Below are positions 1-64,000 of a DNA stretch of 64,000 bases, one piece after another; the first letter of the stretch is position 1, and every line of letters starts with the position of its first letter. Source of the DNA: Aquificaceae bacterium (GTDB lineage Bacteria > Aquificota > Aquificia > Aquificales > Aquificaceae); assembly GCA_037925075.1 (NCBI GenBank), contig JAXSNR010000002.1, positions 1 to 64,000 on the forward strand, given 5' to 3'. Position numbers and translations under genes: made by a program. The notes beneath the pieces were generated by a model. It was not told the DNA's origin. It did no database searches and saw only the letters and a program-made list of their open reading frames with translations.

Positions 1-81
1 AAATCTCGGCATTACTTCGGCAAAAAGAAGAACTTCCTCAGGAAAACATTGAGAATTAAGGTTTCTGCACAATAGAAATCA

Positions 82-126
82 TGCATCGCAAGCAGGAGGT
101 CGGGGGTTCAACTCCCCTCGTCTCCA
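82..126 (+). pseudogene. 3' fragment of tRNA-Ala(CGC); probable att-site duplicate of an upstream integrative element
   Basis: TGC-ATCGCAA-GCAGG anticodon arm (CGC), T-arm GGGGG-TTCAACT-CCCC, ending TCGTCTCCA. The 5' acceptor strand and D-arm are absent upstream. Confidence 0.8.
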
Positions 127-130
127 TAAT

Positions 131-664
131 CTACAAAGCCACATAAAAATTTCCCTGTCGGGCGATCCTTCCCTGTATTTCAAAGTCTGAAAGCCTGAGC
201 ATAAGCTGGGAGGGTTCAAGGTTTGTAAGCAAAAGGAGCTCATCAAAGCTTTTGGGGGTGGAAAGGAGGTCAAGAAGTGGATCTTTTTGAGCATTTGCCT
301 CTGGAATGCTCTCAAAGAGGTCAAGGGGACTGTGTATGACCTTGGCTTTTCCACTGTTTATGAGGCTTACACAGCCAAGCCATCTTTCGCTTGCGGAGTT
401 TCCCACGTAAACCCAAAGGGGCTTTTTTTGCCTTATTGCGTACTCCGCGGTTATAAGCGCTCCGCTCTTCTGCCCAGCTTCTGCAATTACCACCGCCTTG
501 GATATGCCACTTATCAACCGGTTTCTTCTTGGAAAGCTAAATTCCTCTGGGCTTGCATCGGGCAAGAACTCCGACACAAAAACCATGCTTTCACTCCTTA
601 GCCTCTGAAGATATTGGGGCATCCTCAAAAGACCCATGCCAAGAAAGCAAACACTAAAACCACC
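131..664 (-). pseudogene. dprA: dprA (Smf) 3' fragment, interrupted by transposon
   Basis: Motifs SEF..., FPRRNRLISG, EAGQKSGALITA and a C-terminal wHTH. Joins the 12921-13405 fragment in frame (ELGG|FSVCFLGMG) after removing one CCACC. Confidence 0.93.
660..664. repeat. 5-bp target site duplication CCACC, first copy
   Basis: Identical CCACC at 12921-12925, flanking the TGT...ACA termini. Confidence 0.95.
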
Positions 665-820
665 TGTAATTTACACTATAAAATGCAAAAATCTATAAAT
701 ACAGCATTTCCTTAAGTCTTTGATATATAAGCAGTTTCTTAAAGTTAACCTTACATCTTTTAATGCAACTATTAACATGATTAAATGTTATAATACTGCA
801 TATAACACTATAAAATGCAA
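665..820 (+). repeat. tnsA-proximal transposon end with spaced TnsB-binding-like sites
   Basis: TTACACTATAAAATGCAA 671-688, TTACATCTTTTAATGCAA 751-768, degenerate TAACATGATTAAATGTTA 773-790, TAACACTATAAAATGCAA 803-820. Confidence 0.85.
713..725 (-). promoter_or_regulatory. IHF-consensus-like site between first and second TnsB sites
   Basis: Minus strand TATCAA-AGAC-TTA matches WATCAANNNNTTR. Confidence 0.45.
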
Positions 821-837
821 TTATAAGTAAAAAAATA

Positions 838-866
838 TTGACACTGCAGATATGTCTGGTTATAAT
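838..866 (+). promoter_or_regulatory. Consensus sigma70 promoter for the tnsABC-tniQ operon
   Basis: TTGACA (838-843), 17-bp spacer, TATAAT (861-866); ATG at 877. Confidence 0.85.
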
Positions 867-876
867 TATTCATAGG

Positions 877-1476
877 ATGATCAGGAAAATTGGGATAAAG
901 AGCAGGGGTATAAGAGCGAGGTTTTACAGTGCCAAAATGAAACGTATTGTGTGGTGTGAAAGCGAGCTTGAAATGAACTTCTGTCTAAGCCTTGAATTTG
1001 ATAGAGAAGTAGAAAGCTATAGAGAACAACCAGAAAGATTTGAACTAATAAATTATGTTCCAGACTTCCTCGTAGAATACAGAGGAGCTAAAAAAGTGTT
1101 TTATGAGGTGAAACCAAACAAGCTTCTATGCAATCCCCACATATTAAAAAGGCTTGAGGAAGCAGAAAAGATAATTACTTCAAAAGGTTATGAATTCAGA
1201 ATATGGACAGATAAAGCTTTAAGCGATACAAGACTTACAAATTACAAATTCCTATATCGTTTTCAAAAAAAACCTAATAGGTATAAAGATATTTCAGTCA
1301 AAGTTTTAAATCTAATACGAAATGACATAGATACCCTTAATGAAATAATCAAAGAGTTTCCTAAAGAAGAAGCACCGCATGTTATACCAGTAGTTTGGCA
1401 CATGGTATTTGCTGGTATGTTAATTGCCGATCTTGAAAAACCACTTACTAATGGTTCAAAGCTATGCTTAGGCTAA
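877..1476 (+). CDS. tnsA: TnsA endonuclease
   Basis: CESELE, YREQP, YVPDFLV and FYEVKP motifs. Start placed at ATG 877 because the ORF-track TTG 838 is the -35 box. Confidence 0.9.
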   Translation: MIRKIGIKSRGIRARFYSAKMKRIVWCESELEMNFCLSLEFDREVESYREQPERFELINYVPDFLVEYRGAKKVFYEVKPNKLLCNPHILKRLEEAEKIITSKGYEFRIWTDKALSDTRLTNYKFLYRFQKKPNRYKDISVKVLNLIRNDIDTLNEIIKEFPKEEAPHVIPVVWHMVFAGMLIADLEKPLTNGSKLCLG

Positions 1477-3311
1477 AACCAGATAACATAATAAAATATA
1501 ATGGCAAGCAGTGGATTATAGATGGTTACTCAGATGGTAAGATTATTGTAAGATCGGTTGATGATAGAAATAAAGTCCTACTTTTAAGTATAGAGGAAAT
1601 ATGGTCAAGTGATACGAAAGATAAAGAAATAGAAAATATAAATGATCCTTTAACATCAGAACAAAAAGACATCGCTATTAAGAGATATAAACTTATAGAA
1701 CAACTACTACACAAAGAGACAACAACCGAGGAAGTTAAACAGGTGGCTAAAAATGCAGGGGTTCACCCTGTGACTATATATAGATGGATAAAACGATACA
1801 ATACCTATGGTTTAGCGGGTCTTGCAGACTATTCAAACAAAAGAGGCAATAGAAAACTAAGGTTACTACCAGAACAAGAAGAAATCATTGAAAATATGAT
1901 AAGCCTTTATTATCTAACTCCACAAAAACTTTCTATAAAAGCGGTATATGAAAAAATAGTTCATGAATGTAAAAAGAAGCACATAGACATACCACATTAC
2001 AACACAATAAGGAATAGAATAAAATTTATGGATAAGAAGATTGTATCAAGGGATAGATATGGCAAAGAGATTACAGCAGTAAGAGGACAGTTTGAAGCTA
2101 AATATCCCCTTGAAATAGTGCAGATAGACCATACCAAGCTTGACATAATCGTTGTTGACCCTATATTCAGAAAACCTATAGGAAGACCGTACATAACCGT
2201 TGCTATTGATGTTTATAGTAGAATGATATACGGCATACACATATCTCTTGATGCACCATCTTATTTCAGTGTTTCAAGAGCAATCCTTATGGGCATAAGA
2301 CCCAAAACACAATACCTTGAAAGTCTCGGAATAGAAGGTGAATGGCCTGTTTTTGGATTATCTAAGCATATGGTTATACACACAGATAATGCAAAAGAAT
2401 TCACAAGTGACTCGCTCGAGTATGCCTTAATAAGTCTAAACATATCACAAGAATTTAGACCAAAGAAAAAACCGAATTACGGAGGCCATGTGGAAAGGTT
2501 CTTAAGAACTCTTAATGAAGAACTTCACAAACTCCCTGGCACCACTTTTTCAAAACCTGATGAGAGAAAGAACTATGATCCAGAAAAAGAAGCAGTTTTT
2601 ACTCTTGAAGAGTTAGAAAAGTATATAGTTGAATGGATAGTTAATGTTTATCACAAAAAACATCACAAGGGTATAAACATGTCACCTGAAGAAAAATGGA
2701 TAGAAGGTATATATGGAAACAATAAAAAACCAGGGGTAGGCTATCCAGACTTACCAGAAAGAGAAGAACTTGCAAAACTTGAAATAGAACTCATGTATAC
2801 AGAAAAGAGAGCAATAACAAGAGAAGGTATAAAAATAGATTATATAACTTACTGGCATGAAATACTAATACCCTATATAAACTCTGCAAAGAATAAAAAA
2901 TACACAATCAAAGTAAATCCCCTTGATATAAGCCAAGTATACTTCTACGATGAAAAAACAAAGCAATATTACAAAATCCCTGCAAAGAACTTTGCTTTCC
3001 CCAAAATGAGTAGATGGGAACTTAAAGAAGTCATAAAATATCTTAGAGAAAATAACGAGAAGAAAATAGATGAATTCAGTATAGCAACCGCATACGAAAA
3101 ACTCATGTCTATTAAAAGCGAAGCAGTTCTTAAATCCAAAAAGGCAAGAAGAGATCTAACAAGAATATATGAACGAACAAGGAAAGAAGGTTATCTAAAA
3201 ACTATTCATAAAGCCTTAAAATCTGATGTAAACAGAGAAAACGAAAAATATGAAAAGAATAGTAACGATGTTAAAATTGACATAAAAAAGATGCCAATGG
3301 AATATATGTAA
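1464..3311 (+). CDS. tnsB: TnsB/TniA-like DDE transposase
   Basis: HTH (VHPVTIYRWIKRY), DDE motifs QIDHT, HTDNAKEF and GHVERF, Mu-type C-terminal region. Confidence 0.93.
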   Translation: MLRLKPDNIIKYNGKQWIIDGYSDGKIIVRSVDDRNKVLLLSIEEIWSSDTKDKEIENINDPLTSEQKDIAIKRYKLIEQLLHKETTTEEVKQVAKNAGVHPVTIYRWIKRYNTYGLAGLADYSNKRGNRKLRLLPEQEEIIENMISLYYLTPQKLSIKAVYEKIVHECKKKHIDIPHYNTIRNRIKFMDKKIVSRDRYGKEITAVRGQFEAKYPLEIVQIDHTKLDIIVVDPIFRKPIGRPYITVAIDVYSRMIYGIHISLDAPSYFSVSRAILMGIRPKTQYLESLGIEGEWPVFGLSKHMVIHTDNAKEFTSDSLEYALISLNISQEFRPKKKPNYGGHVERFLRTLNEELHKLPGTTFSKPDERKNYDPEKEAVFTLEELEKYIVEWIVNVYHKKHHKGINMSPEEKWIEGIYGNNKKPGVGYPDLPEREELAKLEIELMYTEKRAITREGIKIDYITYWHEILIPYINSAKNKKYTIKVNPLDISQVYFYDEKTKQYYKIPAKNFAFPKMSRWELKEVIKYLRENNEKKIDEFSIATAYEKLMSIKSEAVLKSKKARRDLTRIYERTRKEGYLKTIHKALKSDVNRENEKYEKNSNDVKIDIKKMPMEYM

Positions 3312-3323
3312 AGGAGATTTGCC

Positions 3324-4184
3324 ATGGATAGAGATGTGCTTTGTGAAATGCCAATAGAGGATAGAATTAGACATATTCAAAGAGACTGGTTTGTTTTATA
3401 CCCAAGAGCAAAAATTATTCTGGACAAACTATCTGTCTTACTTGAATACCCTGATAATGTAAGACCGCCATCCTTTATGATAATAGGAGACCCGAATAAC
3501 GGCAAGACCTCTATAGCTAATTACTTCCTTAAGAAGCATACACCATACGAAGAACCAGATGGAATAAAAATACCTGTTATTATGGTGGAAGCACCAGCGA
3601 AACCGAGGTTTGAATTACTTCTTGGTGACCTGCTTCTCAAAATGGGTGTCCCTTTTAGACATTCGGAGTCTGAGGGTGCTAAACTGGAAAAACTCTTCTA
3701 TTATATGAAGGAGCTTGAAGTAAAACTTATTATCGTGGATGAAATACATAACGTACTTTCTGGAACTGTCCTTAAGCAGAGAGAGTTCATGAACAGTTTA
3801 AAAAGAGTCGTCAACGAAAGCAAGAGACCGTTAGTTCTTATAGGGACTAAAGATGCACTCCATGCTGCAAGCACGGATTATCAAATACAATCAAGGTTTA
3901 GGCCTGAATTTTTACCTCTTTGGAAGTTTGATAGTGAGTTTCTTTCTCTACTCTATACTATTCAGGAAAGTCTTCCACTCAAAAATAAAAGTAATCTCTT
4001 AGAAGAAAAACTTGCAAGAACTTTATATGATTATTCGGAAGGTATTCTTGGAGAGCTTGTAAGCCTTATCAAAGATCTTGCCATATCTGCTATTCAAAGC
4101 GGAAAAGAAAAAATAGATTTACGACTTATCAAGGAAATAAACTGGGTTCCGCCTTCTAAAAGAAGAGAAATACCTATTTTATAA
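3324..4184 (+). CDS. tnsC: TnsC/TniB AAA+ ATPase
   Basis: Walker A GDPNNGKT, Walker B LIIVDEIHN, QIQSRF; SD AAGGAG upstream. Confidence 0.92.
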   Translation: MDRDVLCEMPIEDRIRHIQRDWFVLYPRAKIILDKLSVLLEYPDNVRPPSFMIIGDPNNGKTSIANYFLKKHTPYEEPDGIKIPVIMVEAPAKPRFELLLGDLLLKMGVPFRHSESEGAKLEKLFYYMKELEVKLIIVDEIHNVLSGTVLKQREFMNSLKRVVNESKRPLVLIGTKDALHAASTDYQIQSRFRPEFLPLWKFDSEFLSLLYTIQESLPLKNKSNLLEEKLARTLYDYSEGILGELVSLIKDLAISAIQSGKEKIDLRLIKEINWVPPSKRREIPIL

Positions 4185-4195
4185 GAGTTTTTAAG

Positions 4196-5671
4196 ATGGA
4201 GAGAACAGTAAGATACGCAAAAGGACCAGCACGCTATGTAAGTGGATATATTGGAGAACTATACAGATCTCCAAACTACAGGCTTCCTGTTAAGTATGAA
4301 CCTTTTGAAGGTGAACTATTTTCCTCATTTATATCAAGGGTAGCATTAAAGTATGACATATCCGCAAGACACTTTATTAGTCTGATTCTAGGTGATAGAA
4401 AGTTTCTGCAGATTGGGTATAGAGATCCAGACCTTTATATTAAGGACGAGCTACTTAAAATTATTGCATTCAAAACAAGGAATGAGCTTGAACAACTATA
4501 CGATACAACACTCAAAAGCTATCAAGGTATACTTTTTGAAAGCGTTGAGGAAAGTGGGAGAACAATAAATACAATTCCATACATAGACAGATTCAAAAAC
4601 GAAGGGGGAGTTCCTCAAAAGTATGGAGTAAAAATATGCCCCTTATGTCTTAAGGAAGAAAAAGAACCATACTTTAAAAAGTTATGGAGGATTTCTTTTT
4701 ACAATGCCTGCCATATACATGGAATAGTTTTGCTTGATAAATGTCCTAAATGTGGAGCTCCAATAAGAATAATACCCACATTCAGTCAAGAATTTGCTTC
4801 GTGTTTTAAATGTGGGTTTAGCTTCAAAAATGTTTCTGAATATACAAGAGCAAGCAATGAACATACTAACGCTATAAGAGGCCTCTTAAAAGTCATTGAG
4901 GACGGTTACTTCCAAACTGCAGATGGAGATAAGGTAAATTCTTTAGCCTTTTTCATAGCTTTCAGGTTCATGGCAAGATGGGTTGCGAAGGTAATGAGAA
5001 CAAAAGATAGAAAATGCTCAGAAATAAATTTAGCAGTAGAATATCTATCACTTGAGGATAAGTTAACTATATACACGACTGCTTGGGAAGCATTTAAGGA
5101 ATTTCCTTATAGCTTTAGAAGGTTTATATTAGAAAGTGGTCTAACAATAAGAAAGATGGCAAGCATTTACTACAAGAATATAAAAGTAGACAGAAAAGGT
5201 GAAAGGTTTTTCAAACATCTTCCTTATTTTCTAGCTAAGGAGCTTGAGCGTATGGTTCCACCTTATGATGCACAGGTATATACAAAGGAAGGGCTTAAAA
5301 GCATGGTCTTTTGCCTCTTAGATAAAGGATACCCACCATCCACTGGCTTTCTCACGAAGTTCAATCAGACTATATTTGACAAAGGTAAAGAACTATTGGA
5401 AATATTTATTGAATACTATACGCCCGAACTTCCCAAGGATATGGAGGAATTCTTTAGGGAGAAGGAAACCGCAAGTGCAGATGAGGTTCTCAGATACTTT
5501 AAACATATAAAACCTGTTGATGTTATTAGGGTAATGAATTATATGCTAAAGATTGGTAAGCTAAAAATACTCCAAGGGTCAGAATATATTGCAAAGGACA
5601 GACTATCAATAAAAAGACTAAGTGGACCAGTTACACGTCAAAATATGGCAAAGATAGTATTAGGGATCTAA
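4196..5671 (+). CDS. tniQ: TniQ/TnsD-like target selector with long C-terminal extension
   Basis: PFEGELFSSFISRVA TniQ N-terminus; Zn motifs CPLC, CHIH, CPKC and CFKC; 491 aa, i.e. TnsD-sized. Confidence 0.88.
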   Translation: MERTVRYAKGPARYVSGYIGELYRSPNYRLPVKYEPFEGELFSSFISRVALKYDISARHFISLILGDRKFLQIGYRDPDLYIKDELLKIIAFKTRNELEQLYDTTLKSYQGILFESVEESGRTINTIPYIDRFKNEGGVPQKYGVKICPLCLKEEKEPYFKKLWRISFYNACHIHGIVLLDKCPKCGAPIRIIPTFSQEFASCFKCGFSFKNVSEYTRASNEHTNAIRGLLKVIEDGYFQTADGDKVNSLAFFIAFRFMARWVAKVMRTKDRKCSEINLAVEYLSLEDKLTIYTTAWEAFKEFPYSFRRFILESGLTIRKMASIYYKNIKVDRKGERFFKHLPYFLAKELERMVPPYDAQVYTKEGLKSMVFCLLDKGYPPSTGFLTKFNQTIFDKGKELLEIFIEYYTPELPKDMEEFFREKETASADEVLRYFKHIKPVDVIRVMNYMLKIGKLKILQGSEYIAKDRLSIKRLSGPVTRQNMAKIVLGI

Positions 5672-5746
5672 ACTTGCCACGTAGGTTCATAAGTTGCAAG
5701 CCTGCAGTTTTTTACAAAAGATACAGAAAGATTTATCTGAACTTAC

Positions 5747-8701
5747 TCACTGTCTTTCTCTCAACAACTTAATAGTATTTTCCAACCTACTCTTATCAAT
5801 GTGTCTATCTATTAAGTTTAAAAGTTCTTTCCAATCTTCTATTTTAGAAAGCTCCTTTAAGGCAGCATTGTTATCTTTGATGGGTAAAGATTTCATAATA
5901 TTGTGCAAATTTTCTGAAAGAGTAGCTACTTCTATATTCCAATAGTATCCAGCATAATGTAAATTCAACATATCTATAACTCTTAAAACTCTGGAATGTA
6001 TATTCCTCGCAAAATGGGTGCCTACTTTGTGTATGAGGTAATTTATAATTCCTGAATAATAGTAAGCAGTTTCTTTATTTGAAAATTCCATCCAACATAA
6101 AGTGCTATCAGCAAGATAAAGATTATCCTCAGGACATTCGAAAACTGCAGAAGAAAAAATCCTTACTACCCTATGTATAACATAAAACTTACCCTTTTTC
6201 ATAAACTCTGGTTCTGATTGTTGAACTTCCTTTCTTAACTCATTAATTTTTGCCAATTCATCTCCTGATAAATTAGCCTTATTACGCATAATAATAAGGT
6301 ATAAAAATTCTATTAGGTCCTTCTTATCCTTAGGTGAAATAATAGCAGGATATGCCTCCAGCAGTTTAAAGGGTAAAACTCTATCTGCATAAAACACTCT
6401 TTTAATGTAATTATTGAAAGATACACCCTTGCGATCGGGTATTAGCACGTTAAGATTTATATCTTGGTTCATACCTTCAAGCCTGCCAATGCCTGTATTG
6501 GGGTTATACCTAGTCAAAATCAAGCCTGCATATTTAATAGCACCTCGCTTCTTAATCCCCCCTTTGAGACCTCTAATATAAACTCCATTAACCTTGACTC
6601 TCTCTGCAAAAGCAGGCTTCTCATATCCTTCGCTCTTGGCTATTTGTCCAAGGGTTTCAACACTTTTTTCAACCTGATCTTTGCTTACCTGATTCAGTCT
6701 TATATCTTTAGATGTATAGTCCTCAGAGGTCTTATAATAACTTCCTTCAAGACTTACTTGATAAACTTCTTTACTTCCTTCACCTACTACTATGACGCCC
6801 GGTGGTATACCATGTTTAAAAACATCGTTGCTAAAAACATAAACACTAAAAGGCTTTTTCTCTAAGCACTTCCAAACCATCAAAGAACCTACTCCGTAAG
6901 TGCCAGAATAAGCAATACTTGATGGAACAATAAAAATACCTTTCACATTTGTTCCGGTTCCATACTTGCAGACAAAATATCCAGATAAGTCACCGCCTGT
7001 TAAAATACGCCCACTCAGATTGTTTCCACGAAGGAAATTCTTTATGATTATTCCATTTATACCCTTTAACCTGCTTAGATTTATCCAAGGTGGATTTGTA
7101 GCTATTGCATAATCTTGTAATCTTCCTATCATGTGCTTAGCTATACTTGATACAACAAGCAAAGCCCATATTCCATCTCCATGCCGAGCTATATCTTTCG
7201 CAATCTGTCTCTTGTTTATCATAACAGACAACTTATCAAAACCTATTTGTTCTTGAACTTCTGATAGTTTTTTAATAAGCAAATTAAGTATTTCATTTTC
7301 CCTCTCAGTAATATCTTTTATATTTAGAGTTTTCTCATCCACCATATCAAAAATCTCCTCTAAGGTGCTTTCCAATAAAGGAAGCATAGAAAACCTATTC
7401 AGATTGGATGCTAACGCCTGCACGCTATCTACATAATCTTCTTCAATACCAATTTTCTTAAGTTTTTTTATAATATCATAACTATAGAAGCTACTATCCG
7501 CATAAAAAACATAAGGAACAACATTGTTATCATAACCTCCAGCCATTCTATAGGCTATAAAGAGTCCTGCTCTTGCCAATACCACTGCAAGTGGGTTAAT
7601 GTCAAAGCCTACAACTTCCTGTATAGCATTATCTGGATCTTTCCCCGCCTTTACTTTTCTATAGAAAGCCTCTATTAAAAAAGTCCCAGTTCCACAGCAT
7701 GGGTCTATAACAAGCTTTTCTATCCAAAGAGATTGCTCAAGCCTATCCATACACCATTTAGCAAACCATGTGGGTGTATAGTATTCTCCCAACGCTCGTC
7801 TATCTTCTTCGCTTATAAGCTCTTCATACAGAAGCCTAAAAAGGTCTTTTATCCGTTCATTCTTGTAGTTAAACCTTGATACCCTACTCTCTATAGCGTT
7901 ATAAAAATCATCCAAAATCTCTATTTCCTCCCTTGTCAAAAAACCTTTCCTCTCAAGAATAATGTGCCAATTAAGAAAAGGAAGCGAATACCCTTTCTTA
8001 ATACGTTTTTGTTTTATCTCTATTTCCTCTTCTATATATTGCTCTCCTATGACGCTTAGAGCGGTTGCATTTAAAACTGTATGAAGTATATAAAGCTCCT
8101 CCGCCTTTTCTTCTCTCAACTTAGGATAAATCTTATCCAGCTCTTTTCTATATGATTTGTAAATCTCTCTTATATTTTCCTTGTGTTTCCTAAAAATTTC
8201 AAGTAGTTTATCGTAGAATAATGTCTTAACCTCTCTTAGCAAGCCAGTGAAAATTTCAAGGTTAAGATCTAACTTTTCTTCTGCTATCCTTTTTGCATAA
8301 ACTATAAAATCACTCCAATTAATATTTATCCATTGCCCATTAGAATATAATTCAAAAACAAGCTCGTCAGGACTTCTACTGAAATATCCTTCTCTGTTTT
8401 TTGCATCTTTATGATAGCAAAGTATTGCATATTTAACTTCAATTGCAAGCTTACTTTTAATATGCTCAATATAGTCCTCAAGCTGCCTTCTGCCATTCTG
8501 AGCATCTTGTCTAATTGGTTCTATTTCAACTATGAAGGAAAAATCTCTGCTGGAAATGTCAAGTCTCTTACCACCTATGGCATATTCAGTTGTGAAAGTG
8601 ATTGGAGAAACCTCTGTCCTTAGTATCTCTAACAAGTAAGCCTTTATAACATCATGTAATTGTCCCATCCGATAGATTATTATATCAGAGGGTGATGGCA
8701 T
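5747..8701 (-). CDS. Fused restriction endonuclease / N6-adenine DNA methyltransferase (Type IIG-like)
   Basis: N-terminal PD-(D/E)xK-like RLDI...IVEIE, LGEYYTP, motif I IDPCCGTGTFL, GFDINP, motif IV NPPW, long C-terminal putative TRD. Confidence 0.8.
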   Translation of the reverse strand: MPSPSDIIIYRMGQLHDVIKAYLLEILRTEVSPITFTTEYAIGGKRLDISSRDFSFIVEIEPIRQDAQNGRRQLEDYIEHIKSKLAIEVKYAILCYHKDAKNREGYFSRSPDELVFELYSNGQWININWSDFIVYAKRIAEEKLDLNLEIFTGLLREVKTLFYDKLLEIFRKHKENIREIYKSYRKELDKIYPKLREEKAEELYILHTVLNATALSVIGEQYIEEEIEIKQKRIKKGYSLPFLNWHIILERKGFLTREEIEILDDFYNAIESRVSRFNYKNERIKDLFRLLYEELISEEDRRALGEYYTPTWFAKWCMDRLEQSLWIEKLVIDPCCGTGTFLIEAFYRKVKAGKDPDNAIQEVVGFDINPLAVVLARAGLFIAYRMAGGYDNNVVPYVFYADSSFYSYDIIKKLKKIGIEEDYVDSVQALASNLNRFSMLPLLESTLEEIFDMVDEKTLNIKDITERENEILNLLIKKLSEVQEQIGFDKLSVMINKRQIAKDIARHGDGIWALLVVSSIAKHMIGRLQDYAIATNPPWINLSRLKGINGIIIKNFLRGNNLSGRILTGGDLSGYFVCKYGTGTNVKGIFIVPSSIAYSGTYGVGSLMVWKCLEKKPFSVYVFSNDVFKHGIPPGVIVVGEGSKEVYQVSLEGSYYKTSEDYTSKDIRLNQVSKDQVEKSVETLGQIAKSEGYEKPAFAERVKVNGVYIRGLKGGIKKRGAIKYAGLILTRYNPNTGIGRLEGMNQDINLNVLIPDRKGVSFNNYIKRVFYADRVLPFKLLEAYPAIISPKDKKDLIEFLYLIIMRNKANLSGDELAKINELRKEVQQSEPEFMKKGKFYVIHRVVRIFSSAVFECPEDNLYLADSTLCWMEFSNKETAYYYSGIINYLIHKVGTHFARNIHSRVLRVIDMLNLHYAGYYWNIEVATLSENLHNIMKSLPIKDNNAALKELSKIEDWKELLNLIDRHIDKSRLENTIKLLRERQ

Positions 8702-8990
8702 TTAGGAGAAATAAACTGGCGTGAAAGAGGAAATATGGGAACTGTTTCAAAATTTGTGTAAATTCTGCCATACTTCATAACATACCCACAAAAAGAATTA
8801 TTAACTGGGACTATATCCTCCTGCCATTCAACTCCTAACACCTTATAATGGCTTGAGGCATAAGGTCTTTGAGTAGCTCACTGAACTCCTTGCGGTATTG
8901 TTCTACTTTCTCCTTGCTTGGCTGTTTTATGTTAACACCTCCTTACTTTATTTTTACACAATGGATGAAACAGTCCCTAGTCCCCTCTTT

Positions 8991-9017
8991 GGTATAATAC
9001 CCATATGGGATAATACC
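8991..9017. promoter_or_regulatory. Imperfect palindrome overlapping a -10 box in the divergent RM / DUF5131 gap
   Basis: GGTATAATACCCAT-ATGGGATAATACC dyad containing TATAAT at 8993-8998. Confidence 0.5.
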
Positions 9018-9039
9018 ACATGCAGGAAAGGAGTTTAGC

Positions 9040-9795
9040 ATGGCTTATAGAAGTTACATTGAATGGACAGAGGCAACATGGAACCCCTCTACAGGTTGCA
9101 CAAAAGTATCTCCCGCTTGTAGAAATTGTTATGCAGAGAGGCTATCTCTAAGGCTACAAGAGATGGGCATAGCAAAATACAAAAATGGCTTTAAACTAAC
9201 AATCCATGAAGAGGAACTTGAAAAGCCTCTTAAGTGGAAACAGCCAAAGATAATCTTTGTGAATTCTATGTCAGACCTATTTCACGAAGACTTGCCTGAG
9301 AAGTTCATTGAAAGAGTATTCTCCGTTATGAACAAAGCCCATTGGCATGTTTTTCAGGTTTTAACCAAGAGAACAAAAAGACTTGTAAGGCTTGCAGATA
9401 AGCTATCATGGACACCTAACATATGGATAGGGGCAACAGTGGAAACACCAAGTTATTTTTTCAGGATTGAAGACCTAATGCACATAAAACATGCAAGTGT
9501 AAGGTTTTTATCCCTTGAACCTCTTTTGTCAAAAATGACAGGGATTGAAAATTATCTTAAAACAGGACTTATTAACTGGGTCATAGTTGGCGGAGAAAGC
9601 GGGCCAGGAGCAAGACCCATGAAAAAGGAGTGGGTTATTGAGATAAAAGAACTATGTAAGCAATTTAATATTCCCTTCTTTTTCAAACAGTGGGGAGGGG
9701 TTCAAAAGAAAAAGACAGGAAAAACGCTTGATGGAGTAGAATACACTGAAATGCCTTCGGTTTTAGAGTCAAAGTTATCGCATTTGCATGTGTAA
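9040..9795 (+). CDS. DUF5131 / Gp37-Gp68 family three-Cys (radical-SAM-like) protein
   Basis: IEWTEATWNP.TGCTKVSPACRNCYA (CX6CX2C), NSMSDLFH, WVIVGGESG, FFFKQWGG. Confidence 0.9.
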   Translation: MAYRSYIEWTEATWNPSTGCTKVSPACRNCYAERLSLRLQEMGIAKYKNGFKLTIHEEELEKPLKWKQPKIIFVNSMSDLFHEDLPEKFIERVFSVMNKAHWHVFQVLTKRTKRLVRLADKLSWTPNIWIGATVETPSYFFRIEDLMHIKHASVRFLSLEPLLSKMTGIENYLKTGLINWVIVGGESGPGARPMKKEWVIEIKELCKQFNIPFFFKQWGGVQKKKTGKTLDGVEYTEMPSVLESKLSHLHV

Positions 9796-11124
9796 TTAAC
9801 TCAAAAACTTAACTTTTATATTGTAAAGGTCTTTTATACCTCTAATAGATGAAGACTTCAAAGAGCCTTTCTTAGAAATATACTCATTATCAGTCTCCGT
9901 ATAATCTATCAAGTTTTCCTCTTGCATTTTATTTAAACACTTTATTATATTCTTTATAGAAAGAACTTCTTCTTCCACGTAGGATTCTACAAAACTTTTA
10001 AAGGATAAAATATTACTCCATACGTGCCTTACTATCTCATACAATGTGAACTGATTGGGTGCTTGTTTTATATCTAAATGCTTACTTCCAAATTGTTTTA
10101 CCTGTAGACATAATTTGATAAAAATTGGCTTTTGCATATTCGTAGGTTTAGAACTTAGCATAGAAGTGACAGCTTCAGCATACTTCTTAACAAAGGCTTC
10201 TGCAACTGAAACTGCTCCTGTCACCAATATTAAGCCGAAATACTCTTGCTTTATTGTTTTATCCTTAACCTGTATAGGAATTGTTGCCGTAAGAAAAAAC
10301 GAGTTAGATCTTTTAAGAGATAGGAAAAGTTCTGACATTCGGTTGCTAACTCTTTCTATCATATGTCTAGTTTCAAGTTTAGAGAACTCTTCAAATTCCT
10401 TATCGCTTAGACCCAAAAATGCTTTTATTCTCTCTTTATCAGAACCCATTTGTCTAGATTTCATTCTCCTTATATGTCCGAAATTAATGAACATTAAAAT
10501 ATCATACTTCCCAACCACGCCTTCTAGTAAATCATATATATCATTAAATGACGCTTCTAAATTAAATGGGTCTATAAAAATTAATCCAAATTCTGATCTC
10601 CCAATCAGATCTTTGATGATGTCTTTCTCTTTTCCCCATTCACGGTATATATTGAACTTTATGCCTTTACGCACGCTTTCCTCGGTTTTATTGTGAAAAT
10701 CACTTAGAAACTTTTTGAGATTTTCTCTATAGCTTTCCTCTTTTTCACATAAAATAAGGTTTAAAGACTCAAAATAAACTCCTCCCGCCTTACCTCCTTT
10801 TGTCTCCAAGAATTCTTTAAATATTTTATAGGCATATAATGGAGTTCCATATCTATCTTCATCATTTAAAATTTCATCAGGATTAAACTCAAGCTCTTCT
10901 TCTAAAGCAAATATTCCTTGACCTGCATACAAATCAACGTAAGAATAAATCATATCCTTGATAGAATAATTCGTAGAGTTGCGTTTTTTGTTGCGATTTT
11001 TTACGATAATATTTGCCGTACCAAGAGAAACTTCAAGAACTTCTCTTAGTATTTCATGTTTAATTAGGGTTGATATCTTTTTCTTTTCCCGATTGAAAAA
11101 GTCCTTCCCGTCACTCTTAATCAT
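9796..11124 (-). CDS. tcmP: Three-Cys-motif partner protein (TcmP-like, methyltransferase fold)
   Basis: TLIKHEIL, YVDLYAGQG, LCEK, IFIDPF, YDILMF motifs; adjacent to DUF5131. Confidence 0.78.
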   Translation of the reverse strand: MIKSDGKDFFNREKKKISTLIKHEILREVLEVSLGTANIIVKNRNKKRNSTNYSIKDMIYSYVDLYAGQGIFALEEELEFNPDEILNDEDRYGTPLYAYKIFKEFLETKGGKAGGVYFESLNLILCEKEESYRENLKKFLSDFHNKTEESVRKGIKFNIYREWGKEKDIIKDLIGRSEFGLIFIDPFNLEASFNDIYDLLEGVVGKYDILMFINFGHIRRMKSRQMGSDKERIKAFLGLSDKEFEEFSKLETRHMIERVSNRMSELFLSLKRSNSFFLTATIPIQVKDKTIKQEYFGLILVTGAVSVAEAFVKKYAEAVTSMLSSKPTNMQKPIFIKLCLQVKQFGSKHLDIKQAPNQFTLYEIVRHVWSNILSFKSFVESYVEEEVLSIKNIIKCLNKMQEENLIDYTETDNEYISKKGSLKSSSIRGIKDLYNIKVKFLS

Positions 11125-11151
11125 AATCCGCTACCTCCTCAGGTATATTAA

Positions 11152-12795
11152 TCATTTTTTGCTAGCATTCCTTAGTCCCTCGTCTTTAATTATAGTTAAT
11201 AGCCTTTTACACCATGATAGCATAGCCTTGCTTGAAAATCTTGCGGGATGTCTCTTCAAATAGAAGGATAGCTTATGCCTGTTGAAGTAAGATTCTATAT
11301 CATCAATACTCACTCCACTTATATACTTCAATAGTAAGCGAATAGCTAAAATTCTATAGTTTTTTATGTTTCCCACAAGTATAAGTGTTGATGGACCTAT
11401 TTTTAGACCCTTTCTATCTATTTCAACTAATAATACATTCTTTCCATAGTATGAAAAATATGCATATATAAAACGCCTTCTAGACTTACAATCCACCTTA
11501 TAATCATAATGAGTAAGTTTAGAACATGGGCTCTTTTTTCTTTTACCTAAGGGAACTAATTCTGGTTCGCTTATATATATGTTTATGTTAAAGTTTTTTT
11601 GTAAAAAGTCCATGAGTCTTACAAAATCATTCATATCAAAATCCTTTTTACTTTTATCATCTCTTATTTTTGTTTCGGTTCTATATGCTTGTATATCTAT
11701 TGCATCTGATCTTAAGGACTTTTCCTGATTTATAGTAGCAATCATAGGCGTATCTTCACTTTTAAAAAACACATGCCTAAACTTACTATCTTTAACCTCT
11801 ATATACTCTATATCTAAGTCTATATGTGGATTTTCCCTTTGTTGTATCTCAATTCTTATGCCTGCAGATTTATATAGCTTGCCTGCAGGCATTTCTGGTA
11901 TATAGGTTTCTACAGACTCATCTACTATTGCTTGAGGAATAGCTATTGTTTTTTCCTCTTTAATTTCTCTTCCTTTAGTATGTCTTTTTCTTATTACTTT
12001 TACCTTTAAACTTTCAAGGGGATTAGGGCTAAAATTCTCTATTTCGTGTACATATAGATAATCACCTAATTTTTCATATCTTAAGGTGAAGTTAACAATA
12101 CCGTTTAAAGGTAATGTTGTGGTTATGTTTATATTTCCAAAAAGACCAAAGCCTTTAAACTTCTGAAGAGAATACTTTGCAAACTCACTTTTATAGAAAA
12201 ATGCGAGCAGAAGAGCATCCATATTAGCGTAACCAGGCTTTAGTTTTATCTCAATATAGTCCTCAGTTTCTCTTATGCTTTCGTAAGCAGATTCTATACT
12301 TCCTGAAATTATGTGTCCAACTATTCTTGATGATGTAAAAAAGAAAGTGCTTGCTATCAAGCTACATGGGAAGAGAAAATTTCCAATTTTTATTACATTT
12401 TGCTTAAGTATTTCTATATCAAAAGATTTTCTACCAGTTTTAGATATAAAGCTATAATCTACCAAGCTGGCATCTATAAGTTTCCCTAATTCAAGTCTTT
12501 CTTGCTCCTTTGGTTCTGGCACATAGAGTTCTATACTCTTTGTATTTCCATGCTTCTCCTTTACTTGAAGAACGCCTTTTTCTCCTATGTGATATTCTGT
12601 CCATGAAGGGTATAAAACATAGCCTAGTTCTGGGGGTATTTTCTCAACTACCAATAGTTTCTTATTTCCAACATCAACTTCAAACAAGGTTCTATAGTAA
12701 TATCCTCCACCCCCAGGTAATTTAACAAGGCTCATATAGTAAAGCAATCTTGCCTCCCTACTCTCGTATCTTCCAAGGCTTTTAAAAGGTATCAT
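11152..12795 (-). CDS. tnsE: TnsE-like target selector
   Basis: 547 aa. FPCSLIASTFFFTSS segment and C-terminal pattern DFVRLM...RRFIY...LLVEID...STLIL...KRHP resemble TnsE/TnsE_C. Sits at the distal end reading inward; SD AAGGAGG. Confidence 0.7.
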   Translation of the reverse strand: MIPFKSLGRYESREARLLYYMSLVKLPGGGGYYYRTLFEVDVGNKKLLVVEKIPPELGYVLYPSWTEYHIGEKGVLQVKEKHGNTKSIELYVPEPKEQERLELGKLIDASLVDYSFISKTGRKSFDIEILKQNVIKIGNFLFPCSLIASTFFFTSSRIVGHIISGSIESAYESIRETEDYIEIKLKPGYANMDALLLAFFYKSEFAKYSLQKFKGFGLFGNINITTTLPLNGIVNFTLRYEKLGDYLYVHEIENFSPNPLESLKVKVIRKRHTKGREIKEEKTIAIPQAIVDESVETYIPEMPAGKLYKSAGIRIEIQQRENPHIDLDIEYIEVKDSKFRHVFFKSEDTPMIATINQEKSLRSDAIDIQAYRTETKIRDDKSKKDFDMNDFVRLMDFLQKNFNINIYISEPELVPLGKRKKSPCSKLTHYDYKVDCKSRRRFIYAYFSYYGKNVLLVEIDRKGLKIGPSTLILVGNIKNYRILAIRLLLKYISGVSIDDIESYFNRHKLSFYLKRHPARFSSKAMLSWCKRLLTIIKDEGLRNASKK

Positions 12796-12855
12796 TTAAG
12801 CCTCCTTCCCAGTATGTTTCGGAATATCCCTCTAAGTCCCGCTTTAAGTAGTGGT

Positions 12856-12920
12856 TTGCATTTTTTAATGTTATATTTGCAATTTTTGATGTTAGTTTGC
12901 AATTTATGATGTTTGCTACA
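12856..12920 (-). repeat. Distal transposon end with three closely spaced TnsB-binding-like sites
   Basis: Minus strand reads TGTAGC-AAACATCATAAATTGCAA-AC-TAACATCAAAAATTGCAA-ATA-TAACATTAAAAAATGCAA. Confidence 0.9.
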
Positions 12921-12925
12921 CCACC
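12921..12925. repeat. 5-bp target site duplication CCACC, second copy
   Basis: Matches 660-664. Confidence 0.95.
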
Positions 12926-13405
12926 CAACTCTATGCACTCCCTATGACTGTGATAATCACAGCCAAAGGCACCACCAGAGCATACTCCGTACCCTTTCTC
13001 TACCACCACCTTTACCAATCTGCTTATGAACCACAGACTTTGCATATCTGGCCTTCTTGTGCCGACCACTCCAATCAGAGAGGTGTTTTTCAAATGTCCC
13101 GTATGAAAAAGCACCGGTGGTGGGTCCTCTATTTCCTTTAAAAGGGCAGGGTACTCGTGGTCCTCAAGGGTCATCCAGTTAAGGCCTTCCCTCTCCACCA
13201 CCTTAACAACTCTTTCTGGCTCAAAGCTAAGATCCCTCTTGAAAAAGGCATTTGTTTTCTCCTCACCTAAGATTTCCCTTAGCTCCTCACGGTTTGCGGA
13301 GAGTATGGAGCTTGCACTTCCAAACCTAAGCCAGAGCCTTCTTATGGAAACCTCACCAAGACCCCTTATAGCCTTTAACAAAAGCCAGTTATAAAGCCTT
13401 TCCAT
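12921..13405 (-). pseudogene. dprA: dprA 5' fragment; ORF reads on into the transposon end and stops at 12782
   Basis: SAM-like N-terminus, YPALLKEIEDPPPVLF, GVVGTR, SGGAFGCD; DprA similarity ends at ELGG. Confidence 0.93.
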
Positions 13406-14156
13406 CTTCTACCCAGTTTCCTATGAGACCACCAAAGCTATCAAAAAAGGCAGAAACAAGAGCCTTGTCCTCTTCAAGTTCTATACAAAGCCTTCCTTCA
13501 CATACACCCACCCTTACACCCCTTTTGAGAGCCTCTGGCATAAGGCTAAAGAGCTTTTGATTTATGACGGAAGAGACACCCCACACCTCAGAAAAGGATA
13601 CCCGTTGGGTAGTGAGCAAAAGGTCGTGCCCTTCATCCACAAGCTCGGCTCCAAGGCTCAAAAGCCTGCCCTCTATAAGCTCCTTAAGACCGCACTCGGA
13701 TAGGACTTTGACCCTTACTCCTTCTAAAGTCCTTGACCACTGAGACTTTCCACCAGTCTTTTCCAAAAGCCTTATCTCTTCTATTTGCATACTATCATCC
13801 ATGCCCTTGCACATATCATAGACAGTAAGCAAGGCCACGCTTACCGCGGTAAGAGCTTCCATCTCATAGCCAGTTCTGTTGATACCTTTTACAAAAGAAT
13901 AAACCTCCAAGTAGCTATCTCCAAGCCTTGCGTCCACTTCTACATGTTCAAGACTTACAGGATGACAAAAGGGCAAAAGCTCGGGAGTTTTCTTTGCCCC
14001 CATAATGCCTGCAAGCCTGCAGGCAGAAAGCACATCCCCCTTTGGAACTTTGCCTTCTTTTATAGCCTCTATCGTTTTAGTTTTAAGCCTGATCTTGCCG
14101 TAGGCACTGGCAGTCCTTAGAGTCTGTGGCTTTTTGCTAACATCGACGGTCTTCAT
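13389..14156 (-). CDS. moaC: Cyclic pyranopterin monophosphate synthase MoaC with C-terminal extension
   Basis: VDVSKK, KGDVL, LLPFCHP, TGYEMEAL, YDMCK, KTGGKS; start chosen at MKTVDV. Confidence 0.88.
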   Translation of the reverse strand: MKTVDVSKKPQTLRTASAYGKIRLKTKTIEAIKEGKVPKGDVLSACRLAGIMGAKKTPELLPFCHPVSLEHVEVDARLGDSYLEVYSFVKGINRTGYEMEALTAVSVALLTVYDMCKGMDDSMQIEEIRLLEKTGGKSQWSRTLEGVRVKVLSECGLKELIEGRLLSLGAELVDEGHDLLLTTQRVSFSEVWGVSSVINQKLFSLMPEALKRGVRVGVCEGRLCIELEEDKALVSAFFDSFGGLIGNWVEDGKAL

Positions 14157-14627
14157 ATTATTTTTAGTATAAGCCAGTTGGGAAATTCTATCTAAACCAA
14201 ACACCCTTTAATCAGTACAAGCACGAGCATAACAGATAGTCTCCGAAAGTAGACATGAAGCGACTAAAAAAGAGAAGCACCGCTACCTGTAAAGTGTTTT
14301 AGGGTGATACTTATGGTGGTTATCCCTCTAACCTTATAGAGATGTCAAGGGTGCCCCAGCCCGCTCAATGTCTGATGGGTTTTATCCTTTCCAAGTTTTG
14401 ATAAACCGTATTCTATTTATTCAAAGTACCTTTCCACAAGACTGGCAAAAGATTGCGTTTTTTATGGCTTTCTCTGGGCCAAGGGCGTTCACCTTTTACT
14501 TAGAGGTCTTTGCAGGCTCGCCAAAGTCCCATCTTGTTTGTGGGTGCTGTGTCATAGCTTCCAAAAAGCCATAGACAACCTTATCCTGTGTCCAAAAAGG
14601 ATTTATAATCTTCCTAAGGAGGAGCTA

Positions 14628-14957
14628 ATGTTTGAAGGTTTTGAAGAGCTTACAGATAGAGATTTTTACGAAAAGGCGATGGCTGGAGAAAAGCCGGCGG
14701 TGGTGCTTTTTACCATGCCAGACCATCCACAAAATCAGATATTCTACGAGAGGCTAGCAAAGTTTCAGCGGATATACGGAGACAAGATAAACTTTTACTG
14801 GATAGATGTGAGCAAGCATACAAGCGCGGAGGACTTTGGAATTTTTAGCTTCCCCACCGTTCTGTACTTCAGGGACACTATGGAACTGGAGAGGCACGAC
14901 TACACTCCGGAAGAAGAAGAGGTGGAAAGGGCTATAAGGAGGCTCTTGAGACTATGA
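14628..14957 (+). CDS. Thioredoxin-fold protein lacking CxxC
   Basis: FYEKAMAGEKPAVVLF...FGIFSFPTVLYF pattern; SD AAGGAGG before ATG 14628. Confidence 0.7.
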   Translation: MFEGFEELTDRDFYEKAMAGEKPAVVLFTMPDHPQNQIFYERLAKFQRIYGDKINFYWIDVSKHTSAEDFGIFSFPTVLYFRDTMELERHDYTPEEEEVERAIRRLLRL

Positions 14958-15457
14958 AACTACTCTGGGCTCCTTGGAGAAGCCAATATGTGGAGAAGGT
15001 AGACGAGCAAGAGGGTTGCTTTTTGTGTCAAGCGGTTTCCCAGCCAGAGGAAAAACTTAGAGATTATTTAGTTTTGCATCGTGGCAAGAGAGCCTTTGTT
15101 ATATTCAACAAGTTCCCATACAACCCCGGGCATCTGATGGTGGCACCCATAGAGCATGTGGGAGACTATACGCTCATTGATGAAGACACCGCCCTTGAAA
15201 TACACAAACTGGCAAGGGTTTGCATACGGCTTATAAGAGAAGTCATGAAGTCCCACGGTATAAACTTAGGCTACAATCTTGGCAGGGCTGCTGGAGCCGG
15301 GCTTGAAAGCCACATACATCTTCATCTTGTGCCAAGATGGTTTGGGGACACTAACTTTATGCAGACCCTTGCGGATACCAAGGTTATATCCCAAGACCTG
15401 TATGAGCTTTATGACAGAATGAAGCCAGTGTTCAAAAGGCTACTCAATGCTTATTGA
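14954..15457 (+). CDS. HIT family hydrolase (Ap4A phosphorylase-like)
   Basis: LWAPWR, CFLC, NKFPYNPGHLMV, HIHLHLVPRW. Confidence 0.88.
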   Translation: MKLLWAPWRSQYVEKVDEQEGCFLCQAVSQPEEKLRDYLVLHRGKRAFVIFNKFPYNPGHLMVAPIEHVGDYTLIDEDTALEIHKLARVCIRLIREVMKSHGINLGYNLGRAAGAGLESHIHLHLVPRWFGDTNFMQTLADTKVISQDLYELYDRMKPVFKRLLNAY

Positions 15458-16193
15458 AGTAAGAGGCTTAAACCTTTACTATGGCAATAAACAGGTTCTT
15501 AAGGACATAAACTTTGACCTTGCGGAGGGTGAAGTTTTATGCATAGTGGGTGAATCTGGTTCTGGAAAAACTTCCATACTATACTCCATAATTGGGCTTC
15601 TACCTGAGAGGGCCAGACTCGAAGGCTCTATAAAGTTCAAAGGGCAGGAACTTGTTGGCATGCCAGAGGAGAAATACAGAAAGATAAGAGGAAGGCACAT
15701 CTCCATAGTCTTTCAGGAGCCCTCTGTTTATCTTGACCCACTTTTTAAGGTGGGGGTCCAAGTGGAAGAGGCTTACATAGCCCATTTTGGAAAGGTGGGT
15801 GCAAGGGAAAAAGCCCTACAAGCTCTGAAAAAGGCGGGTATAGTGGAGGTGGAGAGGGTCTACAGTAGCTACCCGCATCACCTCTCTGGTGGGCTAAAAC
15901 AAAGGGTTTGCATAGCCATAGCCACCGTATGCGACCCAGAACTGGTGCTTGCGGACGAGCCAACCACAGCCTTAGATGTCTCGGTGCAAAGCAGGATACT
16001 CAAGCTATTCAGAGATATGAAGGAGGAGGGCAGGAGCGTTATATTGGTGACCCACGATTTTGGTGTTGTGGCAGAGGTGGCAGACAGGGTTATAGTTTTG
16101 AAGGGTGGTACGATAGTAGAAGAGGGGGATGTGTGGAGCGTCTTTGATAGCCCAAAACACCCCTACACTCAAGAACTGTTAAGGGCTATTTAG
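15447..16193 (+). CDS. Dipeptide/oligopeptide ABC transporter ATP-binding protein
   Basis: GESGSGKT, YPHHLSGG, ADEPTTALD, HPYT. Confidence 0.88.
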   Translation: MLIEVRGLNLYYGNKQVLKDINFDLAEGEVLCIVGESGSGKTSILYSIIGLLPERARLEGSIKFKGQELVGMPEEKYRKIRGRHISIVFQEPSVYLDPLFKVGVQVEEAYIAHFGKVGAREKALQALKKAGIVEVERVYSSYPHHLSGGLKQRVCIAIATVCDPELVLADEPTTALDVSVQSRILKLFRDMKEEGRSVILVTHDFGVVAEVADRVIVLKGGTIVEEGDVWSVFDSPKHPYTQELLRAI

Positions 16194-16446
16194 AAGAAAG
16201 GAACTTTTCAAGACCTTGCAGTATTTTTTCTGGAGAGACTTCGTAGGCGTTTTTCTGTAGCTGGGACCTTATGCTTTCCACCTTTTTGCTAAGGGCTTCG
16301 TAATTTACAACCTCACCCTTTTGGAGCCTCTGAGAAAGCTCCACGCTGACGCCTTGATCTTCTTTCTCCTTAACTTCCCTTTTTCTTCTCTCCTCAAGCT
16401 CCGCTACATAACCAATTATTCTTTGAAGCTCTACCCTGTCAATCAT
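16186..16446 (-). CDS. flgM: Anti-sigma28 factor FlgM
   Basis: VSVELS...KKVESIRSQLQKNAYEVSPEKI resembles the FlgM C-terminus and Aquifex FlgM. Confidence 0.75.
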   Translation of the reverse strand: MIDRVELQRIIGYVAELEERRKREVKEKEDQGVSVELSQRLQKGEVVNYEALSKKVESIRSQLQKNAYEVSPEKILQGLEKFLSSK

Positions 16447-16460
16447 AAGTATATTATCGG

Positions 16461-17225
16461 CTATGCTCGTAATTTTTTCAACATAACCTCCTCTCCAACC
16501 CTAACCTCAAGCCTTTCCCTAAGGTTATCCATAGGCAGGAATATCTCCACAAAGCCAAAGCTACCACACACAAGGGCAGGCTTTCCCCTCTCCGCCTGTA
16601 AAAAGTAGGAGACCACCCTTAACTTTTCTCCCCTGAAGTAGCCCTCCGTGTATTTGCCACAGGGCACATTGGTTATGCCGTTGCCAAAGTGGTCAAAATA
16701 GACTACTTTACCTATGATCATGTCCCCTCTATCTTCTGGGTCTTCCCAAGGGAGTTTAAACTTATAGTCTACTGGGCTTCCCACCTCCTCTGGAGCTAAG
16801 CCCTTGCTCAGATGCCCAGCCAAGGGTGCAAACACATCCCTGCCATGAAAGGTCTCATTTATCCTTGGAAGGGTAAACCTCTCAATCTTGTAGGCCTTTG
16901 GAGCTTCCTTTATGCCCCTTAGGGCTAAATCGAAAAGGCCGTTGTGAGGACCTACAAAGATATAACCCCCAGCCACAACCACCAAGGGCTCTCTCTCTGA
17001 ACCCACCCCCGGGTCTACTACACACAAAAAGACCGTCCCTTTTGGAAAGTAAGAAAAATGAGCCTTTAGAAGCAATGCTCCATGAAGCACATTAAAGGGT
17101 TCCACCTGATGGCTTATATCCACTATATGAGCGTCTGGATTTATACTTAAAATCACTCCCTTCATAGCCCCCACAAAGCCATCCTTTAGCCCAAAATCTG
17201 TAAGCATTGCCACAGGAGTCTTCAT
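16461..17225 (-). CDS. SAM hydroxide adenosyltransferase / DUF62 family
   Basis: LTDFG, VVDPGVGS, TFHGRDVFAP, DHFGN. Confidence 0.88.
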   Translation of the reverse strand: MKTPVAMLTDFGLKDGFVGAMKGVILSINPDAHIVDISHQVEPFNVLHGALLLKAHFSYFPKGTVFLCVVDPGVGSEREPLVVVAGGYIFVGPHNGLFDLALRGIKEAPKAYKIERFTLPRINETFHGRDVFAPLAGHLSKGLAPEEVGSPVDYKFKLPWEDPEDRGDMIIGKVVYFDHFGNGITNVPCGKYTEGYFRGEKLRVVSYFLQAERGKPALVCGSFGFVEIFLPMDNLRERLEVRVGEEVMLKKLRA

Positions 17226-17264
17226 AGCCTATATGTTAAAATAAGCGTACAAGGAGGTGCAAAG

Positions 17265-17450
17265 ATGGAAAAGAATATGGCTAACTGGGACAGGGCTGTA
17301 AGGATAGTGCTGGGGCTTGTTTTCCTTTACCTTGCCTTTACAAAGGGTGGTGCATGGTGGATACTGGGTATACTTGGCATAGTGTTCATAGGAACCTCTG
17401 CCATAGGCTTTTGCCCCCTATACAGGGTGGTGGGCATAAAGACAGGTTGA
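17265..17450 (+). CDS. DUF2892 (YgaP-like) membrane protein
   Basis: KNM..WDR..R and GFCPLY...GI.T; strong SD. Confidence 0.85.
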   Translation: MEKNMANWDRAVRIVLGLVFLYLAFTKGGAWWILGILGIVFIGTSAIGFCPLYRVVGIKTG

Positions 17451-17851
17451 AGGTCCTCGCAATAGACTATGGAAGTAAGCGCATAGGTCTAGCCCTTGGC
17501 GATACAAGGCTTAGAATAGCAATTCCTCTGGAAGGTATTGAAAACAGGGGTGATAAAACCTTTCAGGCAATAGTTGATAAGGCGAAGGAACTTGGTATCC
17601 ACCTTCTCCTTTTGGGACTTCCCCTTACTCCAAAGGGAAAGGAAGGGCAGAGGGCAAGGGAGGTTAGGGATTTTTTGGAAAAATTAAAGCCCTTTTTACC
17701 AGATGATATTGAGGTGCTACTTTGGGATGAAAGATACACTACCCAAGAAGCCCATAGGCTGATGCAGGAGATGAACCTAAAAAAGGGGAAAAAGCTAAAA
17801 GATAGCCTTTCCGCCTACCTTATACTTTTGGAATACATGGAAAGTCTATGA
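17447..17851 (+). CDS. ruvX: YqgF/RuvX family nuclease
   Basis: LAIDYGSKRIGLA, GLP, WDERYTT, DSLSA; TTG start overlapping the upstream stop. Confidence 0.88.
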   Translation: MKVLAIDYGSKRIGLALGDTRLRIAIPLEGIENRGDKTFQAIVDKAKELGIHLLLLGLPLTPKGKEGQRAREVRDFLEKLKPFLPDDIEVLLWDERYTTQEAHRLMQEMNLKKGKKLKDSLSAYLILLEYMESL

Positions 17852-18819
17852 GATACTTGAAGTTTTTTCTTCCAATTTTTGCGGTAGTTCTTTTTATCTT
17901 TTATTCCTTCCTGCCTGTAAGGACTGAGGGAAAGACGGTGGATATAGCCTATGGCACTCCAACCACGGAGATAGCTCTTCAGTTTTACAAAGAAGGGCTT
18001 TTGAGAAACCCCCTTAGCCTTCTATTTATTCATGCACTTTACAAGAGAAAGTTAGAGGCTGGAGAGTACGAGTTTGTAGGTCTTGTCTTCCCTTGGGACA
18101 TATACCACAAGGTCAGCAAAGGGCTAAAAAAGGTCTATAAGATAACCATACCTGAAGGTTCAGACCTTTATGATATAGCTAAGATCCTTGAAGAAAACCG
18201 CATATGCTCTTCGGAGGATTTTTTGAAGTATGCCCTTTCTGAGGAGACCGCAAAAAGATACGGGCTAAAGGTAGGTAGTATGGAGGGCTTTCTCTTTCCA
18301 GACACATACCTTTTTTCAAAGAACACCCATCCCCTAAGGGTTATCGATGTGATGCACAAAAACTTTTTGAGAAAGACAGAAGAGCTTAGGAAAAGGCTTC
18401 CAGAAAAGGGTATTACCCTTGAAGAGTGGGTCACCATAGCGTCCATGATAGAGAAGGAGACCGCAAAGTCAGAGGAAAAACCCTTAGTATCTGCGGTCAT
18501 ATACAACAGGATAAAAAAGGGTATGAAACTACAGATAGACCCTACTGTTATATACGCCTTGAAGAGGAAAAATCTGTGGGATGGGCGATTGCTACTGAAC
18601 CATCTAAAGCTTGAAGATGCCTACAATACTTACCTTTACTTTGGCCTACCACCATCCCCCATATGCAACCCCGGCCTTGAGTCTTTGAAGGCTTCCCTTG
18701 AGCCTGCGGAGGTTGATTATCTGTACTTTGTGGCGGACGGTTCTGGTGGCCATCAATTTAGCAGGACCTATCAAGAGCACAGTAGAAAGGTAAGGGAATA
18801 CAGAAGTGCAAAAAGGTAG
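17848..18819 (+). CDS. mltG: Endolytic transglycosylase MltG
   Basis: EGFLFPDTY, ASMIEKE, LQIDPT, YNTY..GLPPSPI.NPG. Confidence 0.92.
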   Translation: MRYLKFFLPIFAVVLFIFYSFLPVRTEGKTVDIAYGTPTTEIALQFYKEGLLRNPLSLLFIHALYKRKLEAGEYEFVGLVFPWDIYHKVSKGLKKVYKITIPEGSDLYDIAKILEENRICSSEDFLKYALSEETAKRYGLKVGSMEGFLFPDTYLFSKNTHPLRVIDVMHKNFLRKTEELRKRLPEKGITLEEWVTIASMIEKETAKSEEKPLVSAVIYNRIKKGMKLQIDPTVIYALKRKNLWDGRLLLNHLKLEDAYNTYLYFGLPPSPICNPGLESLKASLEPAEVDYLYFVADGSGGHQFSRTYQEHSRKVREYRSAKR

Positions 18820-19351
18820 ATTTATATACTGTGCTGGCTTTGGTGTGGAGAAAAGGCTCCTACTTGCTACCGCAAAAAACATAAGGGAAGTATTCGGCTT
18901 TGAGGTCAGGCTTTCTTACCTTACGCTTCCCCCAAGGCTTGGCCATGACCCTAAAAGAGGACAGTATCACGGTGGTACCCTTTTGGATTTCCTGTCAAGG
19001 GTTTACTATCCTGATATGCTAAAACTTTTGGCCCTTTTGCCCTTTGACCTGTACGAAGATGAGCTAAACTTTATATTTGGACTTGCCCATCTTGGTGGAA
19101 GGTACGCGGTAGTAAGCACTTACAGGCTTCAAAGCTCAGAAGAAGGGCTTTTCTTTGAGAGGGTTTTCAAGGAGGTAAACCACGAGCTTGGTCATACCTT
19201 TGGGCTTATGCATTGCAAAAACAGGGGATGTGTTATGAGCTTTTCCAACAGTCTTTGGGAAGTTGATGCCAAGGGTAGGTTTTTCTGTGAGAATTGTAGT
19301 AAAATACTTTCAAAAGCCAAGGAGGTTTATTATGGCGACCATAACCTATGA
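18806..19351 (+). CDS. Archaemetzincin-family Zn metalloprotease
   Basis: [12 protein letters not shown]...CVMSFSNS...FCENC. Confidence 0.85.
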
Positions 19352-20843
19352 GGAGGCTCTTCAACTTTTGAAGGAACAGATAAAGGGATTTGAAGCATCC
19401 GCAAAGATGGAAGAGGTGGGTGTGGTTTATTATGTGGGTGATGGTGTTGCAAGGGCTTATGGGCTTGACAATGTGATGGCAAACGAGCTTGTGGAGTTTG
19501 AAGGTGGGACGATGGGGCTTGCCTTCAACCTTGAAGAGGACAATGTGGGTATCATAGTGCTTGGTAGTGAAAGTGGTATAAGGGAAGGCTCCATAGTGAG
19601 AAGAACTGGTAGGATTTTGGACGCCCCAGTGGGAGAAGGGCTTATAGGAAGGGTTATCGACCCTCTTGGCAACCCTCTTGACGGCAAAGGTCCCATAAAG
19701 TACGAATACAGATCCCCTGTGGAGAAGATAGCACCGGGAGTGGTAAAGAGAAAGTCCGTTCATGAGCCTTTGCAGACAGGTATAAAAGCCATAGACGCCA
19801 TGATACCTATAGGAAGGGGTCAGAGGGAGCTTATCATAGGAGACAGGTCCACAGGAAGAACCACCATCTGTATAGACACCATACTAAACCAGAAGGACAC
19901 GGATGTTTATTGCATATACGTTGCCATAGGTCAAAAGAGGTCCACCACCGCAAGGATCATAGAGCTTCTTGAAAGAAGCGGTGCCATGGAATACACGTGC
20001 GTGGTGGTGGCATCGGCAACAGACCCAGCATCTTTGCAATACTTGGCACCCTTTGTGGGATGCACCATAGGTGAATACTTTAGAGACAACGGAAAGCACG
20101 CCCTCATAATATACGACGACCTTTCAAAGCATGCGGAAGCCTACAGACAGCTTTCCCTTCTTATGAGAAGACCGCCGGGTAGAGAAGCGTACCCAGGAGA
20201 TGTTTTCTACCTTCACTCAAGGCTTTTGGAGCGTGCTGCAAAGCTAAACGATGAGCTTGGTGCTGGCTCTCTTACCGCACTCCCCATCATAGAAACAAAG
20301 GCAGGTGACGTGGCAGCATACATTCCCACAAATGTTATATCCATCACCGACGGGCAGATTTACCTTGAGCCAGACCTCTTTAACAAGGGCATAAGACCCG
20401 CCATAAATGTAGGCCTTTCCGTTTCAAGGGTTGGAGGTGCGGCACAGATAAAGGCTATGAAACAGGTCGCTGGAACCCTCAGGCTTGACCTTGCCCAGTT
20501 TAGAGAGCTTGAGGCTTTTGTGCAGTTTGCTTCGGAGCTTGATAAGGCAACCCAGCAAACCATAAACAGAGGCTTAAGGCTCGTGGAACTTCTAAAGCAA
20601 GAGCCTTACAACCCCATACCTGTTGAAAAGCAGATAATAGCCATATACGCAGGAACGAACGGATACCTTGACGACCTTCCTGTGGAGTCTGTAAGAAAAT
20701 TTGAAAAGGAGCTCTATACATACCTTGACAGGGAAAGACCCGACCTTCTTAAAGAGATAAGGGAAAAGAAAGCTCTTGATGACCAACTCAAGGCGAAGAT
20801 AGAAGAAGCTCTCAAGGACTTTAAATCCAAGTTCATTCCTTGA
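19332..20843 (+). CDS. atpA: F1 ATP synthase subunit alpha
   Basis: [53 protein letters not shown] before ATG 19332. Confidence 0.97.
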
Positions 20844-21631
20844 GGGTATATGTAGGCTGTAGTGGATTTTTCTACAAGGATTGGGTGGGAGGGTTCTACC
20901 CTCCTCTTCTAAAAAGGGAAGATTACATAAGGTTTTATTCTCAGTATTTTGAGGTGGTGGAGATAAACTCCTCCTTTTATAACTTTCCCAACAGGTCTAC
21001 GGTAAAAAGCCTGCTTTCAAGAACTTCAAGCTTGAGGTTTGCCTTTAAAGCCCACAGAACTTTCACTCATTACAGGTTATACACTCAAGAAGATGTAAAA
21101 AAATTCCTCCATGCCCTTGAACCAGCCTTTGAAGAAGAAAGGTTTGTAGCTCTTCTCTTTCAATTTCCCGAAAGCTTTGGCTACAAAGAGGAAAACTTAC
21201 AGCATATAAAAAAGCTCTCAGAAGACTTTAGAGGTGTGCAAAAGGTTATTGAGGTAAGAAACAAAAGCTTTAAAAAGGCGGATTTCTATGGCTTCCTTGA
21301 AGAGCTTGGTTTTTCTCTTGTGAACTCTGACGCACCAAAGGGAAGTAGGTTTCTTGTGGGTCCATGGGTTGGTGTAGGTGAAATAAACTACCTAAGGCTT
21401 CACGGAAGAGACCCAGAGCACCTTTATGACTACCTTTACTCTTTTGATGAACTGAAAAAGATTAGGGAAAAGGTCAAAAAACTGGGAAACAAAGATACCT
21501 ACATCTTTTTCAACAACACGGTAAAAGCTCAGGCGGTGCTTAACGCCCTACAGTTAAAGCTTCTTTTTGGTATAAAGGTGGAGATTCCAAAAAGCCTTCA
21601 AAGTTCCTTGAAAGAAAGGGAGTGGGAATAG
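20840..21631 (+). CDS. DUF72 family protein
   Basis: [27 protein letters not shown]. Confidence 0.88.
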
Positions 21632-21656
21632 ATTATAATCTCAGTGGAGGCTTGCT

Positions 21657-22093
21657 ATGTTAAGACTGTTTTTGATTGTGCTATTCTTTGGCATAGCCTT
21701 TTCTAAGGAGATTTCTTTTACCTTGGAGGACAGGGACAGGATAATAAAATTGGAGGAGGGTCAAAAGGCTATAATTCAGAGGCTTGAACAGTTAGAAAGA
21801 CAGGTGGACAAGAGGTTTGAGCAAGTAGACAAGAGGTTTGAGCAGTTAGAAAGACAGATAGATAGGCTTATTGATATCATGATCGCCATATTTGGGGGGC
21901 AGATAGTACTTGTGGCAACGGTTATAGGGGTCCTTATATGGGACAGAAGAACCGTGGTCAAGAAGGCTACCGACGAAGCCCTTGAAAAGCTTGAAAGTGA
22001 TAAAAGTTTAAAAGTCTTTTGGAAGCCATAAGAGACTTGGCAAAGGAGGATGAGCGTGTCGCAAGAGTTCTCAAAAAGTATAACCTTCTATGA
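21657..22093 (+). pseudogene. Exported/membrane coiled-coil repeat protein with probable frameshift near 22005
   Basis: Signal peptide, (VDKRFEQ)n repeats, TM segment. ORF stops at 22031, but another frame continues FKSLLEAIRDLAKEDERVARVLKKYNLL to 22093. Confidence 0.55.
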
Positions 22094-22149
22094 CCCAATT
22101 TTAGTTATATATTGTCAATTTTTATGACAGGAATATATTTAACTCTACC

Positions 22150-22629
22150 ATGAGGGAGATAAGCAAGAATGCAAAAGAGCTCTTGGAGAAGGCTCTTCAG
22201 GAGCATATGGAAGGAAACCTACAGCAAGCTATTGAGCTATACAGGCAGTCCATAGATATTCAACCCACCGCGGAGGCTTACACCTACATGGGTTGGGCAT
22301 ACAGTATGCTTGGTGAATTTGAAACCGCAATAGAGCTTTGTCTAAAGGCTATAGAGATAGACCCAGATTTTGGAAATCCTTACAACGACATAGGTTCTTA
22401 CCTTATAGCTCTTGGAAGGCTTGACGAAGCCATCCCATGGTTAAAAAGAGCCATAACCGCGCCTAGATATGAACCAAGACAGTATCCTCATATGAACTTG
22501 GCAAGGGTTTATCTCATGAAGGGCATGTTTAAGGACGCCCTCATAGAGGTGGAGAACGCCCTAAGGTTAGCACCAGACTACAAACCAGCCCACGTGCTAA
22601 GACACCAGATATTGGCTATGTTAAACTGA
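22150..22629 (+). CDS. TPR repeat protein
   Basis: Consecutive TPR motifs (AEAYTYMGWAY, AIEIDPDFGNPYNDIG). Confidence 0.85.
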   Translation: MREISKNAKELLEKALQEHMEGNLQQAIELYRQSIDIQPTAEAYTYMGWAYSMLGEFETAIELCLKAIEIDPDFGNPYNDIGSYLIALGRLDEAIPWLKRAITAPRYEPRQYPHMNLARVYLMKGMFKDALIEVENALRLAPDYKPAHVLRHQILAMLN

Positions 22630-22633
22630 TACA

Positions 22634-23110
22634 ATGGCAAAACAAACTGGAGAGCTCACTGTAGCCTACAACAAGGAAGCAAAGGCGGAGTATGAGGTGT
22701 TGGAAACTTACGAGGCTGGCATAGTCCTTGAGGGTCCTGAAGTGAAAGCCCTCAGAAACAGGCAGACGGTCTCCTTCAAAGACAGCTTTGTAAGGATCCA
22801 AGAGGGAGAAGCTTGGCTCTATAACCTTTACATAGCACCCTACACTTATGCCACCATAAAACCCCCAGACCCGCTCAGAACCAGAAAGCTCTTGCTCCAT
22901 AAGAGAGAAATCCTCAGGCTTATGGGGAAGGTCAAAGAAAAGGGCTATACCCTTATACCCCTGAGAGTGTATTTCAAAAATGGAAAGGCAAAGGTGGAGA
23001 TAGCCCTTGCCAGAGGCAAAAAGTCCCATGACAGAAGAGAGGAGATACGACAAAGGGACCTTGAGAGACAGCTCAGAAGGGAGTTAAAGGAAGGCAAGAT
23101 AAAGCTATAA
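22634..23110 (+). CDS. smpB: SsrA-binding protein
   Basis: EAGIVL.G.EVK, RTRKLLLHKREI, ARGKK.HDRR. Confidence 0.96.
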   Translation: MAKQTGELTVAYNKEAKAEYEVLETYEAGIVLEGPEVKALRNRQTVSFKDSFVRIQEGEAWLYNLYIAPYTYATIKPPDPLRTRKLLLHKREILRLMGKVKEKGYTLIPLRVYFKNGKAKVEIALARGKKSHDRREEIRQRDLERQLRRELKEGKIKL

Positions 23111-23124
23111 TATATACTCCCTTA

Positions 23125-23215
23125 GGAGGGGTGGCCGAGTGGACGAAGGCGGGTGATTTGAAATCACCAGTGGGTTTACAGCCCACCGGGGGTTCGAATC
23201 CCTCCCCCTCCGCCA
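23125..23215 (+). tRNA. tRNA-Ser(TGA)
   Basis: GGAGGGG acceptor, anticodon arm GGTGA-TTTGAAA-TCACC, long variable arm, GGTTCGAATCC, encoded CCA. Confidence 0.95.
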
Positions 23216-23991
23216 AGCACAAATTCCAACAATCCTAAAAATTCCCGAGTTTTTATTCCTATCTCTCCCGCATATCTTACACATTCTTCCTTCATATCCT
23301 TTACCCTCTTCCAAAGCTCTTCACCGTAGAGAAGATAAAAACCATCCTTGTCCTTCCAGTCATCCACCATCTGAAAGAGTAAGCCTATTTTTAGACCAAT
23401 ATCTTCAAGGTCTCTGATAAGGTCAAGCCTCTTGGCCACCACCCCACCAGCCTTGAAGCAGAAAGAGAAAAGCCTTGCGGTCTTTTTAAAGCTTATCTCC
23501 TCTTGAGAAGAAAGCCTTCTTACGTCCATAACCTGCCCACCCACCATACCACTAAAGCCCCCATCAAGGGCAAGTTCCTTGACAAGTAATAAGAGCTCCT
23601 CCTCTTTGAGGCTTTTAAAGTTTTCCTTAGTGGAAAGCACCTCAAAGGCAAGTGTAAGAAGAGCATCACCCGCTAAGATTGCCATATCTTCACCAAAGAC
23701 TACATGACAGGTGGGCTTTCCTCTCCTTAAGCTGTCGTTGTCAAGGGCAGGAAGGTCATCATGTATCAGGGAGTAGTTGTGCAACATCTCCACCGCACAG
23801 CCTACCGTGATGGCATCCTCCATATCACCACCCAGAGCATCGCATACCGCACACAAAAAGAGTGGTCTTATACGTTTGCCCTCTTGAAAGAGATAGTAGG
23901 CCATTGCCTCATAAAGCAGTTTTGGTTCAAAGGGTTTAAGAAGAACCCTTAGCCTTTTCTCTATTTCCTTCTTCCAAAGTTCTGTTCTCAT
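23176..23991 (-). CDS. ispA: Polyprenyl (geranylgeranyl/farnesyl) diphosphate synthase
   Basis: GKRIRP, SLIHDDLPALDND..RRGKPT, FQMVDD. Confidence 0.9.
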   Translation of the reverse strand: MRTELWKKEIEKRLRVLLKPFEPKLLYEAMAYYLFQEGKRIRPLFLCAVCDALGGDMEDAITVGCAVEMLHNYSLIHDDLPALDNDSLRRGKPTCHVVFGEDMAILAGDALLTLAFEVLSTKENFKSLKEEELLLLVKELALDGGFSGMVGGQVMDVRRLSSQEEISFKKTARLFSFCFKAGGVVAKRLDLIRDLEDIGLKIGLLFQMVDDWKDKDGFYLLYGEELWKRVKDMKEECVRYAGEIGIKTREFLGLLEFVLGGGGGIRTPGGL

Positions 23992-23994
23992 CCT

Positions 23995-24732
23995 TCAGAA
24001 AATTATCGCAGTCAAAAAGTAATCGGAGATGAGTATAAGCATGGAAGAGGTTACCACGCTGTTTGTGGTTGCCCTTCCCACGCCCTCTGTCCCACCTTTT
24101 GTGTAATAACCAAAATAACAGCTAACTGCGGAGATTAAAAACCCAAAAAAAACCGCCTTGTAAAGACCGCCTATAAAGTCGTAAAGCTCCGCAAGGTCCT
24201 TCATCTTTTCCCAAAAAAGATACTCATTCACTCCAAAGAGTTTGACCGCCACAAACCACCCACCAAATATTCCAGATAGATCCGCAATTAGTACAAGCAT
24301 GGGAACTCCCACTATGCCTGCAAAGAGCCTTGGAGATACAAGGTAGCTCTTTGGATTTATACCCATAACCTCAAGGGCGTCTATCTGCTCTGTGATCCTC
24401 ATGGTGCCTATGTTGGCGGTCATTGCAGAACCCACCCTTGCCACCACCATAAGAGATGCAAGCACAGGACCTAACTCCCTTCCCATGGATATGGCAACCA
24501 CAGCACCGATAAGGAACTCCGCATTAAAACGGTGAAAGGTGCTGTAGGTTTGAAGGGCTATAACGCCACCAGAGAAGAGAGAGGTGATCACTACCACGGG
24601 TATAGTCTCAGAGGCTAAGTAGGCAATCTGCTTAAAAAAATGTCTTGCTTTAGGCGGTTTTCTGAAGATGTAATAAAGCCCCCAGAGGGTAAGAAGCGTA
24701 GCCCTCCCCACCTCCTCAAAAATTTTTAACAT
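23995..24732 (-). CDS. mlaE: MlaE family ABC permease
   Basis: RELGPVL, GTMRITEQIDALEVM, GVGRATTNSVV. Confidence 0.9.
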   Translation of the reverse strand: MLKIFEEVGRATLLTLWGLYYIFRKPPKARHFFKQIAYLASETIPVVVITSLFSGGVIALQTYSTFHRFNAEFLIGAVVAISMGRELGPVLASLMVVARVGSAMTANIGTMRITEQIDALEVMGINPKSYLVSPRLFAGIVGVPMLVLIADLSGIFGGWFVAVKLFGVNEYLFWEKMKDLAELYDFIGGLYKAVFFGFLISAVSCYFGYYTKGGTEGVGRATTNSVVTSSMLILISDYFLTAIIF

Positions 24733-25879
24733 GTTGCATATACCTCTCAAACCTCTCCTTTATCTCTTCCATAAAGTCTCCACCCAACTTTTCAAGTAGA
24801 GCGTCCGCCAACACTATGGCGAGCATGGCCTCTCCAACCACAGAGGCGGCAGCAACCGCCACCACATCGCTCCTTTCCTTCCCTGCTTTTACCTCCTCCT
24901 TTGTTTTCACATCCACGCTCCTGAGAGGCTTTGTGAGGGTTGGTATGGGTTTCATGGCACACCTTACAAGGATGGGCATACCGTTGGTTATACCGCCCTC
25001 TGTCCCTCCAAGATGGTTGGTATAACGAAAGTAGCCCTTATCTTCTGACCATCCTATTTCGTCGTGCACCTCCGAGCCATAAAGCTCACCACTTTTAAAA
25101 CCAAGCCCTATCTCCACCCCCTTTATGGCCTGTATGCTCATCATAGCCTGAGCAATCTTACCATCTATGCGTTTGTCCCACTGAATATGGCTTCCAAGCC
25201 CGGGAGGAACGCCTACTGCAAAAACCTCAAAGACACCACCAAGGCTTTCGCCCCTTTCCTTTGCCTCATCAATGACCCTTTTAAACTCTTCATCCTTTGA
25301 AGGGTCTGGGAAACGCACCTGTGAAAGCTCCGCAAGTTCATGCCTTTTGAGAAGGTCTTGCTCTTTTATCTCCGGTTTTGATTTACCTATACTTACCACA
25401 TAGCTACCTATTCTTATTCCAAATTCTTCCAGTAGCCTTTTGCAAACTGCACCCACCGCCACCCTTGCGGCGGTCTCTCTGGCGGAAGCCCTTTCAAGGA
25501 TGTTCCTAAGGTCTTTTTGGTTATACTTTATACCACCCACCAGGTCCGCATGCCCCGGGCGAGGTCTTGTAAAGGGAACGACGCTTTCGGGAGCTTCCCC
25601 TTCGTACGCCATTTTGTCCTGCCAGTTTTCCCAGTCCTTGTTCCAGATAACCATACTTATAGGGCTTCCAAGAGTTTTGCCAAAACGCACACCGGAGAGA
25701 AACTCCACCCTGTCGCTTTCTATCTTCATCCTCCCACCCCTACCATAACCCTTTTGTCTTCTCTGAAGCTCCCTGTTTATGTAGTCTGAAGAAAGATAGA
25801 GGTTTGCGGGAATGCCTTCAAGTATGCAGACTAAAGCCTTTCCGTGCGACTCTCCCGCGGTAAGAAACCTTATAGGCAT
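24716..25879 (-). CDS. aroC: Chorismate synthase
   Basis: TAGESHG, RPGHAD, ERASARETA, MKPIPT. Confidence 0.97.
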   Translation of the reverse strand: MPIRFLTAGESHGKALVCILEGIPANLYLSSDYINRELQRRQKGYGRGGRMKIESDRVEFLSGVRFGKTLGSPISMVIWNKDWENWQDKMAYEGEAPESVVPFTRPRPGHADLVGGIKYNQKDLRNILERASARETAARVAVGAVCKRLLEEFGIRIGSYVVSIGKSKPEIKEQDLLKRHELAELSQVRFPDPSKDEEFKRVIDEAKERGESLGGVFEVFAVGVPPGLGSHIQWDKRIDGKIAQAMMSIQAIKGVEIGLGFKSGELYGSEVHDEIGWSEDKGYFRYTNHLGGTEGGITNGMPILVRCAMKPIPTLTKPLRSVDVKTKEEVKAGKERSDVVAVAAASVVGEAMLAIVLADALLEKLGGDFMEEIKERFERYMQHVKNF

Positions 25880-26082
25880 CAGCCCCTAACAGCAACCGCC
25901 TTTACCACTTTACCAGCCTTTAGACACTTGGCACACACATAAACCCTTCTCACACTTCCATCTTGGAGAACCACCCTAACCCTTTGAAGGTTTGGCTTAA
26001 AGGTCCTTGAATTCTGCTCTGCGGAGAAGGTTACACTCTTTCCAAACTTTGTAGTCTTGCCACAAACATAACATCTTGCCAT
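25879..26082 (-). CDS. rpmB: 50S ribosomal protein L28
   Basis: MARCYVCGK...RTFKPNLQ...CAKCLKAG. Confidence 0.93.
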   Translation of the reverse strand: MARCYVCGKTTKFGKSVTFSAEQNSRTFKPNLQRVRVVLQDGSVRRVYVCAKCLKAGKVVKAVAVRG

Positions 26083-26103
26083 GTTTAACCTCCTACTTAT
26101 AAA

Positions 26104-27360
26104 CTATGTCCCAAATTCCCAAGAAGACAAATATTTTACCTGCTCGGGCGTTAGCTGGTCAATCTCTATTCCCATGCTTCTTAACTTTAGAGATGCTACC
26201 TCTCTGTCTATCTCTTCGGGCACTCGGTATACATCTTTTTTTAGGCTTTGGTGGTTTTTAAGTATGTATTCTGCAGAAAGTGCCTGATTGGCAAAGCTCA
26301 TATCCATCACGGACGCAGGATGCCCTTCCGCACTGGCAAGGTTTACAAGCCTTCCCTGAGCCAAAAGGTATATTCTTCTTCCGTCCCTTAGGATATATTC
26401 CTCTACAAAGGGTCTTATCTCTCTCTTTCCAACGCTTAAACCTTCAAGGGCGTCTATGTCTATCTCCACATTAAAGTGTCCAGAGTTGGAGATGATGGCT
26501 CCGTCCTTCATCCTCTCAAAGTGCTCCTTTCTTATAACGGAGGTGTTGCCCGTGACCGTCACAAAGAAGTCTCCAAGTTTGCAAGCGTCAAGCATGGGCA
26601 TAACCAAAAAGCCGTCCATCTTTGCCTCAAGGGCTTTTATGGGGTCCACCTCAGCCACTATAACCGTAGCTCCCATTCCTCTTGCCCTCTGGGCGACGCC
26701 CTTACCACACCATCCATATCCAGCCACCACAAAGTAAGAGCCTGCTATAAGCCTGTTTGTCGCTCTCATTATGGCGTCTATTGTGGATTGGCCCGTGCCA
26801 TAGCGGTTGTCAAACATATGCTTTGTGTATGCGTCATTTACCGCGATTATGGGAAACTGAAGGACTCCCTGCTGAGCCATAGCCCTGAGCCTAATAACGC
26901 CCGTGGTGGTCTCCTCCATGCCTCCGTAAACCCTCTTTGCAAGCTCTGGAACCTCCCTATGCAAGGTAGATATAAGATCTGCACCATCATCTATAACTAT
27001 ATGGGGTTCCCTGTTTATAACTTCCCTGAGATGCATGTAGTAGGTATCTGTATCTTCACCCTTTATGGCAAAGACGGGTATGTCAAAATATTTAACCAGT
27101 GCGGATGCTACATCATCCTGGGTGGATAGAGGATTTGAAGCGGTCAAAAAGACCTCCGCACCACCTTCCTTTAAGGTTATGGCGAGGTTTGCGGTTTCCG
27201 TGGTTACATGAAGGCATGCGGATATACGCACGCCTTTGAAGGGCTTTTCCTTTGAAAACCTTTCCCTTATGCTTCTGAGGACTGGCATGTCCCTTTCCGC
27301 CCACTCTATCCTGTTTTTCCCAAACTCTGCGAGGCTTAGGTCTCTGATGTGGTAGTCCAT
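26104..27360 (-). CDS. ahcY: Adenosylhomocysteinase
   Basis: [47 protein letters not shown]. Confidence 0.97.
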
Positions 27361-27541
27361 TTTATTCCTCCAAGCTCATTTTCTCAAAATACTTGAAACG
27401 CAATGAGAATTATTATAGCAAACTTCCTTTGTTGGTATGACTAATCCCATGACTACCTTGGATAGGATTATCTGCACCTAAAATAGCATCAAGTTTATGT
27501 AAGTAAAAATAAAAGCTTTTAGTTTTCAGGTGTTTTAATAT

Positions 27542-28391
27542 TCATCTCGTAATCTTTCTATTTTTCTTCTCCAAGATTTTGGAATTACAATTCATGTTTA
27601 AATGCTTTATTGCTACTTTTATAAACTCCAAAGCGTACAGCTGTTCACATGTTAATGCTTTACCTTTTAAGCTTATATTTTTATTATTAAAAACGTTCCA
27701 AAAGATGTAGGCTAAGTTATCAGGGTAATCTTTATCCTTGTTTAACATTATCATCCACCACCCAATAAAGCTTATCCTTTTCTTTAAAACCCTTTTCTAT
27801 GTCTTGCTTCAGGGAAACAGCATGCTTACAGTAATACTCACCCTCTTTATCCTTAAAAAGCTTTAAAGTTTTACAAAAAAGAGCCAATCCTGTGTAAGCT
27901 TCTATATTGTCTATAAGAAACTTAGAGTTTAAATCTGGCTTTGCCCTCACAAGTCCGCTATCAGTATCCTTAAGTTTTATGATAGCATAAGATATGTCTT
28001 TTATTTTTGATAGGTTGTCCCTTATGAAGTCCAAATCTTTGGTGTAAAGTATATACAAGTAAATCAAAACAAGAAAAGTTCCAGCGTAGGAGTCAGCAGA
28101 ATCATAATCATCTAAGGATACGAGTTTTCCTTCTTTAAAGATAAAGTCATAGATTGTGCCGGTATATCCGTACTTGTCTGGGTAGTTTAGATTGTGAATA
28201 TACCAAAGTATATAATCCTTTACTATGTGATGTTCTCCTTCAATTAGAGACTTTAAGGCAAAAGTTGTTAAAAAGTATGGGGATATAACCTTATTTTTAT
28301 CTCCACACTTCCATTTATCAATTATAGCAGGGTAAGACATGGCAAAGCTAAGGCAATTTATTAGAAAAGCTAATACTAAGCTCCTTAACAT
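27542..28391 (-). pseudogene. Exported protein, possibly glycosidase-like, apparently split by a frameshift near 27740
   Basis: Signal peptide MLRSLVLAFLINCLSFA and YDSADSYA / LIDNIE.Y.GL motifs. Stops at 27732; an overlapping frame continues DYPDNLAYIF to 27542. Confidence 0.45.
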
Positions 28392-30168
28392 TGTCCTCAA
28401 TAACCACATATCTGTATTTACCCTCTACAAAGTTTCTGAGATGTATCTTAGATGTTGGAACATATTCCTTAGGGACCGCTATGGCAATATCTCTGAGCCC
28501 CTCCTCATTCTTTAAATTAACGACCAAAGTATTATCACCTTCCAGTTTAAAAGTGTATTTTGTTTTTAAAAACCTTAGAAGAAAATCAGAAAAATAAGAC
28601 ATAGATTCAACCCTAAGCCTATTAGCTTTAGAAAATTCCACTGCTTTTTCAATAAAAGCCTTAATGGCGTTAGGGTAATGTGGTATATCGTAGGGATGAG
28701 AGTAAAAAAGTCTAACCGTTTTTTCTTTTACTACAAAATCTATTAGACTGAGTAAAAAGCTTTTAACCTCATCTTCCGAAACTCCAGCATCCCATATTTC
28801 GTAAAGACTTGCTTTATCTTCAAAACTCATAACCGGAAAGGCAATAACTTTATCGGAAACCTTTTTCCCGTCAAAAAAGGTTCTATTGGGAGGTGAGCCT
28901 GTATCACCTGTATAGTAGTAGGAGTTCATGCCAAATTTTTCAAGTATCCTCGTTTTGACAGGTTGTGGATGAACGCCGTTTGGTGCTGAATATTCTACTA
29001 TCTTGTAGCCAGTAATGCTTTCAAGACATTGATTATTCTTATGTATATACTCTTCCATTTTTTCTAAATCTATCCTGTTTTCAAGTATTCCATAGGAGAA
29101 CCAGTTATGAGCCCATCCGCCATGAGAACCTACAACACCATAGGGCAAAAGCATCTGAACAAAGATTTTTCCTCTACCGCAAGCGTCAAAGCCAAGCCCA
29201 TCTCCAAAGGAATCTCTGAAATCTCCGGCAGTAATATGAAAGGATTGACGAATTTCCCTTCTTACATAACCTTCCTTTATCATCATTGCTATGCTATGCC
29301 AGTCTGGGTTTGCATCTATGTGCCAATTTATAATAAGCCCCCCTAAAGCCCCTGGAACGTTTACAAGGTGTGGAAGATGCAAAAGCTTAAGCAAAAACAT
29401 CCTCAATACAGACCTAAGAGGTAGGTCGTCTGAGTATGCTTTAAGATATCCAATAGGGAGATTTACCCAAAGAACATAACCTCTACCATAAGGTTTAATA
29501 ACCACCCCGGGATAGATCTCCCCATCTTTAGTTAGAACCTCCGCAACAACTTGGTAAGAGCTATCCAAAATATCAACTCTTGAAACAGGATACAACAGAT
29601 CCCCATAGGCATAGCCCTTTATGAGTTTTAATTCCTTATCTAATTTTCCAGGAGTTATGCTCAAAAGGTTTGGTTGTAGGATTTTAAAATAGCCGTGTGT
29701 ATAAGCCTTTTCCCTCAATCTATCGTAGGTGGAATAATTTAATCCGAGAATTCCTGAAAAGAGAGCCTTCTTTAAGTAAGCCCCTTTATGATTTTTTATA
29801 CCAACATCATAAGCTAAGAGGACTGCACCCCCAAGATGTATATACTCTTGTATCCATTCTTTTATATCTTCATGAAGCTTCTGGTTAATACAGTCAGGGA
29901 AGATGATTGCAGGATGTTTTTTTAAGAAAACTTTGTCTGGCTCAAAGTTGAATAAAAGGGTATAGGATAAAAGTTCAAAAGGCACTCCTTCTTCTTCCAA
30001 AACACTTCTATAAGCATTGAGCACATACCTACAGTTCGTTAAGTTTTCAGGGTTATATACTACCAAAATTTTTATTTCCTTAGAAGTTTCAACGTTCAGA
30101 AGATTGTACATGCGGTAAAGACCTAAAAGTGCTAATAAAAAAAGTATGAATATCATAACTTTTCTCAT
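28348..30168 (-). CDS. Polysaccharide deacetylase-family protein with N-terminal anchor
   Basis: NWHIDAN, GSHGGWAHN, YSAPNGVHP, LFYSHPYD (CE4-like motifs). Confidence 0.7.
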   Translation of the reverse strand: MRKVMIFILFLLALLGLYRMYNLLNVETSKEIKILVVYNPENLTNCRYVLNAYRSVLEEEGVPFELLSYTLLFNFEPDKVFLKKHPAIIFPDCINQKLHEDIKEWIQEYIHLGGAVLLAYDVGIKNHKGAYLKKALFSGILGLNYSTYDRLREKAYTHGYFKILQPNLLSITPGKLDKELKLIKGYAYGDLLYPVSRVDILDSSYQVVAEVLTKDGEIYPGVVIKPYGRGYVLWVNLPIGYLKAYSDDLPLRSVLRMFLLKLLHLPHLVNVPGALGGLIINWHIDANPDWHSIAMMIKEGYVRREIRQSFHITAGDFRDSFGDGLGFDACGRGKIFVQMLLPYGVVGSHGGWAHNWFSYGILENRIDLEKMEEYIHKNNQCLESITGYKIVEYSAPNGVHPQPVKTRILEKFGMNSYYYTGDTGSPPNRTFFDGKKVSDKVIAFPVMSFEDKASLYEIWDAGVSEDEVKSFLLSLIDFVVKEKTVRLFYSHPYDIPHYPNAIKAFIEKAVEFSKANRLRVESMSYFSDFLLRFLKTKYTFKLEGDNTLVVNLKNEEGLRDIAIAVPKEYVPTSKIHLRNFVEGKYRYVVIEDNVKELSISFSNKLP

Positions 30169-31079
30169 AGCTCTATGGTGCCTTCCCCTTCTGTATGGAC
30201 ATATCCATAAATTTTTGCATTTTTGATAATTTTTACCCTTCTTTTACCAATTACGGACTTAACTTTCCCCTTTTCTCCAACAATACAGCCATTTAACAGA
30301 ATTACACCACTATGAGAAAACACATTACCCTTTACCCACACTTTTCCCTCTATATGTATATCTTGATCACTTATAATATTCCCCTCTATAACCATCTTTC
30401 TATCTTGAGTTTTCAAAGTTATACTACCCTTTGACCTTAAAGTTCCTCTAACATAGGCTTTATCTCCTTTAAAATCTTCTTCTTGAACATCGCCAGCATT
30501 TATTTCTTTTGCAAAAATCCTTTTAAAGGAACATGGAGCTTTTACATACAATATCCCACCACAATAAAGATTAATTCCGAGGGAAGACTTATCCATTATA
30601 AAACAGTCCCCTTCTACATGTATCCATCTTATTATATCAATAGGTTTTTCTACCTTTAAATCTCCTTTTACCAATAAAGCCCTGGCTTTTGTAGGTATTT
30701 TAATTTCAAGACTACCCAGCGAAACAACTTCTCTTCTTGAAACAAACTTATCTTTCCCTTTTACCTGAGCGAGCATTCCATCTATAACTACTATGTTATC
30801 TTCATAGTCTTTTCCTTCAACTTCGTCTCTGACAAACATTAACCTTTCTGGTTTTGGAAAGGAGAGTGGGGCTTCAAGTATTCCTTCCCTATTCTCTAAT
30901 TGTTTTAATGATTTTTGAAGAATCTTTAGAAAAGATTTGCCAAAGTAGGAGGGATCTTTTGAAAAATCCTGTTTTATATTCAATGGGCTTGCATCTTTTT
31001 TTCTATAGTACTCTATAACAGCTGGGAAAAAAGGTATGGTAAGCATAACAAAAAATATAAATAAAACCACAAGCTCCAT
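30165..31079 (-). CDS. Membrane-anchored beta-helix (bactofilin-like) protein
   Basis: N-terminal TM; repeated I.GN/V.G motifs. Confidence 0.5.
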   Translation of the reverse strand: MELVVLFIFFVMLTIPFFPAVIEYYRKKDASPLNIKQDFSKDPSYFGKSFLKILQKSLKQLENREGILEAPLSFPKPERLMFVRDEVEGKDYEDNIVVIDGMLAQVKGKDKFVSRREVVSLGSLEIKIPTKARALLVKGDLKVEKPIDIIRWIHVEGDCFIMDKSSLGINLYCGGILYVKAPCSFKRIFAKEINAGDVQEEDFKGDKAYVRGTLRSKGSITLKTQDRKMVIEGNIISDQDIHIEGKVWVKGNVFSHSGVILLNGCIVGEKGKVKSVIGKRRVKIIKNAKIYGYVHTEGEGTIEL

Positions 31080-31083
31080 CGTT

Positions 31084-32349
31084 TCAACTTCCTCTAAATC
31101 TTTCCGTTTTTTGCCATACCGCCTTCCTTTTGGTGATTAAATCAACCAGGGCATCTATAAATCCAAGAGAAGTATACCAAAGGTTAAACAGAAAAACAAA
31201 GTAAAACAGAGGTAATAATCGCAATCTTCGGCTTACGCCGTCCAAAAATCCAGCTAAACCTATTTGAAAAAATGGAGCAAAATTCCCAAAAGAATTGTAA
31301 GCCATAAGCGACAGAATAACTATGAAAATGGACATAATCTCCATCTCTCCCAGATAAAAAAGAAGAATAGAATCAACAAAACCGAGAAGCATAAGGAAAG
31401 GAACCATGTATATGAAAAGCAAAAGCGTACCATCTATCTTTTGCATCAGGGAAATGTCCTTAGATTTCCAAAACGGTATAAGGTATTTAAAAAGCACTTG
31501 ATTGTGCCCTCTTGACCATCTTCTTATCTGTCTTGCTCTCACCTTCCAACTTTCTGGTGCTTCTTCATAACACTCCGCTCTGTTTATGTATAAAACTTTA
31601 TACCCTTCTAAATACATTTTGAATGTCAAGTCTGTATCTTCCGCCAGAACTTCAGGGTCAAAACCTCCAAATTTCAAAATAAGCTCCTTTCTAAAAGCTC
31701 CCACAGTCCCACCGTATTGGGGGATAAGGCCAAGATTATATCTAGCCTGTTGGTCAATCTGATACCCTCCACTTCTTTCAAGGTCCAAAAGTCTTGTAAG
31801 TAGATTTTTGGGTGTATTTATGGGAACAACCCTTCCCATAACCGCACCCACCTCAGGGTCTATAAAGTTTATAACAAGCTCCCTTAACTGTCCTTTAGGT
31901 GGTATGTAGTCCGCATCATAAATAACAATTATCTCTCCTTTGGCAAGCTTTAAGGCGTCGTTAAGGGCTGACGGTTTGCCCCTTTGTTCATCCCCAAGCC
32001 TATGAAGAGGCTTAATATAACTGTATTTTGAGGCGTATTCCTCTAATATATCTTTGGTTTTATCCGTAGAATGGTCATTTATAGGTATGACTTCTATTTT
32101 ATCTTTTGGATAATCTTGAAGTATAATTGCATCAAGTACATACCTTGCAACTTTCTCTTCGTTATGCATAGGAATTAACACAGAAACATAAGGCAAATCG
32201 CTATCAAGAACATCATGATATGAAACCCTCTGTTCTCCCATTACTCTGTTATAAGTAAAAACAAAATGTCTTATGATATATAGAATTATTACAAAAACCA
32301 GCATAACTATATAGACCTTCAGGAAAAATATTAATAGACCCATCTCCAA
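31084..32349 (-). CDS. Processive glycosyltransferase family 2
   Basis: IPMHNEE, NDHSTD, GKPSALN, YDADY, AEDTD, RQIRRW, flanking TM helices. Confidence 0.9.
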   Translation of the reverse strand: MEMGLLIFFLKVYIVMLVFVIILYIIRHFVFTYNRVMGEQRVSYHDVLDSDLPYVSVLIPMHNEEKVARYVLDAIILQDYPKDKIEVIPINDHSTDKTKDILEEYASKYSYIKPLHRLGDEQRGKPSALNDALKLAKGEIIVIYDADYIPPKGQLRELVINFIDPEVGAVMGRVVPINTPKNLLTRLLDLERSGGYQIDQQARYNLGLIPQYGGTVGAFRKELILKFGGFDPEVLAEDTDLTFKMYLEGYKVLYINRAECYEEAPESWKVRARQIRRWSRGHNQVLFKYLIPFWKSKDISLMQKIDGTLLLFIYMVPFLMLLGFVDSILLFYLGEMEIMSIFIVILSLMAYNSFGNFAPFFQIGLAGFLDGVSRRLRLLPLFYFVFLFNLWYTSLGFIDALVDLITKRKAVWQKTERFRGS

Positions 32350-33134
32350 TAAGCTATCTTCGTTGCATATTTTTCTGAAAGTATAGACAAATAAAAAGAA
32401 TAAATGCTACTAATGTATATCATATCAAGCAAAGGACCTAGATTAAAAAAGAAGTTTGCCATCCATATATAAGATAGCTTATCTAAAAGATAAAGCATAG
32501 CAATATATCTAACAACACCAAAAACAAAAGAATAAATAAGAGTAATAAACGTTATTAAAATGTTTAAAAAGAAAATAGCAGTGGATACATTTAAAAGGGA
32601 TAAAGCAAACCCAAGAACAACAGGAATAAAGGAAAGTATACCAACCTGAATTGTCATATAAAGTAAAGAAAAGTTGTTTGATGAGTAAGGAAACTTGTAA
32701 GGTACAAGATAAAAAAACAGGGAAGAACATAGGAGAACAAGGAAAAAGAATTGGACGTATATCTTTATTGGGGCTGATAATAGATTAACTTTGGGTATGT
32801 ACAATATAAAAATTAAGGATATGAAAATATATATAACGGATTCGTACAAGGATGGGAACCTACCACTATATCCTATATAGTTTAGTTTAAAAAAGCTAGC
32901 GACCGTTTCTTCAAGAATTCTTGCATCGTTTAGAAAATATATAGAAAAATAGGAAATCAGATGGGAAACTTCTTTGAGATTAAGAAGAAGAATTAAGCTT
33001 ATGACTACGCTGAATAAAAGTTGAATATACACAAGCGGTTTTTTTACATTTAAAATTTTCCCAAACCTTGCGTAATGTATTATCTTTTTTTCAGAATTCG
33101 CTGAAGACCCCGAATTCAACCCCATACTTTTCAT
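32331..33134 (-). CDS. Polytopic membrane protein of the polysaccharide locus
   Basis: Multiple hydrophobic segments; overlaps both neighbours; start uncertain. Confidence 0.6.
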   Translation of the reverse strand: MKSMGLNSGSSANSEKKIIHYARFGKILNVKKPLVYIQLLFSVVISLILLLNLKEVSHLISYFSIYFLNDARILEETVASFFKLNYIGYSGRFPSLYESVIYIFISLIFILYIPKVNLLSAPIKIYVQFFFLVLLCSSLFFYLVPYKFPYSSNNFSLLYMTIQVGILSFIPVVLGFALSLLNVSTAIFFLNILITFITLIYSFVFGVVRYIAMLYLLDKLSYIWMANFFFNLGPLLDMIYISSIYSFYLSILSEKYATKIAYWRWVY

Positions 33135-33873
33135 AGCCCTTCTCCAGTTTAAAGTAATTAGTTCCCAAAGTTATCCCCCAGTTTTGAGTAAGCCATCTCC
33201 TGTGACTAAATTTTATTAGTAGAGAATTCTGTCTTACTTCCTCGGGAATGGCTAGGTAAGTGGCAAGGTAGGCTTGTTTGCCGTATGAGAGGTCTAAGTA
33301 GGTCCAGGAGGCTTTCTCTCTCCCAATACCTATACTGATCAAATCAGCAGAGGAACGAACGTTACCAGGTTCGCTTCTATTCAAAAAGTGCTTATAAGTT
33401 ATATTCCAGCCATCCGCATAATATGTTAGCCCTGTGGAGATTAATGTATCTCTGTGCACATCGTGGTATTTTATGTAGGAAAGTCCTACGGATGGTAGTA
33501 TATTCTTTTTGGCGCCTAACTTTATATAAACTTCACCGTCAAGCCTGAGTTGGGGAAGATATACAGAGTTTGTACCATAAGATATGGAAGTGTACGTATA
33601 GATATTTTCTGTCCAATCTTTGTAAGATGCCAAGTGCGAAAGGAGAGCTTCACCTTCCTTTCTACTGAAACCAGAAAGACCAATAATGTAAGTAAATCCC
33701 CTTATAGGACTGTGGTAAAAGGCGAGCGTGCCAGTTTTCCACTCTCCGTATAAGCTCGGGGAAAGTCTTTCGTAAGAACCAGAAAGTTCTATTCTTTTAT
33801 AGTCTTCCGCATCAGCTATGCTTGTTAACAGGAGACATAACGGAAAACTCACTAACCAAACTCTTGCACTCAT
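33091..33873 (-). CDS. YaiO-like outer-membrane beta-barrel
   Basis: Signal peptide, alternating aromatic beta-strand pattern, C-terminal Phe. Confidence 0.7.
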   Translation of the reverse strand: MSARVWLVSFPLCLLLTSIADAEDYKRIELSGSYERLSPSLYGEWKTGTLAFYHSPIRGFTYIIGLSGFSRKEGEALLSHLASYKDWTENIYTYTSISYGTNSVYLPQLRLDGEVYIKLGAKKNILPSVGLSYIKYHDVHRDTLISTGLTYYADGWNITYKHFLNRSEPGNVRSSADLISIGIGREKASWTYLDLSYGKQAYLATYLAIPEEVRQNSLLIKFSHRRWLTQNWGITLGTNYFKLEKGYEKYGVEFGVFSEF

Positions 33874-35068
33874 GCATAGCCTCCTTGCTACTTTTGGGAT
33901 ACTCCCTTATAAATTTTAAGAATTTTTCACACTTCAAGAGTGCTATTAATCTGTCGGAGGCTAATCCATCGCCGTATGGGTTTGGTAAATGTTTAAGTTT
34001 TTCTAAAAATGTTTGATTTTTATAAACCTTTTTAAAAGTTTCTACTATTTTATCCTCATCCCTGCCTACAATGAAGCCAAAGCCATACTCTATAGTTTCG
34101 TTTCTTTCTGTCACATCCCTAAGCACAAGTACTGGTTTTTTAAAGGTTGGTATCTCTTCCTGTATACCTCCGGAGTCTGTGAGTACCACATCAGCATCTC
34201 TGAGCATTAAAATAGTCTCCGGATAGGAGAGTGCTTCTGTGAGTATAAGATTTTGAGGATGCTCTTTTAACTCTTCCAAAACTATACGTCTAACCATTGG
34301 ATTTTTATGAAGAGACCATATAAATAAGGTTTCGGAGTACTCTTGGGAAAGTTTTTCAACAGCCCTGCATATGGCTCTAAGGGGCTCTCCTATGCTTTCT
34401 CTTCTGTGAGAAGTGATAAGTACCTTAGGTTGAGATTTTAATGTATCAGGATTTATATTTAACCTTCTTCCAAGAAGTTGATATATTTGTCCTTCGTCCA
34501 TCCTTTCCATTATCATATTCAAGGCATCAACCACGGTATTGCCCATAAGAAATATCCTATCTTCTCTTTTGCCTTCTTGTAGAAGTTTTGAGTACGCTCT
34601 AAAGGTTGGTGCTATATATATATCAGATAGCTCATCAGTAAGCACTCTAAACATCTCCTCAGGAAAAGGTGAATATTTATCTTCACTTCTCAATCCGGCT
34701 TCAATGTGAATTACAGGAATTTTTTCCATAAAAGCAACGAAGGAAGTAACGTATGTGGTAAGCGTATCGCCTTGTACCAAAACAAGCTTTGGGTTTTCTT
34801 TTTCTATTACATCTCTTAATTTCCTACTTATGCATTCGGAATTTTGTAGAAGGTCAGAGTTAGAGCAACCTAAATTGTAATCAAGTTTTATATCAAACAG
34901 CTCTAATAGGTTCTCAATAAGCTCCTTATGTTGGCCACTTGCTACAATTTTAATGTTCCATTCCTTTGATTTTTCTAGCTTCTTTATGACTGGAGCAAGT
35001 TTTATCAATTCTGGACGTGTGCCAAAAGATACAAGTATTGTATACCTTTTGTCTGTCATAAGCGTCAA
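33812..35068 (-). CDS. wecB: UDP-GlcNAc 2-epimerase (non-hydrolysing)
   Basis: FGTRPELIK, GQH, VQGDT, HIEAGLR, FPEE, TDSGGIQEE, NPYGDG. Confidence 0.93.
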   Translation of the reverse strand: MTLMTDKRYTILVSFGTRPELIKLAPVIKKLEKSKEWNIKIVASGQHKELIENLLELFDIKLDYNLGCSNSDLLQNSECISRKLRDVIEKENPKLVLVQGDTLTTYVTSFVAFMEKIPVIHIEAGLRSEDKYSPFPEEMFRVLTDELSDIYIAPTFRAYSKLLQEGKREDRIFLMGNTVVDALNMIMERMDEGQIYQLLGRRLNINPDTLKSQPKVLITSHRRESIGEPLRAICRAVEKLSQEYSETLFIWSLHKNPMVRRIVLEELKEHPQNLILTEALSYPETILMLRDADVVLTDSGGIQEEIPTFKKPVLVLRDVTERNETIEYGFGFIVGRDEDKIVETFKKVYKNQTFLEKLKHLPNPYGDGLASDRLIALLKCEKFLKFIREYPKSSKEAMHECKSLVSEFSVMSPVNKHS

Positions 35069-35139
35069 TATTATAAAACAATATGCGAAAAAGCTTTTAG
35101 GTTATCTTTTTCTAAATTATCTCACCTATTAACGTAACC

Positions 35140-35997
35140 TCATCCGCTTAAAGGTGGCCCTATCCTTACTAGCCCCAGCTCCGTTATCTCCATATAGTGT
35201 GTTCTTGTATCATGCCCGCAAAGCCTGCAACCGTCTATGCGAAAGAGCCTAACAATCTCCCCTATGGGCCTTTTGTAAAACCTTGATTGAGCTTGTGTAA
35301 GGATAAGGTCTTTGGAAAGCACCATAGAGCAATCCACTATGTGGCTTATGGCGTATCCACCCGCCGCCTCCGCTGTAAGCTCTTCGTGTCCGCTTCTCTT
35401 TTGAGAAACAAATATAGCTGTCTGGTACCACTTTTTCATAAAGTTAAAGAGCTGACGCACCACAATTCTTGCCTGCATTTCTTTTGCTTCGTAAAGCCCG
35501 GTGATTGAGTCTATGACCACATGCCTAACCTTGTAAGTTTTTATCACATGGGCTAAGGTAGCCAAAAGGTCTGGTATGTTTTCCCTCAATCTACTATGGC
35601 TTGCAGCGTCTATGAGAACAATCCTGTTTTCTATACTTTCAAAATCAACACCCATAGCCTTTGCCCTTTCCCTGATGCCTGCTATGGTAAAGTGTGCAAG
35701 AGATTCCACCGTTACAAAGGCCACCGCCTCTCCTCTGCTTGCCTGCTTTACCGCGTACTGCTCCGCCATAAGGCTTTTGCCCGTGTCGGAAACCCCCGTT
35801 ATGTTAACCACCGAGTAGGCGGGTATGCCACCAAGGGGCTTTCTTACTGGCTTTCCATCCTGAACTTCGGAGGTGAAAAAGAGCTCATCAAGACCCTCAA
35901 CACCTGTAGGCACACCGTAGAGCTTTGGAGCCTTCTTTATGGCTTCTCCCGCAATCCAAATACTTTCCTCTACCACCTCTGGTTTTCTTTCTTCCAT
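35140..35997 (-). CDS. KaiC-like RecA-superfamily ATPase (single domain)
   Basis: PTGVEGLD, GVSDTGKS, VVIDSIT, RIDGCRLCGHD. Confidence 0.82.
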   Translation of the reverse strand: MEERKPEVVEESIWIAGEAIKKAPKLYGVPTGVEGLDELFFTSEVQDGKPVRKPLGGIPAYSVVNITGVSDTGKSLMAEQYAVKQASRGEAVAFVTVESLAHFTIAGIRERAKAMGVDFESIENRIVLIDAASHSRLRENIPDLLATLAHVIKTYKVRHVVIDSITGLYEAKEMQARIVVRQLFNFMKKWYQTAIFVSQKRSGHEELTAEAAGGYAISHIVDCSMVLSKDLILTQAQSRFYKRPIGEIVRLFRIDGCRLCGHDTRTHYMEITELGLVRIGPPLSG

Positions 35998-36016
35998 CGG
36001 AATAAATTTTATCAAC

Positions 36017-37327
36017 ATGAAATACTTCATAAAGACCTTTGGATGTCAGATGAACTTTAACGACTCAGAAAGGCTCAGGGGCATACTGCAGAGCATGGGC
36101 TACGAGCCTGCTCAGAGTTGGGAAGAGGCGGAGCTCATCCTTATAAACACATGCACCATAAGGGAAAAGCCAGACCAAAAGGTTTATTCGCATCTGGGTG
36201 AATACAAAAAGATAAAGGAGAAAAACCCGAGGGCTCTTATAGGAGTTTGCGGGTGCCTTGCCCAGAGGATGGGAGAAGAGCTGGTGCAAAAGGCTCCAGT
36301 AGTGGACCTTATGTTTTCTAGCTTTAACATGCACCAACTACCTGAACTGGTCCAACAAGCTCAAGCGGGCTACAAAGCCATAGCCATCCTTGAAAGCCCA
36401 CCAGAAGACGAGGACAAGCTTTGGGAGTATCCCACCGTTAGGGATAACCAGTTTTGTGCCTATGTAACCGTGATGAAGGGATGTGATAAGAACTGTGCCT
36501 ACTGCGTGGTGCCAAGGACAAGGGGAAGGCAAAGGTCAAGAAGTCTTGAAAATATACTTTCAGAGGTTAAAAGCCTTGTGGCGGATGGAGTAAGGGAGAT
36601 ACACCTTTTAGGTCAAAATGTGACCGCATGGGGTCAGGACTTAGGTATTCCCTTTGAGGAGCTTCTCTACAGAGTTGCAGAGGTGCAGGGCGTGGAAAGG
36701 ATAAGGTTTACAACTGGACATCCAAAAGACCTGACGGAAAACATAGCAAAAGCCATGGGGGATTTGCCCCAAGTTTGCGAGCATATACACCTTCCTGTAC
36801 AATCGGGCTCTACAAGGATTCTTAAGCTAATGGACAGAGGCTACACAAAGGAGGAGTACTTAGAAAAGATTGATATGTTAAGGCACTACGTGAAGGGTAT
36901 AACCTTTTCTACGGACATAATAGTGGGCTTTCCCACAGAGACGGAAGAAGATTTTGAGGAGACCCTTGATGTGCTACAGAAGGTAAGGTTCGAGCAAGTC
37001 TTTTCCTTTAAGTACTCTCCAAGACCTGATACGCCTGCCTATTCCATGGAGGGGCAAGTGCCTGATGAGGTAAAAACTCAAAGGATGTCAAGGCTTTTGG
37101 AACTGCAAAAAAGAATACTTTCAGATATGGCCGAATCCTACGAAGGCACAGAGCAAGAAGTACTTATTGAAGGTTATGAGAATGGAAGACTAACAGGTAG
37201 AACAAGAACGAACCGATGGGCAAGCCTTGAGGGAGATGAGAGCCTTCTTGGAAAGCTTTTAAGGGTAAAGGTGGTAAGCTCAAAACCCTTTAGTATGGAG
37301 TGTAAGCTTCTTGAGGTGCTAAGGTAG
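36017..37327 (+). CDS. miaB: tRNA methylthiotransferase MiaB
   Basis: TFGCQMN..DSE, NTCTIREK, GCDKNCAYC, TRAM domain. Confidence 0.95.
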   Translation: MKYFIKTFGCQMNFNDSERLRGILQSMGYEPAQSWEEAELILINTCTIREKPDQKVYSHLGEYKKIKEKNPRALIGVCGCLAQRMGEELVQKAPVVDLMFSSFNMHQLPELVQQAQAGYKAIAILESPPEDEDKLWEYPTVRDNQFCAYVTVMKGCDKNCAYCVVPRTRGRQRSRSLENILSEVKSLVADGVREIHLLGQNVTAWGQDLGIPFEELLYRVAEVQGVERIRFTTGHPKDLTENIAKAMGDLPQVCEHIHLPVQSGSTRILKLMDRGYTKEEYLEKIDMLRHYVKGITFSTDIIVGFPTETEEDFEETLDVLQKVRFEQVFSFKYSPRPDTPAYSMEGQVPDEVKTQRMSRLLELQKRILSDMAESYEGTEQEVLIEGYENGRLTGRTRTNRWASLEGDESLLGKLLRVKVVSSKPFSMECKLLEVLR

Positions 37328-37379
37328 GGGTGTTGCTACAGGCTTGAGGGAGGAGTAAATTTATAAATGGAGGTTTGCT

Positions 37380-37862
37380 ATGATTGAGATGGTAGTGCAT
37401 GGAGTCACCCTTGATCCAGTGTCCCAGATGCCCATAGTGGTGCTTAGGGCAAAGGATAATGAGGAAGTGCTTTTGCCTATATGGATAGGTATCTTTGAGG
37501 CGGACAGCATTGTGCGTCAACTTCAGAAGGTAGAACCTCCAAGACCAATGACCTACGAACTTACAAAAAGCATAATAGAGAATATGGGGGCAAGGTTAGA
37601 AAAGGTGGTCATAAGCGACCTAAAGGATAGTACTTACTATGCGGAGCTTCACATTCTTCATGGGAACAACCTTATAGTTATAGATTCAAGACCAAGCGAT
37701 GCAATAAACCTTGCCTTAAGGTTTGATGTTCCCGTGTTTGTAGAAGAAGAGGTGCTTGAAAAGTCTAAAGTGCCAAAGCCTGAGGAAGATGAAGAAAAGG
37801 AAAAACTCAAGGAATGGCTTGAGAACATAAAACCAGAAGACTTTGAAAAGGGGTTAAGCTAA
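37380..37862 (+). CDS. Bifunctional nuclease family (DUF151)
   Basis: LPIWIG.FEA, PRP.T, DSRPSDAI.LA. Confidence 0.9.
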   Translation: MIEMVVHGVTLDPVSQMPIVVLRAKDNEEVLLPIWIGIFEADSIVRQLQKVEPPRPMTYELTKSIIENMGARLEKVVISDLKDSTYYAELHILHGNNLIVIDSRPSDAINLALRFDVPVFVEEEVLEKSKVPKPEEDEEKEKLKEWLENIKPEDFEKGLS

Positions 37863-38282
37863 AGCCACCTTTTTTAGACACTCCGTCATAAGCTCCTTTG
37901 GTGGGCTTCCCACATCTAATGCAGGCTCCACCGCTACAAGGTCTTGCTTTTTCAGGTTATCATACAGAAGCTTAAAAACCTTCTCAAGGCCCTCTTTGAA
38001 ACCAAGCCCCTCTTTGAATATGTAAAGCTCCATATCCTCGCGGTAGCCCATAAGGTGGTAGTTTTGTAGGTTTTCTATCTTTTCATCAAAACCTATGGCA
38101 TAAGCCATGCCGTACTCTATCGCAAGCTTTGCGGGTGCGTACTCGGACGCATAGCATTCCATCTCCACAGGGTTTAAAGGCTTATCCTCTGGCAAGGCAA
38201 CCACATAGACTGCGGAAACCTTTTCTTTTTTGCCGTCCTGATAGTACCCCAAAAGTTCTATGTAATATACCCAGGACCTCAT
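37854..38282 (-). CDS. Hypothetical protein
   Basis: 142-aa ORF coupled to the upstream gene (4-bp overlap). Confidence 0.65.
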   Translation of the reverse strand: MRSWVYYIELLGYYQDGKKEKVSAVYVVALPEDKPLNPVEMECYASEYAPAKLAIEYGMAYAIGFDEKIENLQNYHLMGYREDMELYIFKEGLGFKEGLEKVFKLLYDNLKKQDLVAVEPALDVGSPPKELMTECLKKVALA

Positions 38283-38923
38283 ATTCTACCTAAAAGGTAA
38301 TTCCAAAAGAAAAGGATGGGGGGAAATATGATTTTTCCTATAACTCCTGTAAAGAGAAGGAGGGTTATTATCAAAAAGCCGTACATCTCAAACCTGTAGA
38401 AAAGCTCCCAGTACCTTACTGAGAAAAAGCTCATAACAGCCCTGCTACCATCAAGGGGTGGTATGGGAATGGCGTTGAAGAAGGCAAGCACAAGGTTTAT
38501 CAAAACGGCATTTGCGGAGAATAGGGCGAGGGGTACAAGCACCGCATCGCCAAGAAAGTTAAGATAGCCTTCTCTTATCAGTCTGTAAAGAAGGGAAAAC
38601 AAAAGGGCAAGCCCTATGTTCATCACTATACCCGCTATGGAAACAAAAAAGGTTCCCACTCTGAGGTCTCTAAATCTGAGAGGGTTTATTGGCACAGGCT
38701 TTGCCCAGCCGAAGAGCACTGGAGAGCCTATCAGCATAAGCATACCCGGAAGTATTAGAGTTCCAAAAAGATCTATGTGGGGTATAGGGTTTAGGGTTAG
38801 CCTGCCAAACTCTTTGGCGGTTGGGTCTCCCATCTTGTACGCGGTCCAGCCATGAGCGTATTCATGAAGTATAACAGCCATCATAAGGGCGGGAAGAGCC
38901 ACCACTGCGTTCTGTATATCCAT
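38279..38923 (-). CDS. Site-2 (M50) intramembrane metalloprotease
   Basis: HEYAH, GRLTLNP, FNAIPIPPLDG. Confidence 0.92.
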   Translation of the reverse strand: MDIQNAVVALPALMMAVILHEYAHGWTAYKMGDPTAKEFGRLTLNPIPHIDLFGTLILPGMLMLIGSPVLFGWAKPVPINPLRFRDLRVGTFFVSIAGIVMNIGLALLFSLLYRLIREGYLNFLGDAVLVPLALFSANAVLINLVLAFFNAIPIPPLDGSRAVMSFFSVRYWELFYRFEMYGFLIITLLLFTGVIGKIIFPPILFFWNYLLGRI

Positions 38924-40629
38924 CAGTATTTCCTTTCTGCGGGTTGATGATGGGTTATTTTTACATCTATGTATTCTATCTTGAGCTTATCCCCCTCCTG
39001 CCAAACAAGGGTATGTTTTAGAAAGTTTTCATCGTCCCTTTCTGGGTAGTCTTCCCTGTAATGCCCGCCCCTTGACTCTTTTCTGTGAAGGGCACAGTGG
39101 GCAACAGCCCTCGCAAGGTAAAGCATGTTCCTGAGTTCAAGAAGCTCTATAAGGTTTGTGTTAAATACTTTGCTTTTATCCACCAAGGGGACGTGGTTCC
39201 ATCTTTCAATCAGTTCAGAAAGCTCTTCGTAGGCAGAGGTGAGAGATTTTTCATCCCTAAAAATACCCATCTTCTCCCAGGTTATCTCACCCATCTTCCT
39301 TCTTATGTCCGCAAGCTTTTCATAACCTTCCCTTTTCATAAGGCTTTCTATAAACTCTTTGCCCTTTATCTCCTCATCGGGTGAAAAGTCAAGGAAATCC
39401 ACCTGCTTTGCGTATTCCCTTGCGGATATTCCACAGAATTTGCCAAAAACGAGTAGTTCTATTAGGGAGTTTCCTCCAAGCCTGTTGGCACCATGCACAG
39501 ACACGCAGGCGCATTCACCTACCGCATACAGACCCTCAAGGGGTGTGGAAGAGGTCATATAGTTTTCTACATGAATGCCACCCATACAGTAGTGGGCGGT
39601 TGGCCTTATGGGTACGGGGTCATATACTGGGTCCACACCTTCAAAGTCTATGGCAAGCTGACGCACCTGAGGAAGCCTTTCCTTTATCTTTTTCTCTCCC
39701 AGGTGCCTAAGGTCCAAAAGCACATAGGCGGATGTGCCTTCTCCAAAGCCTCTACCCTCTCTTATCTCATATTCAATAGCCCTTGAAACCATATCGCGAG
39801 GGGCAAGCTCCATTTTTTCCGGTGCGTACCTTGACATAAAGCGTTCACCCAGCTTGTTTATAAGGTATCCGCCTTCTCCACGACAGGCTTCTGATAGCAA
39901 TATGCCTGTCTTTGCAAGACCTGTGGGATGGAACTGGATAAACTCTATGTCTTTTAGGGGGAGGCCGTTAAGCAAGGCTACTGCCACTCCATCACCCGTA
40001 TTTCCTACCGCGTTGGTACTTCTCTGCCAGTATATGCGCGCAAAACCACCCGTGGCAAGGACCACAGCCTTTGCCCTTAGGTTTATCACTTCACCGTTTT
40101 TTATGTCGTATATGGAAACGCCTTTGACCCTTTTTCCATCGTGAATAAGGTCAAGGAGGAAAAACTCGTTGAAAAAGTCTATGTTTTCCCTTGCTAGAGC
40201 TTGTTCAAAGAGTGTATGCAAAAGCACATGCCCAGTCCTGTCCGCGGAATATACGGTCCTTGGAAAGGATGCACCGCCGAAAGGTCTTTGGGCAATCCTG
40301 CCGTCCTCCATCCTTGAGAAGGGAACACCCCAACGGTCAAGCTCATGGACCACTTCAGGTGCATGCTTGCACATAAAATAGACTGCATCTTGATCCGCGA
40401 GGAAGTCTGAGCCCTTTATAGTATCAAAGGCGTGAGCCTCTGGACTGTCTTGAGGGACCGCATTCCCCAAGGCTGCGTTTAGACCTCCCTGTGCTGCACC
40501 TGTGTGTGAGCGTGTGGGATAGACCTTAGAAACCACCGCAACCCTTATGGATGGGTCCCTTGCACACTCTATGGCGGTGCGAAGCCCAGCACCACCAGCA
40601 CCAACAACCACCACATGGTAACTTCTCAT
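38923..40629 (-). CDS. frdA: Fumarate reductase / succinate dehydrogenase flavoprotein
   Basis: GAGGAG, RSHTGAAQGG, QFHPT, SEACRGEG, HYCMGG, HGANRLG, ESRG.H. Confidence 0.9.
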   Translation of the reverse strand: MRSYHVVVVGAGGAGLRTAIECARDPSIRVAVVSKVYPTRSHTGAAQGGLNAALGNAVPQDSPEAHAFDTIKGSDFLADQDAVYFMCKHAPEVVHELDRWGVPFSRMEDGRIAQRPFGGASFPRTVYSADRTGHVLLHTLFEQALARENIDFFNEFFLLDLIHDGKRVKGVSIYDIKNGEVINLRAKAVVLATGGFARIYWQRSTNAVGNTGDGVAVALLNGLPLKDIEFIQFHPTGLAKTGILLSEACRGEGGYLINKLGERFMSRYAPEKMELAPRDMVSRAIEYEIREGRGFGEGTSAYVLLDLRHLGEKKIKERLPQVRQLAIDFEGVDPVYDPVPIRPTAHYCMGGIHVENYMTSSTPLEGLYAVGECACVSVHGANRLGGNSLIELLVFGKFCGISAREYAKQVDFLDFSPDEEIKGKEFIESLMKREGYEKLADIRRKMGEITWEKMGIFRDEKSLTSAYEELSELIERWNHVPLVDKSKVFNTNLIELLELRNMLYLARAVAHCALHRKESRGGHYREDYPERDDENFLKHTLVWQEGDKLKIEYIDVKITHHQPAERKY

Positions 40630-40645
40630 GGCTTTAAATTTTAAC

Positions 40646-41302
40646 CTATATTATCTTCAGTACATAGAAGGTGAGTACAAGACAGGCTATAAATATGACA
40701 AGTCCATAGGTTTTGTAGAGCCATGTATGGGTCCTATAAAAGCCTGTATCTACCTGTCTTATAGTTCTGTAGAAGTTAAACATGCCAAGCATAAGGGTAA
40801 GCAAGCCTACCGCTATAACAAATACGCCTATTCCCACAAGTTGGTGATGTTCCTGTGAGAGGTGAAGGTTAAAGACCTTTTCAAGCTGGACAAGAAAAAA
40901 CTCAAACTTTTCTATGACAAAGCCGAAGACTATGAGAGCTATGGATGTCCTTACCCAAGCAAGAAAGGTTCTTTCCGCTGCCATGTAGATCCTTGGGTCT
41001 ATAACTTCCTTGGGACTCACAGAAATGCCTCCATCTAAGTATTTTATGTCAAAGTAAAAGATGAGAACACCTACAAGAAGTACAATAACTCCACCTAGGG
41101 CTGAAGTCTTTGCGACCAGGTCAATAAGCACGGAGATATGTATCTTCTGGCTTATGATTGCAAGCGTCTCAAGCTTTCTAAGCACCACGCCAAAGGACAG
41201 TATGTAAAGGGCAAGCCTTATGTAGCCTAAGTAGGTTCGTTCTACGGACATGTATATACGGGCGTCCCTTGCGGAAGGGAGCTTATCCCTTAGTATCAAC
41301 AT
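40646..41302 (-). CDS. YidH/DUF202 family membrane protein with two repeats
   Basis: ERTYLGYIR and AAERTFLAWVRT motifs. Confidence 0.8.
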   Translation of the reverse strand: MLILRDKLPSARDARIYMSVERTYLGYIRLALYILSFGVVLRKLETLAIISQKIHISVLIDLVAKTSALGGVIVLLVGVLIFYFDIKYLDGGISVSPKEVIDPRIYMAAERTFLAWVRTSIALIVFGFVIEKFEFFLVQLEKVFNLHLSQEHHQLVGIGVFVIAVGLLTLMLGMFNFYRTIRQVDTGFYRTHTWLYKTYGLVIFIACLVLTFYVLKII

Positions 41303-41306
41303 AATC

Positions 41307-42470
41307 TTACAAAAGCTCCAAAGGTACAGGTCCAAGCCTGCTAAGCTTTTTCCTTATTATATCTTGCGAATACTTCTCTAAGTAATAGACTATAGTTTCC
41401 ACTCTTATTTTTATGCTACCTGCGGGCTTTGTCTCATCCAGCTCACCAAACTTAAAGTAAAGGGTGCCAGAGCTCTCTACAATCTTCTGCACCGGTGTAA
41501 AGGTGGGTTGGTCCATGCCACACTCATAGCTGGAAAGCCTTATAACCCCTGTAATCCATGGAAGCCTTGCGGAAAACTTGGCACCCCAGATAATCTCGTT
41601 GGTGTTAGAGCTGTAGGAGGAGGTCCATACATCTGAGATGTCAAAGTAGCTTTTTATTATGCCCGCTTTTACCTCATCTCCAAAGAGCCACTCCAAAAGC
41701 CACTCGTGCAAGGGAAGGTAGTTGTACCAAAGGACTGGGTATCCATAGACTTGAAACTCCCCGTCTATATCGTGCCCTATTCCTGGGTCCATGTGATAGG
41801 GTCTTGCAAGTACCAAAAGGGCTGGTCTGTTGTTTTTTGCGCACCATCTGATTATCTCAAGGCTTTTTTCTCTCATATTTCTCTCAAAGTTCTCAAGAGC
41901 TTTAAAGCCTTCTTTTACCGCTTTTGCGGTCTCTTCAAGGGTTAGCCCAGGTATATGGTCCTTTAGAGATTCCCAAAGGTACTTGGGCAAAAACTCAGGC
42001 TCCGCAAAGGGTACAAAGGGAGAGACAAACCTTATACCCCTTTCTGAAAACTCGTCCCTTTCTCTTAGAAAGCCAGCCTTTATGTTTTCCACGCTCATCA
42101 TCACCCGGGTGCAAGAGAGGGTATCCATCACATGGCCCCTTAAAAAAGAGGGCAAGGAGTATATCAGGGGAACAAAAAGAAGGTTTATATCCTTGTGGAG
42201 AAGCTCTCCCATGTGCCCCGCCAAAGCCTTAACGGGATAGCATGAGTCCATGGTTATCCTTCCCTTGCCATACTGTCTGTATTGATCTTCAGAGGTCTCT
42301 GAGCTGAAAACTATCTTGCCAACACCAAGGCTTTGGAAAAAGCCCACCCAAAACTGGTGCGTACCCCAGATGTTTAGAAACCTTGGAATCCCTACCTTAG
42401 TGGACCTTCTGTCCCCTTGGGACCCTAAAGGCCTCCTTTTTAACAAAGTCAGCGATGTTAGGAAACTCAT
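41307..42470 (-). CDS. DUF2229-like acyl-CoA dehydratase-activase-associated domain; possibly the frameshifted C-terminus of the upstream gene
   Basis: VGIPRFLN, CYPVK...GH, LARPYHMDPG, SSYECGMD. Confidence 0.7.
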   Translation of the reverse strand: MSFLTSLTLLKRRPLGSQGDRRSTKVGIPRFLNIWGTHQFWVGFFQSLGVGKIVFSSETSEDQYRQYGKGRITMDSCYPVKALAGHMGELLHKDINLLFVPLIYSLPSFLRGHVMDTLSCTRVMMSVENIKAGFLRERDEFSERGIRFVSPFVPFAEPEFLPKYLWESLKDHIPGLTLEETAKAVKEGFKALENFERNMREKSLEIIRWCAKNNRPALLVLARPYHMDPGIGHDIDGEFQVYGYPVLWYNYLPLHEWLLEWLFGDEVKAGIIKSYFDISDVWTSSYSSNTNEIIWGAKFSARLPWITGVIRLSSYECGMDQPTFTPVQKIVESSGTLYFKFGELDETKPAGSIKIRVETIVYYLEKYSQDIIRKKLSRLGPVPLELL

Positions 42471-44559
42471 GCTTTATCCTCTCCATCCTTTCCTTGACCA
42501 CCTTCAGCTCCCTCTCGTCCTCCACAAGACCCTTAGGACATGCGTTATTTACAATCAGCCTTATCCAACCCTTCTCAAGAGGCACCTTACTCCAAGGTCT
42601 TCCTTCACCCTCGCCAATATAAACATCTATAAAGCTCCTTTGACAGTTTACGGGACACCAACCGCATACGGTTTCCTTTGAGGTGGTGGACCTGTAGGTT
42701 AGCCTTTTTATACTTTCAAAGCTTCTGAAGGAGGTTTTGCCATGTTTTTGATAGTGTTCAAGAGCCACAAGGGCTACGCCTATTGCCCCAGCCTCGCCTG
42801 AATAGGGATGTACATATATTTCCGCATCTGGCACTTTGGACTTTATAAAGTCTATCTGAGCTTTTACCACTGCCAAGTTTTTATGCGTTCCACCCTGAAG
42901 GATAAACTTTTTGCCCACCTGTGCCAAGTTGTTTATGTTGCCCGCATAGACCCAAACGTTCAAAGGTAAAACATGACAGAGTCCCGCCAAGATCTCCTCC
43001 GCCTTCCAGCCCTTTCTTTGCTGGTTTACTATGTCGCTTTGCAAAAAGACTCCACAGCCCATGGTAAAGTTTGGCATTGCCTTTGCGGAAAAAGCCCTGT
43101 CCGCTATCTCCTGTAAAGGAATGCCAAACCTTTCCGCCACACCCTGAAGAAAAGCCCCGTTTCCTGAAGAACATTGAGAGTTTAGCCTAAAATCCACCAC
43201 AGAACCCTGACGCAAGATCATTATCTTTACATCTACTCCACCCACATCGCATATACAGTCCGCATCTGGAAAGAAGTAAAGCCCTGCGGTCGCATGGGCA
43301 ACAGTTTCCACCACCGCCACATCCGCACCAAGCACATCCTTTAGTAGGTCCTTGCCGTAGCCCGTAAGCCCAAGGGCAAGCACTTTTCCGCCCCCTAAAT
43401 AATCCTCTATCTGTTTAAATATCTCCTTTGCGTCCTCTATGGGATTTCCCTTGCTAAGGCTATAACAAGAAAAGACTATCTCCTTTTCCGGTGTTATGCA
43501 TACAGCCTTGGCGGTGGTTGAACCAAAATCACAGCCTATTATGACCTCCTTAGCCTTCTTTGGTACAATCTTGTTTTCCACCACGTAAGAGTACCTTCTT
43601 TTGAACTCAATAAGCTCCTCCTCAGAGGATATAAGCCCCCTTTTGCCTTCCTTCATCTTCCGCTCGTACTGACCCTCTTCCACCCACCAACGAAGCTTTT
43701 CAGTACCTTCATAAACTCCCACATTTTCTTCAAGGGCTGTGAATATACAGCCAAGAGAAGCGTAGTAAAGAGAGTTTTCGGGTACGAATACAAGCTCTTG
43801 CATCTCCTCTTTGCTGAAATCCCCAATGCCCCTTTCCTTCCATATCCTCTGAAGATGAAACCTCCAGGCGGACTGAAGCCCTTTAAAGAAAAGGTTAGGA
43901 CCTCCAAGAAGTAACACCTTTGGAAGTGGTGTGTTTCCCTTTGTAAGCTGAGCGAGGTTTTGATAGACTACTGCCTCAAACAAGGAAGCTATTATTTCTT
44001 CTGTAGGTACCCCCGCCTTTACAAGGGAGTTTACATCCGCCTCCGCAAATATGCCACACTTGGAGCTTATCCTATGAAGTGTATAGCCCTCATAACCCAT
44101 CTGAGAAAGGACTTGAGGCTCTATGCCCAGCCTTCTTGCGGACTTTTCTATAAAGCTTCCCGTTCCACCCGCACAGACATTTTGCATATAAACGTGCCTG
44201 TTTCTTTTACCCTCCTGTTCCTTTATGAAGATGGTCTTCATATCCTCCCCACCTATCTCGCTTACAAACCTCACATCGGGATGTAGCCTTTCCACAGCTG
44301 TGGCAACCGCCACCACCTCTTGCACAAAACGAGCACCTATAAGCTCACCTATAAAACCTCCACCTGAGCCTGTAATATAAACCCTGTCCCTTCCCTGCTT
44401 TAAGCCAAAGTTGTCCTCAAGCCTGATTAGAAACTCCAGAACCTTCTCCGCCTGTTTTGTGTGATGTCTTTCGTATGCCTTGTCTAAGATGTTGCCCTTT
44501 TCATCGGTCAATACATACTTACAGGTGGTGCTACCCACATCTATACCAAGCAAAAGCAT
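42397..44559 (-). CDS. BadF/BadG/BcrA/BcrD-type CoA-substrate enzyme activase (two ASKHA domains)
   Basis: GIDVGSTT and GCDFGSTT, CAGGTG, CSSGNG. Confidence 0.85.
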   Translation of the reverse strand: MLLLGIDVGSTTCKYVLTDEKGNILDKAYERHHTKQAEKVLEFLIRLEDNFGLKQGRDRVYITGSGGGFIGELIGARFVQEVVAVATAVERLHPDVRFVSEIGGEDMKTIFIKEQEGKRNRHVYMQNVCAGGTGSFIEKSARRLGIEPQVLSQMGYEGYTLHRISSKCGIFAEADVNSLVKAGVPTEEIIASLFEAVVYQNLAQLTKGNTPLPKVLLLGGPNLFFKGLQSAWRFHLQRIWKERGIGDFSKEEMQELVFVPENSLYYASLGCIFTALEENVGVYEGTEKLRWWVEEGQYERKMKEGKRGLISSEEELIEFKRRYSYVVENKIVPKKAKEVIIGCDFGSTTAKAVCITPEKEIVFSCYSLSKGNPIEDAKEIFKQIEDYLGGGKVLALGLTGYGKDLLKDVLGADVAVVETVAHATAGLYFFPDADCICDVGGVDVKIMILRQGSVVDFRLNSQCSSGNGAFLQGVAERFGIPLQEIADRAFSAKAMPNFTMGCGVFLQSDIVNQQRKGWKAEEILAGLCHVLPLNVWVYAGNINNLAQVGKKFILQGGTHKNLAVVKAQIDFIKSKVPDAEIYVHPYSGEAGAIGVALVALEHYQKHGKTSFRSFESIKRLTYRSTTSKETVCGWCPVNCQRSFIDVYIGEGEGRPWSKVPLEKGWIRLIVNNACPKGLVEDERELKVVKERMERIKHEFPNIADFVKKEAFRVPRGQKVH

Positions 44560-44562
44560 GTC

Positions 44563-46074
44563 TTAGACCCTCCCCATAAGCTTTGCCACGTGCATCACAT
44601 AGTTGCTTGCGGTACCCACATAGCCATAGTGTGGCACCTTGTAGGTGGCTCTTTTTAGCTTGGGATGTTCCTCTTCAAAGTTCCTTATGTCTTCCAAAGT
44701 TAGCCCTGTCTTTTCCAAAACCTCCTCAAACTCCTCCTTTGCCCTTCTTTTTGCCTCCGTGAGTATCATCTGACATCTTGAATAGGCATGTACCTCCGCA
44801 TCTCCCTTTATCTCAATAGGTGCATAAAGTAAGTCTGGATAATCACCCAATACCTTTGCCATGGCACCCACCGACATGGTGTTAGGAAGGCATCCGTATG
44901 GAGAAAGCTCACATATCATATGTGCCTGCTTGTTCAGATAAGCGTAAAGGGCTTTGCCAATAAGCATATGCCCCTCTCCACCTGTGAGCCTGTAGTGGAA
45001 ATAAGGTCTTGCCAAGTCCCTTAGCTTTCTCTGGTCTGGAAGCGGGTTTGGTATATCCCCTAAGGCTTTTCTGAGTCTGTTATAGACCCTTCTATAAAGC
45101 CTTGCTATAGTCCATATGGCAAGCTTTTTAAGATAATAGTTTTTCACAAAGCCCTTGGCATCTTCCACCTTGAAAAGCTCCATGTTTATCAGATAGTCCA
45201 TCCACACAGCGATAGGTGGTGGTATTACCTCCGCACCCTCCTTTTCAAGCCACCCTTTTATGTTGTAGTTGCCCTCCCCCTCATGGGTCTGTAGCCAAAA
45301 CTCGCCGGTTATCTTCACCTTTGGCTTTACCCTGAGCCTATCCATCTCCACCTCATCCCAAAGCCTTTTTACCTCTTTGAGTGCATCCGCAAAGTAGCCC
45401 GTAAATACATGCCAAAGCAAGGAATCTAACTTTTTACCTTTTATGGGTCTGTTTTTGAGCTTTTCGTAAAGTAGTTCAACGCTTTCCTTTATAACCCTGT
45501 CGGTGGAGCCTTCAACTACCTCGTAGGGTCTTACCGCATACTCCATATCCGTTATAAGGTCTCCGTAAAACATGGAATAGACAAGTCCAAAGGTAAGAGG
45601 CATACTTATTTCTAAGCCACCACCGGGTGCGGACTGTTCCATCTGAAGAAGGTCAAGCAAGAAGAGCCTAAAGTCCCTAAGGCTTAAACCTTCAAGGACC
45701 CTTTCGTAAGACTCGTGATATTGACCAAACCTACAGGGTCCGCAGGCTCCTATGGTCACAAAGATGTAATTGTTTTTTACTCCTTCTTCTCCTTCCTTTT
45801 CCCTAAGGTTTGTCAGCGTTCTTGCCAGATTTCCGGCGGTAAAGGTGGTAGGACAGCAAGCCCCCACATCTATAAACTCCTTCCCTATGTCTAAGTCCTG
45901 TCTTTCTATCTGAGGCAAAGGCTGGCTTTTGTAGCCCATCCTCTCAAGGGAGCCCTGTATGAGCCTTTCGTGCTTCCAAGTGAGACCACCAAAGAGTATG
46001 GTGGTTTTTGGTCTTTCTTCTTTTGTAAAAGGTCTTGGTCTGTATGCTCTATAATGAACCTCCCTTGTTTCCAT
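44563..46074 (-). CDS. 2-hydroxyacyl-CoA dehydratase-related component
   Basis: CCPTTFTAG, CGPCRFGQY, GGEGHM, SPYGCLPN. Confidence 0.75.
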   Translation of the reverse strand: METREVHYRAYRPRPFTKEERPKTTILFGGLTWKHERLIQGSLERMGYKSQPLPQIERQDLDIGKEFIDVGACCPTTFTAGNLARTLTNLREKEGEEGVKNNYIFVTIGACGPCRFGQYHESYERVLEGLSLRDFRLFLLDLLQMEQSAPGGGLEISMPLTFGLVYSMFYGDLITDMEYAVRPYEVVEGSTDRVIKESVELLYEKLKNRPIKGKKLDSLLWHVFTGYFADALKEVKRLWDEVEMDRLRVKPKVKITGEFWLQTHEGEGNYNIKGWLEKEGAEVIPPPIAVWMDYLINMELFKVEDAKGFVKNYYLKKLAIWTIARLYRRVYNRLRKALGDIPNPLPDQRKLRDLARPYFHYRLTGGEGHMLIGKALYAYLNKQAHMICELSPYGCLPNTMSVGAMAKVLGDYPDLLYAPIEIKGDAEVHAYSRCQMILTEAKRRAKEEFEEVLEKTGLTLEDIRNFEEEHPKLKRATYKVPHYGYVGTASNYVMHVAKLMGRV

Positions 46075-46163
46075 ATTAAGCCCTCCTTAGGTTTTCTAAA
46101 AATTTATACCCTGTGGGTAATTTTCTGAAATGTTTTATGTCATAAGTGCCTATATTCTAAAGT

Positions 46164-46691
46164 ATGGGCTTGGCTGAAAAGTACCCTATGAAATATACAG
46201 TGGAAGACTGGAAGCACTGGCAAGGAGATTGGGAGCTTGTAGAAGGTGTTCCCTATGCCATGGCTTCGCCAAGACCCTTAAACCAAAGGCTGTTGGTGTT
46301 AATTGCTTTGCTTTTAGAGACAAAACTAAAAGATAATTGTCCAAGCTGTGCGGTTTTCGTGGAGCTTGACTGGTATATCTCTTTTGACACAGTTATCCGA
46401 CCAGATTTAATGGTTTTTTGCGGAGAGATTCCAGAAAGAGTAGAAAAGCCACCTTACATGGTTGTTGAGATAGTCTCACCTTCAAGCAAGCAGATTGACG
46501 AAGGCTTGAAGTTTGAGCTTTGTGAAAGGGAAGGTGTTAAATACTTTGTGCTTGTTTATACAGATGAAAAATCTGTAAGGGTTTTTGAGCTTTTAATGGG
46601 CAAATACAAGGAAAAAACAGATAGACGCTTTATCTTTGAAGATTGCGAGGTAGAAATAAACCTTGAGGAGGCTTTTCATGGGCTTGGCTGA
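46164..46691 (+). CDS. Uma2 family (DUF820) PD-(D/E)xK nuclease, copy 1
   Basis: WELVEG...MASP, IRPDL, VVEIVSPS, GVKYF.LV. Confidence 0.88.
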   Translation: MGLAEKYPMKYTVEDWKHWQGDWELVEGVPYAMASPRPLNQRLLVLIALLLETKLKDNCPSCAVFVELDWYISFDTVIRPDLMVFCGEIPERVEKPPYMVVEIVSPSSKQIDEGLKFELCEREGVKYFVLVYTDEKSVRVFELLMGKYKEKTDRRFIFEDCEVEINLEEAFHGLG

Positions 46692-47202
46692 AAAGTACCC
46701 TGTGAAATACACGGTGGAAGATTGGAAAAACTGGCAGGGAGACTGGGAGCTGGTGGAAGGTATTCCCTACGCTATGGCCTCGCCAAGACCGATTAATCAG
46801 ATTACACTTGGAAAACTTTCACGACTTATAGGAGATGCATTAGATAAATGTCCAGATTGCCTGATTGCGGTTGAGCTTGACTGGTATATCTCTTTTGATA
46901 CGGTTATCAGACCAGATTTAATGATTTTATGTGGAGAGATTCCAGAAAGAGTAGAAAAGCCACCTTACATGGTTGTTGAAGTAGTCTCACCTTCAAGCAG
47001 GCAAATTGATGAAGGCTTAAAGTTTGAGCTTTGTGAAAGGGAAGGTGTTAAATACTTCGTGCTTGTCTATCCTGATGAAAAAGCTGTAAGGGTTTTTGAG
47101 CTTGTGGGAGGTAGATATAAACAAAAAACAGACAGATACTTTAGCTTTGGGGATTGCGAGGTAGAAATAAACCTTGAGGAGGCTTTTCATGGGCTTGGCT
47201 GA
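46678..47202 (+). CDS. Uma2 family nuclease, copy 2
   Basis: Same motifs; ATG inside the copy-1 tail after SD GAGGAGG. Confidence 0.88.
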   Translation: MGLAEKYPVKYTVEDWKNWQGDWELVEGIPYAMASPRPINQITLGKLSRLIGDALDKCPDCLIAVELDWYISFDTVIRPDLMILCGEIPERVEKPPYMVVEVVSPSSRQIDEGLKFELCEREGVKYFVLVYPDEKAVRVFELVGGRYKQKTDRYFSFGDCEVEINLEEAFHGLG

Positions 47203-47722
47203 AAAGTACCCTGTGAAATACACGGTGGAAGATTGGAAAAATTGGCAAGGAGACTGGGAGCTGGTAGAAGGCGTTCCCTACGCTATGGCTTCGCCAAGAC
47301 CAGTAAATCGGTACATCCTTGTAAGACTTTCACAAATGCTTGCCAATATCTTTGATACTGTACAGGGTTGCGAGCAGTGTGCGGTTTTCGTGGAGCTTGA
47401 CTGGTATATCTCTTTTGACACAGTTATCAGACCAGATTTAATGGTTTTATGTGGAGAGATTCCAGAAAGAGTAGAAAAACCGCCTTATATGATTGTTGAA
47501 GTAGTTTCACCTTCAAGCAAACAGATAGACGAAGGCTTGAAGTTTGAGCTTTGTGAAAGGGAAGGTGTTAAATACTTCGTGCTTGTCTATCCAGATGAAA
47601 AAGCTGTAAGGGTTTTTGAACTTGTGGAAAGCAAATACAGGGAAAAAACGGACAAAAACTTTAACTTTAAAGAGTGTGAGGTGGAGATTGACTTTACAAA
47701 AGCCTTTGAGAGGCTAAGGTGA
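47189..47722 (+). CDS. Uma2 family nuclease, copy 3
   Basis: Same motifs and identical junction sequence. Confidence 0.88.
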   Translation: MGLAEKYPVKYTVEDWKNWQGDWELVEGVPYAMASPRPVNRYILVRLSQMLANIFDTVQGCEQCAVFVELDWYISFDTVIRPDLMVLCGEIPERVEKPPYMIVEVVSPSSKQIDEGLKFELCEREGVKYFVLVYPDEKAVRVFELVESKYREKTDKNFNFKECEVEIDFTKAFERLR

Positions 47723-47734
47723 TATAATAGACCT

Positions 47735-48934
47735 ATGCCAAAAAGGGTGATCCTTGCTTATTCTGGTGGTCTTGATACATCTGTTATAGTTCGTTGGCTT
47801 ACGGACAGGGGCTACGAGGTTATAACTTACACCGCGGATGTGGGTCAGGGTGAGGAGCTTTCTGAAATTCCTCAGAAGGCAAAGGCGTCTGGGGCGGTGC
47901 AAGCCATAGTGGAGGACCTAAAGGAAGAGTTTGCAAGGGAATATTGCTTGCCAACCCTTAGGGCTTTGGCTTTGTATGAGGGGAAATATCCTCTTACCGC
48001 AAGCCTTTCAAGGCCTCTGATAGCAAAAAAGCTGGTGGAGTATGCGGAAAAGCTGGATGCGGACTATGTGGCTCATGGCTCCACTGGAAAGGGCAACGAT
48101 CAGGTGAGGTTTGAGCTATCCGCCTGGGCTTTGAACCCAAACATTGAGGTAATTGCACCAGTAAGGGAATGGGAGTTTCGTTCAAGGGAAGAGGAAGTGG
48201 AATACGCACTTAAACACCACATACCTGTAAAGGCTACAAAGGACAAGCCCTATTCCATAGACAAAAACCTCTGGGGTATTTCCATAGAGTGCGGACCACT
48301 GGAAGACCCATGGGCAGAACCTCCGGAGGATGCCTTTGAATGGACCGTTTCGCCAAAGGATGCGCCAGATGAATCAGAGTATGTGGAGGTGGGTTTTGAG
48401 AAAGGTGTGCCAGTTAGCATAAACGGAGAGAGGTTTGAAAAATTAAGTGAGCTTATACTAAGGCTCAACGCCATAGCAGGAAAACACGGTGTGGGTCGTA
48501 TAGATATGGTGGAAAACAGGCTTGTGGGTATAAAAAGCAGGGAGGTTTATGAGGCACCGGGTGCCATGGTGCTTTACGAAGCATACAGAGACCTTCTTTC
48601 CCTTGTGCTTGACAGGTTTACCTTCCACTACTTTCTCACCCACATACCTCATGAGTACGCAAAGGTGGTGTATGAAGGGCTTTGGTTTTCACCCCTTAGG
48701 TATGCCATGGACGCCTTTAACTCAACCCTTGCGGAGTATGTGAAGGGAAAGGTAAGGCTTAAGCTTTACAAAGGGCATGTGCAAGTGGTGGGTAGAAGCT
48801 CTCCCAACAGCCTCTATGTGGAAGACCTTGCCACCTACTCAGAAAAGGACGCCTTTGACCATAGGGCTGGTGCAAGTTTTACAAAGGTCTTTGGATTACC
48901 TCTAAAGGTTCTGGGAAGGGTCAGAAGGGGATGA
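47735..48934 (+). CDS. argG: Argininosuccinate synthase
   Basis: LAYSGGLDTS, GKGNDQVRFE, GIKSREVYE. Confidence 0.97.
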   Translation: MPKRVILAYSGGLDTSVIVRWLTDRGYEVITYTADVGQGEELSEIPQKAKASGAVQAIVEDLKEEFAREYCLPTLRALALYEGKYPLTASLSRPLIAKKLVEYAEKLDADYVAHGSTGKGNDQVRFELSAWALNPNIEVIAPVREWEFRSREEEVEYALKHHIPVKATKDKPYSIDKNLWGISIECGPLEDPWAEPPEDAFEWTVSPKDAPDESEYVEVGFEKGVPVSINGERFEKLSELILRLNAIAGKHGVGRIDMVENRLVGIKSREVYEAPGAMVLYEAYRDLLSLVLDRFTFHYFLTHIPHEYAKVVYEGLWFSPLRYAMDAFNSTLAEYVKGKVRLKLYKGHVQVVGRSSPNSLYVEDLATYSEKDAFDHRAGASFTKVFGLPLKVLGRVRRG

Positions 48935-49593
48935 TGCTCATAGCGGTCCCTCTTTCTGACAAAGATTTTGAAAAAAACCTAAGCCTTTGCAAGGAAACTG
49001 GTGCGGACATAATAGAGCTTAGGGTGGACCTCTTTGAAAACAAAAAGCCCGACTTTGTGCTTTCTTGCATAAAAAGGGTCCAAGAAGAAGGCTTAAAGAC
49101 CATCCTTACCGTAAGAAGTGAAAAGGAAGGGGGGTCAAAGGTGGAAAATAGGTTGGAGATATTCAAGAGCTGTTCTCCACAGAGCGATTACACGGACATA
49201 GAACTTTCTTCTCAGGATATCCTGTCAGAGGTAAGGGATGTGGTAAAGTCCGCAGGAAAAAAGCTTATAATCTCTTACCACAACTTTGACCTGACACCCG
49301 CCAACTGGATACTGAGAGAAATCTTCAGGGAGGCAAAAAGGTGGGGGGCGGATATTGTAAAAGTTTCTGTAAGGGCAAACTCTTACGAAGATACCGCAAG
49401 GCTTTTGTGTCTTGGGAAAGAAGAAGAGGGAGAAAAAATACTTATAGCCATGGGTGAATACGGTAGGGTTTCAAGGATTGCGGGCTTTGTCTTTGGCTCC
49501 GTGATAAGCTACGCTTACATAGGTTCTTCGGTCGCTCCGGGGCAGTTGAGCCTTGAGGAGATGGTAAAGATAAGAAGGATGCTTTATGGTTAG
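48931..49593 (+). CDS. aroD: Type I 3-dehydroquinate dehydratase
   Basis: IELRVD, TVRSEKEGG, ISYHNF, ADIVK, APGQ. Confidence 0.92.
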   Translation: MMLIAVPLSDKDFEKNLSLCKETGADIIELRVDLFENKKPDFVLSCIKRVQEEGLKTILTVRSEKEGGSKVENRLEIFKSCSPQSDYTDIELSSQDILSEVRDVVKSAGKKLIISYHNFDLTPANWILREIFREAKRWGADIVKVSVRANSYEDTARLLCLGKEEEGEKILIAMGEYGRVSRIAGFVFGSVISYAYIGSSVAPGQLSLEEMVKIRRMLYG

Positions 49594-50347
49594 TCGCACC
49601 CTCTTTTTTGGTGAAGGACTTTTTGAAACCATAAGGTGGAAGCCCTCCCAAGAAAAGCTAAGGCTTCATTACGAAAGGCTAAGAGCTTCCGCAGAATTTT
49701 TGGAAATTCCACCCCCCACCTATGAGGAGTTTGTTAAGGACCTTGAGGAGGTGGTAAGGGAAGAAAAGGACCTTTACATAAAGTATGTGCTTCTTTCAAA
49801 GGGTGGGGAAAGCCTCACAGATAAGGCACAGTCCTACGGAAAGCTTATAATTGTAAAACCTCTAAAAGCCTTACCTCAAAGTGTAAGACTTTGCCCTTCG
49901 CCTTACAGAAGGCATTCTTCAGACCCAGTATGCAGGCACAAGACCACCTCCTACCTTTTTAACCTTCTTGTTAAAAGGTATGCCCTCAAAAGGGGCTTTT
50001 GGGATGCCATAATTTTTAACGAAAAAGGGCATATATGCGAAACATCCACCGCAAACTTACTTTTTCTAAAGGGTTCAAGGCTTTTCACTCCCGCAAGTGA
50101 AGAGGGGCTTCTGTGGGGGACTACCTTGGAGTTTTTAAGCAGGCATGTGGAGGTTAAAGAAGAGTACATAAAGGACCCAAGAGAATACGACGGTGTTTTT
50201 GTGCTTAATTCTCTTGTGCTTTGTGCTGTTGTGGAAGAGTTTGAGGGGGAGGCTCTAAGAGTGGAAAGGAATGCCTTTGAGGAGATCAACCGTATCCTAA
50301 GAGCCTGCCTATCGCCTCCGCGAGAAGCATATCCTCAGGATAGGTGA
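49586..50347 (+). CDS. Aminotransferase class IV (PabC-like)
   Basis: GEGLFETI, H..RL..SA, HKTTSY, ETSTANL, GLL.GT. Confidence 0.82.
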   Translation: MVSRTLFFGEGLFETIRWKPSQEKLRLHYERLRASAEFLEIPPPTYEEFVKDLEEVVREEKDLYIKYVLLSKGGESLTDKAQSYGKLIIVKPLKALPQSVRLCPSPYRRHSSDPVCRHKTTSYLFNLLVKRYALKRGFWDAIIFNEKGHICETSTANLLFLKGSRLFTPASEEGLLWGTTLEFLSRHVEVKEEYIKDPREYDGVFVLNSLVLCAVVEEFEGEALRVERNAFEEINRILRACLSPPREAYPQDR

Positions 50348-50927
50348 TCTTTATGTTTGTGGGTTCTCCTTGAACTATACCAACCTTGTAGCCGTACCTT
50401 TCAAGAAGTTGGGCGTCATCGGTGGCATAAAAGCCTTCATTTCTTGCCCTAAAGTGGCATTCAAGGAGCGTTCTTTTTCTAAAAGCCTGAGGTGTTTGAG
50501 AAAGCCATAGGTTTTTTCTATCTACTGTCTCCACCACCATACCATGTGCAACCCTTTTTATGGTGTCCCTCACAGGCACCGCAGGTATTTTACCTTCAAA
50601 ATCTCCAAGCTGGGAAACCTTCAAAAAAAGCTCAAGGCTTGCAAAGGGTCTGGCACAGTCATGCACTATCACCACATCTCCCTTGGCTTCCAACAAGGCA
50701 TTAAACACCGAATCCTGCCTTTCTTTACCGCCCAATACCTTGACCACTCCCGGGGGAAGGCTTATTTTCATATCTTCTTCAGGAAGCACTAATAGTGTTT
50801 CCTCAAACCTGTCCAAAAGCCTCTCTAAAGAATGCATAAAAAGAGGCTTTCCCAAAAGCTTTTCAAACTGCTTTTTTCTACCAAACCGTCTTCCCTCACC
50901 CGCGGAGAGAAGAATAAGGCTTATCAT
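50286..50927 (-). CDS. ispD: 2-C-methyl-D-erythritol 4-phosphate cytidylyltransferase
   Basis: AGEGRRFG..KQF, RQDSV, VHDCARP, QTPQ, TDD, NIKITYPED. Confidence 0.93.
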   Translation of the reverse strand: MISLILLSAGEGRRFGRKKQFEKLLGKPLFMHSLERLLDRFEETLLVLPEEDMKISLPPGVVKVLGGKERQDSVFNALLEAKGDVVIVHDCARPFASLELFLKVSQLGDFEGKIPAVPVRDTIKRVAHGMVVETVDRKNLWLSQTPQAFRKRTLLECHFRARNEGFYATDDAQLLERYGYKVGIVQGEPTNIKITYPEDMLLAEAIGRLLGYG

Positions 50928-51301
50928 TCCTCTTTAAGCCTTTCTATCCTTTCTACTATATCTTCCCTTAGCTCCTCCACTATTGGGTTTTCAGAGGAGA
51001 AAAGGTACTCTCCTTTCCTATCAAGAACCAAGGCAAGAAGATAAAAACCCTTGACCTCATTTTCAAGTGCTTCCCTTGTTACCCTATCAAGAAACTTCTT
51101 TACACTTTCGGGGTCTTTTGTATTGACCCTCATATCCACAAACTCAAACTCTTCCACATCTACCTGGTTGGCTGGTAGGTTTTCCCTTTGAACGTAGATA
51201 GGGGAATACACACAATAAACCGTATGCTCACCTACTCCTTTTTCCTCTATGTTATCAAAAAGCCTTTCCACATAAGCTCTTACCTGATGCCTTACACTCA
51301 T
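50924..51301 (-). CDS. Hypothetical protein
   Basis: 125-aa ORF within the operon. Confidence 0.65.
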   Translation of the reverse strand: MSVRHQVRAYVERLFDNIEEKGVGEHTVYCVYSPIYVQRENLPANQVDVEEFEFVDMRVNTKDPESVKKFLDRVTREALENEVKGFYLLALVLDRKGEYLFSSENPIVEELREDIVERIERLKEE

Positions 51302-51310
51302 GGGAATATT

Positions 51311-52744
51311 TTAGCCTAATAAATCAAAGATGACCATCTTTATCTCAGTGTAGTCTTCCATCGCAAAGTGTGGTCCCTCTCTCCCTATGCCCGAGTATTT
51401 TACACCACCATAGGGCATATGGTCCACCCTAAAGTTGGGACCTTCGTTTATGAGCACTCCTCCCGCCTGCGCATCTTTTATAAACTCCCAAGCTATGTTT
51501 ATATCCCTTGTAAAAACTCCCACCTGTAGCCCATAGTCCGAATCATTAACCATCCTTATAGCTTCTTCTACATCCCTGTAGGGGTTTACCACCACCACCG
51601 GTGCAAAGGCCTCCTCTTTAAATAGCTTTGTGTTTGTGGGGACAAGAGATACCACCGTTGGCGAGAGGACAGGAGAAACCCTATCTCCACAAGATATGCT
51701 ACCCGCCACAAGCCTTGCGCCTTCATGAAGAGCCTCATCTATCCACTCCTGAATTCTTTGAGCCTCAGAGATGCTTATCATAGGTCCCACATCCGTATCC
51801 TCCTGCATCGGGTCGCCCACCTTAAGCATACTCACCGCTTTCTCAAGCTCCTCCAAAAATCCTTCAAAAAGCTCCTCATGAACAAAGACCCTCTGCACAG
51901 AGATGCATACCTGACCCGCTATGGCATAGCCACCGAGGATTGTCTTCTGCACTGCCTTTTTTAGGTCTCCATCCTTATGAAGCACTATGGCTGAGTTTGA
52001 GCCAAGCTCAAGGACCACCTTCTTTATACCAGCCTGACGGGTTATTATCTCACCAACCTTTCTGCTACCGGTGAAAGAGACAACCCTCACATCTGGATGG
52101 GTTGTGATCACCTTTCCCACATCGCCGTAGCCCGGCAAAATGCTTATGGCTTCCGGTGGAAGCCCTGCTTCCAAAAGGATTTCACCGAGCATCAAAGGGG
52201 TAAGGGGAGTCCTTTCTGATGGCTTGAGGATGACCGCATTGCCACAGGCGAGAGCTGGTGCCACCTTGTGCATGGAAAGGTTCAGGGGGAAGTTAAAGGG
52301 AGTTATGGCGGAAACTATGCCCACGGGCTGGCGAATATAAAAGCCTACCTTGCCCTTTCCGTTTGGATGGGCATCTATGGGCACAACCTCACCGCTTATC
52401 CTCTTGGCCTCTTCCGCGGAGAAGATGAGGGTCTGTATGGCTCTTTGGACCTCTGCCCTTGCCTCCCTTATGGTCTTCCCCACCTCAAGCACCAAGGTTT
52501 TTGCAAACTCCTCTGCCCTCCCCCTTAGAAGCTGGCTTGCCCTCATAAGTATCTCGTACCTTTCGTAGGGTGTCAGAGAAGAGATTTTTTTGTACCCTTC
52601 CTTTGCTATTTCCACAGCCTTATGGCTATCTTCTTCGCTTGCCCTTGAGACCTGCGCGATTGTTTCGCCGGTGTATGGGTAAACCACTGGCAATTTTTCC
52701 TCTTTTGAAATCCACTGTCCGCCAAGCAAAAGCCCAGTCCTCAT
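51311..52744 (-). CDS. Aldehyde dehydrogenase family protein
   Basis: [42 protein letters not shown]. Confidence 0.93.
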
Positions 52745-52766
52745 GGATTATAATTTTAAACCTATT

Positions 52767-53951
52767 ATGTTTTCTCCAGAAGAGCAGTTGAAAATCATAA
52801 AGCAGGGAACCGTTGAGATAATAGAAGAAGAAGAGCTTTTGAAAAAACTCAAGGAGGGCAGACCGCTTCGCATAAAGGCTGGCTTTGATCCCACCGCTCC
52901 AGACCTTCACTTAGGGCATACGGTTTTGCTTCAAAAACTCCGCCAGTTTCAGCTGTTGGGTCATGAAGTGTTTTTTATCATCGGGGATTTTACCGCCATG
53001 ATAGGAGACCCTACGGGAAGAAGTGAAACAAGGCCACCCCTTAGCAGGGAGCAAGTTTTGGAAAACGCCAAAACCTATGAGCATCAGGTCTTTAAGGTGC
53101 TTTTGCCGGAAAAAACAAACATAGTTTTTAACAGTACATGGCTATCTCCATTGGGTACAGAAGGACTTATAAGACTTGCTGGCCAATACACGGTCGCAAG
53201 GATGCTGGAAAGGGACGACTTTTCAAAGAGGTTCAAAGAAGGAAATCCCATATACATCCATGAGTTTATATATCCCTTGCTTCAGGGTTATGATTCTGTG
53301 TTTTTAAAGGCGGACGTGGAGCTGGGTGGCACGGACCAAAAGTTTAATCTCCTTGTGGGTAGAGACCTTCAGAGGGCTTATGGGCAAGAACCTCAGGTAT
53401 GTATAACTCTTCCCCTTCTTGTGGGCACAGATGGAGTTAAAAAGATGTCCAAGTCCTACGGCAACTACATAGGCATAACGGAAGAGCCAAACCAGATGTT
53501 TGGGAAAATCATGTCCATATCAGACGACCTTATGTGGGACTACTACCTTCTTCTCACAGACTACACGCAGGAGCAGATAGAAGAGTTCAAAAAAAGCCTT
53601 CATCCAATGGAAGCCAAAAAGAGTCTTGCCCATTACATAGTCTCCCGATACCACTCAAAGGAGCATGCGGACAAAGCCCTTGAGTTTTTTGAGAAGACCT
53701 TCTCCCAAAGAGAGTTTCCGGAGGATGCTCCTACTATTAAGGTTCCCGCTGGCTATCGCAGGAAGGTTTACGAACTTCTTTTTGAGCTTGGTATTGAAAG
53801 TTCAAAGAACTCTGCACGCAGGCTTATAGAAGGAGGAGGGCTAAAGATAGATGGTAAAAGGATAGAAGACCCCTTTGAGGATATAGAAATATCAGGAGAG
53901 CTTAGACTTCAGGCTGGCAAAAAAAGGTTTTACAGGATTATTCCCCAGTAG
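52767..53951 (+). CDS. tyrS: Tyrosine--tRNA ligase
   Basis: [27 protein letters not shown]4-like C-terminus. Confidence 0.96.
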
Positions 53952-54192
53952 AAGTTTTAACCACCTTTACCCTGTTCCAATCTACTGGGCTAAAGCCCGA
54001 GGCCTCCGCATAGCTTTTGGCCGTTTTGTAATTTATGTACTTTTCTATCTCCGCCTTAAGTATAAGGCTCCTTTCCCTTTCCCTTTTTAGCTCCGATACC
54101 TTTTTGGTATATTCCTTGGCAACATCTACGCTGTAGGCTGAATAGAGAAGGTTAAGCAAAAAAAGTAAAGAGGTCGCAAGTAAGTATTTCAT
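53938..54192 (-). CDS. FtsL-like small membrane coiled-coil protein
   Basis: TM plus coiled coil, directly downstream of rsmH (canonical ftsL position). Confidence 0.5.
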
Positions 54193-55046
54193 ACCTTTTC
54201 TCCTGCTCTAAGTTTCGCACTCCTGCTTGCGGGATTTCTTTCCACCTCTTCCATAGTAGGTACTATCGGCTTTTTTGTCAAGGGCTTAAGATGGGTTTTT
54301 ATGAAGTTTTTAACTATTCTGTCTTCAAGGGAGTGGAAGGATATGACCGCAAGCCTGCCACCAATCTTTAGAAAATCAAGGGTTTTGTGCAGGGCGATTT
54401 CAAGACTCTTGAGCTCTTCATTTACTTCCATCCTTATAGCCTGAAAAACTCTTGTGGCTGGATGTATCCTTCCACCCCTGTAAGGAAGCACTGAGGTTAT
54501 CACTTTTACAAGCTCGCCGGTGGTTTCTATGGGCTTTTTGGTCCTTGCAAGCACTATAGCCTTTGCTATTCTCTTTGCGTAGGGTTCTTCTCCGTACTCT
54601 TTAAATATCCTTTCCAAATCCTTTTCAGAGTAGTTATTAACCACGTAATAGGCGGTTAGCTTATCTTCTGGGTTCATCCTCATGTCCAAAGGCTCATCCC
54701 TTTGAAAGGAAAAACCCCTTGGGCTTTTTAGCTGTAGCATGGAGACCCCAAGGTCAAAAAGAAAGCCATCTACCTCTAAAACACCCTCCATTTTAAGGAC
54801 CTCATCAAGGTCCGCAAAGTTGGCATGATAGAGGCTGTACCTACCTTCAAAATCCTTTAGGTTTTCCTGTGCAAGCTCAAGGGCAGAAGGGTCCTTATCT
54901 ATACCTATCACAAAAGCCTGTGGGTTTTTCTCCAATATGCTTTTTGTATGACCGCCAAGACCCACCGTACAATCCACGTAAAGCCTCCCACCGTTGCCTA
55001 AAAGGATTTTGGTGGCTTCCTCAAGGAGGACGGGAACATGCATCAA
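54189..55046 (-). CDS. rsmH: 16S rRNA m4C1402 methyltransferase
   Basis: [38 protein letters not shown]. Confidence 0.96.
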
Positions 55047-55663
55047 TCTTTAAAAAGGCTCATCTGTTTTATGGGAGAAAAGCTCCTTCTGTGTATGGGA
55101 CTTTCTTTGTAAAGGTTTATAGCCCTTATATGCTCCTTTGTCGCATAGCCCTTATGCTTTGCAAAGTTGTACTGGGGAAAGATCCTGTGGTAATGCTCCA
55201 TTATCCTGTCTCTGAGAACTTTTGCCACCACACTGGCACAGGCACAGCTTATACTTTTTTCATCACCCTTTACAAGGGGCAAACAGTAATAGCCCTCTAC
55301 AGGCAGATAGTCGCTTATAACCACATGGAATTGGTGTTTTAGGTCTTCCAAAGCCCTTTTGAAGGCTATGATGTTTGCTTTTAGGATGCCAACCCTGTCT
55401 ATAAGCGAAGAGTCCACTACCGCGGTGCCTATGGCAAGGGCTTTTGACCTGATAAGCTCGTAAGCTTCTTCCCTCTCCTTTGAGGTCATAGCCTTTGAAT
55501 CCTTATCTATGAAAGGCTCTGTAAAGGGTGGAAGGATGACCGCACAGGCAACAAGGGGACCCGCAAGGGGTCCCCTACCCGCCTCATCAACACCAGCTAC
55601 CAAAAAGCCCTTCTCCCAATAGGGCTTTTCGTATTCTATCATCCCTTCTTCTTTAGCTCCCAA
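55043..55663 (-). CDS. rnhB: Ribonuclease HII
   Basis: [29 protein letters not shown]; start may be the downstream MIEYE. Confidence 0.94.
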
Positions 55664-56016
55664 GGTTTTATTTCTCTTATCTTACCCATAGCCTCTTTGC
55701 CCTTGTATTTGCGTAGGAAGTAAAGCTTTGCCCTTCTCACCTTGCCGTACTTTACTATCTCAATCCTTTCTATGTTTGGGCTGTAGTAGGGGAAAATTCT
55801 TTCTATGCCTACTCCGTAGGACTCTTTTCTCACGGTAAAGGTTTTACCTATACCACTACCCCTTATCCTTATCACCACACCCTCAAAGGGCTGGATTCTC
55901 TCCTTTTCTCCTTCCACTATCTTGTAATGTACCCTTATGGTATCACCTACCTTGAAGGGTGGGTATTCTTTCTTTAAGAGGTATAGCTCCTTAACCTTTT
56001 GCATGACGCTACTCAT
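55639..56016 (-). CDS. rplS: 50S ribosomal protein L19
   Basis: [27 protein letters not shown]. Confidence 0.96.
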
Positions 56017-56088
56017 GGTAGAACCTCCTGATAGAATAACTATACAATTTTAGCATAAAAGGAAGGGTATGGTATAATTCATAAAGTA

Positions 56089-57663
56089 GTGGATTACTCA
56101 GCTCTTGACCTTATACCAGAACCAGTTTTTATAGTGGATGAACAGCACAAGGTTCTCTTTGCCAACAGAAGGGCAAGGGAGGTATACGGAGATAAGGGAG
56201 AGACCTGTTATGCACTTTCTCATGCCTTTGGAAAGCCCTGTTATGAGTATGAAGGACACCCCTGTCCCGTAAAAAACATAAGAGAGCTTGGGCTAAAAAG
56301 GTCTGGCGTTATACATATACACAGAACTGAAAAGGGTGAAAGGTACTTCTACATTATGGCGGAACACTTTCCAGATGAGGGTTTTTATTTGGAGCTTCAC
56401 ATAGACCTTTTTGACCTTATGGAAAACCTTAAGCTTAGTGGACAGAGGCCTGAGCTTCTTTTTTCTTCAGGACCGGTGGTTTTCTTTCAATGGAAAAGGG
56501 CGGAGGGATGGCCTGTTGAATTTGTATCTCCCAATGTGGTTGATCTACTTGGATACACTTCAGAGGATTTTCTATCTGGAAGGATAAATTATGCGGAGCT
56601 CATACATCCAGAAGACATAGAAAGGGTTGCGGAAGAGGTAGCATACCATACAGAAAAGGTCTCTCCCTTCTGGACGCATCAGCCCTATAGACTTAGAAGA
56701 AAAGACGGAAAATACGTATGGATCCTTGACCACACCGTACCCATAAAAAATAATTCAGGTCAGGTTGTAGGCTATTACGGATACCTGATAGATATAACAG
56801 AAAAGCATGAACAGGAACAACTCTTTCGTATTCTTGCGGAATCAAACCCTCATGGGGTGTTTGTGTATGACTTTTGGGAAAACAAATTTCTTTATGTAAA
56901 TCAAAAGATATGTGAGCTTTCGGGCTATAGCAGAGAGGAGCTTCTAAAGAAGGACCCGATAAGCCTTGTTTTTTGGAGGGATAGGGAAAGGGTGTTGGAA
57001 AATTTAAAGAGAAGAAGGGAAGGGTATAAAGGTGCGATCAGCTACAAGCTTAGAATAAACACCAAGAAGGGAAAAACAAAATGGGTCAAGCTTTCTTCTG
57101 TTACCGCTTCCTTTAAAGGCAAAGAGGTTTCCATAATAACCCTTGTAGATATCTCAAAGGAGATGGAAAGAGAAAGACTTCTCACAAGGCTTGCCACAAG
57201 AGACCAGCTTACCGGTATATTTAACAGATACGCTTTAATTCATAGCTTTGAATATCTTATAGCCCAAGCAAACAGATATGGCACAACCTTCTCTTTTATA
57301 ATCTTTGACATAGACAACTTCAAAAGTTTAAACGATACATACGGGCACCTTATGGGAGATAAGGTATTAAGAGAGCTGGCTAAAAAGGTAAAGAAGGTTA
57401 TAAGGAAAAGTGATATCTTTGGAAGGTGGGGTGGTGAGGAATTCGTGGTGCTCCTACCCATGACTTCAGAACCTTACGCACCTGCGGAGAAAATTAGAAG
57501 GGCTATTGAAAACAGCGAGTTTCCTAAGGGTTTGAAAATAACCATATCTCTGGGGGCAACCACCTACAAAGAGGGAGATACTATAGATAGCATGATTTCA
57601 AGGGCGGACGAGGCACTCTATCGGGCAAAGCAAAACGGGAAGAATAAAACAGTGGTCCTCTAA
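56089..57663 (+). CDS. PAS-domain diguanylate cyclase
   Basis: Three PAS-like domains, DQLTG, DIDNFK..ND.YGH, RKSD I-site, GGEEF. Confidence 0.92.
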
Positions 57664-58157
57664 GAGATTTCTTCCCTGAGTTTTTTGTTCATCTCTTCCA
57701 CCTTTTCTTTGAGAGACCTCTCATAATCTCTAAGTTTCTCTTCTAAATCTGGATACTTTATAGAAAGAATTCTCACCGCAAGAAGTCCTGCGTTTGTACC
57801 GTTGCCTATGCCAACCGTTGCGACGGGAACGCCCGCTGGCATCTGCACTATGGAGTAAAGGGAATCCACACCGCTTAGATGTTTAGAAGGCACTGGAACG
57901 CCTATCACAGGCAAGGTGGTCATGCTGGCTGTCATCCCGGGAAGATGGGCAGAACCCCCCGCACCAGCGATTATCACCTCTATACCTCTTTCTCTTGCGG
58001 TTCTTGCGTACTCGTACATGGCTTCTGGAGTTCTGTGGGCGGATACCACTTTAACCTCGCAGGGAACATCAAAATTTTTAAGCACCTCGTAGGCGGGCTT
58101 TAGCCACTCCCAGTCGGAAAGGCTACCCATTATTATGCCTACTAAAGGGTTTTTCAT
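57660..58157 (-). CDS. purE: N5-CAIR mutase
   Basis: [30 protein letters not shown]; start at MKNPLV. Confidence 0.96.
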
Positions 58158-58175
58158 GCTTATAATTTTACCTTC

Positions 58176-58580
58176 ATGGACATCCAAAACCTTATGAAGG
58201 AACTTCTTGATATGGAAGAGTACCTTTGGCAAAGACGTATGAAGTTGCTTAGCCAGTATCAAGGGGTTCAGGAGATGAGGCAAAGGATATCTCAGCTTGA
58301 AAGGGCTCTTGAGGAGGAGACGGAGCTTAATATGAAAGAAATCATAGAGTTGGTGGAGGATTACGAAAAGGACCCCAGAAACTTGGAACTGTTAAGGTAC
58401 GAGATGGGAGAGTTGGCGGTCTATGTGGTGCAAAGGTTGATAGACAGGGTCAAACAGATAAGGGATATGAGGGCTGAGGTGGATGAGTTAGAAAGGGAGA
58501 TTATGGAGATAGATGTTGAAATAGACAGAAAGCTTGAGAAACTGCAAGAGTACAAAAGAAGAATTCAAGGAATGCAATGA
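58176..58580 (+). CDS. Hypothetical coiled-coil protein
   Basis: Charged heptad-rich ORF coupled to the next gene. Confidence 0.65.
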
Positions 58581-59116
58581 AAAGACCCATAATGCTTATA
58601 GACCTTGACAGGTGCATAGGCTGTCTTTCCTGTGAGGTCGCATGCAAACAAGAAAAAGGGCTTGAAAACTTTGGCATAAGGCCTATGAAGGTCTTCAGGA
58701 TTGGAGGCATAGGCGATAGAGCTGATGCCTTTTTCTTGCCTATGAACTGCTTTCACTGTGAGCCCGCACCCTGCGTTTATGCCTGTCCCACCTCCGCCAT
58801 GAGGAAAAGAGAAGATGGCATAGTGTATGTGGAAGAGCTACGATGCATAGGTTGTAAGGCTTGCATAATCGCCTGTCCCTACGGAGCCATAGCCTTTAAT
58901 CCAGCGACCATGAAGGTGGAAAAGTGCGATTACTGTTATAAAAGGGTTGATGCGGGTTTGCTTCCTTCATGTGTTTCTAAGTGCGTAACCAACTGCCTGT
59001 ACTTTGTGGAGATAGAAGACGTACCAAAGCAAAGGCACATGGCAAGGAGGATAGACTCGGAGCTATACAGGGAGCTTTTCAGTTGGAGGTCAGAGGAAAA
59101 ACCTCTTGAGGTCTAA
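58577..59116 (+). CDS. 4Fe-4S dicluster protein (DmsB/NrfC-like)
   Basis: CIGCLSCEVAC, CFHCEPAPCVYACP, CIGCKACIIACPY, KCDYC. Confidence 0.9.
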   Translation: MKRPIMLIDLDRCIGCLSCEVACKQEKGLENFGIRPMKVFRIGGIGDRADAFFLPMNCFHCEPAPCVYACPTSAMRKREDGIVYVEELRCIGCKACIIACPYGAIAFNPATMKVEKCDYCYKRVDAGLLPSCVSKCVTNCLYFVEIEDVPKQRHMARRIDSELYRELFSWRSEEKPLEV

Positions 59117-59848
59117 AAGGACTCCCCAAAAAACACCCATTGAGAGAAAAGGTCCATAGGGTACGGCAAATTGAAGGCTTCTGTTTTTTACTATTATGGG
59201 CAAAGCGTACAAAAGCCCAATCACAGAGCCAAGAAAGACCGCGTACAAAACGCCCCACAGACCAGCAACAGAACCTATAAAAGCCATAAGTTCTACATCT
59301 CCAAAGCCAAGCCCTTCTATCCTTCTTAGCTTTTTGTAGTAGAGGTATATGAGTAAAAAGGAGCCACCACCCACAAGAGCAGACAAGAGGCTTTCTTGAA
59401 GACTAAAATCTTTCCTGAGAAGAGAGGTAATAAGCCCAAAGGCAAGCCCTCCAAGAGTAAGGCTACCGGGTAGCATAAAGGTGTCCCAATCTATGAGGCT
59501 TGCAACAAGAAGAATGGAAAAAAACACGAAGAAAATAAGGCTTAAAAGGGGTTCTTCAAACCTAAGCCTACAAAGGACCATGAGGATACCAGTAAAGGCT
59601 TCCACAAGAGGATACCTAAAAGATATCCTTCCTCCGCAGTGCCTACACCTACCCCTGAGAATAAAGTAAGAAAGTATAGGTATGTTATCGTACCACCTTA
59701 TTTTCTTTCCACAGTGAGGACAGTGCGAAGGAGGTGATACGATGGATATGCGTCTGGGTATTCTGTACACAAGCACATTGTAAAAGCTTCCCAAGCTTGC
59801 ACCGAGCATAAATAAAAGGACATACTCGAGGAGTTGAAGGGGTTCCAC
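59090..59848 (-). CDS. pilD: Prepilin peptidase
   Basis: GSFYNV..YRIP, SHCPHC, GRCRHC, YPLVE, GFGD, VPYGPFL. Confidence 0.92.
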   Translation of the reverse strand: MEPLQLLEYVLLFMLGASLGSFYNVLVYRIPRRISIVSPPSHCPHCGKKIRWYDNIPILSYFILRGRCRHCGGRISFRYPLVEAFTGILMVLCRLRFEEPLLSLIFFVFFSILLVASLIDWDTFMLPGSLTLGGLAFGLITSLLRKDFSLQESLLSALVGGGSFLLIYLYYKKLRRIEGLGFGDVELMAFIGSVAGLWGVLYAVFLGSVIGLLYALPIIVKNRSLQFAVPYGPFLSMGVFWGVLLDLKRFFL

Positions 59849-59869
59849 CTTGGACTAAAATTATAAAGC

Positions 59870-60346
59870 ATGAAAAGATTGTTTACCCTCCTGTTCTTTT
59901 TACTTTTGGCTTCATGCCAGCAAAAAAAGGCTATTCAGGAATCTGAGATAAAGGACATAGTGCCAAAAAATCAATACGCCATGCTAATAGTGGAGAGCGA
60001 AAGCTGTATATACTGCAAACAGCTCAAAAAAGACCTTCAAAGGGAAGATATAGCATCGGAACTTAGCGGAATAGACCTATACAGCGTGCTCTACGAAAGC
60101 AACGCAAAGGTTAGATACATACTCAAGGGAAAAGAGGGCATAAGCACAGAGGAGGAGCTTGCAAAAGCCCTAAGGGTCAATTCCTTCCCTCAGATCTTCT
60201 TCTACGATAAGGAAGGGAACATAGTACTTCACCTACCGGGCTACCAGCCACCCAAAACCCTTGCGTGCACCATAAGGTTTGTAAAGGAAGAAAGATACAA
60301 AAACTCCCAGTATATGGACTACCTAAAGGCTGAAAGATGCATCTAA
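59870..60346 (+). CDS. Thioredoxin-fold lipoprotein (SoxW-like)
   Basis: Lipobox LLASC, CIYC, FPQIFF...LPGY. Confidence 0.75.
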   Translation: MKRLFTLLFFLLLASCQQKKAIQESEIKDIVPKNQYAMLIVESESCIYCKQLKKDLQREDIASELSGIDLYSVLYESNAKVRYILKGKEGISTEEELAKALRVNSFPQIFFYDKEGNIVLHLPGYQPPKTLACTIRFVKEERYKNSQYMDYLKAERCI

Positions 60347-60990
60347 AAGCCATCCTCTTTGACTTGGATGGAACGCTTATAGACTCCTACAAGGACATAG
60401 GAATCCATCTAAACAGGACTTTGATGGACTTCAAAAGGCGAGAGGTGGATATAGAAGAGGTCAGGTATATGGTGGGAGGTGGAGCAAGGGAGCTACTGAA
60501 AAGGTTTTTTCAGGATGGGCTTCTTGAAGAGGCTATAAAGGTTTTTAGGGAGTACTACCTAAGGGAGCCTGTTATACACACAAGACCTTTTGAAGGCCTA
60601 AGGGAAGTTCTTCAGGAGGCGGTCAAAAGGGGTATAAGGCTTGCGGTGGTCACCAACAAGATGGAAAGCCTCTCAAGGGTTATACTTCAAAGGCTTGACA
60701 TGGAAAAATATTTTTCAGTCCTTATTGGAGGAGACACTCTGCCAGAGAAGAAGCCCTCAGCCATGCCTGTACTTGAAGCCCTAAAGGGTTTAGGGGTTTT
60801 GCCCTCAGAAGCTATCATGGTGGGAGACACAGAATCAGACCTAAAGGCTGGCAGGCTTGCGGGTGTAAAAAGAGTACTTGCAAAATGGGGATACGTTAAG
60901 ATATATGAAGAGGTGCCAGACCTTGAGCTTGAAAGCCCAACAGATCTGGTTAAGTTAATCCACGCAGACCTCAAAGATCTTAGAACTTGA
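60337..60990 (+). CDS. HAD hydrolase (phosphoglycolate phosphatase-like)
   Basis: FDLDGTLIDS, VTNK, KKP, MVGD...D. Confidence 0.85.
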   Translation: MHLKAILFDLDGTLIDSYKDIGIHLNRTLMDFKRREVDIEEVRYMVGGGARELLKRFFQDGLLEEAIKVFREYYLREPVIHTRPFEGLREVLQEAVKRGIRLAVVTNKMESLSRVILQRLDMEKYFSVLIGGDTLPEKKPSAMPVLEALKGLGVLPSEAIMVGDTESDLKAGRLAGVKRVLAKWGYVKIYEEVPDLELESPTDLVKLIHADLKDLRT

Positions 60991-61179
60991 GGTAAAACCT
61001 TTGAGGAGCCTTACCTTTGATTTTGAAACCTTAAAGTGGTCTGCCAGAAGCTCCCTTATTCTCTCGTTGGCTTTGCCTCCCTCTGGTGGCTCTTTTACCC
61101 TAACCTCATAAAGATCCTTTTCTATCTCTTTTACGTACTCTACCTTTGATCCCGGCTTTGCTTTTACCCTCAAAATCAC
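60955..61179 (-). CDS. DUF167 (YggU) family protein
   Basis: VKAKPGS, PPEGGKAN, G.TSSSK. Confidence 0.85.
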   Translation of the reverse strand: MILRVKAKPGSKVEYVKEIEKDLYEVRVKEPPEGGKANERIRELLADHFKVSKSKVRLLKGFTSSSKIFEVCVD

Positions 61180-61382
61180 TCCTCTGTTATCTCCCTGAAG
61201 GCTTTGTACTTTATGGTGTAAAGCACCACAAAGCCATCTATGCCGTGCTCCCTTGCCAAGCTTGTTTCCACATCAAGCACCTCTCCACCTTCTTGCTCCA
61301 ATGCGGAAAGGACCTCGTTAAGCTTCTCTGTTATCTCTTTATTGTCACCCTCAAGGGAGACCACCATACACCTATATGCCAT
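61176..61382 (-). CDS. Small hypothetical protein
   Basis: 68-aa ORF packed in the operon. Confidence 0.6.
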   Translation of the reverse strand: MAYRCMVVSLEGDNKEITEKLNEVLSALEQEGGEVLDVETSLAREHGIDGFVVLYTIKYKAFREITEE

Positions 61383-61384
61383 GT

Positions 61385-62254
61385 TTAAAAGTATAACTCT
61401 TCAAAGCTGTCAAGCCCCTTATAAACCATAAAAAGCCTCTCAAGCCCTATGGAACATCCCGCACAGGCTGGGAAGCTTTCATAAGCCTTGAGAAGCTCCT
61501 CATCCAAGGGTAGGTTTCTACCCCTTTTAAAGTTCTCCATCCTCTTCCTTATCTCCTCAGGGTTTGTCTCTTCCGTCCAGCCGTTGGCTATCTCTATGCC
61601 TTTTATATAAAGCTCAAACCTCTCCGCATAGCCATCCACCACCTTTGCGTAAGAACTTAGCCCTTTAGGAAAGTGGGTTATAAACTCGGGCTTTTCTCTC
61701 CCAAGATGCCTTTCCACCTCCACGTATATCCTGAAAAAGAGAGTTTCCCAGTCCTCCTTGTCGTCAAATTCGTAGCCGTAGGCGAGAAGGTTGTTTTTAA
61801 AAATCTCCTCATCCTCCGAAAGCACCACACCCGCATACTCCTCAAAGGCATGCTCAAGCCTGATAGTTAGGTAATCTTCCGCTATCCTCAAAAAGCTTAG
61901 AAGCTCACCTATCTCTTCTATCAAATGGCGGTAGTCCGCATCCAGTTTGTACCACTCAAGCATGGTGAATTCTCTTTTGTTTAGCCTTCCGCATTCGTCG
62001 TTTCTAAAAACCTTGGCAATCTGGAATATGTCCCTCTTGTGCTCGGCCAGAAGCTTTTTCATGGAGAACTCTGGTGAGGTCTGAAGCCACAGCTTTTTCT
62101 CTTTTCCGCATTCTATCACCTTTAGCTCTATGGGCTCTACGTTTAGGTCTATGTTTGGATATTCCAGAAGAATGGGGGTATGAACTTCTAAGTATCCCTT
62201 TTTTTTGAAAAACTCTTTGACCTTATCAATGAATTGAGACCACTCAAAGATCAT
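61385..62254 (-). CDS. epmA: EF-P lysine aminoacylase (EpmA/GenX-like)
   Basis: EVHTP, LQTSPEFSMKKLL, FRNDE, EFTMLEWY, ERFELY..GIE.ANG, GLERL. The ORF-track start runs through tRNA-His, so ATG 62254 is used. Confidence 0.85.
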   Translation of the reverse strand: MIFEWSQFIDKVKEFFKKKGYLEVHTPILLEYPNIDLNVEPIELKVIECGKEKKLWLQTSPEFSMKKLLAEHKRDIFQIAKVFRNDECGRLNKREFTMLEWYKLDADYRHLIEEIGELLSFLRIAEDYLTIRLEHAFEEYAGVVLSEDEEIFKNNLLAYGYEFDDKEDWETLFFRIYVEVERHLGREKPEFITHFPKGLSSYAKVVDGYAERFELYIKGIEIANGWTEETNPEEIRKRMENFKRGRNLPLDEELLKAYESFPACAGCSIGLERLFMVYKGLDSFEELYF

Positions 62255-62270
62255 CCAAAGGATTATAACA

Positions 62271-62347
62271 TGGGGAGAGCGACGGGAGTCGAACCCGCGA
62301 CCCGTGGATCCACAGTCCACTGCTCTGCCAGCTGAGCTACGCTCTCC
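62271..62347 (-). tRNA. tRNA-His(GTG)
   Basis: G-1 plus GAGAGCG acceptor, anticodon arm GTGGA-CTGTGGA-TCCAC, GGTTCGACTCC, C73-CCA. Confidence 0.95.
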
Positions 62348-62370
62348 TCAATCTATTAATTATAAAACTC

Positions 62371-63078
62371 CTAGCTCTTTCCTGCAAGGTTCATTATGAG
62401 GGCTACTGCTACAGCTCCAGCCATCTCAGTCCTGAGTATGTAAGGCTTCAGGAAAAGGGGCTTAAAGCCCTTACCTTTGAGAAGCTGTACTTCCTCAAGA
62501 GCCAAGCCACCCTCAGGTCCAACCAATATACCGTAAGTCTTACTGCTTAAGTTCACATCCTTAATCTCCAAGCCACCAGAAAAGTTATCCAGCACCAGAT
62601 TTAGCTCTTCTTTTGGGATTAAATCTGACAGATTGACGGGACTGCCTATTTCCATGGGTTTTGGCCTTTTGCATTGTTTAAAAGATGCAAGGCTCAACCT
62701 TCTCCATCTTTCCAGCTTTTCTTCAATCAGGCTTATTTTCCGAAAACCCCTCTTACACAAGACTGGGACAAGGGATTTTGCTCCCGTTTGACTTACCCTG
62801 TCTATTACTTCCTCCATAAGTTTTAGCTCCAAGGGCACGCACTGGTAAAGGGTTATCTCTGGCTCTGGTAGTGGGATGTCTATTTCCTCTAATGGCTTAC
62901 ATAGTGCATAACCTTTTTCCCTTTCAATATGTAAGAGCAGGCACAAGAAAAGCCTACCTTTGCAAAAGACCTCAAGCCTATCACCCTTCTTAATCCTTAG
63001 AGCTTTAAGATGGTTGAATTCCTGACCGCTTATTATAAAAAGCTCTCCCTCCTGGCCCGTGCATATTAGCCTCTCCAT
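62371..63078 (-). CDS. rsmE: 16S rRNA m3U1498 methyltransferase
   Basis: HLKALRI, ASFKQCKR, VGPEGG, ILRTEMA. Confidence 0.88.
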   Translation of the reverse strand: MERLICTGQEGELFIISGQEFNHLKALRIKKGDRLEVFCKGRLFLCLLLHIEREKGYALCKPLEEIDIPLPEPEITLYQCVPLELKLMEEVIDRVSQTGAKSLVPVLCKRGFRKISLIEEKLERWRRLSLASFKQCKRPKPMEIGSPVNLSDLIPKEELNLVLDNFSGGLEIKDVNLSSKTYGILVGPEGGLALEEVQLLKGKGFKPLFLKPYILRTEMAGAVAVALIMNLAGKS

Positions 63079-63084
63079 AGGGGT

Positions 63085-63102
63085 GCGGGGCGTCCGCCCC
63101 GC
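63085..63102 (-). other. GC-rich hairpin between hup and rsmE
   Basis: GCGGGGCG-TC-CGCCCCGC inverted repeat with no U-tract; may be an mRNA stabiliser or weak terminator. Confidence 0.5.
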
Positions 63103-63108
63103 CCGTAA

Positions 63109-63381
63109 TTACTTCACAGAATCTCTGAGCTCTTTGGCAGGCTTAAAAGCAACCACCTTCCTTGCTGGTATCTTTATCTCTGCACCAGTCCTTGGATTCC
63201 TACCCTTTCTTGCTGCCCTAGTCCTGACTGTGAATATGCCAAATCCGGGCACTGCGACCCTTTCGCCCTTCTTGAGAGCTCCAGAGACTGCCTGAATGGC
63301 AGACTTTAGCGCGGCATCAGCCTGCTTTTTGGTAATACCTGCCCCTTTGGCTATGGCTGAAACGAGCTCAGCTTTTGTCAT
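63109..63381 (-). CDS. hup: DNA-binding protein HU
   Basis: MTKAELV, GFGIF, RKGRNPRTG, FKPAKEL. Confidence 0.95.
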   Translation of the reverse strand: MTKAELVSAIAKGAGITKKQADAALKSAIQAVSGALKKGERVAVPGFGIFTVRTRAARKGRNPRTGAEIKIPARKVVAFKPAKELRDSVK

Positions 63382-63469
63382 GGTATTCCCTCCTTACAAA
63401 GTTTTTAGCGGTTTATAATGATATATCAAGTCAAGTAAAAATGCAAGAGGCTTTTTAGGGATTTTAAAC

Positions 63470-63895
63470 ATGAAAAGTGTGTTTTTTGCAATTCTTGCCA
63501 GCCTTGTATGGGGAACAGCACCGGTGCTCTTCAAGCTAGGTTTGAGGGGAGATTTACATCCCATAACAGCCTTAGTTTTTCATAACCTTTCTGCTTTTCT
63601 ACTTGCCCTCATAATTACGTTTATAACAGGAATGAAGCTGAACTATCCTCTTAAAGAGACCTTGCTAATAGTAGCCGGTGGTGTCATGTCTGGCTTTCTC
63701 GGACTCCTTTTCTTCTTTAAGGCGGTAAAATCTGGGGATGTATCTGTGGTAGCACCCATCGCCTCTACATCTCCCTTGTGGGGGTCTATTATAGCTTTTC
63801 TAATCCTTGGTGAACCCTTTAGCTGGCTTAGAGCCTTTGGTATACTTCTGGTGGTATGCGGAATAGTTTTAATAAGCCTATCATCTGGCAGGTAG
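63470..63895 (+). CDS. EamA/DMT family transporter (single repeat)
   Basis: Hydrophobic; VSVVAPI, LILGE motifs. Confidence 0.85.
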   Translation: MKSVFFAILASLVWGTAPVLFKLGLRGDLHPITALVFHNLSAFLLALIITFITGMKLNYPLKETLLIVAGGVMSGFLGLLFFFKAVKSGDVSVVAPIASTSPLWGSIIAFLILGEPFSWLRAFGILLVVCGIVLISLSSGR

Positions 63896-64000
63896 CCCTT
63901 TCCCTTCCTACAAGCCTTTTATTGTACTTACCCTTTTCCAAATATGAGCTTTGGTTTTTTATCTTTCCTGCTCTTTTGTTTCTTTTGTGGCAAAGGAAAG

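Follow-up and report, generated by a model that had tools for sequence, protein, structure and literature searches.

The dprA gene of a hot-spring Aquificaceae bacterium is split by a Tn7-like transposon, and the locus raises the question of how the element came to lie there: was dprA selected by the targeting machinery of the transposon, or was it hit in passing? We analysed the locus in a window of 64,000 nucleotides, by which we mean the whole stretch of DNA studied, and compared it with Aquificota genomes, metagenome contigs and described Tn7-family systems. We favour, at a probability of roughly 0.6, targeting by the TniQ of the element itself, with dprA as a dedicated attachment site.

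An intact Tn7-like element splits dprA

The element is 12,256 bp long and spans positions 665-12920 of the window (Table 1). An earlier note on this DNA had reported TGT...ACA ends at 665 and 12920 with a CCACC duplication, and both were confirmed by reading 660-667 and 12918-12925, the tips being TGT at 665-667 and ACA at 12918-12920. A 16-nt repeat that marks the putative TnsB sites has five exact matches in the 64-kb window, all of them at most 160 bp from either tip and in inverted orientation (673 and 805 on the plus strand; 12856, 12877 and 12897 on the minus strand). A degenerate copy at 753-768 was read by eye in the tnsA-side end. A sixth match to the motif, with 2 mismatches, lies at 61204, and about 1.0 match per shuffle is expected by chance. 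The G+C content is 0.30-0.39 in the element vs 0.42-0.49 in its flanks. When viral contigs were searched with the end-derived 16-mer, 19 loci were found, each with one match and none with a tns protein, and these were discarded as chance matches. ARAGORN detected no tRNA in positions 1-16000; a tRNA-like stretch at the window start was rejected as a tRNA and is the 3' part of tmRNA.

The two dprA halves, which the note had claimed to rejoin cleanly, do so: minus-strand 13405..12926 followed by 664..131 gives 1014 nt, or 337 codons (337 aa), with no internal stop or frameshift. The rejoined DprA aligns without gaps to 11/11 same-genus orthologues, at 60.5-77.4% identity. Among 24 other genomes of the genus dprA was matched in 21, with a frame open over 337-374 aa in 20, the remaining match being a 58-aa contig fragment. 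The frame of the N-terminal half continues for 46 codons into the element, and a search of other proteins with this 46-residue read-through tail of the junction ORF returned the window's own only. The insertion lies at about position 99 of 212 in the Pfam profile and separates the two motifs that are best conserved in the domain; the SGGAxGxD codons are 23-58 bp from it, facing the tnsE-side end, and the SVCFLGMG codons 6-30 bp from it, facing the tnsA-side end.

With dprA broken, the host is left without an intact copy and is expected to have lost the loading of RecA onto incoming DNA. Its comM is an unoccupied, open frame of 516 aa, and its chorismate synthase clusters at at least 90% with Pampinifervens/Hydrogenobacter proteins. 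The host genome, which is 99.95% complete, holds 0 other copies of the element and hence no other occupied site.

Table 1. Features of the dprA element and its target in the 64-kb window
Feature	Position	Strand	Description and evidence
dprA C-terminal half	131..664	-	from ...G/FSVCFLGMG to stop; Pfam DNA_processg_A positions 119-210, DprA_WH
Target-site duplication, tnsA-side copy	660..664		CCACC (GGTGG in dprA sense); same letters at 12921-12925
tnsA-side transposon end	665..830	+	TGT tip; dispersed TnsB-site repeats 673-688, 805-820
tnsA	838..1476	+	Pfam Tn7_TnsA-like_N 8.7e-10; NCBIfam TnsA-like 7.7e-21, under its cut-off
tnsB, DDE transposase, 615 aa	1464..3311	+	Pfam rve, Mu-transpos_C, HTH domains
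tnsC, TniB-type AAA+ ATPase, 286 aa	3324..4184	+	Pfam TniB 2e-56
tniQ, 491 aa	4196..5671	+	Pfam TniQ 3.8e-20; core to about residue 400, then ~90-aa C-terminal extension
Type IIG restriction-methyltransferase-like protein, 984 aa	5747..8701	-	Pfam N6_Mtase 1.5e-10; PADLOC REase_MTase_IIG 5e-27
MITE, ~240 bp, nested in cargo	8738..8977		inverted repeat; 25-nt inverted ends
DUF5131 protein, candidate defence gene	9040..9795	+	Pfam DUF5131 6.3e-91; PADLOC PDC-M41B 1.8e-107
TcmP-like partner of DUF5131, 442 aa	9796..11124	-	NCBIfam TIGR04474 4.3e-13, 49.8 bits vs cut-off 53
tnsE homologue, 547 aa	11152..12795	-	reads inward from far end, strand opposite tnsABC-tniQ; identified by fold
tnsE-side transposon end	12855..12920	-	three tightly packed TnsB-site repeats, spacing 20-21 bp; ACA tip
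Target-site duplication, tnsE-side copy	12921..12925		CCACC, perfect 5-bp repeat of 660-664
dprA N-terminal half	12921..13405	-	ends ...SGGAFGCDYHSHRECIELGG; Pfam DNA_processg_A positions 2-95

Transposition genes and cargo

All five tns-type frames (TnsA, TnsB, TnsC, TniQ and the TnsE homologue) are open, as had been noted. The tnsA gene probably starts further downstream than the TTG at 838. The nearest solved structures to TnsB are those of type I-F3 CAST TnsB (2.3e-55 and 7.9e-50), whereas TnsB of Tn7 is a much weaker match (5.1e-13).

TniQ is distinguished by its C-terminal extension. Alignments with its relatives stop at about residue 400, and among the best 150 of 2689 hits, from 1.84 billion representatives searched, only clusters P0001 (95%) and P0003 (44%) match past this residue. 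The C-terminal part matched no Pfam family and no ESM Atlas cluster, and an AF2 model built from a 5-row alignment was too poor to use (pLDDT 47); that the extension binds DNA is our guess. Locus scans with TniQ only returned 0 relatives in genome contigs and 0 in metagenome contigs. Scans with the TniQ alignment gave 0 loci in genome contigs and two distant loci in metagenome contigs, one of which (L014) is a fragment while the other (L015) adjoins an IS30-type transposase. Relatives of the element's proteins are encoded on three further public contigs: P0003 (TniQ, 44%) and P0159 (TnsE, 37%) on a Logan/ENA contig of 17,143 bp, P0160 (TnsE, 43%, N-terminus included) on a JGI contig of 9,376 bp that should extend some 8 kb beyond the tnsE-side end, and P0154, P0164 and P0168 on a MAG contig of 9,048 bp.

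The 547-aa protein at the far end gave a Pfam TnsE_C match of just 0.0064 and nothing significant against the PDB by sequence, and its identification came from the fold search alone. With an AF2 model (pLDDT 65) as the Foldseek query, the top 7 PDB matches were all the TnsE C-terminal domain (E 2.3e-4 to 1.5e-3, target-normalised TM 0.66-0.68). By its predicted fold the gene is a TnsE homologue. In metagenome contigs it accompanies the core genes in a variant with different cargo; the TnsE alignment had no match in viral contigs and the TnsE protein none in plasmids.

The gene that follows tniQ lies on the other strand and encodes a methyltransferase, and no recombinase-type Pfam match was found among element ORFs of at least 80 aa, the absence of TnsF being judged from Pfam and gene order. 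No Cas family was detected in the 8 long ORFs (212-984 aa) by Pfam or NCBIfam, and no CRISPR array among the repeats. The cargo consists of defence genes and a nested MITE. The MITE is single in the host, has 32 matches at 92-95% in genome G061 and 13 in genome G060, and its depth is very high in 4/4 metagenomes.

The earlier description of an intact non-CRISPR Tn7-like element in a clean, apparently recent insertion is correct. We are close to certain that this is an intact Tn7-family transposon of Tn6022-type layout, without TnsF or CRISPR.

Comparison with known Tn7-family systems

The element carries the hallmarks of Tn7-like transposons: TnsA with a DDE TnsB, TnsC/TniB, TniQ, TGT...ACA tips, TnsB-site arrays at both ends and a 5-bp duplication. 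CAST elements enclose a CRISPR array together with cas effector genes, and neither was detected here. For Tn7 itself, PMC2918618 describes TnsABC+D directing insertion at glmS and TnsABC+E insertion into plasmids, with the TnsD site at +23 to +58 encoding the GlmS active site. Tn7 and the dprA element are alike in having two selectors (a TniQ-family protein and TnsE), TGT/ACA tips and a 5-bp duplication. They differ in that Tn7 inserts downstream of glmS and leaves the gene unbroken, whereas the dprA element splits its target, and in the position of tnsE, which lies within the tnsABCDE operon in Tn7 but at the far end and on the other strand here. Tn7 has its tightly packed TnsB sites at the tnsA end, whereas those of the dprA element are at the tnsE end.

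The closest described layout is that of the Tn6022/AbaR-type elements, in which, as set out by Faure et al. 2023 (PMC10293859), TnsA, TnsB, TnsC and TniQ are encoded at one end and the opposite strand near the left end carries a remote TnsE homologue. The dprA element shares with them this layout, a 5-bp duplication and insertion in a natural-transformation gene beside a conserved motif. According to the same source, in Tn6022 TnsF, an inactive tyrosine-recombinase-like selector, is operonic with a TniQ of 369 aa, and the target is the Walker B region of comM; the dprA element has no TnsF-like gene and a TniQ of 491 aa, and it occupies dprA while comM is intact. A precedent for in-gene homing by TniQ only is the Tn6022-related Clade VIII element of Heimdallarchaeota described by Thesier et al. 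2025 (10.1101/2025.07.27.667033), where TnsABC and TniQ without TnsF insert inside a protein-coding gene. That target is a DNA methylase gene of which the element is described as bringing a replacement copy, whereas no replacement copy of dprA was found within the dprA element. No paper was found that names dprA as a Tn7-family site; supplementary tables of the Thesier preprint, of Faure 2023 (Data S1) and of Benler 2021 (Table S1) may list the element or the site.

Three relatives in Aquificota insert in comM

A related TniQ was found in 6/177 other genomes of the phylum. None of these six elements lies in dprA, so the independent insertions at the same dprA codon that the earlier note had sought did not appear among them. 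The Aquificota relatives of the dprA element are site-specific. In Sulfurihydrogenibium sp. YO3AOP1, S. yellowstonense and Phorcysia thermohydrogeniphila the element splits comM at one codon, directly after LIGGG; the duplications of these comM elements differ (GGGGA, GAGGG), and TniQ identity is just 36%. In genome G024 the element is flanked by the hisF stop and the 3' end of a tRNA, and its duplication is TTTAT.

The comM elements resemble the dprA element in gene order as well as phylum, with TnsB 41-44% and TnsC 35-42% identical; a protein of 550 aa is encoded at the far end in Phorcysia and one of 483 aa in YO3AOP1, compared with 547 aa in the dprA element. The end architecture of the YO3AOP1 element is that of the dprA element. 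In contrast, their TniQs are 393-433 aa long, have no C-terminal extension and are 26-34% identical to the 491-aa TniQ. In all four in-gene insertions (three in comM and the one in dprA) the 5' part of the target gene adjoins the tnsE-side end and its 3' part the tnsA-side end. Since the closest elements sit in comM at one codon and this one sits in dprA, the family hits both transformation genes, which strengthens the note's suggestion of a family that hits natural transformation.

Could TniQ direct the element to dprA?

The mechanism that we favour would run as follows. TnsA and TnsB would excise the element, and TnsB would join it to a target marked by TnsC, giving the 5-bp duplication. The ~90-aa extension private to this TniQ would recognise a conserved coding motif midway through the Rossmann domain of dprA, in possible parallel to Tn7 TnsD, which reads the active-site codons of glmS. 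The flank read by TniQ could be either the SGGAxGxD side (the tnsE end, with packed sites as in Tn7R) or the SVCFLGMG side (the tnsA end). The TnsE homologue would provide a second, replication-directed route onto plasmids. Support for dprA as the chosen site is indirect: the comM of this host is free, just two further protein clusters share the TniQ extension, and the X8 variant and the clustered contig breaks described below point the same way. The fuller reading, in which dprA is the dedicated site of a TniQ that gained a C-terminal DNA-binding module and works without TnsF, and one thermophilic Aquificota Tn7 lineage homes to both ComM and DprA, stands in our judgement at even odds.

The strongest competing explanation is that of a one-off event, in which dprA was hit through the TnsE pathway or by untargeted TnsABC and the real TniQ-directed site lies elsewhere. 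We regard it as unlikely, though a serious contender. An open TnsE homologue offers a route without sequence specificity, and the earlier note's caveat about placement by the TnsE pathway still holds, given the fold of the fifth ORF; moreover, only one dprA insertion of such an element is verified. Against a one-off event, the insertion falls exactly between two conserved motifs, with the gene-to-element orientation of the three comM insertions, and the near-complete host genome has no second copy of the element.

Metagenome contigs and MAGs bear on both sides of this question. Run X8 holds a ~95%-identical variant whose tnsE-side contig aligns through the same five bases and then continues with 15 letters unlike the window, that is, the same five bases followed by a different flank, which argues against a one-off hit; an unbroken dprA from a sister species is present in that run too, with its loose end at 666 and a match by eye to L017, L019 and L020. 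A variant in run X10 has 29 more flank letters, which do not align to the window beyond one base; such an unlike flank can be placed on the one-off side, and as evidence it weighs neither for nor against. Where dprA matches were cut by a contig end, 4/9 of those checked end at most 20 nt from the insertion position (-1, -3, +2 and +19 nt in genomes G071, G006, G063:C37 and G020, respectively), and the other five break at profile positions 46, 53, 65, 119 and 160. This clustering also speaks against a one-off event (binomial ~0.002, by post hoc hand arithmetic on related genomes), but the breaks can alternatively mark the point at which a conserved block begins in assemblies of mixed strains. 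No TnsB was found in G071, G006, G063, G020 or G141, as a one-off event would have it, and these MAGs are 74-95% complete, so the result has little weight.

A quite improbable alternative is that the element homes to comM and landed in dprA off target, its TniQ still recognising comM and dprA resembling comM by chance. The nearest relatives in the phylum do home to comM, and the comM and dprA target sites both end in Gly-Gly codons. However, comM of this host is intact and free, inspection by eye showed no DNA similarity in register between the flanks at comM and those at dprA, and the TniQ is both divergent from the comM-associated TniQs and equipped with an extra C-terminal module. Finally, a chimeric join of an element contig to dprA, conceivable because the genome is in 4 contigs and the DNA may derive from a hot-spring metagenome sample, has a negligible probability in view of the perfect 5-bp duplication, the gapless rejoining of the dprA halves and a Logan contig of independent origin, from a different study (run X4, record 10), that bridges the tnsA-side junction over 605-1429 with 0 differences.

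Implications for transformation and the Tn7 family

New attachment sites of Tn7-like elements are still turning up. The unusual feature of this case is a pairing: within one phylum, comM is occupied by sister elements and dprA by this one. Both genes have their role in the recombination step of natural transformation, where, to judge by the title of a 2025 preprint, ComM and DprA reportedly act together. If the insertion is a one-off, the locus holds an ordinary, well-preserved Tn7-like element with defence cargo. If homing to dprA by TniQ is true, the element would represent a compact thermophilic TnsABC and TniQ system whose TniQ recognises a coding motif by itself.

The idea that mobile elements inactivate transformation so as not to be cured has been argued so far mainly from AbaR/Tn6022 in Acinetobacter comM, as presented in PMC11441513 and PMC11472951. 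Homing to dprA, if true, would provide a second, independent natural test of this idea. If the lineage homes to both ComM and DprA, this would suggest that the transposon has been under selection for disabling transformation, the host's route for curing it, beyond the choice of conserved and dispensable DNA.

Boundaries and gene content of the element

The element begins with TGT, ends with ACA and has CCACC directly outside each tip, which bears out the tips and duplication proposed in the earlier note. Its G+C content is 0.30-0.39, versus 0.42-0.49 outside. A 16-nt repeat has five exact matches in the window, all at the two ends of the element and in inverted orientation (about one match is expected per shuffle); position 61204 has a sixth, imperfect match (2 mismatches). 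At the tnsA-side (665) end the TnsB sites are scattered; those at the tnsE-side (12920) end follow one another closely, at a spacing of 20-21 bp. The host genome (99.95% complete) carries a single copy of the element. ARAGORN found no tRNA in window 1-129, the stretch matched by the tmRNA model.

From the 665 end, the core genes run tnsA, tnsB, a TniB-type tnsC and a 491-aa tniQ. Searched against the PDB, TnsB matched type I-F3 CAST TnsB at 2.3e-55 and 7.9e-50 and Tn7 TnsB at 5.1e-13; by sequence, it is much closer to the CAST proteins. The 547-aa last gene has a weak Pfam TnsE_C match (0.0064) and no PDB match by sequence. The top seven PDB matches of its AlphaFold model (six-row alignment, pLDDT 65) are all the TnsE C-terminal domain, with probability 1.00, E 2.3e-4 to 1.5e-3 and target-normalised TM 0.66-0.68. 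In Tn6022-like elements, according to Faure et al. 2023 (PMC10293859), remote TnsE homologues lie near the left end on the opposite strand. Here too the TnsE homologue is remote, at the far end and on the opposite strand, indicating a Tn6022 layout; unlike Tn6022, the element has no TnsF and a longer TniQ. The anatomy of the element can be considered settled.

Features of the element, its surroundings and its relatives
Feature	Position or site	Strand	Remarks
Element	665-12920		splits dprA
Duplication	660-664, 12921-12925		CCACC
Type IIG restriction-methyltransferase-like gene			cargo, 984 aa
DUF5131 gene			cargo; matches two PADLOC candidate defence models
TcmP-like gene			cargo; partner of DUF5131 gene
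Nested MITE	8738-8977		cargo, 240 bp; 25-nt inverted ends
TnsE homologue (predicted fold)	11152-12795	minus	547 aa, last gene
tmRNA gene, 3' part	1-129		truncated by contig start; Rfam RF00023, 18 bits, below gathering score
Sulfurihydrogenibium sp. YO3AOP1 and S. yellowstonense elements	comM, immediately past LIGGG codons		duplication GGGGA
TnpB/IS605 OrfB gene, YO3AOP1 element	L009 11092-12357	minus	between tnsC and tniQ
Phorcysia thermohydrogeniphila element	comM, immediately past LIGGG codons		duplication GAGGG; no TnsF
DruA/DUF4338 gene, Phorcysia element	L012 8252-9337	minus	after tniQ, almost stop-to-start
Element of genome G024	tnsA end 20 bp past hisF stop; tnsE end 4 bp past tRNA 3' end		duplication TTTAT; ends on two contigs (L011 ~14400, L033 ~9490)
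Persephonella marina element			tnsA and tniQ broken

The nested MITE is single-copy in the host, and its matches elsewhere in the genus number 32 in genome G061, 13 each in G060 and G047, 8 in G048, 6 in G063 and 4 in G070; this difference suggests passage of the transposon through a MITE-rich sister species. In some genomes of the genus the MITE end pieces were matched separately, ~0.7-1.2 kb apart.

The interrupted dprA gene

Removal of the element and one CCACC restores a minus-strand dprA frame of 1014 nt (337 codons, zero stops), as the earlier note had claimed. Its product was compared with 11 orthologues from the genus, and all 11 align with it gap-free (60.5-77.4% identity). Among 24 other genomes of the genus, 21 have a dprA match, which is an open frame of 337-374 aa in 20 and a 58-aa fragment, from a 65%-complete genome, in the remaining one. 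The dprA at G065:C1:47102-48010 (open frame of 374 aa) has additional in-frame sequence within its Rossmann domain, its profile match being split at 138-140. A Pfam DprA domain search of the host found no second dprA, only the separated parts of the domain, at profile positions 2-98 and 101-210, and a sub-threshold match containing stops.

The insertion point lies between SGGAxGxD and SVCFLGMG, conserved motifs of the DprA Rossmann domain. In Tn7, the TnsD binding site spans +23 to +58 and covers codons of the GlmS active site (PMC2918618); counted in the same way, the distance from the tnsE-side end to the SGGAxGxD codons is 23-58 bp.

Relatives use other sites

A TniQ search of 178 Aquificota genomes detected relatives in 6 other genomes, at 30-35% identity. 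The mapped insertions, in comM and beside hisF and a tRNA gene, demonstrate that the family is site-specific and that its members use different sites. None of the mapped relatives sits in dprA. The Sulfurihydrogenibium and Phorcysia TniQ proteins share only 36% identity. In the comM elements the tnsE-type end is flanked by the N-terminal half of comM and the tnsA end by the Walker B half; in all four in-gene insertions the interrupted gene reads from the tnsE-side to the tnsA-side end. The Phorcysia DruA/DUF4338 gene (Pfam 1.3e-63, PADLOC 3.2e-82), near which lies a HerA/mad8-like ATPase, may serve as a partner selector or be cargo.

An empty site and variants in metagenomes

Part of the element is present in 20 hot-spring metagenome runs from seven studies, and Logan contigs of four runs were compared with the window. 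Run X4 contains the identical tnsA-side junction (605-1429, 0 differences, depth ~4). A contig of a related organism in X4 (depth 81) connects 664 with 13318 through exactly 392 letters, as many as 12926-13317 contains, and is therefore an empty dprA site. Run X8 holds a variant ~95% identical to the element at depth ~158, whose tnsE-side contig aligns through 12925, CCACC included, and continues with 15 letters unlike the window. X8 also has a loose end at 666 that, by eye, is the same as the intact dprA found at three loci (L017, L019, L020). These features would be consistent with a sister species having a second insertion at the five CCACC bases. The variant in X10 comprises tnsABC-tniQ and tnsE without the window's cargo, and its 29 further flank letters do not align.

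Of the 178 genomes, 164 gave a match to the Pfam DprA model, and only the host has both halves apart on one contig. Nine DprA matches cut by a contig end were checked, partial matches with unseen contig ends (G099, G075, G161:C96, G012:C329, G142) being left out. Four end near the junction-equivalent position, at -1, -3, +2 and +19 nt (G071, G006, G063:C37 and G020, respectively), and five at profile positions 46, 53, 65, 119 and 160. The probability of at least four such breaks among nine is ~0.002 (hand arithmetic, 41/636 nt per edge; post hoc, in related genomes). Strain-mixed assemblies would also produce such breaks, at the border between a variable stretch and a conserved block, and no TnsB was found in the MAGs concerned. 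In genome G141 the DprA match (profile 4-100; L051, G141:C9:7289-7800) ends in an open frame of 110 aa. Inspected by eye, this dprA looks decayed: reading is interrupted a few codons past the GG site and picks up again close to the winged-helix region, as if an internal deletion of ~200-250 nt began there. Such a deletion may have been left by a former occupant or may have arisen by chance.

A dedicated site or a single event

Alignment of the element's TniQ with its relatives stops near residue 400. A search of 1.84 billion representatives gave 2689 matches, and among the best 150 only P0001 (95%) and P0003 (44%) match beyond that point; P0003 and a TnsE homologue, P0159, lie on the same 17,143-bp contig. 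The host comM is intact (516 aa). Together with the motif-flanked site, these observations argue for dprA as a dedicated site, and of the two readings homing to dprA has the better support (probability about 0.6). A single chance event, for instance by way of TnsE, is the less likely alternative.

The main texts of Faure 2023, the Thesier 2025 preprint and Benler 2021 do not contain dprA, and the part of PMC11472951 examined does not name it as a target. Literature searches found no paper for dprA with TniQ and, judged from the listed records, nothing on dprA as a target of Tn7-like elements or on a mobile element inserted in it.

Proteins ~95-96% identical to the TniQ and TnsB of the element (P0152, P0154, P0164) are assigned by NCBI to DPANN archaeal MAGs (Candidatus Micrarchaeia, Candidatus Anstonellales; contigs 5.8-9 kb). 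Because the host here belongs to the Aquificaceae, these contigs look mis-binned, which matters to surveys of archaeal Tn7 elements.

Follow-up and report, generated by a model that had tools for sequence, protein, structure and literature searches.

A Tn6022-like transposon in codon 161 of dprA in an Aquificaceae bacterium and the dprA DNA that its single long TniQ may read

INTRODUCTION

Tn6022, the AbaR backbone, encodes TnsABC, TniQ and TnsF, carries TnsE at its distal end and has its attachment site inside comM (PMC10293859, PMC11014353). The motif mapped for its selector, TnsF, is 10 bp long and lies in the Walker B codons; trimming of either flank lowered transposition, so the other flank is needed too (PMC10293859). 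The insertion was exact in all 10 of the 10 sequenced events described in PMC11014353. The gene comM is a known target of Tn7-like elements, but transformation does not strictly depend on it (PMC12378983). The loading of RecA onto incoming DNA is the task of DprA (PMC12378983), and a break in dprA should therefore block transformation more fully than a break in comM.

The way in which the ends of a Tn7-type element are oriented relative to the target selector is called incompletely understood in the field (PMC11406308). The same article gives, as a loose correlation, that the end with closely spaced TnsB sites faces the recognized sequence, and it names the end upstream of the tns genes the right end by convention.

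Here, we describe a Tn6022-like element that splits dprA in a 64,000-nucleotide stretch (referred to as the window) of contig JAXSNR010000002.1 from an Aquificaceae bacterium (GCA_037925075.1). A preliminary description of this DNA had proposed that TniQ recognizes the codons of a conserved DprA motif, SGxAxGxD, beside the insertion. We examined the element, its relatives and its insertions at the dprA locus. The results suggest that the element probably homes to dprA, and we tentatively place the DNA read by TniQ on the other flank.

RESULTS

Organization of the element and of the split dprA gene

The element runs from position 665 (TGT) to position 12920 (ACA) of the window and is a 12.3-kb Tn6022-like transposon of the Tn7 type (Table 1). 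It is bordered by two copies of a CCACC target-site duplication, the distal one centred on 12923. The TnsB-type sites are close together at the 12920 end, at offsets 9, 29 and 50, and spaced at the 665 end, at offsets 9, 89 (weak) and 141. Since the right end is the one upstream of the tns genes, the close-site end is here the left, tnsA-distal end. The genes for TnsB, TnsC and TniQ, recognized by Pfam, together with the TGT/ACA ends, the arrays of TnsB sites and the 5-bp duplication, mark the element as Tn7-like. Its tnsABC-tniQ operon with a distal TnsE homologue is that of the Tn6022 family, the TnsE_C match being weak (E 0.0064). The TnsE-like gene has the same position as in Tn6022 (PMC11014353), and a homologue was found at the same place in an element inserted in comM. 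None of the 8 main internal open reading frames matched a Cas family, as would be expected of a CRISPR-associated transposon.

When the element and one copy of CCACC were removed in silico, a single open dprA frame of 337 codons was obtained; the gene is thus split in frame, and both halves match DprA profiles (PF02481; TIGR00732). A replacement dprA was found neither in the element nor, as a second copy, elsewhere in the genome. The comM gene of this genome lies on another contig as a single open frame of 516 codons, so the attachment site in comM that Tn6022 uses is not the one occupied here.

Table 1. Features of the window (positions in nucleotides; the window element occupies 665-12920)
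Feature	Position	Strand	Remarks
Target-site duplication CCACC, tnsA-proximal copy	660-664	+	
Target-site duplication CCACC, distal copy	12921-12925	+	dprA nt 481-485, codons 161-162; same base in run X8
tnsA-proximal transposon end	665-820	+	spaced TnsB-type sites 673-688, 753-768 (weak), 805-820
tnsA-distal transposon end	12856-12920	-	three close TnsB-type sites 12897-12912, 12877-12892, 12856-12871
tnsA	838-1476	+	PF08722
tnsB (DDE transposase)	1464-3311	+	PF09299, PF00665
tnsC (TniB-type ATPase)	3324-4184	+	PF05621, E 2e-56
tniQ (491 aa), likely target selector	4196-5671	+	TniQ domain at residues 31-179
Cargo genes	5747-11124		N6-methyltransferase-type 5747-8701; DUF5131 9040-9795; TcmP-like 9796-11124
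TnsE-like gene (547 aa) adjoining distal end	11152-12795	-	weak PF18623 (TnsE_C) match, E 0.0064, below cut-off
dprA 5' half (161 codons)	12921-13405	-	PF02481, TIGR00732
dprA 3' half	131-659	-	PF02481, PF17782
SGGAFGCD codons of dprA	12956-12979	-	putative TniQ site of the preliminary description; doubtful
Alternative candidate TniQ site, dprA codons LGMGLLRMPQYLQR	600-642	-	+20 to +62 from duplication centre; tentatively preferred
Equivalent of run X10 distal-end junction, dprA nt 364-368	13038-13042	+	empty in the window

The dprA 5' half runs on through the transposon end for 46 codons (12782-12920), giving a 207-aa frame that ends within the start of the TnsE-like gene. Among the cargo, the DUF5131 and TcmP-like genes (9040-11124) are convergent and lie beside a methyltransferase-type gene of 984 aa. 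A 240-bp cargo stretch (8738-8977) sits between 25-bp imperfect inverted repeats; it had very high contig depth in sequencing runs X3, X7 and X8, although the genome studied here has a single copy. The stretch could represent a MITE or some other repeat of wide distribution, and one arm of its inverted repeat adjoins a relic transposon end in genomes G048, G061 and G062. Outside the element, the 3' half (46 bp) of a tRNA-Ala(CGC) gene was found at 82-127; the complete gene, at G000 C1:858574-858645, shares 98% identity with it. This half gene resembles the right-hand border copy left by a separate island that integrated in the tRNA gene, which adjoins dprA in many relatives.

Comparison with known Tn7-type systems

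The window element and Tn6022 have in common an operon for TnsA, TnsB, a TniB-type TnsC and TniQ, a TnsE-like gene at the far end, TGT/ACA ends and a 5-bp duplication. In both, a transformation gene is broken, with the close sites of the distal end facing its 5' half. In contrast to Tn6022, the element has no TnsF candidate, the gene after tniQ being that of the convergent methyltransferase; its TniQ has 491 aa with a C-terminal part of its own instead of 369 aa; and its target is dprA rather than comM, with three junction positions (see below) instead of one. A PF00589 search, made in place of one with a TnsF profile, gave a single match in the genome, far outside the element. Because there is no TnsF candidate and the insertion is not in comM, the element is not a member of Tn6022; its mode of action resembles TnsD-type homing, built onto the chassis of Tn6022.

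A single long TniQ-domain protein as likely selector and a conserved coding target are shared with the TnsD pathway of Tn7 (attTn7, at the 3' end of glmS; PMC11406308). However, Tn7 inserts outside the gene, whereas the gene is broken here, and the overlapping sites of Tn7 are at the tnsA-proximal end, whereas the close sites of the window element are at the distal end. Hunters of res sites, such as the Tn5053 family, scatter around their target. The Tn5053 family resembles the window element in having a TniB-type TnsC and one TniQ (PMC11406308), but the latter has TnsA, no resolvase and a chromosomal gene as target. In the archaeal Clade VIII Tn7-like element, TnsABC and TniQ alone also disrupt their target gene from within, and binding of TniQ was demonstrated for a single flank, according to the main text of a preprint (bioRxiv 10.1101/2025.07.27.667033). 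That target is a methylase gene of which the element brings a replacement copy, whereas no dprA is carried here.

Relatives of the element and of its TniQ

Judging from relatives of TniQ and TnsB, an element of this kind is present in 6 of 148 genomes of the order and in 7 of 178 of the phylum, its own genome counted. In all 6 other relatives of the phylum, dprA was absent from the fetched stretch around the element. Three of them are in comM (G132:C1, about 232,600-242,100; G138:C218; G173:C4; loci L009, L010 and L028-L030), one follows hisF, and no junction could be read for the other two. The G132 and G173 elements are at the same comM codon position as the Tn6022-type element L141; the genes after their tniQ encode a methylase and a DruA-family protein, not TnsF, and TniQ alone may reach the Tn6022 site in elements of this type.

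No further relatives were found in metagenomes (TnsB search), in genomes and viral contigs by TniQ alignment, or in viral contigs by TnsE alignment or by end patterns. A TniQ search of 401 genomes of the class around G178 gave a match in G178 only. Two plasmid elements with a related TniQ had no dprA or comM nearby. Contigs with a dprA-type element (L032; proteins P0155, P0157, P0163 and P0171) are filed in archaeal bins, one of them with an Aquificota dprA flank. These contigs are likely mis-binned, and counts of archaeal Tn7-like elements could therefore be inflated.

Among the best 150 representatives listed for TniQ, only two aligned over the full length (95% and 44% identity, the latter being P0006, on a contig of 17,143 bp, as long as that of the TnsE homologue P0004); for the others, the alignment ended by about residue 400 or earlier. 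The C-terminal part (about residues 345-491) aligns with the two nearest relatives only. Searches for family and Atlas matches were negative for this part, and a poor model from three sequences (pLDDT 43.5) matched no known fold at E 0.001. As there is no useful match, a role of this part as DNA reader is one that we infer.

Repeated insertion at the dprA locus

Junctions were surveyed in 7 of the 21 sequencing runs listed. In run X8, an element about 95% identical to that of the window (246 differences over 5,357 nt and 94 over 1,723 nt) has its distal end joined to CCACC followed by 15 nt of dprA; only the distal junction was read, the contig on the tnsA side starting at 664. The 20-nt flank had no mismatch with the empty allele of G047, G048, G049, G061 and G063, whereas 5 of the 20 positions differ from the window. 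The empty form of this allele is also present within run X8. The window and X8-type dprA alleles are about 77.5% identical overall, compared with about 95% for the elements, which indicates that the element has likely transposed and struck this base a second time. With an element far more alike than dprA and a flank that is host-specific up to the duplication, the data are most simply read as independent insertions at one and the same base. Transfer of a filled allele by homologous recombination was considered and ruled out, as the 15 nt beside the duplication are host-specific.

Two other junctions were found at this locus. The one in run X10 connects the distal end to dprA nt 364-368, which is 117 bp further 5', with a 30-nt flank that is exact in four of the G047, G048, G049, G061 and G063 alleles and has one mismatch in the fifth. 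In L032, which is 98.8% identical to the window element in its end region and 93% in the C-terminal part of TniQ, the junction is at nt 1109 of the dprA locus, 95 bp beyond the dprA stop and 628 bp later than nt 481; its flank is 99% identical to G061. Because a single junction was read in each of X8, X10 and L032, the duplication is not confirmed in these cases. The junction at nt 364 could have arisen by deletion, starting from an insertion in codon 161, but that at nt 1109 cannot be explained in this way. The locus thus has junctions at nt 364, nt 481 (twice) and nt 1109, and in four of four the close-site end points toward the 5' part of dprA.

These insertions have two marks of a TnsD-type pathway, namely the independent reuse of the same site (X8, one junction) and a fixed orientation. 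A third mark, one fixed position and distance, is lacking: there are three positions, of which two are single-ended and could be secondary events. Among the other runs, X16 and X20 had no full distal end, and X3, X7 and X17 had no junction among those listed. Related ends also occur away from dprA, once in L031, whose TnsE is 43% identical, and as a relic of 38 bp, derived from the distal end, that G048, G061 and G062 share at a single locus other than dprA (L066, L068 and L069, position 1501); the relic was likewise found in runs X8, X10 and X20.

Taken together, we consider it probable that the element homes to dprA. The part of the preliminary description that invoked targeted insertion therefore holds as likely, because the same base was used in a second host allele.

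Conservation and position of the candidate TniQ sites

The preliminary description had placed TniQ binding on the SGGAFGCD codons. These codons (TCT GGT GGT GCC TTT GGC TGT GAT, minus strand) are indeed 33-56 bp from 12923, on the side of the end with the three closely spaced TnsB sites. They were also said to be the most conserved part of dprA. To rank them, we used 20 dprA alleles of the genus and 44 of the phylum, the latter made up of 14 from the family of the window and the 30 best-scoring of 170 genomes matched. The 24-nt window of the motif ranked 255th of 988 in the genus and 93rd of 988 in the phylum; as eight residues, it ranked 11th of 330 and formed the fourth-best protein block in the phylum set. 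The superlative is thus not borne out. A block on the opposite flank, nt 489-512, had similar scores (0.82 versus 0.81 for the motif in the genus, 0.69 versus 0.70 in the phylum), and a conserved block less than 60 bp from an intragenic site is not rare.

Between the two alleles that were hit, the motif is identical at 18 of 24 positions and so does not exceed the average of 77.5% for the whole gene. On the tnsA flank, the mirror window (+33 to +56) has the same 18/24 and is mid-ranked in the phylum (499/988). The first 35 bp of the tnsA flank, dprA nt 486-520, are identical at 32 of 35 positions between the alleles, in the top 6-7% of windows. At the nt 364 junction, the SGxAxGxD codons are 61-84 bp away and on the tnsA side. 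The flanks of the three dprA-locus sites shared no word at a fixed offset, since random loci equalled them in 127, 146 and 130 of 200 trials; a motif common to these flanks was thus not recovered beyond chance.

The evidence from the family is divided between the flanks. In L141, which has the same layout as the window element, and in G132, the Walker B codons VLFLDE are at +45 to +62, on the tnsA-proximal, spaced-end side. The comM-inserted relatives have a geometry similar to that proposed for the SGGAFGCD codons: conserved codons for RPFRAPH occupy -54 to -31 beside the close-site end. At G024:C30:16377-16421 (L007), the spaced end of a related element is 20 bp after the hisF stop, which makes hisF a candidate attachment site on the basis of one case whose other end was not found; G024 has one of the two closest TnsB/TnsC relatives (45% and 56%). 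The rule that the close-site end faces the selector site, on which the preliminary description relied, is in print as a loose correlation, but in Tn6022, the nearest system with experimental tests, the mapped motif is on the spaced-end side.

The family evidence and the shorter stretch lead us to prefer the tnsA side. Given homing, we put the tnsA side at a little over half. As for the stretches themselves, 600-642 is tentatively proposed as the DNA read by TniQ, and this is doubtful for the SGGAFGCD codons.

DISCUSSION

The results describe a Tn6022-like element in codon 161 of dprA. The reading that we favor, with reservation, is that its single long TniQ reads dprA DNA, more likely at 600-642 than at the SGGAFGCD codons. 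TniQ would read the coding DNA, load TnsC and set the element at codon 161 in a fixed orientation, its own C-terminal part standing in as DNA reader for the TnsF partner of Tn6022; that full-length alignment was limited to two of the best 150 representatives listed is consistent with such a part. TnsC would be loaded toward the 5' part of dprA, a filament of the usual length leading to codon 161 and a longer one to the junction 117 bp on. The X10 junction, which lies on the far side of codon 161 from 600-642 and has the same orientation, fits this proposal. Codon 161 would thus follow from an anchor at 600-642, and so would nt 364 if the filament were longer, but nt 1109 would not: the L032 junction is on the wrong side of it and better fits an anchor on the 5' side. 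The printed rule of thumb (PMC11406308) also favors the other side, and transposition of Tn6022 was cut by trimming either flank (PMC10293859). Moreover, the +33 to +56 window of the tnsA flank does not surpass the motif in identity between alleles and is only mid-ranked, and the hisF case is a single element.

In a less probable model, binding of TniQ to the SGxAxGxD codons, 33-56 bp beyond the close-site end, would fix the insertion at codon 161; nt 364 would then reflect either a diverged TniQ or a deletion that later started from that end, and nt 1109 a long-range or TnsE event. Such an anchor accounts for codon 161 and for the side on which nt 1109 lies, 628 bp on, but not for nt 364, where the motif is on the tnsA side. 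In its favor are the same base hit in two alleles, the printed correlation (PMC11406308), the RPFRAPH codons on the same side in comM elements together with the need of Tn6022 for that flank, and the standing of the motif as a protein block. The opposite side is indicated, however, by the motif mapped in Tn6022 and by the hisF case, and both the identity of the motif between the alleles and its rank in the genus argue against these codons as the site. Of the preliminary interpretation, targeted insertion is thus supported as likely, but recognition of the SGGAFGCD codons is not supported.

Somewhat less probable still is targeting of the locus as a whole, through both flanks, one anchor with a variable TnsC filament, or recruitment by a protein or structure at dprA; it would give one orientation, a scatter over hundreds of bases and a preference for codon 161. 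Four junctions at three positions in one orientation, the lack of a shared word at a fixed offset and the requirement of Tn6022 for both flanks (PMC10293859) are in line with it. On the other hand, both outlying junctions are single-ended, the comM relatives are exact to the base, with G132, G173 and L141 at the same codon position, and so was Tn6022 in its sequenced events (PMC11014353).

Insertion that involves no sequence targeting is improbable. TnsE or TnsABC alone would then insert widely, the copies in dprA being kept since they block curing by transformation. The TnsE-like gene, the related ends away from dprA (L031 and the 38-bp relic) and the reviewed disruption of competence genes as a guard against curing (PMC12378983) agree with this, but selection cannot account for the same base in two diverged alleles, nor is the nt 1109 junction inside the dprA frame. 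A rough post hoc chance of 5e-8 for two more junctions within 745 bp in one orientation also opposes it, although this figure overstates the case because the 745-bp span was set by the data. An anchor at tRNA-Ala(CGC) at the dprA 3' end, with the element landing several hundred bases behind, is very improbable: the tRNA gene adjoins dprA in 12 of 19 genus alleles fetched, its 3' half is at 82-127 of the window and the tnsA end faces it, but distances of about 530 and 650 bp would be needed, and G047 and G048, with the L032-type flank, have their tRNA match about 11 and 13 kb off.

Homing into dprA, which we hold to be likely, was not found in print. A full-text literature search, outside which subscription papers lie, gave no paper linking dprA with TniQ in a Tn7-like element or transposon. 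The gene was absent from the main texts of PMC10293859, PMC11014353 and bioRxiv 10.1101/2025.07.27.667033 (the supplements of the preprint, with possible lists of att sites, being outside this scope), from three supplement files of PMC10293859 (one only in part) and from one file of PMC8649781, and it does not figure in a list of competence genes hit by mobile elements in the section drawn on from a review (PMC12378983).

With its five genes, the element offers a compact system, its host is a hot-spring bacterium, and two candidate sites of 25-45 bp compete. The host of the near-identical copies at the dprA locus is a related hot-spring bacterium. The knock-out of dprA would keep the host from removing the element via transformation. 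A broader proposal, which we regard as speculative and rather unlikely, is that the lineage switched from comM to dprA by acquiring a new DNA-reading tail on TniQ and homes to the locus, an anchor fixing the orientation while the point of insertion varies between one preferred codon and places as much as hundreds of bases off. If true, this would be a mode of loose spacing and fixed orientation in an element that shuts off transformation of its host.
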